DNA from: Psilocybe cubensis
Taxonomy: Eukaryota
Direction of reading: 5' to 3'
NCBI GenBank assembly: GCA_017499595.2
Contig: CM038998.1
Coordinates: forward strand, 806,001-870,000
DNA length: 64,000 bases
Positions 1 through 64,000 of this stretch are shown here, one piece after another. How positions within the stretch are numbered: the first letter of the stretch is position 1; every line of letters starts with the position of its first letter. The notes beneath the pieces are model-generated. The model was given only the letters and a program-made list of their open reading frames with translations, had not been told where the DNA came from and made no database searches. Made by a program: the position numbers and the translations under genes.

Positions 1-3000
1 TGTATGGGAACAATTGGGCTAGCGAGGCGAACTGAGCGCACAGTCAATGTGGTTCACGCCTAAGCGTCGAGGTTCGAATCGATGACAGATAAACTCCCGA
101 AGCTTGGAAACATAGACGACTTGGGCGCATCCAAATCCGGAGCAACTGAGCGGTTTCCTGATGGCTGAAGAATCAAAATGAGCGGATAAGAAGCTTCTTT
201 TGGGCGATGGATGGATATTCATGTTCGTTTTGATTATCTTCCGAAGACATTACCCACCTTTGGCAACACGTGTGGAGACTTGTATATATGTTTATATCTA
301 TGAAAGAGGTCAGTAAGTTTACGATAAGACTGAAGTCCAACCGACCATGGGCCTTTCTGAAGCAAATGTTGGAGAGTAAAACAAGCTCACTCGTAGTGAG
401 CCTTAATGAGAATGGGTTTCGGATTTTGAGTCCTGCATCTGCAACGGCCATCAAAAAATTGCTCAAAAAATTGCCGTACCCATCAGTTGTCCTGACGGAA
501 TGGGAGATATCTTTGTCCGCCGTCGATCGCTGACGATGATGGAATGAAAGTTAGTAATATTTTGAAAGCTCTTCATCCCACGAGAGAACCTGATACCAAT
601 ATGCAGATATCTTTTGCGCAATGGATATAGATGCTTCCGTTCTTGGAAACAGTGTAACCACGGAGCCATGGAGATCATGCCAGATTTGTGTTAGATTACG
701 GTGATTTTGGCGAACCTGTTGTAGTCTCCGTATGGCGCAGATGGTCAAAAGTCGAAGTTTCTTTTCGATCAAGCTCCGCAGGTCATCTGATAGCTCAGAG
801 CTATATAGAAGATAAATGTGACAAATGAAAAGCGAGTTTGTTTACAGTAGATGATTTTTTGAGCTTTCCTCGAGTTAGTTCAATGTTTGCATACCGTGAA
901 TTTCTGCGTTAAAACAATGCTTAGCAGATTGCACGCCGCTGTACATCTCGATAGCTAGACAAAGATTGAAATTAAATCGAATTATTAAACGCATTGAAAC
1001 AGACCTAAGTATGACTCTCGGTCCATGGTCGCATCTAGTAATAAGGCGTTGTCGCTGTGGCGGTGGCGTGTTCTAGTCACAACACCCACAACGTCAACTA
1101 TTCCTTGATAAACAATACTTATTGACTAGAGGATGATTAATGTTTGAAGTTTGCCATACAGTCCAGACGCCGAGTCTAGAACGGTTGCAGCTGGGAAAGA
1201 GATGTTTGTCAGAGTGATATATGCGGTGAACAATATATACACAACTTGTAACTGTCAATGAGCGCCGCACAAGCATATTCACAGTAGGGACAGGCACGAA
1301 TGCCATGGGAGCTTATTTCCCTTGTAGTGATCGTTAAATGATTTTGGATACTTTTAAATTTATAGATGAACACGTATTAGGCGTTTCCGCTCACCGACGA
1401 AGAGTATATATGGGCCTCGTGAGAGCCGGTGTACGGTATACACACCGTATTGATCAAGTTTGCAACATTCACAATCCATGGACAAAGTTGACTCGGATGT
1501 ACATATCATGCGACCACAGCAAATCCTGTTTGCGTGCGTTAGTATAGTACCTGGCAATGCTCTGTATTATTCCATTCTTCGGTGATGAGCCGACTCACGT
1601 TTGGTAATGGAAAGCTAAGCGCTCTGATGTGTATAAAATGGCAATTCAATCCTACAATAAATCTCGGCCACGACTTCAACAGAAGTTATCGCATAGAGAA
1701 TACCACATCATAAGCGACTTGAGAAGACAGGTCATGAATAATAGATTACGCACATCATCTAAAGAATCCGTGGAAGTCTTGAAATTTTGAACTTCCGTCA
1801 ATCAGGCATCCATCTGCAAAAAGTGGTTCAAGCAAGCAGACTATTGGGCCATTAGGCCAGGTTTATCATAGCCGGGCAGTACGGAGCCTGTGGAGGTGCC
1901 GATAAGTCATGAGAAGACCAACGTCGTATGGACTTGTGGGTTTATTCGAGGATATGAATAACACGCATCGGCTCAAAATTAGAACCCAAAGGCTAGCAAG
2001 TGCGACCCTGCGCCAGAGTGTCCGTCCGTCAATTGCTCTGACTGACGTACCAGTCAACGATAAAATTAGGAAAGTTTGCGCCGAAGATCAGCCACTTTAG
2101 CAAACATGATGCCCAATAGGTATTTGGGGTAACATTAGGAAATAGCCCTTTGGTCCGTCTTGACACTCAGGGTGCAGTTAAGTTCAGATACCCTATCTTG
2201 TAATTTTTCCGTCGAAAGGTGACTCGCCTTTCGCCCCTACCACAAGAGACCTGGAAACTGGGTAAAAGGGTCGCCATTGACAAGCAGTGCCTCCTGGCAC
2301 TTCATTTTAAGGGTGCAATGGAAAACAATTCGTCTCTCCTTTTACAAACGACGTGCGAAAGACTGTAAACCGGATTTGTGACCAGCGACACCCTAGTTTC
2401 CAATAAGAGAGGACATAGGCGTTAAGAGTATATAACTGGTCAAAACATATACTCAAAATTTCCATGAATTCAAAAGAAAGTCGTGAGCTTTGATAATAGC
2501 ACATTACAAAGCATATTGCTGATGATAACGCTTCTGCCGAAACAGAACTCTTATACATGATTAGATTGACATATACAAGTTTGCGGAGAAGACGAACCTG
2601 CATAGGAGTAGAACTGCCCGCATGCTGTATGGGCGCCATTTTCGGACATCTGGAGACATTTGATTAATGAAAAGGAAGGACGCACCGGTTGAATGACTGT
2701 TGGAGTTCGGATTTGAAAGTATATGGCCGAGTTGATATCTAGAATCGTAGAGTCTGGCGACTAGAAGCCACGATTTGTTCAAGCTAACTTTGGTGGCGAC
2801 TCAGACTCGAGCCTTGCATAGAACTGTGGGAATTGATATGGGCAGTATATGTTTTGCCGGTCACAAGCACTTCCGATGAGGAGTAAATATCAGGCGCACA
2901 TGTTTTTCATATCACGCTTTGAGGGTACTAATGAATTAATACTGGGAGGTAACATTGCCTGAAGAAGTCAGAAAAAGCACAATACCTCATACGCTTTCCA

Positions 3001-3250
3001 AGTAATGGTATCGTCCAGTAAAATAACAGATCTTTTGCTGGTCGGCATCTGCTACATGCAACCCCTTCGCAATAAAGAGATTCGGCAAAATCTTTGCTGT
3101 TCGGACATCGTAACGATTCAAGCGAACGGGAAAATCGGTGTCCAGGGTTGAAGAGGTCTCGAACATATTCTCTGATTTCATCACGGCTTTTCATACGCTA
3201 TAAATTGGCATAAATACCTTGACAATATCAGCAAACATCATGTATTTGGT
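1..3250 (-). CDS. Possible multi-exon hypothetical gene(s); boundaries unresolved
   Basis: Chain of protein-like minus-strand ORF pieces (2928-3194, 2307-2639, 1360-1557, 551-772, 173-466) with GTATG-type donors near 890 and 2990. No recognisable domain. Confidence 0.25.
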
Positions 3251-6200
3251 ACGTCAGATCCATACCATTGTGTGGTTAGGTGTCAAAAATCAGTTCATGG
3301 TTACATGAGGAATAAACCGTTGATGTATAGTCAGTTCAAACCTTCGGCAGGTGAACACACAACCGCCTTGTGTCATGATGGGAACAGTGGCAAAAAGGAA
3401 GCCCACATGATACTACAAGAGATCATGACATGATGCCGTCATGCCAGGTAACGCCGTCTCTTGGCTATTACGCGGATGCATCAAAGTTGAAGACGGCAAG
3501 GCTCCTGACAGTCAGAACAGAATAGCGAAAGACGTTATCCAAATCTCCGTCGACATCTAGCACAAGAAGCTCCAGCGGAAGAGCAGGCCCCAAAAAGCTG
3601 GCATTACCCAAACGGGAAAGAAGAAACGTGTATGGTTAACATAGAGGAAGACTTCAACGCCCCTTGAGTAACCAAAACACAGTTGAACTTTCTCATTTCG
3701 AGCTAGTGCTGTCGAGCATGATGGGGAGTGTCCACTTAGCATTCACACTGGCTACAATATGCTGTTCGAATCTTGCGACGGAGGAGCATTGAACAAGAGA
3801 AGCTTCAGACAAGCGGAAAGTAGACTTCCAGAAGCTGTTTCAGCAGCAGTTGATGGAACAAACGAATCTATGTCGTAAACACTACAAGTGAGCAATAACG
3901 AGGTGGAAGCTAAAATCCTTACTAAGGTTGAGTCCAAAGTTATCACAACGTCAATTTGAATTTAGTAGCCAACAGCAAAAGCGTAGTTTGGCGACATGGG
4001 TGTCGACAAAAAAAGAGATTTTGATAGTGGTCCAGTGGAGAGACAGAAGGAGATGAGGGAGGGCGTTGACAAAAGTCGCGGATACTTCTGAACCGATATT
4101 ATGAGAATTTCTAACATTAGAATTCCATGTTGGTGCAACGGAGTCCTTACCTGTCAGGAAGTAAATGTAGAACTTTCTTCATCGTCACTTTCCCTTCCAT
4201 TGTGGAATCTTGAGATTAGCAAAATAGAAAAGCTCGATTGGTTCAATGTGCGGTTCAATGGGCAGGTCCGACAAGATTCAAGGGCCGTTGTCTTCTATGA
4301 CTGAAGAGGTCAAGAAAATTCAAAAGAGATGCAACGGACTGAGTTTGAAGACAACTCACCATACAGCCTTAGTATCAACGTATGCATCCGCCGGAGAACA
4401 TTCCCATTCTTCCACTCTGAGACTATGCGCAGTCAGACGACTGCTCTGAAGCTCCTGCCGTTGCGACCGCTTCCAGAAGATCCAGAGTATCCTAGACTCT
4501 TACAGTTGAGAACCCTTGATTCTTTTCTCATCTCAAGAGAGGAACATGGGAAGGTGATGCACAGGACGGCTGGACTTGGATTGGGGGGGGTTCAACACGT
4601 TCAACCATGGGTGGCGCGGCGAATTGCTCCCGGTGCCGATGTCCCGGTATCTACCGTGAATTTTATTCAGATTGATGGCCGTTCGGCAGACCTCAAGCAC
4701 TTCAATCATCAATGGAGTTTGAGGGCACGGCTGCTCACACATTGAAATTTGAATTGCATTGAAATAATATAGCTGCAAGTCAGACCAATTGTAGAGTAAA
4801 GCTTATTTCAAGTAAAAATAATACCTTTTCCTCAGAAATCATACTGGAAACCGTTGGCAGCAGACATCTGAATACTAGTGAACGGCCGCGGTTACGGCCA
4901 CACAGCCAAGCGTTAACTTTAACAAAAGGACATTTAAATGCATGGCACGCAAGCTTCCGAATCTGAAAGGGACAGGTGTCTGAGGGTATTATTGTTCGAA
5001 AGGAATTATAATGATGGGCCTAAGGCTAGAGAAAGTTATACCATATATCCAATTCATACGGGTTGATGCACTTGGACATTGGTAAAATGCACGCCGAGGA
5101 GTAGAGTGACAAACCGCTATGGACTTCCATTCAAACAGTAACCTAGTTGTATAAATGTAGATGGCGATCACTGGGGCTGCCAACGCCTCACCCGGATGAT
5201 CCTCGCTTTCCAGGCTCTCCTCTTGTCAGGTCAAAACACGAGCAAACGACACCTAATGGCCCTGTTGAATCCCTGAAAGGCGGTGAGCAGCATCTGGGAT
5301 AAGCTCATGTAAATAACCATGGTTGTTCCTCCGTCATACTACCTGTTCGCTTTCTGCCGTGACCTGTAAACCTGATTAAACTAGCTGATCCTGGATCTCT
5401 CTGAATCTTTTCTTAACAGACCTCATGATTCCACAGAGTCTATTGAATGTGTTGTCAGCTCCTTAAATACATAGACGTCAGTGTGCGAAAGTCCGTATTT
5501 GTACATGACTGACAGAGAATAATAGAAGCGCCATAAGCCTGGAAACTCAATTCACACCAACATGGTTCCAAAGGTCACAATGGCTGTTCCAATTACCTAC
5601 ATGTTTTATGTCGCTATTGATTAAATCAACTGTTAGTATAGCAATATCATACCCACAAATGTCACTTCTAAAGCCCTGGCAAGACGTTACGATGAACCCC
5701 AGGGCTCAACGAATCAAGGGTAATGGGGTCCATTTCACCTTCCCCAAGCGTATCCTTTCTCCGGCCAGCAACATCCATTGAGACGACCGCGTACGATAAT
5801 GTAAGCTTTGCCGTTGGACGCAGATCAAACCTTCGAGGTGAAGCGAAGGGTAGCTAACCGGCCGTTAACCAGATAAGTTTTGCTCCATTCGTCCATCCCC
5901 CCTGTCCGGAAATTTCCCAAATACGCACAATATTCCCAGCGCCCACAAATTCTACCGCCCACAGCACATGACCTTTGTGCGGGTTGCAGGAGTATAAGTG
6001 AGATGCAACATGAGGCATTGTGGGCTGGTAGCAAGATACATTATGTTGCTCTTGGCGTGCAGATTCTGAACGACTCTGAATACTTCTATGAACTTCGGGG
6101 CCTCACCCAGCGCCACATTCGCAGACTACAAAGCCAAGAACCTTTCTGACGGACATCAGTTCTTATCATCGGTGTTCATAATGGCGACCTATATAATGTA

Positions 6201-8973
6201 CTGAAATATCTCTTAACATTGGAAAGTGCCGACTATCAAGAGTATCCACCCCTCGCAGCCTTTTCCAAATTTTGACATTGACATCAACGCCCGTCCAATT
6301 CTCACTCACTATTTCATTTCAAACCACATCTGCTCCAAACACTGTATTTGCCTGTATATTTAGTCCTTCTCATTCAATCCACAGATCAGCATGCCGTTTC
6401 GCAAGAATAGCATCTCAGACGCATGTTTGTCAGAGAAGCACGATTTTTAACCGTGCGTGTGACATTCCTTTCTCCAGAAATTCAAATACGAGATTCGAAC
6501 GGCGAAGCAAGGGCATTGAGCTACATAACATTGAAGGGGCTGATATGTGCATCCATGTCGCCTAGCTGCACACTCGTCCGCCGAGTCCATTCCTCAGACC
6601 CACGGCACCACGTATGTGTGGTCTTTCTCACTCCGTATCTACTCAGTCAGCAAATCCACACCAGGAGTATCTTGCCTCCCTTCTCCCTCCGCTATATCTG
6701 TTACTCACACCCACAGCCAAAACCCTCCCTTCTTTCTCAGACCCAAAGGAAGATACGTACGTATGTCTAAAGTATCCTCACACAGTTCCAAATTCCGTGT
6801 TCCACATCTAAGAGTATATACGTATAATCGCTGCCTACAATCTTACGTCAAACCGTCAAACAAACTACAGTACAGTGACTCGGAATAGAGCGCTCCAGAC
6901 ACTGCTCCATCCGCCGCGACGACAGTATGTACTACTTATATTCCTGTCGTACTTTCGCATCTCCCTGCCGCCCACGGTGATCGCAGTGGCCAATTTATGT
7001 CATACTGCCAATTAAACTACTTACAAACTAATACTGAGTATATGGAATACAACAGGTTTCCGCGGCGTCGGTTAGATATATTGTTATTCTGGGCTAGTAG
7101 CGCAGCAGGACATGGAAAGGCGTACGAGGGATCTCTTTGTAATTTCCCGTGTCGTCCTTTGTCGTTAGCCCTCGAGAGGGGGTCTGTAGCGTCGCTGTAT
7201 CCCTGGCCTGCGTTACGGAGACACGAGGCACGAGGCGAATATCCCGCCTGCCTTTACGCTGCAAACTGCATGCGGTGGAAGCACTTAATGCTAAATATAA
7301 ACCAGAAACGCGTCCGAGTCCCTTATCAAACTTTAGTAAATATTAACTATTATCTATCGGCGTTCGCGCGTCCGCAAATGGGTTCAGATACTTTATGCCC
7401 ACTCGCGATTTGCTCGCCGCCGGGACTGCGATTAGTATTTAGTATTACAATTGAGTCTTGACTACTTATTAGTATGTGCATTTGTATTTGTATTGGTAAC
7501 TCGGAACATTACATGCGGGATCATGATCGTACAGTTGCTAAAATAAGTGCCTTTCTTCGTACTTGACTCTGTGGATCATAGGATAACATATTTATGCTGC
7601 GCAGGACGGCATGTCGATGTCACAGTTGTTAGAACTCGAAGCTCGGGGGGTGTACCTGACCACGATCCAAATATTAATATTATAATCACATTCAATCCAC
7701 ATTCCAGACCAATTCTGGCAGGCAGGGCACGCTGGTTAACTTTATCACTCTTACAGTAAACTGAAGTTGATCATCTTATAGTATCACATCTAGTAGTACT
7801 AGTTACCGTAAACTGGTGACTAAGTGCCTTGTCGCTATTCAAGTTACCTGAAAAAACATATGAGTCAGAATATAGCCTAACGGACTCAAGACTATTTACT
7901 AATAGCAATACTAATAATTGACTCGGAGTCGTAATTCCAGGGGTTGGATTTGGAGACATACATAATGCTAGAACTTAGAATAGTAGAAATGACTCATCAG
8001 TATAATATATACATTTATCAGGTTCAAAGTGAGTATGTAAGTAGGTAAGCAACTAGGTAATATGTGATGACTCGGAACTTGGATGCAAGGATACCTGTAT
8101 CCGAAGGACTGATTCAGATGTACAAGCGCCTTGCAATTGGGGACGACTCGGATCTACCCGCGATGCATGCAGGGTGGATTCGATGTTACAGTAAGCGCCC
8201 TAGAGTCAGATCCCGCCCCTTCTACCAAGGCCTACGTACATACATACGTATTTATATATATAAATATAGATGACTACACTACGTATAACAAAGTTCAGTA
8301 ATTATCGGGGGTGGATTTATTCATGGTAAGTATGTATCGTCACGGCACGATTCTAAGCGCCTGACAGCCAGGCCCACTGCCTCAGGGCACCCGCGCCGAT
8401 ACGCCGTCAAGCTTCCGGAGTCAGGACGGGAGTCCACTAGTATTACTTACCTGAGAACGACTACCTACTACCTACCTACGTAGTACAATACCCAGACTCA
8501 TATATCATTCCAAGACTAAAGAGAAACATAAACATGGCGACATGAACATGTTCATGGAGGTGGCATAGAGATGATATAGTAAGTACACACGCACGCTACG
8601 TCGCTAACCCTCCGATCTGATGCCCCAGACGTCATTGGAATCATTATATTAGTTCTTCTTCGCGTCTTCGCGTCCGCGCGTCCGCGCGTCCTGGTTCCTC
8701 TCCTCGCGTCCACGCATCCGCACTTGTTGTTGTTGTATTGTTGTTGTATTGTATTATTGTTGTGTTGTTGTGTTGTTATAGACATCATCAAGAAAGACAA
8801 GTAAATGGACAAACATTGAATTCGCCTTTTCATTGTTCAATTCAAGTCCCTCGCTTGCCTTTGCTAGCTAATTAGCATCGAGTTGAGTCTCGACGAGGAC
8901 GAGGACGAGGACGAAGAGGAGGACGAGGAGTGGCGTCGGGATTAACGTGGTAAAGTAATTGATTTATGTTGTA

Positions 8974-9954
8974 TAGTTGAGGACAATCAAAGACATCAAT
9001 TTTCGTATCTCAGGAACGCGAATTTTCTGGCAAAAACTAACGACGGATTCGAACTCGGACGGTCAAATAGCGTCTAAAAACACACTTTTCGTAAAATTCC
9101 CACGAGGTTTTGACCACCGCCAAATTTTTTGGCCAAAAAATTTCAAAATATAGTCATGTTACTTGGTGCCGGGCAGCTCGGCGACTCCAAATTTTACCAC
9201 GAATTACTCGCTGCACAATCGGCCGGCCTAATTTTGCTTTCTCACTGCCCACACCGCTGTAACTCGCCGTCAAATCAAGATAAGCACCCGTAAAGCGCCA
9301 GGAGCAATTGATGAAAAAACGAATATTATTGGTGGAACATGCTTTGGAAGTGCTTCAAGATGTTTTTTTTTTTGCTCAGATTCTGTATCCTAGCTGCTTC
9401 TTGAAATGTCTTTTTTTTCAACTTCACAATGGCAGTATTGCACAGTCATCCCCAGCACTATAGACATAGTTTATGAATAGGAGTAGCCATAGCTAAAAAG
9501 GATAATAGCTTGCCAGTTCTACAGGATTCAATTTCCAATGGAATTTTCACTCAAAATGCATTCATGGCCTTGAGAGAAAAGAAGATTGAGGAAGTTATTG
9601 TTTTAGGCCGGCAATGTTCCTCATTTGCTTGGGTGGTCTGCCGTTAGGTGGCATCTTGCCGAATTTATTTAAGGGGAACGGCTCGATAATTTTTTTTGAT
9701 ATTTCAGGCGCGAACCCAGAATATCAAAAGCTATCTAAAAATGAATTTTTCGAGAATTTAGCGAATTTTTTTGACCACCGCCAAATTTTTTGGGAAATTT
9801 TTTCCAAAAAAGTTGAATCTGAAAAATCTGCTCGTGCAAATCGTTTAATTAGACGTAGTATTACCTATTAAAACAGTTTCTAGGCACCCTACATGTTTGT
9901 CATAGTCTACATAATTCGTGCAAAAAAATTGATGTCTTTGATTGTCCTCAACTG
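8974..9954 (-). mobile_element. Internally deleted Tc1/mariner (IS630-type DDE) transposon
   Basis: ~30-bp TIRs (T/C)AGTTGAGGACAATCAAAGACATCAATTTT flanked by TA (8972-73, 9955-56). Minus strand ~9200-9653 carries decayed transposase text: MPPNGRPPKQMRNIAGL, HECIL..KFHWKLNPVEL, EVEKK/TFQEA, IRFFINCSWRF, AVWAVRKQ. Confidence 0.85.
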
Positions 9955-12231
9955 TAGTTATAGTTGTGATTACACCTCGAGGCCATTTCCATTTCCATTT
10001 CTACTTCATACTTCATCTCGCTTCAGTCATCTCGTGTGTTTTCTCTTCCCATGTTTTTTCATATTCTCTCATGTTTTCGTGTTTTCATGTTCTCATACTC
10101 ATACTCGGATTCGGATTCCAGTGTTCCGAACAATCACAAAATTAAAAATTAAAAATTAAATGGTGAGGTGAGGTGAGCCGAGGATCGAGCGATTTGATGC
10201 CTGCGCCGTACGGTAACGCCAAGTCGCTAGTGGTAGCACGTACCACTGGCAGTCCTAGTCATCCGTTAATCATGATCAGCACCACTATCACTGTCAGTAT
10301 CACTATCATTTTATTTATTACAAGGTTGAGAGAGTAGTAATAAGAAAGGGATCGTTACATTACCATTGTATATCGATCTAAATATTTATCAAACAAAGGC
10401 AATGACAACGACAGCGTGCTCACCACCACCGTCCTCGTCACCACCACCACCCTCGACGTCAGCGATACGGTTAACCCTCGAGGTTAGCCGCCAGCCTGAG
10501 CGTAACGTACGTACGTGAATCACCAGTGTCACTGTATCATATCCCCGAGATATCCGAATACTTACACACGTCGCAGCCAAGTATGCACTAATAGTAATAG
10601 TAACCATTCTTCATGATCAATTCCTGTATGTTCATATGACGTCAGGATTTCAGGATTTCAGCTTCGTTTCTCCGTTTTTTTTTTTCGTTTTTCCGTGCAA
10701 CCCGTTTTCTAATCCTAATGTACATGTGCGTAATTCCATTTCTCGATTTCTCGATTTCCCGATTTCTCAATTTCTCAATTTCGCAATTTCTTATTATGTA
10801 CATCCCATTTCCATTTCCATTTGCACTCAATTTCCATTTGCAAATTTGAAATTTGAAATTTGTCCTCGACAGGGCGGGCGCCAAGAAAACGCGACGCGAC
10901 GCGATCGCGTTCAGATGCATACGACGCGTCTTTGTCTTTGACTCGCTTCAATTTCAGACTTCAGACTTCAAACTTCAGCAGTCCAGACTTCAGAGCCCAG
11001 ACTCCAGACTTCAGACGCGTTTTTTTTTTTAAAAAAAAACGTTTATATTATATAAGAATATACATCCATCCATCCGTCAATCCGTCCATCCATCCACGAC
11101 TTCCAATGAGATTCCGATAGGACAGGACAGGACAGGAAAAAATTTCAAAAAAAAAAATAAATAAATTGCGAACCGATTTGCGAATTGCGAATTGCGAATT
11201 GCGAAGTCGAACGCGATGCGAAGAAGATGCGTGTGCATATACAACGGTGCGGTGCGTCATCGATGCGTCATACCCAACCATTACCCTTACTCAACCTTAC
11301 GCTTACCCAACCATACCCAAACTAGTGTCGTTCCTCGACGTAATTTATATATGTATTGTATTGTATTGTATTATACATTGTTTAGAATTGAAGCATGGTG
11401 GGTTACAGGGCAAGAGTATCAGGATTGTCTGGATTGTCAGTACGGGCAGGACAGCGATTCCAGGATATCAACTTGAATTTCTAAGAGAGTTCGAAGGACT
11501 GTACATACCACATTGATCCCACATCCCACATACCACATCCCACATCTCACATCCCACATGCTTGCGAATAAGTGTATAACTTGGGTATTGTGAGCAGCAG
11601 GCGAATCGAATAGTGGGATAGTGGGTAGGCGAATAGTGCGAGGAAATAGCAATTAAGCAACAAGTACTTGGGTTACGGTAAATAACTTGTATAATTACGA
11701 GAAGAAAGCGCTGCGTTGCGAGGCATGGTAATGGTAATGGTATTAGATCGTGGATCATTGACGATCCCTGTCGATTTTATTCCTTTTTTTTGTTTGCCGA
11801 TGATACTCCAATGTCCAATTTCTGGTTTCTGGTTTCTGGTTTCTAGGTTTCTGATAATGATTTCCGGCGATTTCTTAATGATAATGATTTCTGATGAGGT
11901 GGGGCTAAGACTAGGACTAGGTACAGCCAGTGCCAGTGCCGACGCCGATGCTAAGGATAAGGATAATGTTAGGATAATATACGGATAATGTAAGGATAAG
12001 GATGATATAGGATGAAGCTAAGGATAAGGATAAAGCAAGGCCAAGCCAGAAGCTAGCGTAGCACAGATAGCATATGGACTTGCGGAGTAGATGGCGTATG
12101 GACTCGGAGTAGATAGTCTAATCTGATTCAATACGATGTAACATGAGATACAATACGGTGCGATACAACGCGATGCGATACAACGCGATGCGATACAACG
12201 CGATACGGTGCGGTGCGATGCGATTCGATGT

Positions 12232-12386
12232 GATACGATGTAATGTGATACCGGGATTTGTAGGTGAGTAGGTGGGTTAGGTGGGTTAGGTGTTCCAAAC
12301 GAGATACGATGAGATACGATGCAATGTGATACCGGGATTTGTAGGTCAGTAGGTGGGTTAGGTCAGTAGGGGTTAGGTGTTCCAAC
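12232..12386 (+). repeat. Imperfect tandem duplication, ~80-bp unit x2
   Basis: GATACGATG(T/C)AATGTGATACCGGGATTTGTAGGT(G/C)AGTAGGTGGGTTAGGT...GTTAGGTGTTCCAA occurs twice. Confidence 0.8.
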
Positions 12387-13504
12387 TTCCGGCGGCTACG
12401 GCGGTACGGCTGTTACACTTACACTTACGAGGGGGTTTGGTTGGTGGGGTGGAGTGAGAGGATGTATACGGTGCTGATGTTGTGTGCTAATGTGGTGTGG
12501 TGAGGGTGAGGGTGAGGGTGAGGGTAAGTGGGTGGGAATTTGAACTTGAACTTGAACTTGAACTGGGAACTGGGAAATAAGCGCAGTGTACGACATGACT
12601 TTAGAACAGAACAGAACAGGATTAAACAGACTTTGAACTTTGACTGAGAATCAGAGAACTTTAAGTCATTTAATGTAATCTAATGTCAAGTAAACCTTAG
12701 CTTGGGAGTTGGATTTGGATTCGGAGTTGGACTTGGTAAAGTAAGCAAGTGGCAAATGTAATTGTAAACCCGTGGGGTTGGGGGTGGGGACGAAGGACGG
12801 AGGACGGAGACGGGGACTTGCTGTCATTGTCAAGGATTGTCATTGTGGTGACTAGTGAGTGGTGCCGTAGGCAGTGTAAATGGCAAGTAGTAGATTTAGA
12901 ACGCAAACAGAAACGGAAACAGAAACAGAAAAAGAAACGAGGGAGGGGGTGCTGTTATGTTTATGTTACGCAGGATAAGAATAAGTCTAAGATTAGAAAT
13001 AGAATAGGTGAAAGGCGGGGATAGGTGGATTATGTTATGAGAGTTGATCGCCGCTGATGGGGTGATGTAATGTAATGTGGGTGTGGGAACGGGATAGGCG
13101 GCGGCAGGGACAGAACCTTCAATCCAAGGGGGGAGGGGAAGGGGAAAGGGAAAGGGAAGGGGGAGGACCGAGGAATGGCATTGGCAGGTGAGGTCATCAA
13201 CGGGCATCTGCGTTGGGTATTACGCGATCATGCGCTGCCGTTGTTGTTGTTGTTGAGGCAGAAAGACGTGGACGTGCCCCCCTCCCCCCCCTTCTTCGCT
13301 GAATCTCAATCGCATTCGCACCTCCCCGCGTCGACGGAGACGGAGATGAATTTGCGATTAATTTGGGTCGTTGCGTTTGCTTTAGGCATTCGATTGAGAT
13401 TGAGATTGCGATTCTGATTCTTGCCTTGCCTTGCATTGAATACAAATACCCTTCTTCACTTACACTCCGTTTCTCCCCTCCCCTCCCTCCCTCCCTTCCC
13501 TATA

Positions 13505-14096
13505 AGATTGGGCTCATCAGGAACCAGCACCCCCTTAGGTAAGCAAAAGTTGGCTTACCTCCGAACCTTTTCAACCCTTCTGCACTCACACTATTCTACA
13601 TTTTTGAACCACAGATATGTAGGTTATGCTTCTTTGAACACATCTGTGGTTTTTTTTTTCAAAAAAATTTTGATCTCAAGAAGTTATAAAGATTTTAATT
13701 TTTTTCCTTTTTTTTTAGTCTAACACGTCAGAAATGGTGTTTTCTCGAGTTTGGGAGATTTTCGAAAATTTGACAATGTTCTTTTGGCCGCTTATATAAT
13801 GGTACACGTGACCACACGTGACAATAAGTCACGCCTAAGTAATACCTCTCAGACTCATTATGGACTTCCAGAGACTACAATTTGACCTCTGAGGTGTAAT
13901 TCTATTATTGTGGGCATAAAGGCTAGTAGTAAGGATTGTATATGCACATTTATGAATTTTTTTTTTTTAAACTTTTTGTCTGAAACCATTTTCCGTCAAC
14001 ATAACTTTTGATTTTTTTTTCGAGCTGGATTTTGGCCGCTCTTGGCGCCAAGCCCATTGATTACGTAAGGGTGCTGGTTTCTGATGAGCCCAATCT
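13505..14096. mobile_element. 592-bp MITE (TA target duplication, Tc1/mariner/pogo-type), copy 1
   Basis: 28-bp TIRs AGATTGGGCTCATCAG(G/A)AACCAGCACCC, TA on both sides (13503-04, 14097-98), no coding capacity. The same element occurs inverted at 55573-56754. Confidence 0.93.
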
Positions 14097-14164
14097 TAGT
14101 ACTATCCCATCCCATCTCCTGCGTCCCCAACAATAAACACACACATACAACTAACCACCGCATC

Positions 14165-17100
14165 ATGCCTGCCACACTCACGTCCCTCCCGCTCGAGCCG
14201 CTGCATGATATCGCATTCCACCTCGTCGCGCATACGCCCCTCGGCCCGCCCGCTGCGCTCCTCCCGCTCCTCCTCACATGCCGCCACGTACACCGCGCCC
14301 TCACAGCAGGCGGACACCCCGCGCCGTCCTATCCACCATCCTATCTCGCCAAGCAGCGCCGTGCCCAGTCCCAGTCCCAGTCCCAGTCCCAGTCCAAGGC
14401 GAAAGGGAAGGGGAAAGAACCTGCAGATACAGATGCAGACACAGATGCGGATAATAGAAAAAGGTTTCCCCCGCCACTGACGATAGCACCCACACTCTCC
14501 CCTGCGCTCCTCGCACGCGTGTTTAGACTCAAGTTCGATGTGGGCGCGGTGCGCAGACGGCTGTTCGTCCCCCGCGCGGCGGATATGGCGGAGCAGCTCG
14601 TCGTCGCGTGTCGCGTGCTCCGGTTCTTGCGCCGCTTTCGTGCGCGGCTTGTTAGGTCCATGTCTAGCGATTACAATAATATCTACAACGATAACGATAA
14701 CGTGGAGGAGGATGAGGAAGAGGAGGAGGAGGATGAAGATGATATTGGGATGGAAGACCATCTATACACGATGCTCTTCATGATGCTCGACAACGACGGC
14801 AAAAACTACGCGCAGCTCGTACATGCAGGTATACACCCCTTCCTCACGTACTACCTCAAACACCACATCTGGCCTCCCACCCCCTCCTCTGCTTCCCCAT
14901 CAACCCACCTCAACATCCCCCTCCCCCTCCCCCTCCCTCATCCCGACGCCCCTCCCACCACGACCATCCGCATCCCCCTCCCCCTGCAAACCAACGACGG
15001 CTGGCCGCCCGACACACCCGCCACCCGCGCCGCGCTCTGGCTCCTCTGGCTCACCGCCGACCGCGCGCACCTCCTCGCCGAGCCGGTGTGGGAGAGGGAG
15101 GATGTGGTGCTGGCCGTGCTCCCGTTTGCGGTGCTGCCGCAGAGGTATGCGGCGGGGTGGGCGCCGCCGAATCATTTTGAGGTGCCTGTTAAGGTTGGGA
15201 GGGAAGGAGGGTTGGGGAGGGAAGGGAGGAGGGAAGGTGGTGGAAATGGACAAGAGAGACAAGGCAGGAGAGGCCATCAACTCCCAATCACAATCCCGCT
15301 CCCCGGCTCATCCTCCGCGTCGTACCCTCTCTACCCCTCCTTCTCCTCTTCCTCTCCCTCTCCCTCTCCCTCTCTCTCGACGGAAACACAAACACAGACA
15401 CAAACGCATACAACCGAACAACCACTCACACAATCCCACGCATACTTCTCCACAACACTAAACAGCACGATTCCACCCGCGTCTATACCCGCCAAACTCC
15501 TCCTTGTGGCCAGGAGGGAGCTGAGGGATATGATGGTGCCCCCGCATTTGCCTCTTGGGCCGCCGCCAGGTGGTCTTCCTCCTGCTGGTAATCCTGGTGG
15601 TGGTGGTGCCGGTGCTGGTGCCGCGGGTGCTGGTGCTGGCGGTGCGGGTGGTGGCGGAGGAGCGGGTAATGTGGGTGGTGGGGGAGGAGGAGGGGGTAAC
15701 CCAGGAGCAGGCGGGCTGACACAAGCAGACTACCACGTCCTCAACCGCGCTAAAGCCGCCATGCTCCCCCGCGGCGCATGTTGGGATTGGGAGGAGGGGG
15801 TTGCGAGGGAGGTTAATTCTAGGCTTGGGGGTGGTGGGTCGGCTGCTGGAGGAGGAGGAGCGGGTGGAGGAGGAGGAGGCGCGGGTGGTGGTGGTGGTGG
15901 TGGTGCGAGTGCGAGTGGTGCGAATGTAGGAGGAGGCGGTGGAGGAGAGACACAGCCGCCACAAACAAAACCTCCAAAACCAAAAAAGATCAAAGCAGGC
16001 GACGAAGAGAGTAAAAAATGGGACGAGACGTTTTGGAGGATGCGGTTGTGCGGGCGGTGGGTCGATGTCGACGCTGCTCTCGGCGGCGATGTCGCTGGTG
16101 GCGTTGACGCTCTCGGCGGCGGGGACGTCGTCGGCGCTCTCGGGGAAGAGGGTAGGGAGGCAAAGGGAGGAGAGGGGTATGGAAGAGAGGGAAGGGAAGC
16201 AAAAGGGGGAGAAGGAGAATGGATAGGAGAGGACGAGCTGATGTTCAGACCTGGCGAGGTGTACGTTCCGGGGTCGATGCATGGGATATGGCAGGGCAAG
16301 ATTTATGTGCGTGTGTTTCGTTTTTTTTCTTTGCTTTTTTCTTTGCTTTTTTCTTTTTTTTTTGTTGGTTTTTTCATTGGTTTTTTTTGGTTGGTTTGTC
16401 GGGTTGGTTGCATGTGTTGGCTTTTTTGGTTGGTTTTTTTGTTGGTTTTTTAGTTGGTTTTTTTTTCGTTGGTAGCATGCGTTGTTTTATCGCGTTCTCG
16501 CGTCCTCTCGTTGGTCGCGCGTTTCTCGCGTGCGTTGGTTTCTCGTGTTGGTTTTTCTTTTTTTTGCTTTTCGTTGGTTTATCGCGTGCGTTCTTTGCTT
16601 TTCGCCTTCGTTTCTCGCGTTCTTTCGCGCCTTTCTCGCGTTCGCGCGTGCGTTCTCGCGCGCGTTGGTTTTTCGCCTTGGTTTTTCGCGTGCATTGGTT
16701 TCTCGCGTGCGTTCTCTCGTTGGTTGCTCGCGCGTTTATCGCGTGCGTTCTCGCGTTCTCTCGCACCTTTCTCGCGCGCGCGCGCGCAAGCGTTCTCTTG
16801 CACCTTGCGCATGCGTTTTCGCATTCTCGCATTCTCTTGCACCTTGCGCGTGCGTTCTCGCGTTCAACGCTTATTCATTTGTTTTATTTCATTTCTCCTT
16901 ACCTTTACCTTTATCCTCAAACTCCCCTCCCCTCCCCTTCACCTCCCCTCCAACCTCTCTAACCCAAAACCAACCAAAACCAAAACTAACCTCCCTCCCT
17001 CCCTCCCACCCTCTCTCTACAGATCCCACAAGGCCCGCAATTCAACCACGTCCTGCAGAACCCGCAGTATCCGTCGCTTATCTGTCCAGAGGCGGTTGCG

Positions 17101-20100
17101 CAGGTGCAGGTGCAGGCGCGGGCGATTTTGTTGGCGCAGGCGCAGGCTCAGGTGCAGGTGGAACAACAGGTTCAGGCGCAGGGAGAACAACAGGCTCAGG
17201 CGCTGGGAGAACAACAGGTTCAGGCTCAAGTACAACAACAACCTCAGGCGCATGCTCAAGCAGAACAACAGGCGCAGGCTCAGGCTCAGGATCCGCACCA
17301 ACTCGCTCCTCACCAACCCCCACAACAACCTCCACAACACCAAACACTCACCCTCACCCTCCCAGGCGGCGGCACGAACCCGCGCCTCTTCTCCGAGTCG
17401 TCGCTTCAACTCGTGATGCAGCCCGTGTGTTTGGAGATTGCGGAGCATCATCGGGTGTGTCTTGGAAGTTGCTGCGTTTCTGTGGGTTCTTCTTTGTCTG
17501 CGTCGTCTTTGTTGGGTGATGGGTCTGGTGCTGCGGCGAACGCGTCGGCGTCTGGTTCTGCGGCGAACGCGCCGGCGTCTGCTGCGTCTGGTTCGTCTAC
17601 GAACGAGAAAGAGAAAAAGAGAAAAGACAGCCTCTCACCCCTCTCCGAAGCAAAAGCGGAAAGAGGATGCGGCGTGCTCCCGCTCCCGCCGCTTGTGGAG
17701 GGGAGGCTGCCGCTTGGAGCGAGGGTTTATGTTGCGGGTTCTGTTGCTCCTTCTACTGCTTCGAATACAGAGGCGAGTTCGGGGTCGGGGTCTACGGCGT
17801 CTGGGTCTACGGCGTCGAGTTCGGGGACGGCGGAGGAGGAGGAGGAGTCGGGGTCGGGGTCTACGGCGTCGAGTTCGGGGTCAGAGTCTGCTGCGTCGGA
17901 GGAGGAGGAGGAGGAGGAAGACGAGGAAGACGAGGACGAGGACGAAGAAGAGGAGGAGGAGGAAGATGAAGAGGACGACGACGACGAGGATGAAGAAGAT
18001 GAGGACGAAGAAAACTCTCAAGAAAGCATCGAAGAACCCGCACAGGCTCAAGCGCCCCCAACACAACTTGAGAACGCAAACGCAAACGCAAACTCAGGAG
18101 AAGGAACAGGAACAGCAATGGTGCAGGCGGAAGGGAGCGGCGAACCGCACGAGGCGGCTGTTGAGGCGGGCGCGACTGCTGTGCCTGTGCCGCTGCCTCC
18201 GGATCTTGGGGGTGCGGGTGCGGGTGCTGGGGGTGGTGCGGGTGCTGGTGGTGCTGGTGCGGGTGCGGGTGCTGGTGCTCCTCATAACCAGAACCAGAAC
18301 GCAGGGCAAGGGCAAGGTCAAGCACCTAACCAAGGACAAGCAGCCAACCAAGGACAAGCACCCCACGATGAAGCCAACCAAGAACCCAACCAAGCACCCA
18401 ACCAACAACAACAACCCGCACCCCTCCCACCCCTGGCACTCCTAGACTACAGCATGCGCAACGCGTGGTTCGACGGTGAGCCAGGCGGCGTGGCTGTCGT
18501 TCCGCGGCGCCAGATCGTCAGATCCGGTTCCGGTTCCATTGGAAGTGACGGAGAGGGGACGGGGACAAGGATGAGGAGGGAAGAGGTGGTTGTGAGCACG
18601 GGATTCGTGAGACCTGATTTGAACGTGCCGAGCGGGTGCGTTGGTCAAGGGAGAGCAGCAGGAGCGGGAGGGGGAGGGGGAGAGGAGAGGAAGACGTACG
18701 TGTATGAGACGTATGATCCTGAGCGTGTATCGTCGCATGATGCGCATCTCGTCTTTGCGCCTTCTTCTTCTTCTTCAAACGCCAACGCGAATGGTACAGA
18801 CGCGAACGCGAACGCGAATGGGATGATGAACCCGGAGTGTGTGACGTGCGCTGCGCTCGCGAGAGCGCGTAGGGAGGAGCGCGCGCGGGAGGAGGAGGAG
18901 GCGAGGAGGATGTTGGATCGGGCTATGCGTCGCGTTGGGCGTGGGGGTGGGGGTGGGCTTGACCTTGAGCTTGGGCTTGGACGTGGTCTTGGGGATGGGA
19001 AGATGGATGTTGACGAAGATGACGAGGAGGAAGGGGGAGAGATGGGGATGGAGATGGAGGATATCGATATGGCGGATTTTGCGCGTGGATTCGAGGCGGC
19101 TGTCGGTGGTTCCACCCGCGCCTCCTCTTCCTCCTCCTCCTCCTCCTCCGAAGACGACGAAGACGATGCCAACTCAGACGAAGACGAAGACGAAGACGAA
19201 GACCTGAATGCAAACCTCAACATAGGTACCGATATGGACCTCGATCCAACACACCTCGCCGCATTCGCGTCGCATGTGTGTATACCGGGCCGTGTTCACC
19301 GTGTACGCGTGCGCCGCGTCGATGAGGATTTGTATTACCACCACCACCACGATGATGATGGGGAAAGAAGGAGGGAAAGGAAGAGGATGGTGTTGGGTGA
19401 TGATGTGCCGCGCGGTGAGAGTGGATATGTCGCTTTTCTGTGTTTGGGCGGTGGGTCTGCCGTGGATGAGGAGGAGGAGGAGGAGGAGGAGGAGGAGGAG
19501 GACGGAGAGGACGGAAGTAGCTCTGAAGAAGAGGAGCGTGGAGATGCTGGGAGGGAGAGGAAGCGGAAGAGGGCGGGTGTGGATGTGGATGAGCATATGT
19601 CGGGATATGTTAGTGGTCGTGGGCGTGGGCGTCGAGATGGACCGAAGCGCGCGCGGAGGAGTGAGAGCGCAAGTACCAGCACTACTACCACCACCACCAC
19701 TTCACCAACACACAACCGGCTACACAAAATCCACCCACACCCCCACCGCATCCACATCATCCCGCCCACCCGCCGCGAATTCGAGCGCGCGCGCATCGGG
19801 GCGGCGTGTACAGGCATCCGCGATACCATCGTCACAGGCGGGGTGCCGGGGTCATCTTCCTTCCCCGCCTACTCCTCTTCATCTTCATCTCACTTGTCGC
19901 CGTCGGAACGGCGCCGGCTGCGCCAGCGCAGCTTGGTGATGTCCGCGCTGTACCAGGATGTTGTGGTGTATGGCCGTGTGAGGCGGTGGGATGGGCTTGT
20001 GGGGATGCTTAGGATCAGTCGGTCCGCGCACCAGCAGGCACAGGCACAGGCGCAGCAGGGTGCAACGACAACGCCGAGTGCGAATTATCTGTTTGTGTTT

Positions 20101-20238
20101 GGGTATGTGGTTGGCAAGCGGAATTTTGTGGGGGAGTGGAGGATGGCGGCGGCGGATCCGTTGAGGCCTGGGTGGGGAGGCGCGTTTGTGATGAGTAAGC
20201 TTGAGGAGGATGAAGAGGGGGAGGAGGAGGGGGTGTGA
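14165..20238 (+). CDS. Giant low-complexity protein (~1785 aa) with F-box-like N-terminus; 2 exons (14165-16306, 17023-20238)
   Basis: MPATLTSLPLEPLHDIAFHLV...LLPLLLTCR start. The intron GTGCGT(16307)...CTAAC...TACAG(17022) joins the 789- and 1044-aa ORFs in frame. Globular-looking C-terminus YGRVRRWDGLVGMLR...NFVGEWR...WGGAFVMSK. Confidence 0.8.
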
Positions 20239-21082
20239 TGGATCTTTTGGGTTTTCATTTTTTCTTTCTTTTTCTTTTTTTTTATTTGACGTCGTTGCGT
20301 CAACGTCATCTCATCTTTATAAGTTATCCTGCTTTCACGATGTTGCCTACGACCGCCCCATGGGCCTATTGCGTTCGCTTTCGCTTTTCGCTTTTAGCTG
20401 TTTGCTTTCAGTTGCCATGCCTTTTGCTTTTCGCCTTTTGCTTTTCACTGCGCGCCTTTGTAACAGACGCAGTTGTACCACAACCATGCAAACACCATAC
20501 CACCACCATCATCATCTTATGACCACCACCACCACCGCAATAACAACAATAACAACAACGCCAGCAATTAACAACAACAACAAAACTACCAACGCACGCA
20601 TATCCCATACATCATATACATCTATACCCCCATACCCCCATTACCACACACGCACGTACACACGCACACGCACATACACATACAATCTCGACTAGAACCA
20701 ACCACCATACCATCAATATTCAATGTCAATATCAATTACCCCGATGCATCCCAAAAAATGTACTTGTAGCCCCCACACCACCCCCCACACCCCTCATATC
20801 TCGTATCTCATATGTCATATCTCGTATCTCATATCTCGTATCTCATTATTTAGACGGCTGTTCGATTGGATTTCTCTCTTTTTTCTCTTTCAATCTCGTT
20901 TAATTATTATGTGCACTGCATTGTATCGAATTTGTTAACTTTTAAGAAAATGATGAATCGTTGAATACTTTGGAAGAATTTGTTGTGGAGTGTTGGAATT
21001 TGGGATGTTTTTTGTGGTGCTTCGTGTCTTCCTCTCCAGGTTACTTCAAATTCAGAAACATCTATATCATTAAATGGATTGA

Positions 21083-24037
21083 TTATACAAAATTTTTAGA
21101 TAAAGGGTGTGCCTTCCAGGAAACCGGCCATTTCGCTTCTTCCCATTCCTTCTTTATATACTCTGGAGGCTCTCCAATGAATTGTGGGAGTATTCTGTAC
21201 GACATCGCGAACAGATCCGCCACGTAATCCCCGGACGACCAAGAATCCGGCCAGACCCCAAGACGCAGATGAACGTCGTTTCTCAACTGCCAGAGCACAT
21301 CAAATGTTTCCCAATTCTGGATCAAATGGTCTGGGAGTGAATAACGTGAATAACGGTATGTCGGGGGTTGGTATTCCTCTGCGTAGCGAAATCCTAGTTT
21401 ATTAAATGTTCTGCCATCGCATTGGTCGTGCATAGCAGAGATAGATTCCAGTGTCGGTCGGCCTGGCTGTACTGTGCAGGTTCCGTCGTCGGAATAACAG
21501 TATGGCTGCCCAAGTGGGGAAATATTCCCCGTAAACTTATTTAGGTATTTTTCTTACTGCGTGAATTTGTAAAAAATATGTTGGAGTGCGGAAACATTTT
21601 TTGAGTGCGCAGATTGTTTTCTAGCTTAGCCGTAAATATATTTGATTGCGCGGAAACATATTTGACTGCGCGGAAACATATTTTGGACATATTTTGCTAG
21701 CGCACGTAAATTTCTACTGCCCTCAATTACATTTAATGCATAAATACTGTGCGCGTAGATACATTTTGTGCCGCAAACAAATCTTTCGATGCGCGGAAAA
21801 CAATGTTCAATTGCACTATTTCTAGCCTAAAGTGACCAGCCGTTATGCCGAGATTATGTAAAATGATCAAAAATGGCACCTCGGCAAACGCAAATTAGTT
21901 CAAGCTCCGATTGTTCTCTACAAAATAAATAGCTATTCTCTATTCATTACCACTTTATAGAGAAGTTTAACAGCTTCTTTAATAGTATATATGTGTTAAA
22001 TACACACTACAGGTCACTTTGAGGACTCCCCATCAATAGTACAGCCTGTACGCCATTTAAGACAGCTCTGGCACTATGTGAAAACCACCGTGGGAAAGAC
22101 ATCAATCAGTACATCTGTGTGTGTGGTATGTGCATTGGCGCATCTGTAGAGTCAGGCATGGTTAAATACGATTAAAAAATAAATAAAGACGTTTATTCAA
22201 CAATAATTAATGGGTACTAAGATATTGAGCACAGCTGCGATGTAGAAAGTGAAATATTAGCAATGACAAATGTGAAAGAGGATTAGTGACTGGTGCAAGC
22301 AAAGCGAAATTGAACAGTCGGAGATTGAACTCATTTACGTCTGCCGAAGTGCCATTTTGGATCATTTTACATAATCACGGCAACCGCGGCTGGCCACTTT
22401 GTCAAGAAATGGTCATTTCGAATAATGTTTTCCGCGCATTGAAAAGTTTGTTCAGCGCACAAGATATATTTACGTGCATGTAATTTACACGTTGAATATA
22501 TTTTGGAGCAGAAACAATGCACTCGCACTTGCAAATTATGTCTGAAAATATGTTTTCGCGCAGCCAATTGTGTTCACGGAATCATCAAACTGGCCCAGAA
22601 AGCAATCTGCGCACCAAACAAATGTTTCCGCGCACAAATTTTTTTTTATTCTTGATGCACTTTTCAAAAATAAGGAAATTATATTTACGGGGAATATTTC
22701 CCCACTTGGGCAGCCATATAACAGTGTCTCAATTTTAGTCGAGGGAGAAGCTCTAAAGGAAGCGGCATTGCGCCTGATGCTACAAAGATATGCTTCAGGT
22801 TTGGAAACAACACATCGTCTTCAGATGAAAGGTCGTGGAACTGATCGTCTAAGCAGAACGCCTCCAACAGGTCTTCCAAATGTGCCATCTGTCCCCAAGC
22901 GCTATCAGAATCGGTCGGTTTGAGGTGAAAAAAAAAGGATGTGACCGAGGTAAGAGATTCTGCAAGAAGGACAAGGTCATCAACCGAGATACATCCGTAG
23001 TTGAGAGAAAGTTCCGTGATGGTGCAACGGGAACGGTCAACCAAGTCCAAAAAATCTTCTGCTGGAAAAGGAGGAGCGTGCTGGACACCGAAAATAGTCA
23101 GATTTGGGAGTATGAGGTTCCTGAGAAAGGCAGAAACAATCGGGGTGTTTGCGGCGCTACTATCAGGATCTTCACTATAGGCGTCTATATAGAGGTTTTG
23201 TAGGTTTGCACAGCGCAAGGATGTGGTTCCTGCCAAGGTTCCGTTGGGAATCTCTTGAACAACGTCGTTGGAGTAAATGAAAAGGCGGAGTTTAACAAGC
23301 CTAGGAGCCAGGGTAAGTACCTTAAAGGTATCATTGAGAGATAAGTAACTCGAAACAAATTCAGTAAGATTGCTCCAGTCTATGGAAAAGCGGTCCAGTT
23401 TAAATAGTTCAAGGGTCAGGGAGAGTGGTGCTGCATTCCCAAAATTGATGACAGCCAATGGGTCGGAGAGGTCTTCTAAGATGCAGTATATCCCCAACTC
23501 CCTCAAGAGACATGGTGAATCAAAGGGGCGCTCCGCAGAGATACGTGCAAGCATGGAGGTGCTCAGCCCCGATAGAATGAGTTTCTGGCAACGATGAAGG
23601 ACCTCACAGATGGCATCTGCAAGAGGGGCGAAAATCTGAAGATCCTGCTGCAACTCGGGTTCCAATGGCCCAGGTTCCAATGGCCCAAAAATATTGATTG
23701 AAAGAGGACGATTTCCGGAGCGGCCAAGCCACTCAATTGCAAGCTGTACCATTTGCGCTGCCGTTGTGGAGCGCGGTTTTATTTTGAACAGAGGATTATT
23801 CCACAGGTGAGGAGATTCCCAGGCAATTTTGCGCCATCGTTGACATACAGCACCTAGAGGAAGAACGTCCTCGGGGGGGACACCAACACCCCGAGTGGCA
23901 TTGACGGACAAGTCGATATAAAACTGAAATATATACGCAAGGATTTCTACGGGCATTCGATCGGTCACATTCCTGACAGTGAGGGTTTGTTGGTTGAGCT
24001 GAGGCAAGGGTATCTCCTGGGGCAGTGGAGTTGACAT
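21083..24037 (-). pseudogene. F-box/LRR-like gene interrupted by a DNA transposon
   Basis: F-box motif DRMPVEILAYIF...LGAVCQRWRKIAWESPHLW. Removing 21502-22717 plus one TSD restores ...KLRHCYSDDGTCTVQPGRPTLESISAMHDQ..., in frame with ORF 21083-21433. Confidence 0.85.
21502..22717. mobile_element. Non-autonomous DNA transposon with ~410-bp imperfect TIRs
   Basis: Perfect outer TIR ATGGCTGCCCAAGTGGGGAAATATTCCCCGTAAA; inverted similarity extends to ~21916/~22310. TSD ATAACAGT at 21494-21501 and 22718-22725 (or 6-bp TAACAG with 1-bp wider ends). Confidence 0.9.
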
Positions 24038-24228
24038 AGGTAGGGGAAATCTCTTTGACGTTGGAAGTTGGATGTTGGATGTGAACGTGCGTGTGAACCT
24101 TTGCCCTTTTATTCCTTTCATCCTTTCATGGTCACTTTCACGAATCACTTTCAATCTCCGTTCAAACTCCGAGACCCTTGCTGGAAATGGGTTTATTAGG
24201 GTATCAGACTCTGACTGGGCTAAAAGGT

Positions 24229-24430
24229 GTACCACCACCATCACCCCATGACCAACACCTGCACTGGCAACACTACCCAATTACACACACCCCATTCACA
24301 TCGTACATCTGTACCCCCCTTTACTGTATACGCACACGCAACATATGCACACAACCTCGACTAGAACTACCCTCAACTCCGAGTCGATGCATCCCAAAAG
24401 TGTACTTGGGTAGTAACACACCACACCACA
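24229..24430 (+). repeat. Diverged direct copy of 20495-20790 (3' region of the giant gene)
   Basis: Collinear anchors: TACATCT(A/G)TACCCCC, CTCGACTAGAAC (20687/24356), CGATGCATCCCAAAA..TGTACTTG (20742/24385). Confidence 0.75.
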
Positions 24431-26186
24431 CATTGCTCATTGTTCATAAAGGTAATCTATGGACGAAGTAGCGTATTCCTCATGGCTCGTGATGATTGTT
24501 AATAACGAAGATCTCATTGTCATGTGTTGCCATCGATAAGGGTCACGCTTTCGTACATTAAGCGCCCGTGGGTTGATTTGTATAAGAGACATTCCACTTC
24601 CTGAGATGCAGCTCGGTGACTTCTGAATCCTTAGTGCAATACTAATTTATCATGATTGAAGTCTTGTTCCTCCGCTTCCAAAGTTTATCAGCGAGACGCA
24701 TACAAGTAAAAAAGTTTGATCTGTCCAAGTTATCCGAGGACCCGGAACATCCCTTGGAATGGGAGACGATTGCAAAACTCTTACACATTCGTGACACCAG
24801 CTCTACCAACATCTTGCAGTCAATTTTCTCAAAACAATCCTCCTTTCATCCGGCATGCGACAGGTCCCATTGGTATAAATGCGTTGATTTGAGTTATCCT
24901 TATGGACATGGTGCTGTGGTTCACTTTCCGATGGAAGAATCTAAAGCAAGGGAATCTGTCAATAAGTCTTTTAAATTTTAAAGTAGATCAGTATAAGTTG
25001 TATCCAAGATGGTTTTCAAGCTGTTCCAAAAGCATTGTCCAATTCAGTGCGCATATTATTGTAATTGATCCGGTGCCCCAGTCAATGAAGGCCACAAATT
25101 AAGCGCCCATACAAAGTTTAGACCATTCTACCCACTAAAATGCAATGCTAAAGTAAGTATATTGGCCCTTGGAGGAGCCCTTAGCCCTATAAACTTTATG
25201 TACCCCCCCTTCGCTAATCTTCATGAAGCCTCTGCGAATTATGACACTACATATACAGTCATCACAAGCGGAAGCATTCTAAAATTAGATTCAACGCGGA
25301 ATTTATTGTTAATCATGCTTGGGTTACGGGTCTTATAATACATAATTGAGAAGAACTGGATGTTTGCATGGTATCTCTCAGAAGTTCCTTATCAACTCTT
25401 TTCCTGGCCTAATGGAATAATAGCAGTTCGGGAACAGTATAGATTGTATAGCTTTACTCGGTCCCCATGTCAGCAGGTCACTTTCTTCCTTGCTACTCAA
25501 TTGTTACTCTCAGATTTTACCCAATTTGCTGAAGAAGCTAAGCTAATTGAGCAGCAATATGTGTTTGAAGGGGATTATATTGTGCCTGGTTTGTAAGCCC
25601 TGGGTATATAAAGCCCTTGTTGTAGCTTGGATTACTCCTTGCTAACTCCCCACTTTTTTCAGGCTCGATAAAGATATTTCCCTACGCCATTCTCCCCAAT
25701 ACCCACAGTTTTTACGGAAATTAACAAATGCTCTACTACTGCAACAGGTGCAATCATCACTTTACACCAAGGAACGAGATGCACAATCACATCCCCACAA
25801 ACCCTCAACCCAATCACTGCACGATATGCGACACCGATGTTGAAGATACAACAATCCACATTAAAGCCCATCATGCAACCTGCGCGATCTGCGATATAAT
25901 TTACAAGGACAATCATGGCTTTTTTTTTTTTTTTTTTTTTTATTTTGTGTTATAGCCTCTGAGGGGTGGACCCCTCCCTTGGCTTTGTGCTACGTACTCT
26001 ACCTACTGCACCCCTTTGGTGCTGGGCTTTCCTCAGTTCATCTCTGCGCCATGGGGGGCCCTCACGTCCCCCCACCTGGCCCAACCTTTCCTAGGTTGTT
26101 TGAGATGACACTTCCAGCCTCGTTTCGGCTTCTCTCTACGGTGTTTTCTCCTTTTACTGACTCGTTTGTGGGTGGTGTTATGTTGT

Positions 26187-29100
26187 CTATCCATCGTCCT
26201 CCTCCTCCTCTATTCCCCTCCTGATTAAGTTTTCCTTGTACGGTCGTATTCGTTTCGTCTTCGCAATATATTTGAGTAACGCTTTGACGTTGTCACTTTT
26301 TGTCGTGAGCTCTTCTAAGTTGGTGCATTTCTTTCCGATCTCATTCCACATGTCTTGTCTAAGGTGCTTGTATCTTCTACATTCGAACAGGTAGTGTTCC
26401 ACAGTCTCGGTCGCTCTCTGGTCTCCTCGTCTTTCTGCACAACACGGGCAGTGTTTATCTTGCTTGCCGTTGATTTTGCTGAGGTGAGCGTTCAGCGGAA
26501 TGTGTCCTGATCGTATTTGAATGATGACGCTGGCCTGGGTCCGGTTGAGCCTCTTCAAGGCTTTCCTGAACCTGTTGAAAGGGAATTCAGTGTCAATCGT
26601 TTCGAATTTTACACGTCTCTTCGATTCATTCCAGCGATTTCGCCATATCGTCATCAATTCTTCGTGGTACGCCTGTTTCTCCGCTGAGGCGCTCTTCTTC
26701 AGTTCATTTTTCAGCGCTTCTGGTAATTCATCGTGTGGAGAGTTGTCTCCTTCCGCCGCGCGCTTCGCTTCTTCATCAGCCCTTTCATTGCCTAAGACAT
26801 CGGAGTGCCCGGATATCCAGTGCAGTGTAATGTCTCCCTGTAGGTGCCGAAATGCTGCGTCAATCTGCCTCATAATGTGCTGACCAGACTTAGCTTTGGG
26901 CCATTCTAGGTTCCTTAGGAGCGACTGGTTGTCGCTGAATACGTCGATCTTGTACCCATTAGTTGGCTCTTCGTTGGCAATGAGTTTGGAGGCCAGGAGG
27001 CCTCCGACTGCTTCCGCTTCGTATGTGTTGTGTTTGTCCTTTGTTCCCAGGTGCTTACGCAGGACTTTGCTATGCCGGTCTTGTCTGGTCCTGAGCAGGA
27101 TCGCTGCTGCTCCGGTGCCTAGTCCGTGGCTGGATCCGTCGGTGTACACTCTGAGGTCCGCTTTGCTTTTCTTTTCGTATTTCATTGACTCTTCTCGGGT
27201 TTGGGCAATGACAATCTTGAAAGGCGGGCGGTAGCTTGATGGGTGCAGTGAGGGCTCAATCGTTTCTATTGTACTCGGCTTCAATTCAAATATTCGTATG
27301 AGGTTGTCAATTGGGGTCTTGTGTCTTCTCGCTGGTTGTGCTTCAGCCCTCGAAATCACTCGGTGCAGGGGGTGTGTGGGTGGCAGGGTTGCCATACGTA
27401 CCATTGCTCTGTGACAGGCTTTTAGCAATGCTAGCTCCAGGGGAAGGACGCCCGCATGGGCGTCCAGCAACTCAGTGGGCGTTGACCTCATGGCACCCGT
27501 GATTGTTAGTGTTGCCCTTTTTTGTATGGACATCATCCTTTTAAGCGCTGCTACCGATCCTACATTGTTGCGGCGGCCTATTGGTTTTGTTGGTGGGGTA
27601 TACCACACGTCAATCCCATAGGTGAGTCATGGTAGGACTGTTGTGATGTACAGCTGACGGAGTAAGTAGGGGTGGATCCCTGTTGTTGGTTTTGCGAGGC
27701 GTCGAAAGTTTGCTACGCAAGCTGCGGCCCTTTCTGTGGCGTATTGTAGGTGTGTTTTCCATCGCAATTGACAGTCTAGGCGGAAGCCTAGACATTTGAA
27801 GTCGCGGACCTGTGGTACTAGTTCGCCGTTAACTTCTAGTCGTGGGTGATCGAGGAAGTCGGGATTCCTTGGGTCGAGGTGCATTACTGCTTGTTTGGCC
27901 GGGGCAAAACTGGAATTGTGGCTGTTGCTCCATGTGAGAGCTCCATCCTCTTTGTTGTAGTAGGATACTTAGCTTGTCAGTTGTCTCATCCGTGTCTTTC
28001 CCAATGGCCATTAGAGTAACATCGTCTACGTATCCGATAGCGTCCTCCCCTTCATTGTGGTTGACTATTTCGAGTAGTTCGGCATTGTAGATGATGTACA
28101 ATATCATGGACAGGGGGTCGCCCTGTCCAATTCCATTGTCAATCTTCATAAGTGCTGAGACGAAGTCGTCGAACTTGAGTCTTGTTTTTCTATCCTTCAG
28201 TAGCTCTCGAATGAATTCTACGTAGACGCGTGGTATTCTTCTCTTCTTGAGGTTGTGTAAAAGCCGATCCGTTACCGCGTTGGGGAAGGCGCCTTCGACG
28301 TCGAGGAAGAGGAGGGATGCCACCTTACCTTTCCTCCACGCTGCTTTAACTTTATTGACCATGTAGTGCATCGCGTCTGAGGTTGTTCGGCCAGGTCGGC
28401 CTCCAAAGTGCGTGTTGGGGAGGAGTTGGTGTGCTTCCACTAAGTGGCTGATCCTCTCGGCAACTATGGCTGTCAGTACCTTCGGCATAGTGTTGAGTAG
28501 GGCGATCGGGCGGTATGCTTTTGCTGACTTGTAGTTGGGCTTGCCGGGTTTTTTCAGTACGACCGTGATAGAGTGTTTCCACTCCTCTGGGTAGTGGCCT
28601 GTCTTCAGGATTGCGTTGTAGATTGAATGCAGCCGGTTCGTTATCAGCGGTGCCGTCTTTTGCAAAACAACGTTGGGGATCTCGTCGATGCCGCAGGCTT
28701 TGTAGGGTGTAAGCCGACTTATTTGGCGCAGAATTTGCTTGCGCGTTATGTGACCGCTATCCGAGATTGCTTCCGGGTAGGTGAAGTTCTGTGGGACAGA
28801 AGAAGAGTCTGGTTTTTTTGGGAAGAATGAGTGAGCAAAAATCTTAGCTTTTTCCTCATTTTCGGTTACGTCCTCTTGCTCATCGTACTCGTTTGTGACT
28901 GTTAGTGATGGGATTCTGGGTCTACCTCCATCGCCTACAGGGTTTTTGAAGTACCGGTTCGCCATCCAGATGTCTGCGCCCTCCGCGTCGAGTAACCATT
29001 CACTCCAATGATTGCGTTTTGTGTCCACCACGAGCCTAGCAAAGGCTCGCTTTGCTGCCTTGAATTCGTTATGACATGGGTGCCAGGGCTGCGTTCGGAA

Positions 29101-30144
29101 TTTGTTATGGAGGCTGCTCATCTTGTTTTTGTACCTCTTTGCTTCCTCGACTTCGCTCGTCCACCATCGCTTTGATTCCGGTAATGGTTTTCGCAGCTTG
29201 ATCACTTCTTTTATTGTGTCTTGGATTGCATGTGTCAGAGCGGCCACTTCTTTGTCAATCTTCTCCGCCGTGAAGAGTGTGATTGGTGTGGTGTCGTCCC
29301 CCAGTTTCGTCTCCAGTGTCTTGTTGAATTTGGTCCAGTTGGCAGTGCGAAAGTTTTTCTCGAGTACATCGTTAGCCTTCTTGTGGCTAGCGTCGATTTC
29401 CGTGATTATTGGATAGTGATCAGTGTTTGCCGGTCGGTTGTCGTAGTCGACGTCGCATCTTGTCACGTATTTGGCGAGAGTCTCTGAAATAAACACGTTA
29501 TCAGGTCTTGACATTCTTTTTGTTACCATGTGTTCCAGGGTTGGTAGGCCTTTTGGCAGGGCCATGGTCAGCCCGTTTGCCTCGACAAGCTCGATTAGTC
29601 GCTCCGCTTCTGTTATTGCCTGTGGAGTGAATAATCTATCATCTTCGTCCCTGTCCCACATGGGGTGGTGATGGTTGAAGTCTCCAGCCCACAGTTGATG
29701 GGTGTTAGGTGAGTTCAATTCCTGATGGTGATCTTCCAGGTACTGCTGAAGTACGTTGAGTGTTACGCCGACTCGTCCTGGGTGGTACACGTTGAAGATG
29801 TACAGGGTTCCTCTGGCGCACTGGAGCTTGATTGCGGTGATGTCGTTCGATGTCGGGAATGCTACCTCGCTCCATCGACTTGTATCGAGTCTCTTGTTTA
29901 CCCAGATACCCGATCGAGTAGTTGCCGCGTTTGCTCTGCTGACTGGGTAGATTGGTCGGAAGTGGGCGCCGGTTCTAATGTTGCCGAATTTTGTTATGTA
30001 TGGTTCTTGTATGAGCACGATGTCGTATTCTTTCCCCAGTTCGCTGTTTAAGAGCTCGAGGTGAGCCACTTCCGATTTGTTTAGGTTTATCTGCAAAATA
30101 CAAATTCGGTGGAGATACTGCTCGTTTATAGGGCGGGTACTCAT
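26187..30144 (-). pseudogene. LINE ORF2 (AP endonuclease, reverse transcriptase, RNase H, CCHC), disrupted
   Basis: Motifs QINLNKS, IQEP, GDFNHHHPMW, TDHYPI; YRPIALL, QGDPLS, YVDD; YTDGS, WISGHSDVLGNERADEEAK. Frameshift near 27950-27975 and in-frame TGA at 27627-29. Confidence 0.92.
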
Positions 30145-30147
30145 CTT

Positions 30148-31776
30148 TTAGTCGTCTGTGTTTCTTGCCGTTGGCCTCTTTTCTCCTTTGTTGCTGCTCG
30201 TTTGTTGGGTGGGTTTGGGTTCCGGGCTCTGCTCGGGCGTCTGGATCGGTGTGCGTTGCACGTTCGTTGCGGGTTCAACTGTCCACCTGGGTGATTGTCC
30301 TTGCGCGAACGCTTTGTTTTTGAAGGTTGTCGGCGCTGAGTTAGTGTCTACGCTCCAGGTCCATGGTTCGTCCGTGGGGATGAAGGGGAGCCTGTTTTCT
30401 GGGGTGCGTTCATTCTTCTCAAGCACCTTCTTCAGGAATACCGGGCAGTTTCTGTCGTAACTGGGGTGGTCGTCGACGTCGCAGGATACGCAGTGTGTTG
30501 TGGTCTCTTCACAGTTTGGTGTGCAATGTCCTTTCTTTCCGCAGTGGCCGCAGATATCTTGCTTGGATGTACATTCCTTCGCGAAGTGGTTGTATCCCTG
30601 GCACTTGAGGCACCTGATGGGATCGTTTCGGCACTTCTGCACTCTTACCCATTTGTTCGCTATGTACATTCCAATTGCGATTAGTCTGTTAGCCTCGCTT
30701 GCGTCGTTTACCGTGAAGATGATGTGGGCACTCTGCTGGCCTTCGGCTCGTCTCGAAATCTTCTTCGCCCATCGCATGGCCACTATCGTTCCCTCCTCCA
30801 CTCTGTTGGTTTCCTCCACTTCCCTCAGGAAATCAGCGTCGTCTGGTTCGGCGGTGAGGGGGACCCCCATCGCTATGAGCTCGTACGTGCGTTTTTTGGT
30901 GGTGACGTCTTCACCGATTTCCTTGCAGAGGTTACGACGGTTCTCCTCCACCCTCATCCACGCCGCTCCGAAGTCTGCGTCAAACTCAATCAACAGTCCT
31001 CCGTTCCTCTGCTTGATTGCGGATCGGATCCGAACTGACCCTTCCGGCTCGAGTTTCAGCAGGATTTTGTTTATCAGGTCCTTAGCCTCCTTGTCGCCCA
31101 TCGTGCTGATTTTCGCGTCCTTGTCAATCCCTTCCAACATCGTCTGCCTTGCACGGATGCCATGACGTGCGAGTACTCTGGGGTTGGTCGCGACGTTTGA
31201 TTGGACTAGGATCTGGCTAACCGTAGATAGCCCTTTTGTGAGAGCCTGACTGTAGGACGTACCTGTGGCTGGTGCTTGATGCACCGGTTTGCTCGCGGCC
31301 GATTTGATAAGATCGGCAGTGGCCTTGTTGATTTCTTCGAGTTTTTGATCTACCTGGTCCTGCGCGTGTTGTACGAGAGCCTTTATTTCGTTCGTAAAGG
31401 TTGCAAGCTCCTCGCCGAATCCGTCGTGGTAGGTTTGGGTCGCCAATGGTATCTCCATCTCCTCGAGCATAAAAGCCAGGCCTCGCATGGCCTGTATTAC
31501 TACTGGTGGGATTTTTGCCGACATTTGCGAGATCTGAAACAGACATGCGGCGGCCCGATGTGCCGTCAGTCCCGCGCCAGCTGGCACCAGGAGCTGGTGC
31601 TCCTCGAGCATTGCTCTCCCTCCTTTCGCGTCTTGGACTTGCTGGAGTTCCTCGTTGATTACGGTGCCTTTACTTCTCGAGCTTCGGTCGGCGCTGGGAG
31701 GGTCGCTTTGACTCGGGGTAGCCGTGTTTCCCATGCCCGTCTTTTTGACACGCGCGGTGCCGGAATTGACGTTCAT
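30148..31776 (-). CDS. LINE ORF1, gag-like nucleic-acid-binding protein
   Basis: 542 aa; three zinc knuckles CLKCQGYNHFAKEC, CGHCGKKGHCTPNC, CVSCDVDDHPSYDRNC. Confidence 0.92.
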   Translation of the reverse strand: MNVNSGTARVKKTGMGNTATPSQSDPPSADRSSRSKGTVINEELQQVQDAKGGRAMLEEHQLLVPAGAGLTAHRAAACLFQISQMSAKIPPVVIQAMRGLAFMLEEMEIPLATQTYHDGFGEELATFTNEIKALVQHAQDQVDQKLEEINKATADLIKSAASKPVHQAPATGTSYSQALTKGLSTVSQILVQSNVATNPRVLARHGIRARQTMLEGIDKDAKISTMGDKEAKDLINKILLKLEPEGSVRIRSAIKQRNGGLLIEFDADFGAAWMRVEENRRNLCKEIGEDVTTKKRTYELIAMGVPLTAEPDDADFLREVEETNRVEEGTIVAMRWAKKISRRAEGQQSAHIIFTVNDASEANRLIAIGMYIANKWVRVQKCRNDPIRCLKCQGYNHFAKECTSKQDICGHCGKKGHCTPNCEETTTHCVSCDVDDHPSYDRNCPVFLKKVLEKNERTPENRLPFIPTDEPWTWSVDTNSAPTTFKNKAFAQGQSPRWTVEPATNVQRTPIQTPEQSPEPKPTQQTSSNKGEKRPTARNTDD

Positions 31777-32729
31777 ATGATAGTTTTAATGTGCGTGGGT
31801 GTTTTTGGGTTTGAGATAGCAGTGGGGGGTATTTTAGGTACGTTTTTGTGTGTTTTTTTTACTCTACTCGACTGCTAATACGCCTGGCAGACCAGTCCCT
31901 TGCGCTCTAGGTGCGTGGGAAATGTGCTGGAGGTGGTAGTTGCGGATCAAGGAGCCAAGCAATCATGGCTTACACGAGCACTACAGTCTATCTCAACGAC
32001 ACCGCGGCACTTATTGCGGTGGATGTAAAAGGCTGTTCAATTCGGCGAGTAATTTTGATTCACATATTCGATCATCTACTCATACACCTAAGTATGTGTT
32101 GTGTCCTGCCAAGTGCGGACGCGGGTTTGTATCGCACTCGGCGCTCGTCCTCCACTTTGAAAATGGTAAATGCCGTCCGGAGGTAGGTACTATCGACATT
32201 CGGAGAATCGACAATTTTATGCGGAGGAACAACACGCACCACATGATGACCGACCTGGCTACGATCCCCGACGCACCTACCGGCAATGAAAATTTGGTCC
32301 CTTTGGGACATTTCATTGTCCAAAGGCATGGGAGCAGGTATGCGTACCAATGCACCGTGTGCAGGAAACGCTTCAGAGTTTTGGCTTCGTTAAACCAACA
32401 CCTTCACGGAGCACGGCATGGCAAAGAGAAAATATACATATGCCGAGGATACCGTTGTGATATACAGTTTGCCACGCTCGGCGGACTCGCACAGCATGTA
32501 GAAAGTGGAAAGTGAAACGCATCTCAAGCTTCGGATGTACTTGAGGTATTGGATAGGTTGCTGAAGGAGATGGTACAGGAACTTATATGAGATGCAGCCT
32601 TTGGAGGAGTTCACTCCTGTCAGTGGTATTTATTTACCACTGGCATACCAAAAGCAATGCTGAGATATAGATATCTTAAGAAGACACCATGCTGATTAAT
32701 CAACAATAACAACCATAAAATATGAATGC

Positions 32730-32943
32730 TAGAGGTGCTCACGGGTAGTACTATATGAAATTAATAGGAGGAACCAAGAGGGAAGAGATAGCAGATTTGA
32801 AAGAGCCAGAGGTGTCATCCTAAACAGTCTCGGATAGGCTGGGCTTTGAAGGGGGACGTGAGGGCCCTCTGTAGCGCAAGGACGAGCCGATGAAGGTACA
32901 ATCACGCTCATAGGGAGCGAGTAGATAAACAAAAAAAAAAAAA
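32730..32943 (+). mobile_element. 5'-truncated 3' end of a second, diverged LINE (5' limit approximate)
   Basis: Ends in A13 (32931-43); 32812-32895 aligns with the 3' UTR of the full LINE. No TSD found. Confidence 0.7.
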
Positions 32944-33394
32944 CTACCAGAATCAGTCTATGTAATCCAATTTCTGCACCATTTTTTTAATTACAAACCT
33001 TGACCCGTGTTCTGAAATTTTTTTTGACTGTTTCAGAACAAGTTTGTATGGCTGAGGCCAATTCTTCAATGACAAATTGACTGTTGACCTTGAAGCAACC
33101 GACTTGAAGCATCACAACAAAATCATGGGAACACGCCAAACAAATAGCCAAACATGTCTTCACCACGAACCACGCCAGCCGCATGACGTTCGAATCCCAT
33201 ACGGGCTTGGAGCCCAAACAGTCCTCAGCGCATCGTCGACGCCTACAGCGGATACGACAGATATTATTATTAGAGCAGTAATGCTTCTATTGTGACAGAA
33301 AAACGGACATATGGTTTCCTGAGACTACTTATATCACCGTGCAACTTCCCAATATCTCACTCACACGAACTCGTTCATCCTTCTGTCTACGAGA

Positions 33395-35313
33395 ATGACT
33401 TCCACTCGCCATATATACGACTCCAAGGCTGAATCCAGCTCCAAGTACGAAGAGGGGGATGCGACAGGGAATGGTGTTTCCAAGACTTCCCGTCGCGTGC
33501 GCAGGTTGTACCAGATTCACGTTGGGCAGCTGTTCGACTCAGTGGGACGCGTCTTGGTGAAGGATCAAGTCGTGACTGTTGATAGAGACAGGGGCATCAT
33601 CATAGACGTCTCTGACGAGCAGTTGAAGGACTGGGAATGGGTTGTTGGGAAGGAGGAGGTCAACGTTTCAGTGGAGCGGATCGACTTGGAGGGCTTGGTG
33701 TTGCTCCCAGGGTTCGTGGATGTCCATGTTCATCGTGAGTACATTCCCTGCGAAACCTCATTATGATTAAAGTTTTTTTGAGTGTTGACAATGTGCTGAT
33801 TTTGTCTTAATTGAATCAAGTCTTTCTTCATCCATATTCGGAGACTTCATGGGATGACCAGGTCACCAAAGAGAGTCTCTCTGAGCGCACTGTGCGTGCG
33901 ACTGTTCACGCTCGAAGGACGCTTCTGGCTGGATACACCACAGTTCGGTGAATTTACTTCCTCTTCGATTCCTTCGATGATGCAATAAATTTACATATTT
34001 AATCTATTTTCTGGGTGTTAGGGATCTCGGCACTGAAGGCGCTCTTGATGCAGATATTGGGCTACGGAAATGTTTGGCTGGGCAGCACCCCATGATACCT
34101 GGACCGCGATACTACTGCGCAACGCGAGCCATTGTCACTACAGGGTCGTATGGTGAGTGACCCATACTTGGCAAATATCCTTCAATCTGATATTCTCTGA
34201 TGTTAAGGCCCTAAGAACACCTTGACACCTTCTCAACAAGGTGTAGACGGCATGCGAGGAGCAGAACCTGCGGACGGTGTTGCCCAATGCATACAAGAAG
34301 TGCGCAAACAAATAGGCGCTGGTGCTGATTGGATCAAGGTAAATTAAGTCTGTATAGGGGTGGAGCCGTCTATTCTGAACTGTACATAGATATACGCTGA
34401 TTACCGGCCCAGAAGTCTCACTGCACCGGTCTCCTTTTCAACCGCGACGCGTTCCATTGCGACGTTCCACGAGGATGAAATGAAAGCCATGATTAACACG
34501 GCGCATGCATTGGGAGTCAAGGTCGCCGCCCACGCGAGTACTTTCGGTGCAATCAAAAATGCAGTTGCCCTAGGTGTCAATAGTATTGAGCATGGTGGTC
34601 AAATCTGCCTGGGTGAAGAAGAGGACGAAGAGGAACTGGAGAATGGCACTGGCGTAACCGAGCTTCTCGAAGAGCTCGTAAAACCAGGAGGAAATACGTT
34701 CTTCGTCCCAACGGTTGCCGTGTACTACACCATCCAGCAAAGCGGGACTGTGTATGGCAACCAGCAATGGGAAATGGCGAAAAGAACCTTTGAGGCGGCC
34801 CTCAGTGTTGACTCGTCACAATTTGACACATCCAACGCCACTTATTTGGATGGCGAAAAACCCGATTTGAACATCGCATGTGGTGGAGACACAGCTGTGT
34901 TTCCTCATGGCCAAAATGCACTAGAAATGTCACTGATGCGTAAATTGGGGGCAAGTTGGGAGAGGGTTCTTGGATGGGGGACGTACAGTGGCTGGAAATG
35001 CGTTCGCGGAATGGAGTGGGAGGGTGTCAAAGGAAAGAAGAAACTTGAGCGCCTTCAAGCTCGAGAAAAGAATAGGAAATTCAATCTGAGTGGTGGCGAC
35101 GAGAAAGGTGGAGGTAAAGAAGACTTAGATTTGGATCGTGGAGTGCCATTTGGCGCTATTCGAGTCGGCTGGGCTGCAGATCTCATTGGAATACAGGGGA
35201 AACTCGATGGAACACCTGAAGATTTTGAGGAAGCTGTCATGCGAGGCGTTCAATTTGTGATGAAAGGGGGCGTTATATACAAGAAAGATGGGAAGGAGGT
35301 TCTTCAAATCTGA
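33395..35313 (+). CDS. Metal-dependent amidohydrolase (Xaa-Pro dipeptidase/M38-like), multi-exon
   Basis: LLPGFVDVHVH metal motif, LLAGYTTVRDLG, GADWIK, KVAAHA, SIEHG, ACGGD, GAIRVGWAADL, FVMKGG; four GT-AG introns. Confidence 0.9.
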
Positions 35314-35647
35314 TGTACAACGTCAATGCGGATTCTCGTGGTTTGTGAGTTCAATATGTGAAAAGCATCTCAAATCTCAGATAAAATTATGTTTTTCCAG
35401 CACAAATAACATACTGTGCCACTCGCGTGCATTACAAGTTGTCTAGAGCCCTGATGCATCAACTTCAAAACTACCATTTTAACCTGCCTCTTTTCAAGCC
35501 AGCATCGACCAGGAGCCCAATTTGGTATACCTATTTCTTTTCTTGACTGAATCTAGACCCAGCTGAGCACGGACCACAATCAAAACTAGCAAACTTCTTT
35601 TTTACAACTATTCAACTTTCACCAGAATCCCACAACCGTACCGTACC

Positions 35648-37743
35648 ATGGAGGATATTTTTCTCAAGGATTGCACTGCAACGTTTAAGCTGGCTCCGAG
35701 TTATGGATGCGACGGACGATTGTATCATCTCAGTGGAAGGGCAAACCATCCCCAGCACGGAGAAATAGCTTTTATCGTTGGATATGCAATCAAAAACCGT
35801 CAACATTGGTTGGATTACGGTGACTTCATGCAAATTATGGAGGGGGAAAACTCAGATTTGCGGAAGCTGACTCACGACGTTTTTAACAACTCCCTGGAGC
35901 TGTATCCTTGGCTTTACGACGGCACTCGCAGAAGTGGCACGGGCGTCTGGGGCGAAGAATTGAACCGAGGAAACATTCTTCTCATTGAAATTATTCGAGT
36001 GGATGAAAAGGTAAGTCCGAGTCCCTGTTCTTTCCGTACTTGTAGCTTTACATTACCGAATTTGTTCGCAGTTTATCCGCAAAGGGGTCGGGTCATGGCT
36101 GCTAAAGAAATTCTTGAATTCCCCACATTGCACGTCTGCGCAAATCAATCGTCAAAAACCTCAGAAATTTGACGAAGATCCACTTGTGCGTCAGATGCAA
36201 GAGGCCATTCAACGATATCCTGTTTTTGCCCGTCCCCAAAGGCCGGTTCCGCATGCGCATATATTTTGCCTTCCTGGAACCATTGGTAGAAAATTTGTAA
36301 CAGAAGACGACATCATTGCATTTTTCCGAAAGGTATAGTCATTATTGTTACATATATGCGCGAAAATCTGGTTATTGAACCGTCATTTGTGATGATTATG
36401 ATGATTAGAATGGATTCCGACGGGTCGGGCGTACTCAGTTTTTATGCTATTCAAGCGACCCGGACCATCCCTCCCACAATCTTGCTCTGGCGGAAGACCC
36501 TTTATATCTTGCCCAAGAATTTCCTGAGGAACCTGCACCAGATACAGTCGATCTACACGCCACAATTGCCAAAAAGGATCTGCCTAACATCGCAGATGCT
36601 ATCCGGAAGCAACACTCGATCGATCCCACAAGCATTCACCAAAAGAATATTGTGGGCTTCACACCCACTCACGTTGCAGCCCTTTCACGGAACCGAAACG
36701 CATTGGAGGCTCTTCTTGAGCTCGGCGTACAAGATGATCTCAAACTCACGGACAATAAGCTGGGTGCGACACCATTGGAGGCTCTGGAAGAAAGCATGTG
36801 TTTATATCGCGCAACGAAGGAACACGTCTGGAATACTTGGAAAGGGTATCCGTCTGCAGATTTGAGGTGTCAGTTTCTCCTCAAGAAGGCGTTAAATATG
36901 CCATTTTCGGCTGCTACAGAGGAAGAATACTCCGCGAAGTATCGGTTGGGTTGTACTTGTGGGCAGTGCTCTCAAGGCTGGCTTTCGCGCAGAATGAGAT
37001 ATCGTCTTGCAGGTGACGTTTCTTTCCTCCAGTTACCAATTCTCGTATCTTTACCTAACAATGCTTAAAATATGATAGTCACGGCCAATGATTTGTACGA
37101 CACACCGCACGAGCTTTTTGAGATGGGGTGTGCGTCCGCCAAAGAATCCGGAAAACCCTTTAACCTTCAAGATTTCTCGTTCTCTACCGATCTTGCGCAT
37201 ATTCCACCTGTCATGCACTCAAAGATGGACGAAGAATTCTGTCGCCTTTGGCTCAAATTGTTTCAGACGATTTACGTGCAGCTCAAAAAGACTGACGGTA
37301 TGATGATACCAACTCCAGCGCAACTGTCACAGTTTCCCATCGCGCGTGCTCTCATCGGCAAAGGTGCAAAGGTGGAATATGCGCTCGACCTCTTGACGAA
37401 TACGGCCAGGGATCAATCACCCTTTGGAGATGGGACCTTCGACGAGATGGGCTTGGAAGACTACGATAAGCTCCCTCGTTGTGATAATGACCTGGCATTT
37501 GGTTTCGTTCGGGAAAAGCTAGGACTTGACCCTCGATTACAATGGGGGCCATATTCATCTATCGCATCCTGTATGGGCGGTTCGTATCTAGAGAATCTGG
37601 GCCTTGACGCAGAACGAGCAGAATGTTTTGAGAGGTTGTTAAACATGGGCGACAAGGACACGTTGGGTGACGATGAGGATGAGGACGATGAGGATGAAGA
37701 CGATGAGATGGAGGAAGATGACGATGATGATGATGATGAGTGA
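35648..37743 (+). CDS. Hypothetical protein with ankyrin repeats and acidic tail, multi-exon
   Basis: GFTPTHVAALSRN...LLELG...LGATPLEAL ankyrin pattern; upstream GNAT-like segment (ILLIEIIRVDEK...IAFFRK); GCTCGQC motif; D/E tail. Confidence 0.7.
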
Positions 37744-38558
37744 AAATGAATGTGCAGTCTCTGGCCTCTGGTTCTGACCTTTGTGGCTGAAGATGGCAAT
37801 CATTTCGGACTTGCGCTCGTAAAACGCCCTTTGTTAAATTGAAATGACGATGTAAAATTGAAATGACGATTTGCTAAATTCAACGCCAGCCTCATCCACT
37901 AACTTTCGATCAGATAGGTGTCCTCTTTCATTTTATGTGCTTTGAAACGTCACATGGGATTGGCAAACCAGTGAGTGAGTAAGCGCCCCATCAATCACTT
38001 GACGATTATTATTATTGGATTTGTGGATCATCTTGTTCGCTTCCATGCTTTTATACATTCATGAATGGAATAGACGCATAAACCGGCATATGTCGAGTCT
38101 GTAGGTGGCGCATTGGAGCCTTGCAGTGGCTATCAACACAAGTGAGGCTTCTAGGACGAGTCATAATAGCATAGCCTCCATCTCAAGAGCATCTGCCGAG
38201 CACATAACTTGAACAATTCTTCTGTGAAATGTATAACATTGCAGTCTAAACCCGATGTCATAGGGTTTTATTTCACCCAAAACACAAAAACGTACATATA
38301 GTTACCGTAAAAGGTTACACATATGTCAAACTAAAACGGCGTCAAGAGATACCTACCAGCGGGGTAAGTGAGAACCAGTCTGTTAATAATCATAATATTG
38401 GGGCTCGTGAATCGACACATCCAGACTAGCTCTACTTATGCACCGCCAAGTTCCGGTATAGTGATTGAACTCCTGGTGCGTCGATGGATATTGGCTGGCG
38501 CCCACAATTCAATGGTGGGTCAGTATTGATAGATTTCATCCTGTATACATGATATAAC

Positions 38559-38574
38559 GATTATTATCATGGAG
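38559..38574 (+). promoter_or_regulatory. Upstream motif shared by both secreted-protein paralogs (copy 1)
   Basis: GATTATTATCATGGAG identical at 41699-41714; both lie upstream of GGAAG..(C/T)ATAAAAG TATA-like boxes. Confidence 0.5.
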
Positions 38575-38699
38575 CAAAACATGAGGCTCTGGAACTCAGG
38601 AAGCACATAAAAGCTGTCGTCTGCTGCAATACTTCTCCAGCATCCTCAAGGACATCAGCTCTAAGACGCATACCAACCCAACAATCAGCTACTATAACC

Positions 38700-39143
38700 A
38701 TGAAGTTCACTTTCGCCCTCGCTGCCATCGCCCTCGCTGCCAACGCGATCGCTCCTGCACTTGCTCTTCCTGAGCCTGCACCAGCCGCCGCTGCCCCCAC
38801 AGTCTACAGCGGGGAAGCTGCACGAAGCCTCGAGAGGCGCACCAATAGTGGCACGGTCAGAGTCGACGGTCTCAGGTACCGCAGATGCCCAAAGACCTCC
38901 TGCGACGCTGTGGGCCAATACTCGATTGGAACCCACATCACTATCGTCTGCTACACAAGGGATGGTACCACTGTCGTCAACGGAGACGCGTAAGTGACTT
39001 TGATGAATTTGTTGGCGATCCATTCAGCTGACTGATTCTCGTTGATTACTAGTGGCTGGGCCAAGCTCACCAACGGATACTGGGTCGCCCTCGCCAATGG
39101 AGAATATGTTTCCTGGTCCGGTTCTATCCCCTACTGCACCTGA
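38700..39143 (+). CDS. Small secreted pre-pro-protein with SH3b-like mature domain, paralog 1
   Basis: Signal peptide MKFTFALAAIALAA, pro-region ending LERR, intron 38990-39052, mature TVRVDGLRYRRCPKTSCDAVGQY...WAKLTNGYWVA...PYCT with 4 Cys. Confidence 0.88.
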
Positions 39144-39302
39144 TTCATCGAATACGGATAGGTGCGCGAATATGGGGTGAAGATGGTGTGGAATATCCCT
39201 TGGTATTCGAGCGTGAGAAGTTTATTATTGGAAATACGAGAAATAATGGAGAATATTTGTATAAGTAAAAGAACCGACTCTTGATATGTGATGTGCTTCT
39301 TA

Positions 39303-39648
39303 CACGCCGGACAAAAATGCTGACCAGTTAGCCTGGGTGTTGTCCTGACCAGTGACGCGACTAGTACCGTGACCAATTACATAGTGTCACACATATGTTG
39401 TCACGCTAATTCATTATTAGTAGGCTCAACAGTAAATAACATATGACTTGATTGTTTAATATTTCTTCTTACTCCGCACTGAGTTCCAACGCAAGACAAT
39501 CAAGTATTTTGCCATTTACTGTCGAGCCTACTAATAATGAATTAGCGTGACAACATATATGTGACACTATGTAATTGGTCACGGTACTAGTCACGTCACT
39601 GGTCAGGACAACACCCAGGCTAACTGGTCAGCATTTTTGTCCGGCGTG
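39303..39648. mobile_element. Near-palindromic MITE, CACTA/CMC-like
   Basis: CACGCCGG...CCGGCGTG ends, ~150-bp arms, 3-bp TSD TTA (39300-02, 39649-51). Confidence 0.9.
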
Positions 39649-40624
39649 TTACGAACAATGACTGAAATACGTCACGTTGAGTGCGTTTGAACAAAAAAGT
39701 AACCGCGATACTTCATTTTGAAGAGCGGATGTCAAGGTGTCAGGCTTTCCGCGTCACAAAGAACAAATAAGCGCCCATTGGATCTTCAGAACATTATCAG
39801 CGAGACAGTCAACAACTGTTCTTCTGGAAATTTAAGCGAAACTGTTATTTAGCTCCTGTTGAATAGTCTCAGGAGGGCATCATGAGCCGTTCCTTCATGA
39901 ACATAATGTTCTACAGAGTTGGCAAAAATCGGTTTAGTCTTCGGTAATTCGGCGTAATAGAAGCTCTAGGCTGCAAATCTGGAATACAACATATACATAA
40001 TTCATTTCAATCAAGATGCTTACGACCTAGGGATCGAGGTGCATTCCATCGAGCGGAGAATAATCGTTATTGAATCCGTTCTTTCCCTATATTTCTATAT
40101 GTTTCTACGCATTAGTCTCGTTTTGTCTATTTCTTTGGAGTTTAAGTGATCCCCACCGATGGTATTCAAGTGTATGCATCTAGACAGATCCACTATTGGT
40201 CGACTCTGGCCAAGTTACGCGCAGGCCATGTTGTGTGACTGAAGACCCACTAGATCTGAGTGGGAATTCCAGACGATTGAAGCGCACTGCCCATCGATTT
40301 CCAATCGGTGATGTATACTTGACTATTCACGTGTTTGTGCGCTCATTGAGCGGTACAACTGAGCGTACTATCCCTTTTGCATGGCGCTTGGCGTGCTTTC
40401 AATGAGTAGTGTGCTGCTGTGCAGGAGTGATATTATTAGCCGAAATTAATTGTTCTCGTACGCATCGATGCAACATCGATGAGCAGAAAACCGTGCACGA
40501 CCTATGAACTTGAGCAAAAGACTGTCAGGATGATATTAATAAAGGATATCCGAGTCAGATAAATAACTTGTACTTACCTTTACTACTCAATGGCAATTGC
40601 TACTAAAGCACATGTGTCTCTTGG

Positions 40625-41167
40625 CACGGCGGGCAAAAGTGCTGACTAGTCAGCCTGGGAGTTGGTCTGACCAGTCACCTGACCAGTGTGCTGACTAGTC
40701 ACCTGACTAGTCATGTAGCTGTCACGCATTTATTGTCACGCTGCTAAGTTTCTGTAATTCCGCTCATTGATTGTAGAACAGAGGATTTCTTTTCTATGCC
40801 CCAGACTTACACAGGGAGGGCGTCGTGTACCTTCTAAACAACGTCGGGTGACCGTGCAAAAGTACTCTGAAAGCGTGATTAGTTATCCATTTGTTTGAAT
40901 AATGACCGAATTTCAACCAAACACAAGAAATATCCAATTCCAAGTCATTCATTGCTTTTCCTCAGTGACAGTGCTTCGGAAGACAATGGTTTATTCCCAT
41001 TTAATCTTATGTTACTGAACTCATTTACCAATACTAACCAGCGTGACAACATTTGTGTGACCTCTCCTGACTGGTCAGTTGATTCGTCACGGAACGCGTC
41101 ACGATATGGTCACGTGACTGGACAGACCAACTCCCAGGCTGACTAGTCAGCACTTTTGCCCGCCGTG
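40625..41167. mobile_element. Related CACTA/CMC-like MITE
   Basis: CACGGCGGGCAAAAGTGCTGACTAGTCAGCCTGGGAGTTGGTCTG TIRs, 3-bp TSD TGG (40622-24, 41168-70), subterminal TGAC(C/T)AGT repeats. Confidence 0.9.
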
Positions 41168-41698
41168 TGGATGGGGCGTCAATAAGATCTATGGTCAGGT
41201 TGTGATCAGGTGATAATAATCAGGCACAAAGCAAACAGTGTGATGCGAACTTCTGGGAGACGCGCGTGCGCGCTCGGATGCAGTAAACGCTTAGGGGAAG
41301 AAAGGGGTTTCGTAGAGTTTTGTGCCTCAAGATTTATGACATTAAGCCGGAATCACACCAATGTATGTGGAGAAACGTTGTGTCCAACAGCCCTAGCCCG
41401 TGCGGCGTGGTCTAAGAAATACCAATAGTTATGTAACCTTCGAAGCTTACCGAGTGACCTGGAGGACAAAAAAGATGCGCGTCGAGACCCAAACCAGTAC
41501 ATCGAGCGGGTCTATCGATTTTTTCACCATACCGATTTAATGTGATGGACGAGTGCCTTGGACTTTAAAAACACTTGCTTGTCCAAAAGAAAATGAATCG
41601 AAGTTTGCAAAGATCTTCGTCCAGAAAAAGACGGCGTCTTGGCAGTGGTTCATGCATATGTGTAGCACCAATGATTTCTGATCTATGAACTGTGTCGA

Positions 41699-41714
41699 GA
41701 TTATTATCATGGAG
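41699..41714 (+). promoter_or_regulatory. Upstream motif shared by both paralogs (copy 2)
   Basis: GATTATTATCATGGAG, with TATAAAAG ~40 bp downstream. Confidence 0.5.
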
Positions 41715-41850
41715 TAACCCGAAACTTACGTTCTGGTTCGACCTCGGAAGTGTATAAAAGAAAGGCTGTTTCATTGTGTTTCTTTAGCACCCCGAGTCAG
41801 GTAGCTTATAACACTCGCTCACCAGTCGCTAAATCACGATTCACGACATA

Positions 41851-42289
41851 ATGAAGTTTACGATCGCTGCTCTCGCTGTCGCTCTCAGCGTTGTCGCTCC
41901 TGTCTTCGCTCTTCCTGAGCCTATCCCAGCATCCCCCGAGCCCACAGTCTACAGCGGCCCTGCTGACGATGTTGTCCTCGACAAGCGAGCCAACAGCGCC
42001 ACCGTTAAGGTCGACGGACTTAGATACCGCAGATGCCCAAGGACCTCTTGCGATGCAGTTGGACAATATGCTAAGGGCACCAAAATCTCCATCACTTGCT
42101 ATACCCGCCAGAACACCACTGTCGTCAATGGCGATGCGTAAGTTTTTCTATGCAGTGATAAACCATGTTCGTAATTTGTTGATGACCTTGATGTCTAGTG
42201 GTTGGGGGAAATTGACCAACGGATACTGGGTTGCCCTTGCGAATGGACAATACGTTAGCTGGACTGGAGCTATTCCATACTGCTCTTAA
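41851..42289 (+). CDS. Small secreted pre-pro-protein with SH3b-like mature domain, paralog 2
   Basis: Signal peptide, Kex2-type LDKR site, intron 42138-42198 at the same position as in paralog 1, mature TVKVDGLRYRRCPRTSC...WGKLTNGYWVALANGQYVSWTGAIPYCS. Confidence 0.88.
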
Positions 42290-42840
42290 GCAGCTAAGGT
42301 GATACATCTGTCATGGAGGATTGACGGGTCGACGTTGTAGTGCAAGGAGAAAAAGATCATTTGGAAGGAAATTTCAAAGGAGAAATGCATGTGTAACCAG
42401 ATACTGACGTTATGGGAAATTGTATGATCACAAACGAAATCGATGTCAAAATTTTTCATACCTTTAAGACTGTTCTGTGTTATTGATCCCTCATCTTGTC
42501 CTGCGTTGTCCAATTCGGCTGAAACGGAATGTGAGTGCAGCTAGCCGCGAGGTAGTAGAATAAAATTGGAATCGAAATTTCAAGGGATTTTAACGGAGAT
42601 TTACACAGGACCTCCCGGAAGATTCTGCAAATATTTTGAGAGTACATGAAGGTTGTACGATGTTGTTTGGGGTGTACCAAAGTTAGAAGCAAAAATTGGT
42701 CAAACCCCGTGCCAAGCCACAGACGGCAAACACCGAAATAGATCAATAACCAAATTTGGATGCACCTCTTTTTTGGCCGAGCCTGCTTTTCTCAGACTTG
42801 CTCTCCACTCAGAGCATCTAATACCCATTACTAGCCCACT

Positions 42841-45800
42841 ATGAGCTCTTCGAAGCGTTCAGGACGCCCATCTCTTAAAAAGACCAACCCAAAATTCCAA
42901 AAGGGTAAATCACGGTCAGAAGCCAATGTTGCAGGCTACGAAAAGCGGATGGCCCGCAAAGGAAAATCCGCGACCTCCACATTGGACTTGTACGAACACA
43001 TTCAACAGAAAGAGAGACGGTCGAAAGTCGGGCTGGATGTCGACAGAAACGAGCAATATGAGAATGCGGGGATCGATGATATTGATGAGGATGAGCGGGA
43101 GCAGCTGAGAGCGAGGCTTATTGGAGAGAACCAGGACGACGAAGAGATTGCGAGCGACGATGACGAGGAGATTGACAGTGATGCTGCTTTTGAGGAGAGT
43201 GACGAGGAACGATTTGCGGGATTTTTCTCGTCCAAGGTCTGCCCATGTTCATTCTATTTGCGGTCTGACACATTTTTGACCATTTGGGTGTAGAAGTCGA
43301 AATCAAAAGCAGCCAAGAAAGCGAAAGCTAAGCCGGCGGTACGATTTGCTGAGGTTGACCTTGATGAAGACGAAGATATCGAATCAGGCAACGAGCAGGC
43401 CGAAGTGGACGAAGATAGCGATGAGGAAGAGGAGGAAGAGGAAGGAGACGACGACGAATTTATCGACCTCTTGGACGTGCTAGACGGCAAAGGCGAGATT
43501 GATATGGGAAGTGACGACGAAAAGGCGGCCCCGCGAAAAGCATCTCCGAAGCCTCAGGAAGAAAGCGACGAAGAAGCAGTCGAACAGAGTGGCGAGGACT
43601 CAGAGGAGGATTCAGAAGAAGAGGTTTCCGAAGATGAAAAAATAGAGATTGAACCTTCAGACGAGGAAGATGCTCCAGAGGCATTAGACAAGCTCAACGA
43701 CTTCGTCTCCCAACTCGACGTCACCGCCAAAAAACGCAAAGCTCCGGAAGAGGATGCTTCTGCTGCTGGAGCATCTGAAGTTCGTGCCAGAAAACGCCGC
43801 CAGACGAAGGAGAAAACAGAAGCCGGAGAAGAAAACGAGTTTAGAGCTGTGTCTACAAGTCAGTTTATTCATCTCGCCGTTATTTTGATCAGAGTGTTGA
43901 AAGTAAAGTAGGTTCGAAACTCAACCTTGAGGATCTCCTTGCGCCTCTCGGGGATCAATCTTCAACATTGCAATCACTGAAAAAGTCGACAAAAATCCTG
44001 GGCCCTTCGTCATCCTCAAAAGCAAAGACTCTGTCTGCACCATTGCCCCAAAGAATTCAGGAACGTCTAGACCGACAAGCCGCTTATGAGCAAACAAAAG
44101 AAGAGGTGGACAAATGGTCAGCGACCATGAAACGTATCCGCGAAGTTCGTCCCATTCTCGATTAGCATCTGAAAGGGCGCTGACCACCATTATCAGGCGG
44201 AGCACTTGAGTTTTCCTTTGCAAGCTCAGTCCACGGGAAAACCTTCAAACTTGGAATTGAATGCTAAATTCAAGGTAAAATTACACTGATACAATCGATT
44301 TCTTCTACTAACATAGTCATTCTCTAGCCAACCACAGAAATGGAAAGCGCAGTCGATGCTCTTCTTAGATCTGCGAACATGCGTGAAGAAGAGATCCAGC
44401 ACACGGAGGACAACATGCTCAAAATGAACAAACTCTCCGTAGAGGAGGTTGCCCAGCGGCGGGCGGAGCTGCGTAAGATGCGCGAGTTGATGTTCCGCGC
44501 CGAGATCAAGGCACGGCGAGTGGGCAAGATCAAAAGCAAAACGTACAGGCGTTTGCGACGGAAAGAAAAGGAGAGGCTTGGAGAGAAAATTGACGAGCAG
44601 GAAAGCGATGATGAGGCAGCAAAGATAAAACAGGATTTGGATCGGGCGAGGGAAAGGGCAACCTTGAGGCATAAGCATACGGGCAAATGGGCCAGGCAGA
44701 TGAGGGGTAAAGAGGGGCTGGATGAGGACAGTAGGAGGGATATTGAGGAGATGTTGGCACGGGGTGAAAAACTGCGCAGGAGGATCAAAGGTGTTGGTAG
44801 TGATGAGGAGGAAGACGGGGAGAGTGACGACGACAGCGACGATGATGACGGCATGGACATCGACGGAGACATCGAAAAGATTAAGCAGAATGCCTTTGAC
44901 GAGCTGCGTCAACTGGATACAGGGGACAAGGTCGAGGAAAGTGAGAAGCGGAAGGGAAAGAGTATATTTGAGATGAAGTTTATGAAGGACGCAATGGCCC
45001 ACCAGGCTCATGCAGCGAACCGAGAGGTCGACGACTTTATCAAAGAGATGGGTGGCAATCCAGAAGGTGGCGCAGGTAGCGAGGATGATAAGGAGGAAAT
45101 GGAAGACGTGGATCCATCCAATGGCGTTGTTGCTCATCGGGTGGGAAATAGGATTGTGTATCGTCCTGCTACAACAGTGCGTGCAAATCTCATTTTATCA
45201 TTACAATTTGCATTCAATTTATGACATCAGGCAAACCAGCAATCAAGTAATCGTCCATTGACTTCTCTGGCTTCCGATACATCAAGTGTAACACTAAAAT
45301 CCACGGATCTCCTTTCGCCACCTCCACAATCTCCTGTACACACCACTCGCTCAGAATTGTCAAAACCGCCAGCTCAAGAATCCAACCCATGGCTCAATCA
45401 CAACAGCGAAGGTTCACGAAAAATGGCGAAGAGGTCAAACGAGGTCGTTGTCTCCAAGGATAGCAAGGCGGTCGACAAGTCCAAGAACAAACTCAAGAAG
45501 GCGATTCAAAAGAGGGCGGACGATAAAGAAAAGGCGGCGGATGATGCTACCGTTGAGATCTCGCTTGATGCTGTGATGACTACCTCATCAGTGTCAGCCT
45601 CAGCCTCAACTTCGGCCGCTGCTGCGTCAGGATCTAAGGTAACGGCTGCGGGTCAAAAAGCGGCGCCTACTACTGGAAAGAACCCCGTTGGCCAGCCTGC
45701 TGGAGACTCGGAGGATTCGGATGTCGATCTCGAGATTGAAGCTCAGGAGCAAGCCCTTGCATTGAAAGGCAAGGCCAAGGAAAACGCTAACGGTATCAAG

Positions 45801-46381
45801 GCATTTGAGAAGAGAGATTTGGTTGCGCTTGCTTTTGCGGGAGACAATGTTGTACAAACGTTTGAGGACGCAAAGAAGCGAGAAATTGCGGCAGATGCGC
45901 CTCGGGAGGTTGATACTACCATTCCAGGCTGGGTAAGTTCTCTACGCTTGATTGCGAAATTTATATGCTAACCTATTCAATAAATATCAGGGTTCATGGG
46001 GTGGCGAGGGCACAAAGAAAGCACCCCCAAAACCACAACGCATCAAGAAAATCGCAGGCATTGACCCAAAGACGCGTGCGGATTACAACAAAAAGAACGT
46101 CATCATCTCGGAGAAGCGGGATAAGAAGGTCAGCAAGTACCTTGTCAAGGATCTTCCGTACCCGTATACCAGCAAAGCGCAGTTTGAGAAGGCGATGGAG
46201 CGCCCGCTTGGTGCAGAGTGGAATACTAGGGTGGCATTCCAGAGAGGAACGTTGCCGAAGGTCGTCAAGAAGGCACGTTTGATCCGTTTTGTTTGGAGAG
46301 TGTGTTAACTTACAATTTGCTATTTTCTGCGTTCCTTAGCCCGGTATCCTCATCGACCCACTAGAAAAGCTGCATTCATAG
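42841..46381 (+). CDS. UTP14: U3 snoRNA-associated protein 14 (SSU processome), multi-exon
   Basis: DEEIDSDAAF, PLPQRIQERLDRQAAYE, KIKSKTYRR, ERATLRHKHTGKWA, LAFAGDNV, PGWGSWGG, LPYPY..KAQFE..PLGAEWNT. Confidence 0.95.
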
Positions 46382-46530
46382 ATTTATTTACTCTTGATCT
46401 TTTTTTGTCTTCGCAACTTGGCTGCTTTTCACAGCGTCAGAACACCTCCATCTACCTTTTTTTACCCGAGCGAAGGCGAATAATTATTACACAACTACTA
46501 ATTCAGATTTCGAGAAGATAAGAGGTAACA

Positions 46531-48309
46531 TTAACCATCATGCGTTATATCGAATACGGGCTCTTCGGGCGGTCTTTGGACTTCTGCGCTGTCTTCTGGG
46601 ATGCTGCTACTCAGGGTCTGGGGTGCAGTTTTCTCCCTCAAGGCTACATGTGGTAGTCTTGGTGACGTCGGCTCAGGTGCATGGTTCTGCCATGAACGCT
46701 ACTCAATTAGGGGGTTTGGATTTCAGCCTGCCTTCGCACGCTGTGGAGGGTAGGAGCATAGGAGTACGCACTGTTACGGGAGATATCTCGGGGCGGAAAG
46801 TGCTTGTCCGGATGAATTCGTCTTGCGTGGGTATCTGGGCTAGTGCTGGTCGTGCATTGAGACTGTAAATTTGGTGTCAGTGGGCATTTTGCGTTATTTT
46901 TGGGAAAGCGTGTCATTCGCTGGGTACAACTTACGAAGCTAGAAAGGAGTTTGAAAACACTGCCGAAAGATGTTAGTTTGATCATTGGCTGGGTGCCAGG
47001 ATAAGAATACAAGTAGAGAGGGACATACGGCGCGCGAGGATGGAGAATATGCCGAGCCAGATGACTTTGGTAATGAAGTTAGAATGTGTTCAAAACTAAT
47101 GAAATGTATGAGGGCGGGAACCAAAACCCACAATTATCCTTCATCATAAGAAACTGTCTCGAAAAGTCCAATTAAAGTAAGTGTCTCGCTAGTCGTGTAC
47201 AAGTAATATCCATACGTACGCATATCAGCAGAGATACTGCCCCAACACTCAATTGCATATGTAAGTATTGCTTTAGGGGTAACATTGGGAAGACAAAGAC
47301 CTACCTCGTCAACAGCCCAGTTTCTTAAGCAGGACAAAAATTGCAAAATGTGTTAATCTCAATATGAAGAGAGAGGCGACATGGCGTATCATACACTCAC
47401 CAATGGACCAGATCATGAGTCTATCCACCAACCGCGACGTCCTACATCCTAACATTCAATTCCCAAAGACCGCTCCCTCCGCTTCACAAAGACAAGAAAT
47501 AGAAAAGGCCTCACCTCTTGAACCCCGACCCGCGCCACTTGCGCAAGTACCAACATAGTCCCGCGGCAAGAATGACGTCCGTCCCCGCACCGACGACGAG
47601 AATGGCTGTGAGTAGCCACGACCAGTGTGCGAAGTACATTTCGACAGTAAGTCGGTGTAGGGCAACGATGGAGATGCCGACACTGCCGATCCAGCGTAAT
47701 AGGGCGAGGGAGGTGCAGAAGAGTGGAAGGGGCAGAGAGCGGGAAAATTTGTACAGGCGGTGGGCAAACCAGCACTGTCAGATTAATGATCGGGTGGTTT
47801 GGGCGTGTATGTTTTGGAAGTTTGAGAGGGTGCTTACTTGTTCGATGGGCCCAATAAAGCCGCTGAAGAGTACAGCTACGTTGAGAGATTCTGGCGGGAT
47901 GTCGAGCAGCTCAGGATGCCCGTATTGCGATACTGTGATTTCATAGAGAGCTTGACATATGCAAATGGTATGTGCGAGTTCAAGTAGCCTGTGTTGAAGA
48001 CGGCAGGTAAGAGGACAATTGCTTGTTGAAGAGATAAAAGGCGCGATAATACCAGACTACGGGTACCTAATCATCAAAAATAGTCGTTTGAGTATTTGAT
48101 ATAAAAGATTTTCTTGACCGTACTAGTGCTTTGAGAAATGCAGGGTCCTTAGGAAAGCGATGGATGTATATGTAGCATTGTACAGTGACCAGACCGAACA
48201 GAAAAGTTGAGACTAGGACTCCGATTTCAATTGCGCCTATAGTTAGATTGGCGTTGAACCGATTTCTTGGTGGCCACCCTTCTCCTGTACTGTTCAGCGG
48301 TAGTGGCAT
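46531..48309 (-). CDS. DUF6534-type multi-pass membrane protein, multi-exon (3' end approximate)
   Basis: TIGAIEIGVLVSTFLFGLVTVQCYIYIHRFPKDPAFLKALV start typical of the family; later hydrophobic exons. Confidence 0.7.
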
Positions 48310-49376
48310 GAGAGCAAGCAAACGGGGAGTTATTTGCAGGGCATGAACATCAGACTTATACGTCGAAAGGAGGGGTTCCACGATAGGGCTTCTTTCTTGC
48401 ATTTCCGGTTCCGGCTCTCTAGCGATTTGTGTGTTTAAGGACGTACATTGTGGGCAGATGAGAAAAGTGGGAAGTTTATTGAAACTTTAGGCATGTTGAA
48501 AAATATCAGAATGAATAGTAGAATGTTGAGTGTATTTTCGGATTGGAGGTCACCCGAGCTCCCACTGGTGCCAAAGGAATTAGACCACGCGACTAGCGTA
48601 GTCAACCTCTGCATGGTGCGGCAATTCCATGGTTTTCGGTTGCAAAAAAAAGCTTCGCTGTGGACAGAAAGTGTGAGAATCGGGAATCTCAGGTGGATGC
48701 ACTTGCGGGAGCGAAATAATTCAATTGATCGACTTTAAGTGACGCAAGCACTTTAATTATCGCAAATAAACGCAGCGAAGGCTGCTTCCGGATACAATGA
48801 TACTTGAAACTGGGCAATGGACTGTGCAACTGTGATGATCAGGCGAAGGATTGGATGTGCTGTGCTGTAAAAAGGTTAAGTGTTAGCCGATGAAAGCTTG
48901 CAATAAACGCTTCTTCCTTCCTACCAGGCCTCTCAGATACAGCATATTGATGGAGTGGGATCTGGATGGTTAGGACACGGTTACAATGAGAACGCAGGAT
49001 AGACCTCTGTTGGTAGTCTTTGCAGAACGGATGGTAAACCTGAAGTGAAGCAAAGCATTACGACTCATGTGGGTTCTTTAAATCATGAACTTGACAAGAC
49101 TTGACATTGCCCACAGATATACGGCATAGAGGTATACTTAGAACGATGATACGAATCACAGGCGGTGTTGAAGGGAAGATTGAAAGGGGATTGAGTTGAA
49201 TTTGTGGGAAAGCGCACTATTTGTTCGTGATTGAAATGAACGATTTTCAACCAAACATTTGCTGGCACCGCACTTATTTCTAACCACAACCTTCTCCTCC
49301 CTCTTCCCCCGACTCTCCTCTTTTTCATTTTTCTTTCCCCCTCATCGACATCGGCAGCAAAGAGCATCGTTCAATC

Positions 49377-51139
49377 ATGGATGACGGTACGTCTTCAACA
49401 TCAGCCTCAGTCCACGACTACGACGGGCCTCCACATCTGCGTCTGTCACTACATTTGCGCTTTTTGCCCAAGTCTTAATCATCCTCATTTCCCGACGATG
49501 AACTCGACTTTCGAACCAGTAATAATACCAGTCCGAGCCGACTTTCGTCGAAATTCAGTTGCATTCAGTGTTCAATATTCACCCACGTTTACACCTCTTC
49601 TCTCTACTACCTCTACCTACTTCACATGGACTCCCATTTCCATTCTTTCAGTTGTATGGTTGGCTGAAGGCCGATCCTTTCTGGACAATGTTACAAGAAA
49701 GAGAATGGGTCAACAGGTGCACAATTTGTGCGCCTGATGTAGCCATTCTTCAATTTTCGCTCTCTGCCACGCTTGTGGTAGCATGAATGGAAAACAAGAG
49801 AGAGCATCGACCGCACATCCAGCGGTCCGTTCTCTTTACCAATGACCAGCAGTCTATAGAATCCCTACATCTGCACGCAAAAGCTTCGCTCTTTCGCTTC
49901 AGTTTCGGTTTTCGATTACGATTTGCGTCGGTCCTGTCGTCTTTCCTATCTGCAATCCTCTGCTCTATTCAAATTCGCCTCTAACCACGACCTGACCTCT
50001 TACCTTCCTCCTTCCCTTCTCCCACATCCAGCCTGGCAATCTCAAGACATCGCTCCTGCAAGCAGCGGCATCAGCATTCCGACCGACAGCAACAGCAATG
50101 CTATGAACACGGACGACCAGAACTGGGGATCCAACAACAACGGCAACAACGGCTCCGGACGCTCGCCCGCACGGGACGGCGGCCGTGAAGGAAGAAATGG
50201 CGACGCCCCGCGCCGCTCGAGCAGGAGCAGGAGCCCCGGAGCCACCCGTGGCGGGGATGACAGAGGGTGCGTACACTATTCCTGGACTCTGGGTTCTATC
50301 TTGGCTGTTCATGCCCATGCTTTGCTATGCATATTTTTGTTCGTCGCCCTCGCTCGTGCTGCTGCCCATGTGCATCCACCTGTTGCTGCGGTTGAATGTT
50401 GCGCTTGTGGAAAAATGAAACGATATATTCAGTCGTAATGAAAGCAGTTCGAACCCTGGAAACAACTTGCACGTCTCTGGGTTGAGCCACAAAGTGGACA
50501 CCCGGGACTTGGAAGCGGCATTTGCTAAAATTGGCAGGGTGAGTTTATCTCGTTTGCGTTTTGTTGATGTATCAGATGGTTGACTGTTCTTTTTTTCTTT
50601 CTTTCTTAGGTCAAGAAGGCTTCGGTGATGTATGATCCACACACACGGGAGTCGCGTGGGTTTGGATTTGTGACGATGGAGAGTGCAGAGGAAGCCGAGG
50701 CTGCTGTGGCTGCTCTTAACGCTACTGAGCTCATGGGCAAGATTATCAATGTCGAAAAGGTCAGAACAACATCTAAACTATGTTCTTCTCGCTCTCTTAT
50801 CATCCCTATTTTTTTATAGGCACGCCGTGGACGAGCCAGGACACCCACTCCTGGAAGGTACTATGGCCCTCCCAAGCGCAGTGACTGTAATTTTTTTTTT
50901 CCATTTCTGTTGAACTTGCGTGTCTCATTCGTATTGTTCTCTCAGTTGAACGTCCCTACGACCCCAGACCGTACGACAGCCGATACTCCCGCGACTACGA
51001 TGATCGTCGCGGCGGACGCGGAGGGGGCCGCGACGACTACCGTGGTGGAAGGGACTACGATAGGCATAGATACGATGACCGTGATCGTGACCGCGACCGT
51101 GGCTACGGCCGAGACAGGTACGACGATAGGAGACACTAA
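49377..51139 (+). CDS. Transformer-2/SR45a-like RRM splicing factor
   Basis: RS segment, NPGNNLHVSGLS, RNP1 SRGFGFV, ARRGRARTPTPGRYYG, RD-rich tail. A 10-nt first exon ATGGATGACG|GTACGT splices in frame to 50032; alternative start at 50103. Confidence 0.85.
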
Positions 51140-51925
51140 AGCGTTTCTTTTCTTTTTTCCTTTTTCTTTTCAAGTTCGGTTTTCTTTTATCCGGCTGCTG
51201 TGCCTGTGTTCGAGTTATTGCTTTATGGAGTCGACATTCGGAAACTCACGAAAAGAAGGAAAAAAGGGTTGATTCTGGCCACCTTCCCCCACTCTCTAAA
51301 AATCAAATATATATGCTGGAGCCACGAAAGACACTTTTGGTTGAAAGGAAAACGGATTGGAGAAAAAAGATCAAAAGATATAAAGAAGTGCTTGAACAAA
51401 ATACACCCTCTCTCGATCTCTTCTCGTTTTGCTCTCCTTGAAATTAAAGGACATCTTGATTTTTCTCTTTCTTCCTACTTAGTTTCGTTAGTTGGTCTGA
51501 ATGATATTTTATTTATTTAACGCTTTTTCAACCACTTCACAACATGGTTCTAGTTGAGAAAGGAAGTCATAGCAGATTGACTAGAGTGTACTCATCCGAT
51601 GTTCTTTGCCCATCTACTTTGAGATTCGCGGTGACCCAGTTTCTACCTTAGTAGCTATCCGTCTACCTGGAAATAATCTTCTACTGGAGACTTTGGTGAA
51701 CTGATTAGAACCGCTGATACTTTTATGAGGTTTTACTGAATCGGTATCTTCCGCGCTAGAGTTACAATATGGTATCTGCGTAACGTTCCACATGAGTCCA
51801 TCGTTCTCTTCGCCTCATCACCATGCGCACAAGGCATAGCATATGCTTTATCAGATGATATGATACAGAAGCACTACAAAAGACGCCACCGCAGCGTCTA
51901 ATACCTTGGAGACTTTCAATCATAA

Positions 51926-52639
51926 ATGACGACCCCCCTTCGCACATTCTTCCTTTGCTCCCTCGTCGCTGTCGGCTTTATTTCGCTGTACCATATTCTT
52001 CCATTTGACATCCTCGCAAACCCGTTCTCCGACGCAATCATGGCAGGCAAACCAGCGACACAAGTGGGCAGGTTAGCCGGGTTCATAGCCCGCGCAGAGC
52101 TCCTGCCCCCATCAAGATTCGACCCACCCCCACCTCGCAAGGACATCGCACTCATCGCGCTGCTAAATGCACCCGTCGAGCAGAACGGTGTCTCGCTCGT
52201 GCTCTTCACAGACCACACGCTGCTTTCTGCATCAGGGGCCTACTATAAGCTCACTGCGGATGATTATACGGCGCTGCATGCGCTCGCGCGGGACATCACA
52301 CATGGCGGCGTCCTCCCAGTGCCCGAAGACTCGTTCCGCAACACATGGCGCGTGAGGCATGAGAGGACCGGCCGTCCGATCGACAGGTTCTTGGTCCCAA
52401 AACGTACACTGAGCGAGGTTCCAGAGCAGGAGTATGAAAGGGAGTTTGATGAAGTTAGTGTCTATGGGTGGGATAGGGAGAAACGGGAACTGCAGACGCC
52501 TGTGGGTGCTTATACGGAGCTCCCGGATCAGTTGTACGAGGCAGGTGCGGTGGTTGCGGAGGCGAGAGTTGGCGCGGATGGGCAGAGGAATGAGGACACG
52601 TTGAAGAAAGTTAGAGGTATCTTGGGAAATGTATTCTAA
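51926..52639 (+). CDS. Hypothetical protein, intronless
   Basis: 237-aa ORF with coding-like composition; hydrophobic N-terminus or later start at MAGKP. No domain recognised. Confidence 0.7.
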   Translation: MTTPLRTFFLCSLVAVGFISLYHILPFDILANPFSDAIMAGKPATQVGRLAGFIARAELLPPSRFDPPPPRKDIALIALLNAPVEQNGVSLVLFTDHTLLSASGAYYKLTADDYTALHALARDITHGGVLPVPEDSFRNTWRVRHERTGRPIDRFLVPKRTLSEVPEQEYEREFDEVSVYGWDREKRELQTPVGAYTELPDQLYEAGAVVAEARVGADGQRNEDTLKKVRGILGNVF

Positions 52640-52888
52640 ACTGTGGACGAGAGTGTGTTTGTTGAGACGTGAGTTGCCTTTGTTTTGATCTTGGTAGCAC
52701 TAACTCATGCAATTTGTTTAGTCCATTAAACCCTTCCCTTCAGACCATATATGTATTTGTGATTTTGATTTTATGTTGTATACTCAATCTTCGATGGTTT
52801 TTGGAATCAAATCCACCACCTGTAAGTAGATCATGCTTGAAGGTCAAGTGGATACAGTATAATTTTCGTCTAGCATTAAAACTTTCTA

Positions 52889-54239
52889 TCATGGCTTGAA
52901 CTCTTCTCCAAGCTTCATGTGATTCCAACAGATAGCCCATCCTAAATCGTCACCAAACATCATTTTTCTAACATCTGCCCCAGCCTTGACCCCTTCAGCA
53001 TCACTATACCCTACTGCTTCATTCCCAACAGCCAACGCCATCATAGGTGGTATCGGATCTATCTCGCTATCCTTAAGTTCTCCTGCCTTCTTTTCACCTC
53101 TTGCGACCAGCATCCTCCTGTGAATATTTCTCGCAGCCAAACCGCCCATCCACATAGCCGCGCCAGCGCGCTTGATACCGCTCCATTTCACTGTGTCGCC
53201 CACGCAGAAGTGGCCCTCTGGCAAGTTCTTGATCGCAAGGTTGGCATCGATATGTACATACCCTGCTTCATCTACAGCTTCCTTAGGCAGGAACTCGCGT
53301 CCGGTCGGGTGCTGTCCTGAGATGGCGGTGATGACCACAGCGGCTCGCATGACCTCGCCCGTGGACAGACGTAGCTCCCAGAGCTCAGGCTCTTCAGACA
53401 CCTTGGTCGTCTCGAGCACGCGCGCACCGAGTTTGAGCTCGACACCGGTCTTTTTGAGTAGCTCGGCTGCGGTTTCTGCGAATTTGTCGGGGAGCGGTTC
53501 GGCGGATAGGAGGCGCGCCCGTGAGTGGACGAGGGTCACGGGGAGCGTCGCGCCGTGGTCAGAGCTGTGATGCGCAGACGCGTGCTTGAGCTCAGCCGCC
53601 ATTTCAATACCGACCGCGCCGCCCCCGATGACGACCACTCCATGCTGCTTCGCAGATGCGGACCCGACGCGGTCGAGGTGCGCTAGAGCTTCAGAGAGGT
53701 AGCCGGCCTTGGTGTGCGCGCTAGGCACGGTCGGCCACACGCGGCGCAGGCCCGTTGCGACGATGCAGTAGTCGTAGGACTGGGATACCGTTTCCACGGG
53801 GCCTCCTGGTATTGAAGACGCCTTTGAGATGATCGCTGTGCGCGTGGATGGAGAGAGAGAGGTAACAGTGCCTTGGATGAAGGTGAGATTGGGTGCGTTG
53901 CGCAGCCCGGGGATATCTGAGAAGCGTTGCCAGATTTTATGTGCATAGTCGCGGTCTGCGAGCGCGAGTGGGTTTCCAATCAGATGCACTGTGAGTTTTT
54001 GGACGTTAAATATCCAAGACATATGTGACTGGAGAGTAAATAAGAGAGGGCTGCTCACCGTATCCATCCCGCTCGTCGACGACAGTGATCTCGACTGGAA
54101 ACTTGCTCTCCGACTCAAGGGGGTCGCTGGAGGAGTCAAATCTCGGGCGCTTGCCGTGGGTAAGGTCAAGTAGATTCGTAACAGCTCCGAGCCCGCCGTA
54201 GGCGCCGCCGATGACAAGTACCTTGAACTTCAGTTCCAT
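52889..54239 (-). CDS. FAD/NAD(P)-dependent oxidoreductase, AIF/AMID-like; one intron (53989-54058)
   Basis: KVLVIGGAYGG, YDYCIVATG, VVIGGGAVGIEMAAELK, VTLVHSR, FCVGD. Confidence 0.9.
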
Positions 54240-55226
54240 CGCGCTATCTTGGGGAAGTTATTTTTGGGAAGCTGTTTTGAGGGATTCGTTTTCATTTCTC
54301 TTATCTGATAATTTGCTGATGCTGATGGAGGGTCGGCGATCTCCGACGGACATGGTTGCAACCGTTTAACCGCCCTTTGAAATTGTTATTTACTATATGC
54401 CCACTCGCGTAGATTTTAGAACAATTGAACGGGCGAGAACCCAAAGGGCATTGATAAATAGATCATGAAATATCTATGTCCATTCACTGCTACTGGCTGT
54501 CGTTAAAGCATCTCTCCTAACTCGGTCCGGCTACACCCAAGAGTCCAAGTCCAGCCAAAATGTAGTGATTTTAAATGCAAGACTACGAAACGGTTGACAA
54601 CTGGGGTTATTCAAGGCATGATGAACGTTCTGACGCAATTGTTGACGCGCTGGAAGGGCTTGTGGTGTGTCTCAATCTCAAAGTTGGGCAGATTTATACA
54701 GTTGACATTAATTTCTCTCTCGTTGGTTCGATATGTTGCTCGTAGATGGGATAGCTTCAGAATCGTCCTCAGAGGATTAACTTACAGGTCCACTAGTCCA
54801 CTATCAATTAATGCGGTAGAGTCTTGTGAACCCTCAGCATCCAACGCCACTTTTCCATTGCTACATGAATATTTCCATGAGAAACCCTGAGAGACTCCTA
54901 TTCAATAACTTCCCTGGCCATTTTTTGACCCACTCTTTATGCAATATGGCATTATTATTGAGATACCTATATAAAATCAAACAATTCAGGTAGGCATTTG
55001 ACACCTCATACTTTGCGCATAGCAAATTTAGAACCTCAATCCCAAGATTTAAGTTCGTTCTTGTTGAACTTTTGTACGGCCGGCATGGTCGGACTTGAAA
55101 TTAAATTCCCACGAGATGTTGTCTGGCAAGTGTCCGCGTCTGTGCAGCTTCATTTCACCCAGTCACAATGAAAGCGCATTCTTCCCTTGTCATTTGTCCC
55201 TCATCCATGCATACACTCTGCCTGAG

Positions 55227-57698
55227 ATGTATAGAGTCTTTTTAGGAGCTCCTGCGTTGTCTGAGATCAATAACGACCCCAGCACCTACTCATGGCGAAC
55301 CGTTTCTTCGCACAGCTCAGGGATCGCATCGAAACTCACTAAATCTACGAAATCTTTCTTATATCCTACCCAAGGGACGTCTGAAAGTCGTTTGAGCCAG
55401 TCCTCTATTGTTATTCCTCTTGCTACCTTGGAAGAGGCAAGTCGACGGATATCGTTAATTTGCAAAGATTTAGCATTCAGTGATGGTCCAGAGGATCCTG
55501 TGGAGGAAAGCTTTGCGACCGACAACATTGATGGGACACAGGGAGAATATTCTGGTGTGCCTGCCGAGCATAAGATTGGGCTCATCAGAAACCAGCACCC
55601 TTACGTAATCAATGGGCTTGGCGCCAAGAGCGGCCAAAATCCAGCTCGAAAAAAAAATCAAAAGTTATGTTGACGGAAAATGGTTTCAGACAAAAAGTTT
55701 AAAAAAAAAAAATTCATAAATGTGCATATACAATCCTTACTACTAGCCTTTATGCCCACAATAATAGAATTACACCTCAGAGGTCAAATTGTAGTCTCTG
55801 GAAGTCCATAATGAGTCTGAGAGGTATTACTTAGGCGTGACTTATTGTCACGTGTGGTCACGTGTACCATTATATAAGCGGCCAAAAGAACATTGTCAAA
55901 TTTTCGAAAATCTCCCAAACTCGAGAAAACACCATTTCTGACGTGTTAGACTAAAAAAAAAGGAAAAAAATTAAAATCTTTATAACTTCTTGAGATCAAA
56001 ATTTTTTTGAAAAAAAAAACCACAGATGTGTTCAAAGAAGCATAACCTACATATCTGTGGTTCAAAAATGTAGAATAGTGTGAGTGCAGAAGGGTTGAAA
56101 AGGTTCGGAGGTAAGCCAACTTTTGCTTACCTAAGGGGGTGCTGGTTCCTGATGAGCCCAATAGATTGGGCTCATCAGAAACCAGCACCCTTACGTAATC
56201 AATGGGCTTGGCGCCAAGAGCGGCCAAAATCCAGCTCGAAAAAAAAATCAAAAGTTATGTTGACGGAAAATGGTTTCAGACAAAAAGTTTAAAAAAAAAA
56301 AATTCATAAATGTGCATATACAATCCTTACTACTAGCCTTTATGCCCACAATAATAGAATTACACCTCAGAGGTCAAATTGTAGTCTCTGGAAGTCCATA
56401 ATGAGTCTGAGAGGTATTACTTAGGCGTGACTTATTGTCACGTGTGGTCACGTGTACCATTATATAAGCGGCCAAAAGAACATTGTCAAATTTTCGAAAA
56501 TCTCCCAAACTCGAGAAAACACCATTTCTGACGTGTTAGACTAAAAAAAAAGGAAAAAAATTAAAATCTTTATAACTTCTTGAGATCAAAATTTTTTTGA
56601 AAAAAAAAACCACAGATGTGTTCAAAGAAGCATAACCTACATATCTGTGGTTCAAAAATGTAGAATAGTGTGAGTGCAGAAGGGTTGAAAAGGTTCGGAG
56701 GTAAGCCAACTTTTGCTTACCTAAGGGGGTGCTGGTTCCTGATGAGCCCAATCTTACTGCTGAAGTGTCCGTCTTTCGAGGCAAAGGTGATTCTTGGATA
56801 ATAATCTGCTTTTCCTTGCTAAATGTTGATCAAATAGAACAAACCACCCTAATCTCGTGGCCACCGAGTCGACCCGTAGGTGACGAGCTTGACGAATCGA
56901 AAGATAGCTTCAATTCCCCTTCTTTCCTATTAGACACATCATCCTCATTAGACTCCAACTCGTCCCTCCTTCGCCGCGGCTCAGAACCTCCTCAAACTTC
57001 GCCTCCTGAAACGCAAGCTTCGGCTGAATCTCAGTCGCGGTTTCTGGAGACGCAAGACCCAGAGTCCCAATCTTTTGGGAACTACTCTGACGCCTCATCG
57101 ATTGCCCGTTTTCCTTCCTTTCATTTTAACCTACACACTCTCACGTCTCTTTCCTCCCTCGTTGAAAGAAAGTTTAAAGGGTCGGTCAAAATCAGTTGTC
57201 TACTCGCCGTGTTGGAGGTCGAAGGTCCCGATACAATTCGTATCAAAAACGGAGCTGAGGCCGGGAAGGAGGTGTCCATTCTCAAAATAGTATTGGGAGA
57301 CGAGGAGGGAACAGTCTGCAAACTCACTGCGTCGTGGAGAGAAATTGCTGAGGATTGGGGCGGTGCAGGCAAAGCGGTTGCAACGAAACGGGGGGATATC
57401 GTGTACCTAGAGAGTATGCATCTCCTTTTACTCCTTTATTTCTTCTCTTCTCCAGGCTGAGCCTATATGTTTCCAATTAGATGTTATGGCCTCCTGTGAT
57501 CCTGCAACGTCAATCACCCTATCACCATCACCCTACCTGAAATCGGTTCTAACTATTTGCTATCGCAGTATGCCTTACTCCCACGAAGATGGGAGGATGA
57601 GGCCTGATCTGCGTTTGGGGTTCAGTGACCCCGCTGTGCGCAAGGTCGCAGCCGTCGTATCGTGGTTTGAAGACTTGGCTGGCCTAGAGCAGATTTAG
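55227..57698 (+). pseudogene. SHLD2-like OB-fold protein gene interrupted by a MITE dimer
   Basis: MYRVFLGAP start, Ser-rich linker, OB fold KISCLLAVLEV...IRIKNGAEAGKEVSILKIVLGD...WRE...KRGDIVYLENV; introns 56787-56837 and 57414-57480. Removing the insert restores PAEH|TAEV in frame. Confidence 0.7.
55573..56754. mobile_element. Head-to-tail dimer of the 592-bp MITE (55573-56162, 56163-56754)
   Basis: Two directly repeated copies, TA TSD only at the outer ends (55571-72, 56755-56), junction CCCAAT|AGATTGGG. Confidence 0.93.
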
Positions 57699-57980
57699 GT
57701 CAGCTCACACAACTGTTTAATAACCACTCCGCATGCCACATACTAGCGTTTTTCGGGACCTATAATGTATGACGTGTCTGGTTTGCGGGAACAATGGTAT
57801 CCCCTCCCCTAGCCACTTACGACACTTCAGATTCTCAGAAATGGCTTTCGACTTGTCCCCTCGGGTCCAAGCATCACACTTACTTACCTTTATAAATTTT
57901 TGTAGCGTACCCTTCGTTTTCTTTCAACTCTCTCGCCATCGACATCTGCTATACATGCCACACTGCTTGAACGTCAAAAC

Positions 57981-59690
57981 ATGAATTGCTCGGAGGCGTG
58001 CGGTAATCGTGATGCACTATTATGGTCTCTTTCTCAACCTGGGGGGCTTTTTCACCCAGTAAATTGGATGCCACATCGACCTCACACACATCGACCACAT
58101 AGCCCCGTTGTGACGAATCCACGAGCATTTTCGAATGTTAGCCCGTGCAAACGCGGCATCAACACACTGCCCAACGAAATGCTCGCCGAAATATTTAAAA
58201 TGTTCGCCAAATCGGATAAACGTCTGCGAATCATTACAGCTGTTTGTCAGACATGGCGGGAGACCGCTATTACCACACCTCGCCTCTGGACGCGCTGGAC
58301 GCTTTTTATATCTTCCAGAACCTGCGTAGATCAACTCAACTTTGCTAAAGACTGTCTTAAGCGCTCTGGCGGCCTTCCGATACATATTTCACTATCTGTC
58401 GTTCACAAGCCACATTGTACAAGGACAATTCTGGATCTTATAGACGCCATTGCGGAAGAAAGAGTTATATCTCGTTGTTATCACTTGCAGTATTCTGGTC
58501 CGTCGAAGCTACTATCCAGATTTCATGGTGCTTCGGCTCCCAAATTGCACTCCCTTTCGCTTTACCTCCAAGATCCCCACTACATCACAGCGACAACTCC
58601 GTTGAATCTTGGGCCCGCAGCAAAGCCGAGCTCTCTCTATTTATGCGGTTTCCCTTTGGCATCGTTGACAATAGGCTGGTGCAATCTCACAACCATCACA
58701 GCGTTTTCCATGTTAGTCGAGGACGTTCTGAACTTGCTCAACATAGCATATAACCTGACTGAATGTCGTCTCATACACCTTCAAAATCTACCCAATGCAC
58801 AAACGATGGGTGACAAAGCCATCTCTCATCCAAAGCTTCATTGTTTTTACGCCAATTTCACTCTGCGATTTTATCAATTTCCTGATTTCTTCAACCTGAT
58901 ATCACTGCGAAATCTCACTACCCTCTCTTTGGAATTCCCCATATATAGTATCCCAGCCGATCCTTTGATTAATTTCCTTGAGCGATCTGGACCCTCACTC
59001 AAATCACTTTCTTTGGCAGAAGCCGGGCCAACACTGCTTGGCGAGGAACTCATCAACGTGTGTTTGACAACACCCCAATTGACTACTTTAGATTTGTGGT
59101 TCCGACCGCCAGGCAGGTATGACGTTGAAGAATATCTTGGCCCATTCTTTGAGCGACTTTGCTTGGATCCCGAACAAAGAGACATACCCGCTAATGAAGT
59201 GCCGATACTTCCGCTACTCCAGACGTTTATCCTCGAAATGCACGGCGATTTCCCCTGGCACTTGCTACCTGGAATGATTAGTCCCTTCAACAATGGAATA
59301 CATTCTACTCGCCGTCCTTTACAAAAAGTTGTGATCAAGTGTTATGTTGACTTGGAGGAAAGGATGAACGACTCTGATGGTTCTGAGAGTTCCCATTCTT
59401 CGGATTCAGGCGATGATGAAGGCGACATCACTCCAGATAGAAAAAGCACTCCAAAGCACGAACGCAGATTCTCAATCGATGACCGTCTAGCGACTATCAA
59501 TAAGTTCAGAAGACTGCGTGAAATATCTTATGCGTTGATTCCCGATTGGGATACCTACGACATGCTTTGGGACTTCGGAAGGCAACTTAGTACCTTCCAA
59601 CTTCTGCTCTCATCTGAATATCAAAGTCATCACGAATGGGATTTGTTTGAACTTTCGTGTTTACTCTTGGATCTGGACGATCCGCAATGA
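57981..59690 (+). CDS. F-box/LRR-like protein, intronless
   Basis: INTLPNEMLAEIF...ITAVCQTWRETAITTPRLWT, CLKRSGGLP, degenerate LRR-like repeats; same family type as 21083-24037. Start may be a later Met. Confidence 0.85.
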   Translation: MNCSEACGNRDALLWSLSQPGGLFHPVNWMPHRPHTHRPHSPVVTNPRAFSNVSPCKRGINTLPNEMLAEIFKMFAKSDKRLRIITAVCQTWRETAITTPRLWTRWTLFISSRTCVDQLNFAKDCLKRSGGLPIHISLSVVHKPHCTRTILDLIDAIAEERVISRCYHLQYSGPSKLLSRFHGASAPKLHSLSLYLQDPHYITATTPLNLGPAAKPSSLYLCGFPLASLTIGWCNLTTITAFSMLVEDVLNLLNIAYNLTECRLIHLQNLPNAQTMGDKAISHPKLHCFYANFTLRFYQFPDFFNLISLRNLTTLSLEFPIYSIPADPLINFLERSGPSLKSLSLAEAGPTLLGEELINVCLTTPQLTTLDLWFRPPGRYDVEEYLGPFFERLCLDPEQRDIPANEVPILPLLQTFILEMHGDFPWHLLPGMISPFNNGIHSTRRPLQKVVIKCYVDLEERMNDSDGSESSHSSDSGDDEGDITPDRKSTPKHERRFSIDDRLATINKFRRLREISYALIPDWDTYDMLWDFGRQLSTFQLLLSSEYQSHHEWDLFELSCLLLDLDDPQ

Positions 59691-60451
59691 ACCACTGTAA
59701 CACCTGGGGCATTTGATCTGTGGAGATGTACTGCCGCTCAATTGTGCGGGTTTTTTCTTGGTTCTCTGTCCTTACATACGGTTGTAGTGTGATAGTGTGA
59801 TGTCCCTTCAATCTACATGGTTAACAAAGAGCCTCCACTGTCATACGCATTTTAATAATCCGGCGCGTTGTATTTGCCCAGGAAGTTTCTTTTGATCTAC
59901 TTATATGTATACATTTAATGAACTATCGAAACATATCAACACATTTGGTGGTTCAACGACAAGTGATCTCGAATACAAGTACAGTTCAAAATTTTACAGG
60001 CAATCGGAACAAAAATGGCTCTATGACGATACAAGAAGCCAAATAAAGAGAAAAAAAAAACGAAACGGAAGCAGATAATTATTTCAAATGATGATCAAGA
60101 AAGGACGTGGAGCGATGGACAATCTCTTCAAGGCAATGGCGTGTTGGTATACTATTGAGGAATATTCGTTTCGTAAGGGATGATGATAGGATGGGTATGC
60201 GTGGATTGGCGTTGGAAGGCGTAAGAGTATAAGGGTGGTGGATGAGCGTGATATCTATGGATATGGGTATAAGAGATTGCGGAGGGATGTACAGAGTGGA
60301 AGTCGAGATTGTGCATCGTGTACAGTCGAAGGGATAATGATATTGTTCCAAGAAAAATGCTGACAGGAGGCAAGAGACCGTCCCCGTGTATATTTTAAGT
60401 GTTGTGGTTGGTTGGCGGACAGACTCGCCTCTTCAAGTTCGGAAAGAGGGT

Positions 60452-63155
60452 TTATGCCCCTTTGCCGAGGGCCAGTTCCACGATCACATACATATTTGCA
60501 GCGACAACGACGAGCCAAATCATGGCCCCAACAGCCATCGTTAGCTTGTTGTTGCTGTAATCTACTAGCTCTCCATTGTCATCCGCATTTTCTAATCCAC
60601 TGAGAGTCACTGTAGAGATCTCAGAAGGCGCCGCATTCACAGTAGATTCTATGAAGCCAGAAGAACCAGGGTTATCGACCGGCATCTTGCGGACAGTCAT
60701 GATGGCCTTGCTAGATGTGCAAAAGAGCAACGGAAATGTGATAAAGGGCAGCACAATCGAGAGAACAACCTGCGACACGACGAGCAGGACATCAATCCCA
60801 GCTCGGCCAAGAGCGATGGCGACGATCATAGCCGGTATAATGGCAAGAAGGCGTGTAAACAACCGACGAACTATAGGCTATGAAAGGGAATGGATAGAAA
60901 AGAGGTGAGGATGCATGGGCATAACAACCTTTTAAAGGATACTGTGAACTTACCGATACACGCCATTGCAAAAAGCCTTCACATACAGCTTGGCCAGCGA
61001 CGGTGGCAATGATGGACGAGCTCTGAACAAACACCATACAAAGTAGTCAATACCTGGCTATTTTTTGTCGCGATATATAGACACCGAGCACTGACCTGTC
61101 CAGCAGCCAAAAGTGCAATAGCAAATAGGGTGGCGGCGGCTACCGAAAGGCCGACAAATCAGCTTCGTGTGATAGGTGAACTATTTAAAAGACATACGTT
61201 TGCCAACAATATCACGAATAAGATCATAAGCATCAAACAAGCTGGCAGCGTCCTTGTCCTGTGGCATTTCCTTTCCGTAAAAGAACACGGCGGCAGCCAA
61301 CATCAAAATCCTATCAGACGCGACAAAAAAGTCAATATTAAAATGAGATAAATGATCAATGAAGGGGTAGAAGATGCGGCTTACAGTGAATTAATCATGA
61401 CGGCAAACCCTAGAAGACTGCCAACAATATCGAATGTTCCATGATAGATATGCGCACGGATGAACTCGTAAGTATTATTTTGGCGTTCGCTGTGCCGTGT
61501 CGCAGCCGTAGCGAATATGCTCGCCGGCGGTTTACGGAATGCATCAAGTACTGAGTATCGACATTCTTCGTATATTCTGTGCCAGAGGGATTGACGTTCC
61601 GGTACTTGCGGTACTTGAGTTAGAGATTCTTGTGAATCTTTCGTGACCAGTGTAGTTAGCGTCCTCGTATCTTTGTCCGACCTAAATGAGACCCGATCTT
61701 GTGTTGCAAGAGCTGACCCAAGGAAGAGACTGTGCGGCATGACAGTTGCTCCAAGAATACCCACAGCTATAATGGTCCCAAGAGTCAGCTTCCAAAACCC
61801 AAAAGTTGAAAGCAGACTATTATTAAAACGAACAGGTATATACGCCCCCTTGAGCAAAAATGTGCTTCGAAGGGATATAGCCTTCGAAGGCGTGCGCCCA
61901 GTTTACGTCAACCTTGGAAATAATGACGATCATACAGATCAAAACCGCGAGAACCTACAAGAGAAATGGATTGAGCGCATAGTAAAAAAAATGACTGGCA
62001 AAAATTTACCATGGCACCAATAAGCAATTCGAACATCCTCACAGGCTTTCCACGCAAAGGATCACCCATTCCGAGAATCAAGATTACATCGAAGGCAGTG
62101 ATTAGTACACCATGCCAGAGCTCCAGCTTTGGGAAAAGCATGCAGAGAGCAATCGCAGATCCTAGAAGCTCAGCAAGGTCCGTGGCGATGATAGCAACTT
62201 CCGCCAAGACATAGAGGGGATAAAGACCCAGCCATCGGTAAAGAAGCGTATGCTTAGGACGATTGTATAACAATAAACGTGTGTGGGAAGCGAGATCTAA
62301 AGTGTGAATAAGTGTGTAAGCATTTCCTGATCCTAGAAGGGTGCTGCGGAACCAGCGAGAGAGGCCAAAGTGAATGGTGGAAAAAATTGGGGCGTTTAAC
62401 ACGGAAAACGACGAAAATGAGACGCGAAGTAGGGTATATATAGGTTCCCGACAACCTCCTTGGGAGGCACATGGTTCCTAATTATACCCACACCTATGGC
62501 TTGGATGTAAAATGATACGGAGCCGATGGCAAAGGCAGAGAAGGACTGCCCGCTACCATGCTAAGTTTTGAACGGGGCGGTTATGCCGGCGACAGAGAAT
62601 TAATGGGAAGTTCACAGTTGGCTTGACCCAAAGGTCAGACCGGCACGCCAGAAGCACAGCGTACACCCAATGGATACTTAGAAGTCGTGTCGCTCCATCG
62701 AGAAAAAGAGAAAATTCCAACAGTATGGCACATCAAACTCACCGATACCTGTCACGCAACCAAGTCGACTGGCAAGGACCTAAACAAAGTGACGTTTGCT
62801 TATCAGAACCATACGGCGTTCCGTCAACCCATCAATGACGCCCACCTGGAGGAAGACAGCAAAGAGTCCCGCGAGCAGGACCACGAACAACAAGTGATAT
62901 CCGAATTGGGAGCCTGCTTGGAGGTCGACGCCCCAATTACCACTGAATATCCACGCACTTCGTCATGCATGGCACATAGGCGAAAAGAGACAAGAGTACT
63001 CACGGGTCAAAATAAGCCACGGCACAGACTATACCGACGCCTGTGTGTTTCTTGCCATGGTGCACGACAACTGCGGCAGCATGTTTCAGGCGGCGGACAA
63101 AGGTGGCGGACGGGACGAGAGTGCTATGCGGGGCACTGGAGGGTGAGTCTGACAT
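60452..63155 (-). CDS. NRAMP/SMF-family divalent metal transporter, multi-exon
   Basis: AYFDP|GNW, LAEVAIIATDLAELLGSAIAL, GILGATVMPHSLFLGS, AGQAVCEGF, SQVVLSIVLPF. Confidence 0.93.
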
Positions 63156-64000
63156 GGGGGAGGGAGAGAGAAAAGTGGGGTGAGTTAGCTAACGATGGCC
63201 ATGAAATAGTGAACCGGGAGGAAGGACGACGAACCCAACACAGCGGACGAGACGAGCTTTGACGAAACGATTGAGCGGTACAGTGTTGGCCATTTTCATT
63301 CTTGGTCAGTCACACTTCCAGCCAATCACCATCCACCACTCCCTCCCGGCATTCCCCGAGCCGATACCTCCGCCTCCTCTAAAAGTATTAAAACCATGCC
63401 CACAACCTCCCCGATCACCGATTTTTCTTCCTTACCAAAGCCCTCCAGATTGAGTTTCGGAGACGTAATGCTACTGAAAACTATCCAGAAAACACCACTC
63501 GACAAATACATATGCGCCGCACAACAAACACATTGCTCCTCTGTCATCATCCAAACATACAAGGCTCCGCAAACATTTTCAACATGACTGCACCATCGAC
63601 AAAAACAAAGGAAGCAGTTGCCTGAAAAGTCTTGGGTCCTTGGCGACCCAGTACACCGTCATCGTTCACCGCCACCACCGCTGTCCATTAACCCTTCATC
63701 CAAATTAATGTTGCAAGTCCTCCAGTAGCGTCATCTTTTGTTACGACCGTGACCAAAATTAGTCGCAAAAAACCTCTTTTGCACCAAATCAACAAAACAT
63801 CGTACCTGGCAGAAAAATCACCTGGCCAACACCTAGTCCTCACAACCAATAACGCTTCTCTCTCCCTTCTATGGCATTAAGCTTCCTTTATCTTGTCACT
63901 GTCAGCGTATCGCCGCCGTTTAGCGAGGCTTTTCATGTTGAATCCGAAGGAGTGTCGTCTAGCATCTCGCCGTTTCTCACTCTTGTCCGGGATCCTAGGC

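Follow-up and report, generated by a model that had tools for sequence, protein, structure and literature searches.

A three-way junction RNA with covarying stems in the 3′ UTR of one mushroom-type fungal LINE lineage

Structured 3′ UTRs are already known from LINEs. UnaL2 of the eel and ZfL2 of the zebrafish are LINEs of the stringent type with stem-loops in their 3′ tails, and R2 is a site-specific retrotransposon with a single ORF and a restriction-like endonuclease. According to the accessible part of one account, the tail stem-loops of stringent-type LINEs are recognized by their own ORF2p (PMC4176376), and in the available portions of two others, the 3′ UTR RNA of R2 is bound by the R2 protein when target-primed reverse transcription (TPRT) is initiated (PMC10499050, PMC11194090). 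For L1, stem-loops near the 3′ end have been proposed (excerpts of PMC5135761 and PMC6510757). Among viruses, three-way junctions in the 3′ UTRs of flaviviruses stall Xrn1, as stated in partially available sources. A literature search whose range left most subscription journals outside gave no account of any such structure in the 3′ UTR of a fungal LINE; the structured LINE 3′ handles met in the same search are those of animal elements only (R2 and stringent-type LINEs of fish). Here, we describe a three-armed-junction RNA of roughly 70–90 bases with many compensating base changes, located in the tail region of one mushroom-type fungal LINE lineage. It is a new RNA family, of the kind already known as structured LINE 3′ UTRs.

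Like the stringent-type LINEs, this lineage has a structured, lineage-specific RNA in the 3′ UTR, whose structure is kept while the stems drift and is retained by 5′-truncated copies. Unlike those LINEs, with their single terminal stem-loop and short tail repeats, it carries a three-way junction 87–102 nt before a true poly(A), and two hairpins follow. Covarying structure in the 3′ UTR, as in the stringent type, is found here, but a position of that structure at the very 3′ end is not: the junction does not stand directly before the tail, and the terminal position is taken by a hairpin, H5. Furthermore, stringent-type LINEs have partner SINEs whereas no partner SINE of the junction was found in the window or in the homologous loci, where all covariance-model matches at E ≤ 0.64 lie in LINE 3′ UTRs except for the second window copy, and binding by ORF2p is putative. 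The multi-helix folded 3′ UTR of the R2 element is similar in outline and is the best-documented precedent for the handle mechanism proposed below. The LINE here is unlike R2 in having an APE endonuclease, RNase H, a CCHC ORF1 and poly(A), and the Rfam model of R2 gave no match in four stretches scanned at E ≤ 10 or in 12 loci at gathering score. Like this LINE, L1 ends in poly(A) and has a structure proposed close to its 3′ end, but it is regarded as relaxed and poly(A)-reliant, and its simple hairpins are backed by statistics, whereas the present element is a covarying multi-helix junction. The flaviviral Xrn1-resistant RNA (xrRNA) is likewise a compact three-way junction of ~70–90 nt in a 3′ UTR with further hairpins after it; the present element differs in having no Rfam sequence or model match and a retrotransposon as the host, and neither the pseudoknot nor the ring topology was found in it.

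Two copies of the junction are present in the window, i.e., the whole 64-kb stretch of DNA analyzed: copy 1 at 26038–26108 on the minus strand and copy 2 at 32815–32885 on the plus strand, and the coordinates, strands and letters given for them in the earlier note are all correct. In copy 1, P1 (UCAUCUC/GAGAUGA) is formed between 26102–26108 and 26038–26044, J1/2 (AAA) lies at 26099–26101, P2 (CAACCU/AGGUUG) is formed between 26093–26098 and 26082–26087, and a single G after P2 is at 26081. P3 of this copy (26077–26080 plus 26068–26074 with 26052–26058 plus 26048–26051) reads GCCA..UGGGGGG ACGUGAGGG CCCCCCA UGGC, then GCA; its 9-nt loop is at 26059–26067 and J3/1 (GCA) at 26045–26047. The corresponding parts of copy 2 are P1 at 32815–32821 with 32879–32885, AAA at 32822–32824, P2 at 32825–32830 with 32836–32841, P3 at 32843–32846 plus 32849–32855 with 32865–32871 plus 32872–32875, the loop at 32856–32864, and GCA at 32876–32878. 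In the sense transcript, P1 closes the junction, AAA leads into P2, one or two G into the long G-rich P3, and GCA back to P1.

For both copies, the minimum free energy (MFE) fold is the proposed structure, which is thermodynamically unusual in copy 1 (z −3.69) but not in copy 2 (z +0.40). In the two copies together, 45 of the 48 cells of the 24-pair structure are standard pairs. The compensatory or wobble stem changes that had been described are borne out by the count, with five of the 24 pairs changed on both sides, two changed by wobble, and three mismatched in copy 2. No difference is seen between the copies in J1/2 AAA, in the G that follows P2, in the 9-nt loop of P3 or in J3/1 GCA, so that the loop and junction bases are invariant as had been noticed. 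The flanks diverge, again as had been noticed: the two regions do not match each other by blastn at word size 7, and a wider alignment of them shows patchy identity only. In slid controls of the two copies, 33–56% of cells are paired with 0–1 double changes; among 500 shuffles, 13 do as well as the real sequences. A 16-nt core around the loop occurs exactly twice in the window; when up to three mismatches are permitted, the expected number of matches is 0.30, and two or more are obtained in 3 of 100 shuffles. By themselves, the two window copies make a case that is suggestive; it becomes strong with the 12 further homologues described below.

Copy 1 belongs to the 3′ UTR of LINE1, a full-length LINE (25920–31959, minus strand) delineated by Pfam matches, ORFs and CCHC motifs. 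From 5′ to 3′ on the sense strand, LINE1 has ORF1 (30148–31776, minus strand; 545 aa with three CCHC knuckles), ORF2 (26187–30144, minus strand; APE, RT and RNase H domains, with one frameshift near 27950), a 3′ UTR (25942–26186, minus strand) and a poly(A) of 22 A (25920–25941, minus strand), and it is flanked by a 10-bp target-site duplication, CAATCATGGC, at its 3′ end (25910–25919) and again at its 5′ end (31960–31969). The Pfam matches of ORF2 are Exo_endo_phos_2 (4.7e-13), RVT_1 (3e-19) and RNase_H (4.1e-10); in ORF1, three CX2CX4HX4-6C motifs are found at residues 392–447, with a sub-threshold zf-CCHC match (E 0.02). Features of the class that are present here are the APE, RT and RNase H domains of ORF2, a gag-like ORF1 bearing CCHC motifs, poly(A) and a target-site duplication. 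Judged from these features, LINE1 is an APE-RT-RNaseH non-LTR retrotransposon, putatively of the Tad1/Inkcap/Deceiver/I-like group, Tad1, Inkcap and Deceiver being named fungal clades in the accessible part of PMC4427930. The nearest named homologues of ORF2 are from Agaricus bisporus and Coprinellus (44–48% identity), and the majority of the homologues are metagenome proteins. By the names on these distant homologues, the hosts of the lineage appear to be Agaricomycete fungi. The lineage also appears abundant in soil and mushroom-associated metagenomes.

LINE1 splits a C2H2 zinc-finger gene, the start of which is near 25729 and the stop at 32515. The 5′ edge of the repeat is seen at 31955, where many reads diverge, and other LINE copies of related genomes lack one base at 27956; no empty-site joint for LINE1 was reported from the raw reads of related genomes. 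The raw reads are ~2–8 times deeper in the 3′-UTR bin than in the LINE body, as expected for a LINE tail, and in related genomes they contain more junction copies with other P1 and P2 sequences. In one read set, from a run guessed to be RNA, a single contig joins 18 nt of the P3 region to a piece of ORF2; it is evidence neither way.

Copy 2 begins 300 nt past the stop codon of the zinc-finger gene. Its recognizable similarity to LINE1 starts a few bases before P1, and the fragment is closed by an A13 tail (32931–32943, plus strand), 41 nt past the end of the covariance-model match. Since no ORF2 remnant is found upstream by blastx or blastn, it is a tail fragment of a related element rather than a recognizable LINE; no target duplication was found for it, and its 5′ edge is undefined. 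The earlier note had placed the two copies in “two diverged LINEs”: the claim is right for copy 1, which lies in the tail region of the full-length LINE1, and does not hold for copy 2, which has no LINE coding remnant.

For homologues of the host element, metagenome contigs were scanned with the ORF2 alignment, and 71 LINE loci were obtained from the best 80 of 564 confirmed tblastn matches, a sampling that favors close relatives of the query protein. A covariance model made from the two window copies alone (model R1) was run on these 71 loci and the window, and gave eight additional matches at E ≤ 0.025, each of them lying past the end of ORF2 and on its sense strand. Of its weaker matches, that in L010 later proved real and a minus-strand match in L005 proved not real. 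The second-round model (model R2) gave 14 matches at E ≤ 3.3e-7, i.e., the two window copies (copy 1, 71.7 bits and E 2.7e-17; copy 2, 63.6 bits) and 12 of the 71 loci (L004, L005, L007, L010, L011, L012, L018, L023, L026, L028, L034, and L036); its only other match, at E 7.1, is spurious. All of the 12 locus matches are on the ORF2 sense strand. The junction starts 137–349 nt past the ORF2 stop in these loci and 74 nt past it in the window LINE, while the distance from the junction end to poly(A) (at least nine A) is confined to 87–102 nt in the 10 of 12 loci whose contigs reach the tail, and is 92 nt in window copy 1. The variable distance past the stop codon, together with loop-length changes that are not multiples of three, indicates that the junction is not coding. 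The unpaired bases of the junction are conserved in elements with ORF2 segments ~46–61% identical to the query protein P0004. None of the 71 loci has the exact 9-nt loop motif on its sense strand, because the 9-nt loop of the two window copies stands in place of an apical P3 helix carried by most relatives; the window copies have a shortened, lineage-specific apical P3. Elsewhere, viral contigs gave RNase H look-alikes only (seven loci) and no LINE. Two LINE contigs are binned in metagenome-assembled genomes (MAGs) among the prokaryote genome contigs; a 3′ flank is present in only one of them, L079, and it contains no junction.

Covariation was assessed in two alignments. A7, the covariance-model alignment of the 14 sequences (24 pairs, 332 cells), is fitted to the model. 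Its cells are paired in 89.8% of the 332 cases compared with 41–48% in slid controls, double changes occur at 18 of the 24 pairs compared with 5–11 and in 83 cells compared with 9–16, and the covariation score is 0.724 compared with 0.10–0.18; none of 500 shuffles reaches the observed percentage paired, the double-change cells or the score. All seven P1 pairs show double changes. Because A7 leans toward the model, the complete tails were also aligned by MAFFT alone (A8, 12 complete tails), and the structure was derived from A8 itself. RNAalifold on A8 recovers the junction, with P1 lengthened to 11 bp, P2 and P3 as before and the terminal stem-loop H5 in addition, and 27 of 37 pairs are compensatory; the paired cells amount to 90.4% compared with 38–48% in slid controls, and each of the 11 P1 pairs has changed on both sides. 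Because close relatives are among the sequences (L011, L012, and L036; L018 and L026), there are fewer independent events than the cell counts suggest, and about 8–9 distinct P1 helices are counted by eye. Furthermore, 44 of the 332 cells of A7 are G-U and only six are A-C; by this excess of G-U over A-C, with pairing of 89.8% on the sense and 78.3% on the antisense strand, the structure belongs to the sense strand, that is, to the LINE RNA.

Folds of single sequences are less uniform. The same junction is in the MFE folds of L012 (z −3.3), L026 (z −1.7) and L005 (z −1.8), and only P3 is kept in that of L023; over the sequences folded, the z-scores are mixed (−3.7, −3.3, and −3.8 in three, −1.7, −1.8, and +0.4 in three others). 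The fold of copy 2, no stabler than shuffled sequence, would suit an explanation without any selected structure, in which the similarity is inherited and the pairing is a by-product of GC-rich palindromes or of an alignment fitted to the model, as A7 is with its related sequences. Such an explanation is extremely improbable: the structure-blind alignment leads to the same fold, pairing is near 90% compared with 38–48% in slid controls, all seven (A7) or 11 (A8) P1 pairs have changed on both sides, and the stems differ almost wholly between subgroups while the junction bases stay fixed. The junction is almost certainly a selected RNA structure. The check by a larger alignment that had been set beforehand came out for covariation (A7, 89.8%; A8, 90.4% paired), and with the 12 further loci, the proposal of a conserved, covarying RNA on the sense strand of LINE 3′ UTRs is supported.

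The invariant or nearly invariant parts of the family are J1/2 AAA, the first C-G pair of P2, the G or GG after P2, the top of P3 (GGGGA, then GCGAG) with two G-C pairs in P3, and J3/1 GCA, which is GCU and GCG once each. Most relatives have an extra apical helix on P3; both window copies have the 9-nt loop instead. Downstream of the junction, a second conserved module, the hairpin H4, has a C-G closing pair and the loop consensus A-N-N-(N)-G-G, and its counterpart is visible in all of the homologues displayed with stems such as GGC/GCC, ACC/GGU, CUC/GAG and AGC/GCU. H4 of copy 1 (26008–26022, minus strand) has a 5-bp stem and the loop AAAGG, and was not predicted by RNAfold; that of copy 2 (32905–32919, plus strand), with a 5-bp stem and the loop AUAGG, is in the MFE fold. 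The terminal module is the bipartite stem-loop H5, which in copy 1 (25954–25984, minus strand; columns 165–195 and helices 5–6 of RNAalifold on A8) consists of an outer 4-bp stem around a GGGG-loop-CCCC hairpin just upstream of the tail, and in the family form of a bipartite stem around a GGGC-loop-GCCC hairpin. The order in the sense transcript is then junction, H4, H5, an AAUAAA-like signal and poly(A), the structured 3′ domain being ~190 nt long. Copy 2 has the junction and H4, followed by A13 where the others go on to H5, which is missing.

Searches of Rfam 15 agree with the view that no described family is involved. For both window copies at E ≤ 10, the best match is a retroviral frameshift hairpin (16.4 bits, E 1.5, against a gathering score of 34); the 12 loci give no match at gathering score, and in the 3′ UTRs of L012 and L005 nothing overlaps the junction at E ≤ 10. 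A three-way junction with conserved junction bases would be compatible with the catalytic core of a self-cleaving ribozyme that processes LINE transcripts, and ribozymes do occur in other non-LTR elements according to partially available sources. Nevertheless, hammerhead, twister, HDV-like, hatchet and pistol models have no match at E ≤ 10 in the four stretches scanned and none at gathering score in the 12 loci, and the element lies within the RNA that is retrotransposed, with ~90 nt and the tail downstream, where cleavage would part the ORFs from the priming end. A ribozyme is hardly credible here, and the self-cleavage considered in the earlier note found no support, no ribozyme model matching at E ≤ 10 on the four stretches.

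The distribution of the junction follows the phylogeny of ORF2. In a FastTree tree (LG model) of the C-terminal part of ORF2 (454 query positions), made from 41 of 72 sequences after 31 rows with coverage below 80% had been dropped, a single clade of 17 tips, with a split support of 0.998, takes in every one of the 13 LINE-borne holders. As for the four non-holders in this clade, the 3′ flank of L015 is only 176 nt; the match of L014, a locus searched for the junction by default filters only, ends at residue 1255, and its flank is unrelated; and the UTR similarity of L045 to its sisters ends after ~250 nt, before the expected junction position. L022 has a complete 3′ UTR, of which only the last ~60 nt are common with L026, and the junction is truly absent. 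The distant clades were searched with models R2 and R3, filters off, over 15 and 17 loci. The sense-strand matches outside the holder clade are marginal and limited to L033 (E 0.057 and 0.18) and L057 (E 9.5), located at the expected 99 and 90 nt from poly(A); the other 14 of the 15 loci outside the clade have no sense-strand match with the filters off. The remaining distant-clade matches are on the antisense strand and look spurious. The more distant LINE clades keep an H5-like terminal hairpin. H5 is also common to another repeat family of the same species; in 183 raw reads of that species, similarity to the LINE is limited to its last ~50 nt, with divergence at 25993. From the hairpin in distant clades and from these reads, H5 is a widely shared module and the junction a clade-specific addition.

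The junction stands at a fixed distance from the priming end and is co-inherited with one ORF2 clade. By analogy with the 3′ UTR of R2 and with the stringent-type LINEs of fish, as far as the accessible parts of the reports describe them (PMC10499050, PMC11194090, PMC4176376), a platform role in template choice can be proposed: the junction would serve as a platform to which ORF2p or ORF1p, proteins of the element itself, bind, a role that we regard as the likeliest of those considered and as moderately probable. Together with H4, H5, the AAUAAA-like signal and poly(A), it would make up a protein-binding 3′ domain, through which the element's own proteins would recognize their RNA in cis, and which would position the LINE RNA for TPRT. 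ORF2p would be the first candidate partner and ORF1p the second; recognition by ORF2p for TPRT may be the main job of the junction, a good possibility that is put forward tentatively. Counted against a platform are the absence of the junction from L022 inside the holder clade and the mixed z-scores. In addition, because the junction is not terminal and H5 is common to distant clades and another repeat family, H5 may be the true and primary RT handle, in which case the junction may serve specificity or assembly. For the RT-recognition element proposed in the earlier note, the distance of 87–102 nt to poly(A), the wider sharing of H5 and the CCHC knuckles of ORF1p, a partner as plausible as ORF2p, all have to be weighed.

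ORF1p deserves a consideration of its own. Retroviral nucleocapsid binds G-rich loops. By analogy, the three CCHC knuckles of ORF1p might bind the exposed G-rich loops of the 3′ domain, namely, the P3 apex, the H4 loop A-N-N-G-G and AUAGGG beside H5, as a packaging or chaperone site, ORF2p taking H5 and poly(A). The three CX2CX4HX4-6C motifs of ORF1, the recurrence of G-rich loop motifs in all three modules, and the fact that the widely shared terminal module is H5 and not the junction would fit such a division of labor, though the zf-CCHC match (E 0.02) is under the Pfam curated cut-off and GC-rich hairpins commonly have G-rich loops. That packaging or chaperoning is the task of the junction is unlikely.

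The fixed distance upstream of the AAUAAA-like signal and poly(A) is also what might be expected of an element acting in RNA metabolism, for stability, 3′-end processing, export or translation, or for stalling an exonuclease and thereby guarding the last ~190 nt. Such a process might yield short tail RNAs, among them the one that gave rise to copy 2: copy 2 is tail-only with similarity to LINE1 from a few bases before P1, one contig of read set X5 loses similarity at 26104 within the 5′ strand of P1, and Xrn1-stalling three-way junctions are described for flavivirus 3′ UTRs in sources available in part. Yet no Rfam xrRNA or other 3′-UTR model matches at E ≤ 10, no pseudoknot partner was identified, copy 2 has an undefined 5′ edge and no target duplication, and a single contig end is an anecdote. 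Such a role is quite unlikely. Carried further, the junction might be a mechanically or enzymatically protective module that defines a self-sufficient “tail RNA” of ~130–190 nt, retrotransposable alone, which is very unlikely. If it were so, copy 2, with junction, H4 and A13 but no ORF remnant and no H5, would be such a product, the module would seed SINE-like elements of fungi, and it would serve as a portable tag sending any RNA to the reverse transcriptase of the LINE.

Nothing is overturned by this finding, because a structured LINE 3′ UTR is an expected kind of feature. The junction is a candidate for addition to Rfam as a family of its own, and in the annotation of Agaricomycete genomes it is useful for marking the tails of 5′-truncated LINEs. 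A defined RNA domain, supported by covariation, is now available for a fungal LINE lineage, and it bears on the means by which Tad/I-type LINEs with a poly(A) tail single out their own RNA as the template. The invariant bases offer targets for mutation and a “minimal” copy exists in nature, which makes this question of template choice directly testable.

The full-length APE-RT-RNaseH LINE of the window (LINE1) is inserted in a C2H2 zinc-finger gene, whose parts are found at 25729-25919 and 31970-32515 on the forward strand and match Pfam zf-met and zf-C2H2. The insertion divides this gene in frame, and the reading frame runs on through the 10-bp target duplication; the host gene is therefore probably inactivated by LINE1. 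Elsewhere in the window lie two very long frames without stops, of 794 and 1082 aa and without any significant Pfam family (14069-16453 and 16990-20238, both forward), an F-box-like ORF (22685-24280, reverse), and a fragmentary amidohydrolase match (34390-35313, forward). The neighborhood of LINE1 has the look of ordinary fungal gene territory.

The inserted element itself also seems to be damaged. Comparison with homologues by tblastn revealed a single frame change in ORF2, from frame 2 to frame 3, at about 27946-27956 on the reverse strand, and at position 27956 five of five X11 reads and one X6 contig, from two sequencing runs matched to LINE1, have one base fewer. The copy in the window thus seems to have gained one extra nucleotide, and it is probably no longer active.

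In a more distant LINE clade with 39-42% ORF2 identity (L042, L046, L052, L059, L061, L063-L065, L067, and L069), the three-way-junction RNA of the LINE1 3′ UTR is absent from the 3′ UTRs. These harbor their own recurrent motif, CAACGAU followed by a variable hairpin and AURGGRG, about 100-130 nt before the poly(A), which may be an analogous yet different 3′ module. Among the other loci collected, two eukaryote-type LINE contigs (L079 and L080) lie inside bacterial MAGs (Bacteroidetes and Acidobacteria bins according to their titles), probably by binning contamination, and the long G runs straight after the poly(A) of L023, at about 6918-6990, are probably a sequencing or assembly artefact.

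A terminal hairpin like H5, the bipartite stem-loop just upstream of the LINE1 poly(A), is also found in the distant-clade 3′ UTRs. Furthermore, the H5 hairpin with its tail (25947-25993, reverse) is matched in the raw data of X11: in 183 reads, the match is limited to the last ~50 nt of LINE1, beyond which the same reads depart into one common different sequence with a consensus agreement of 0.85. The terminal module alone is common to LINE1 and another repeat family of the same species.
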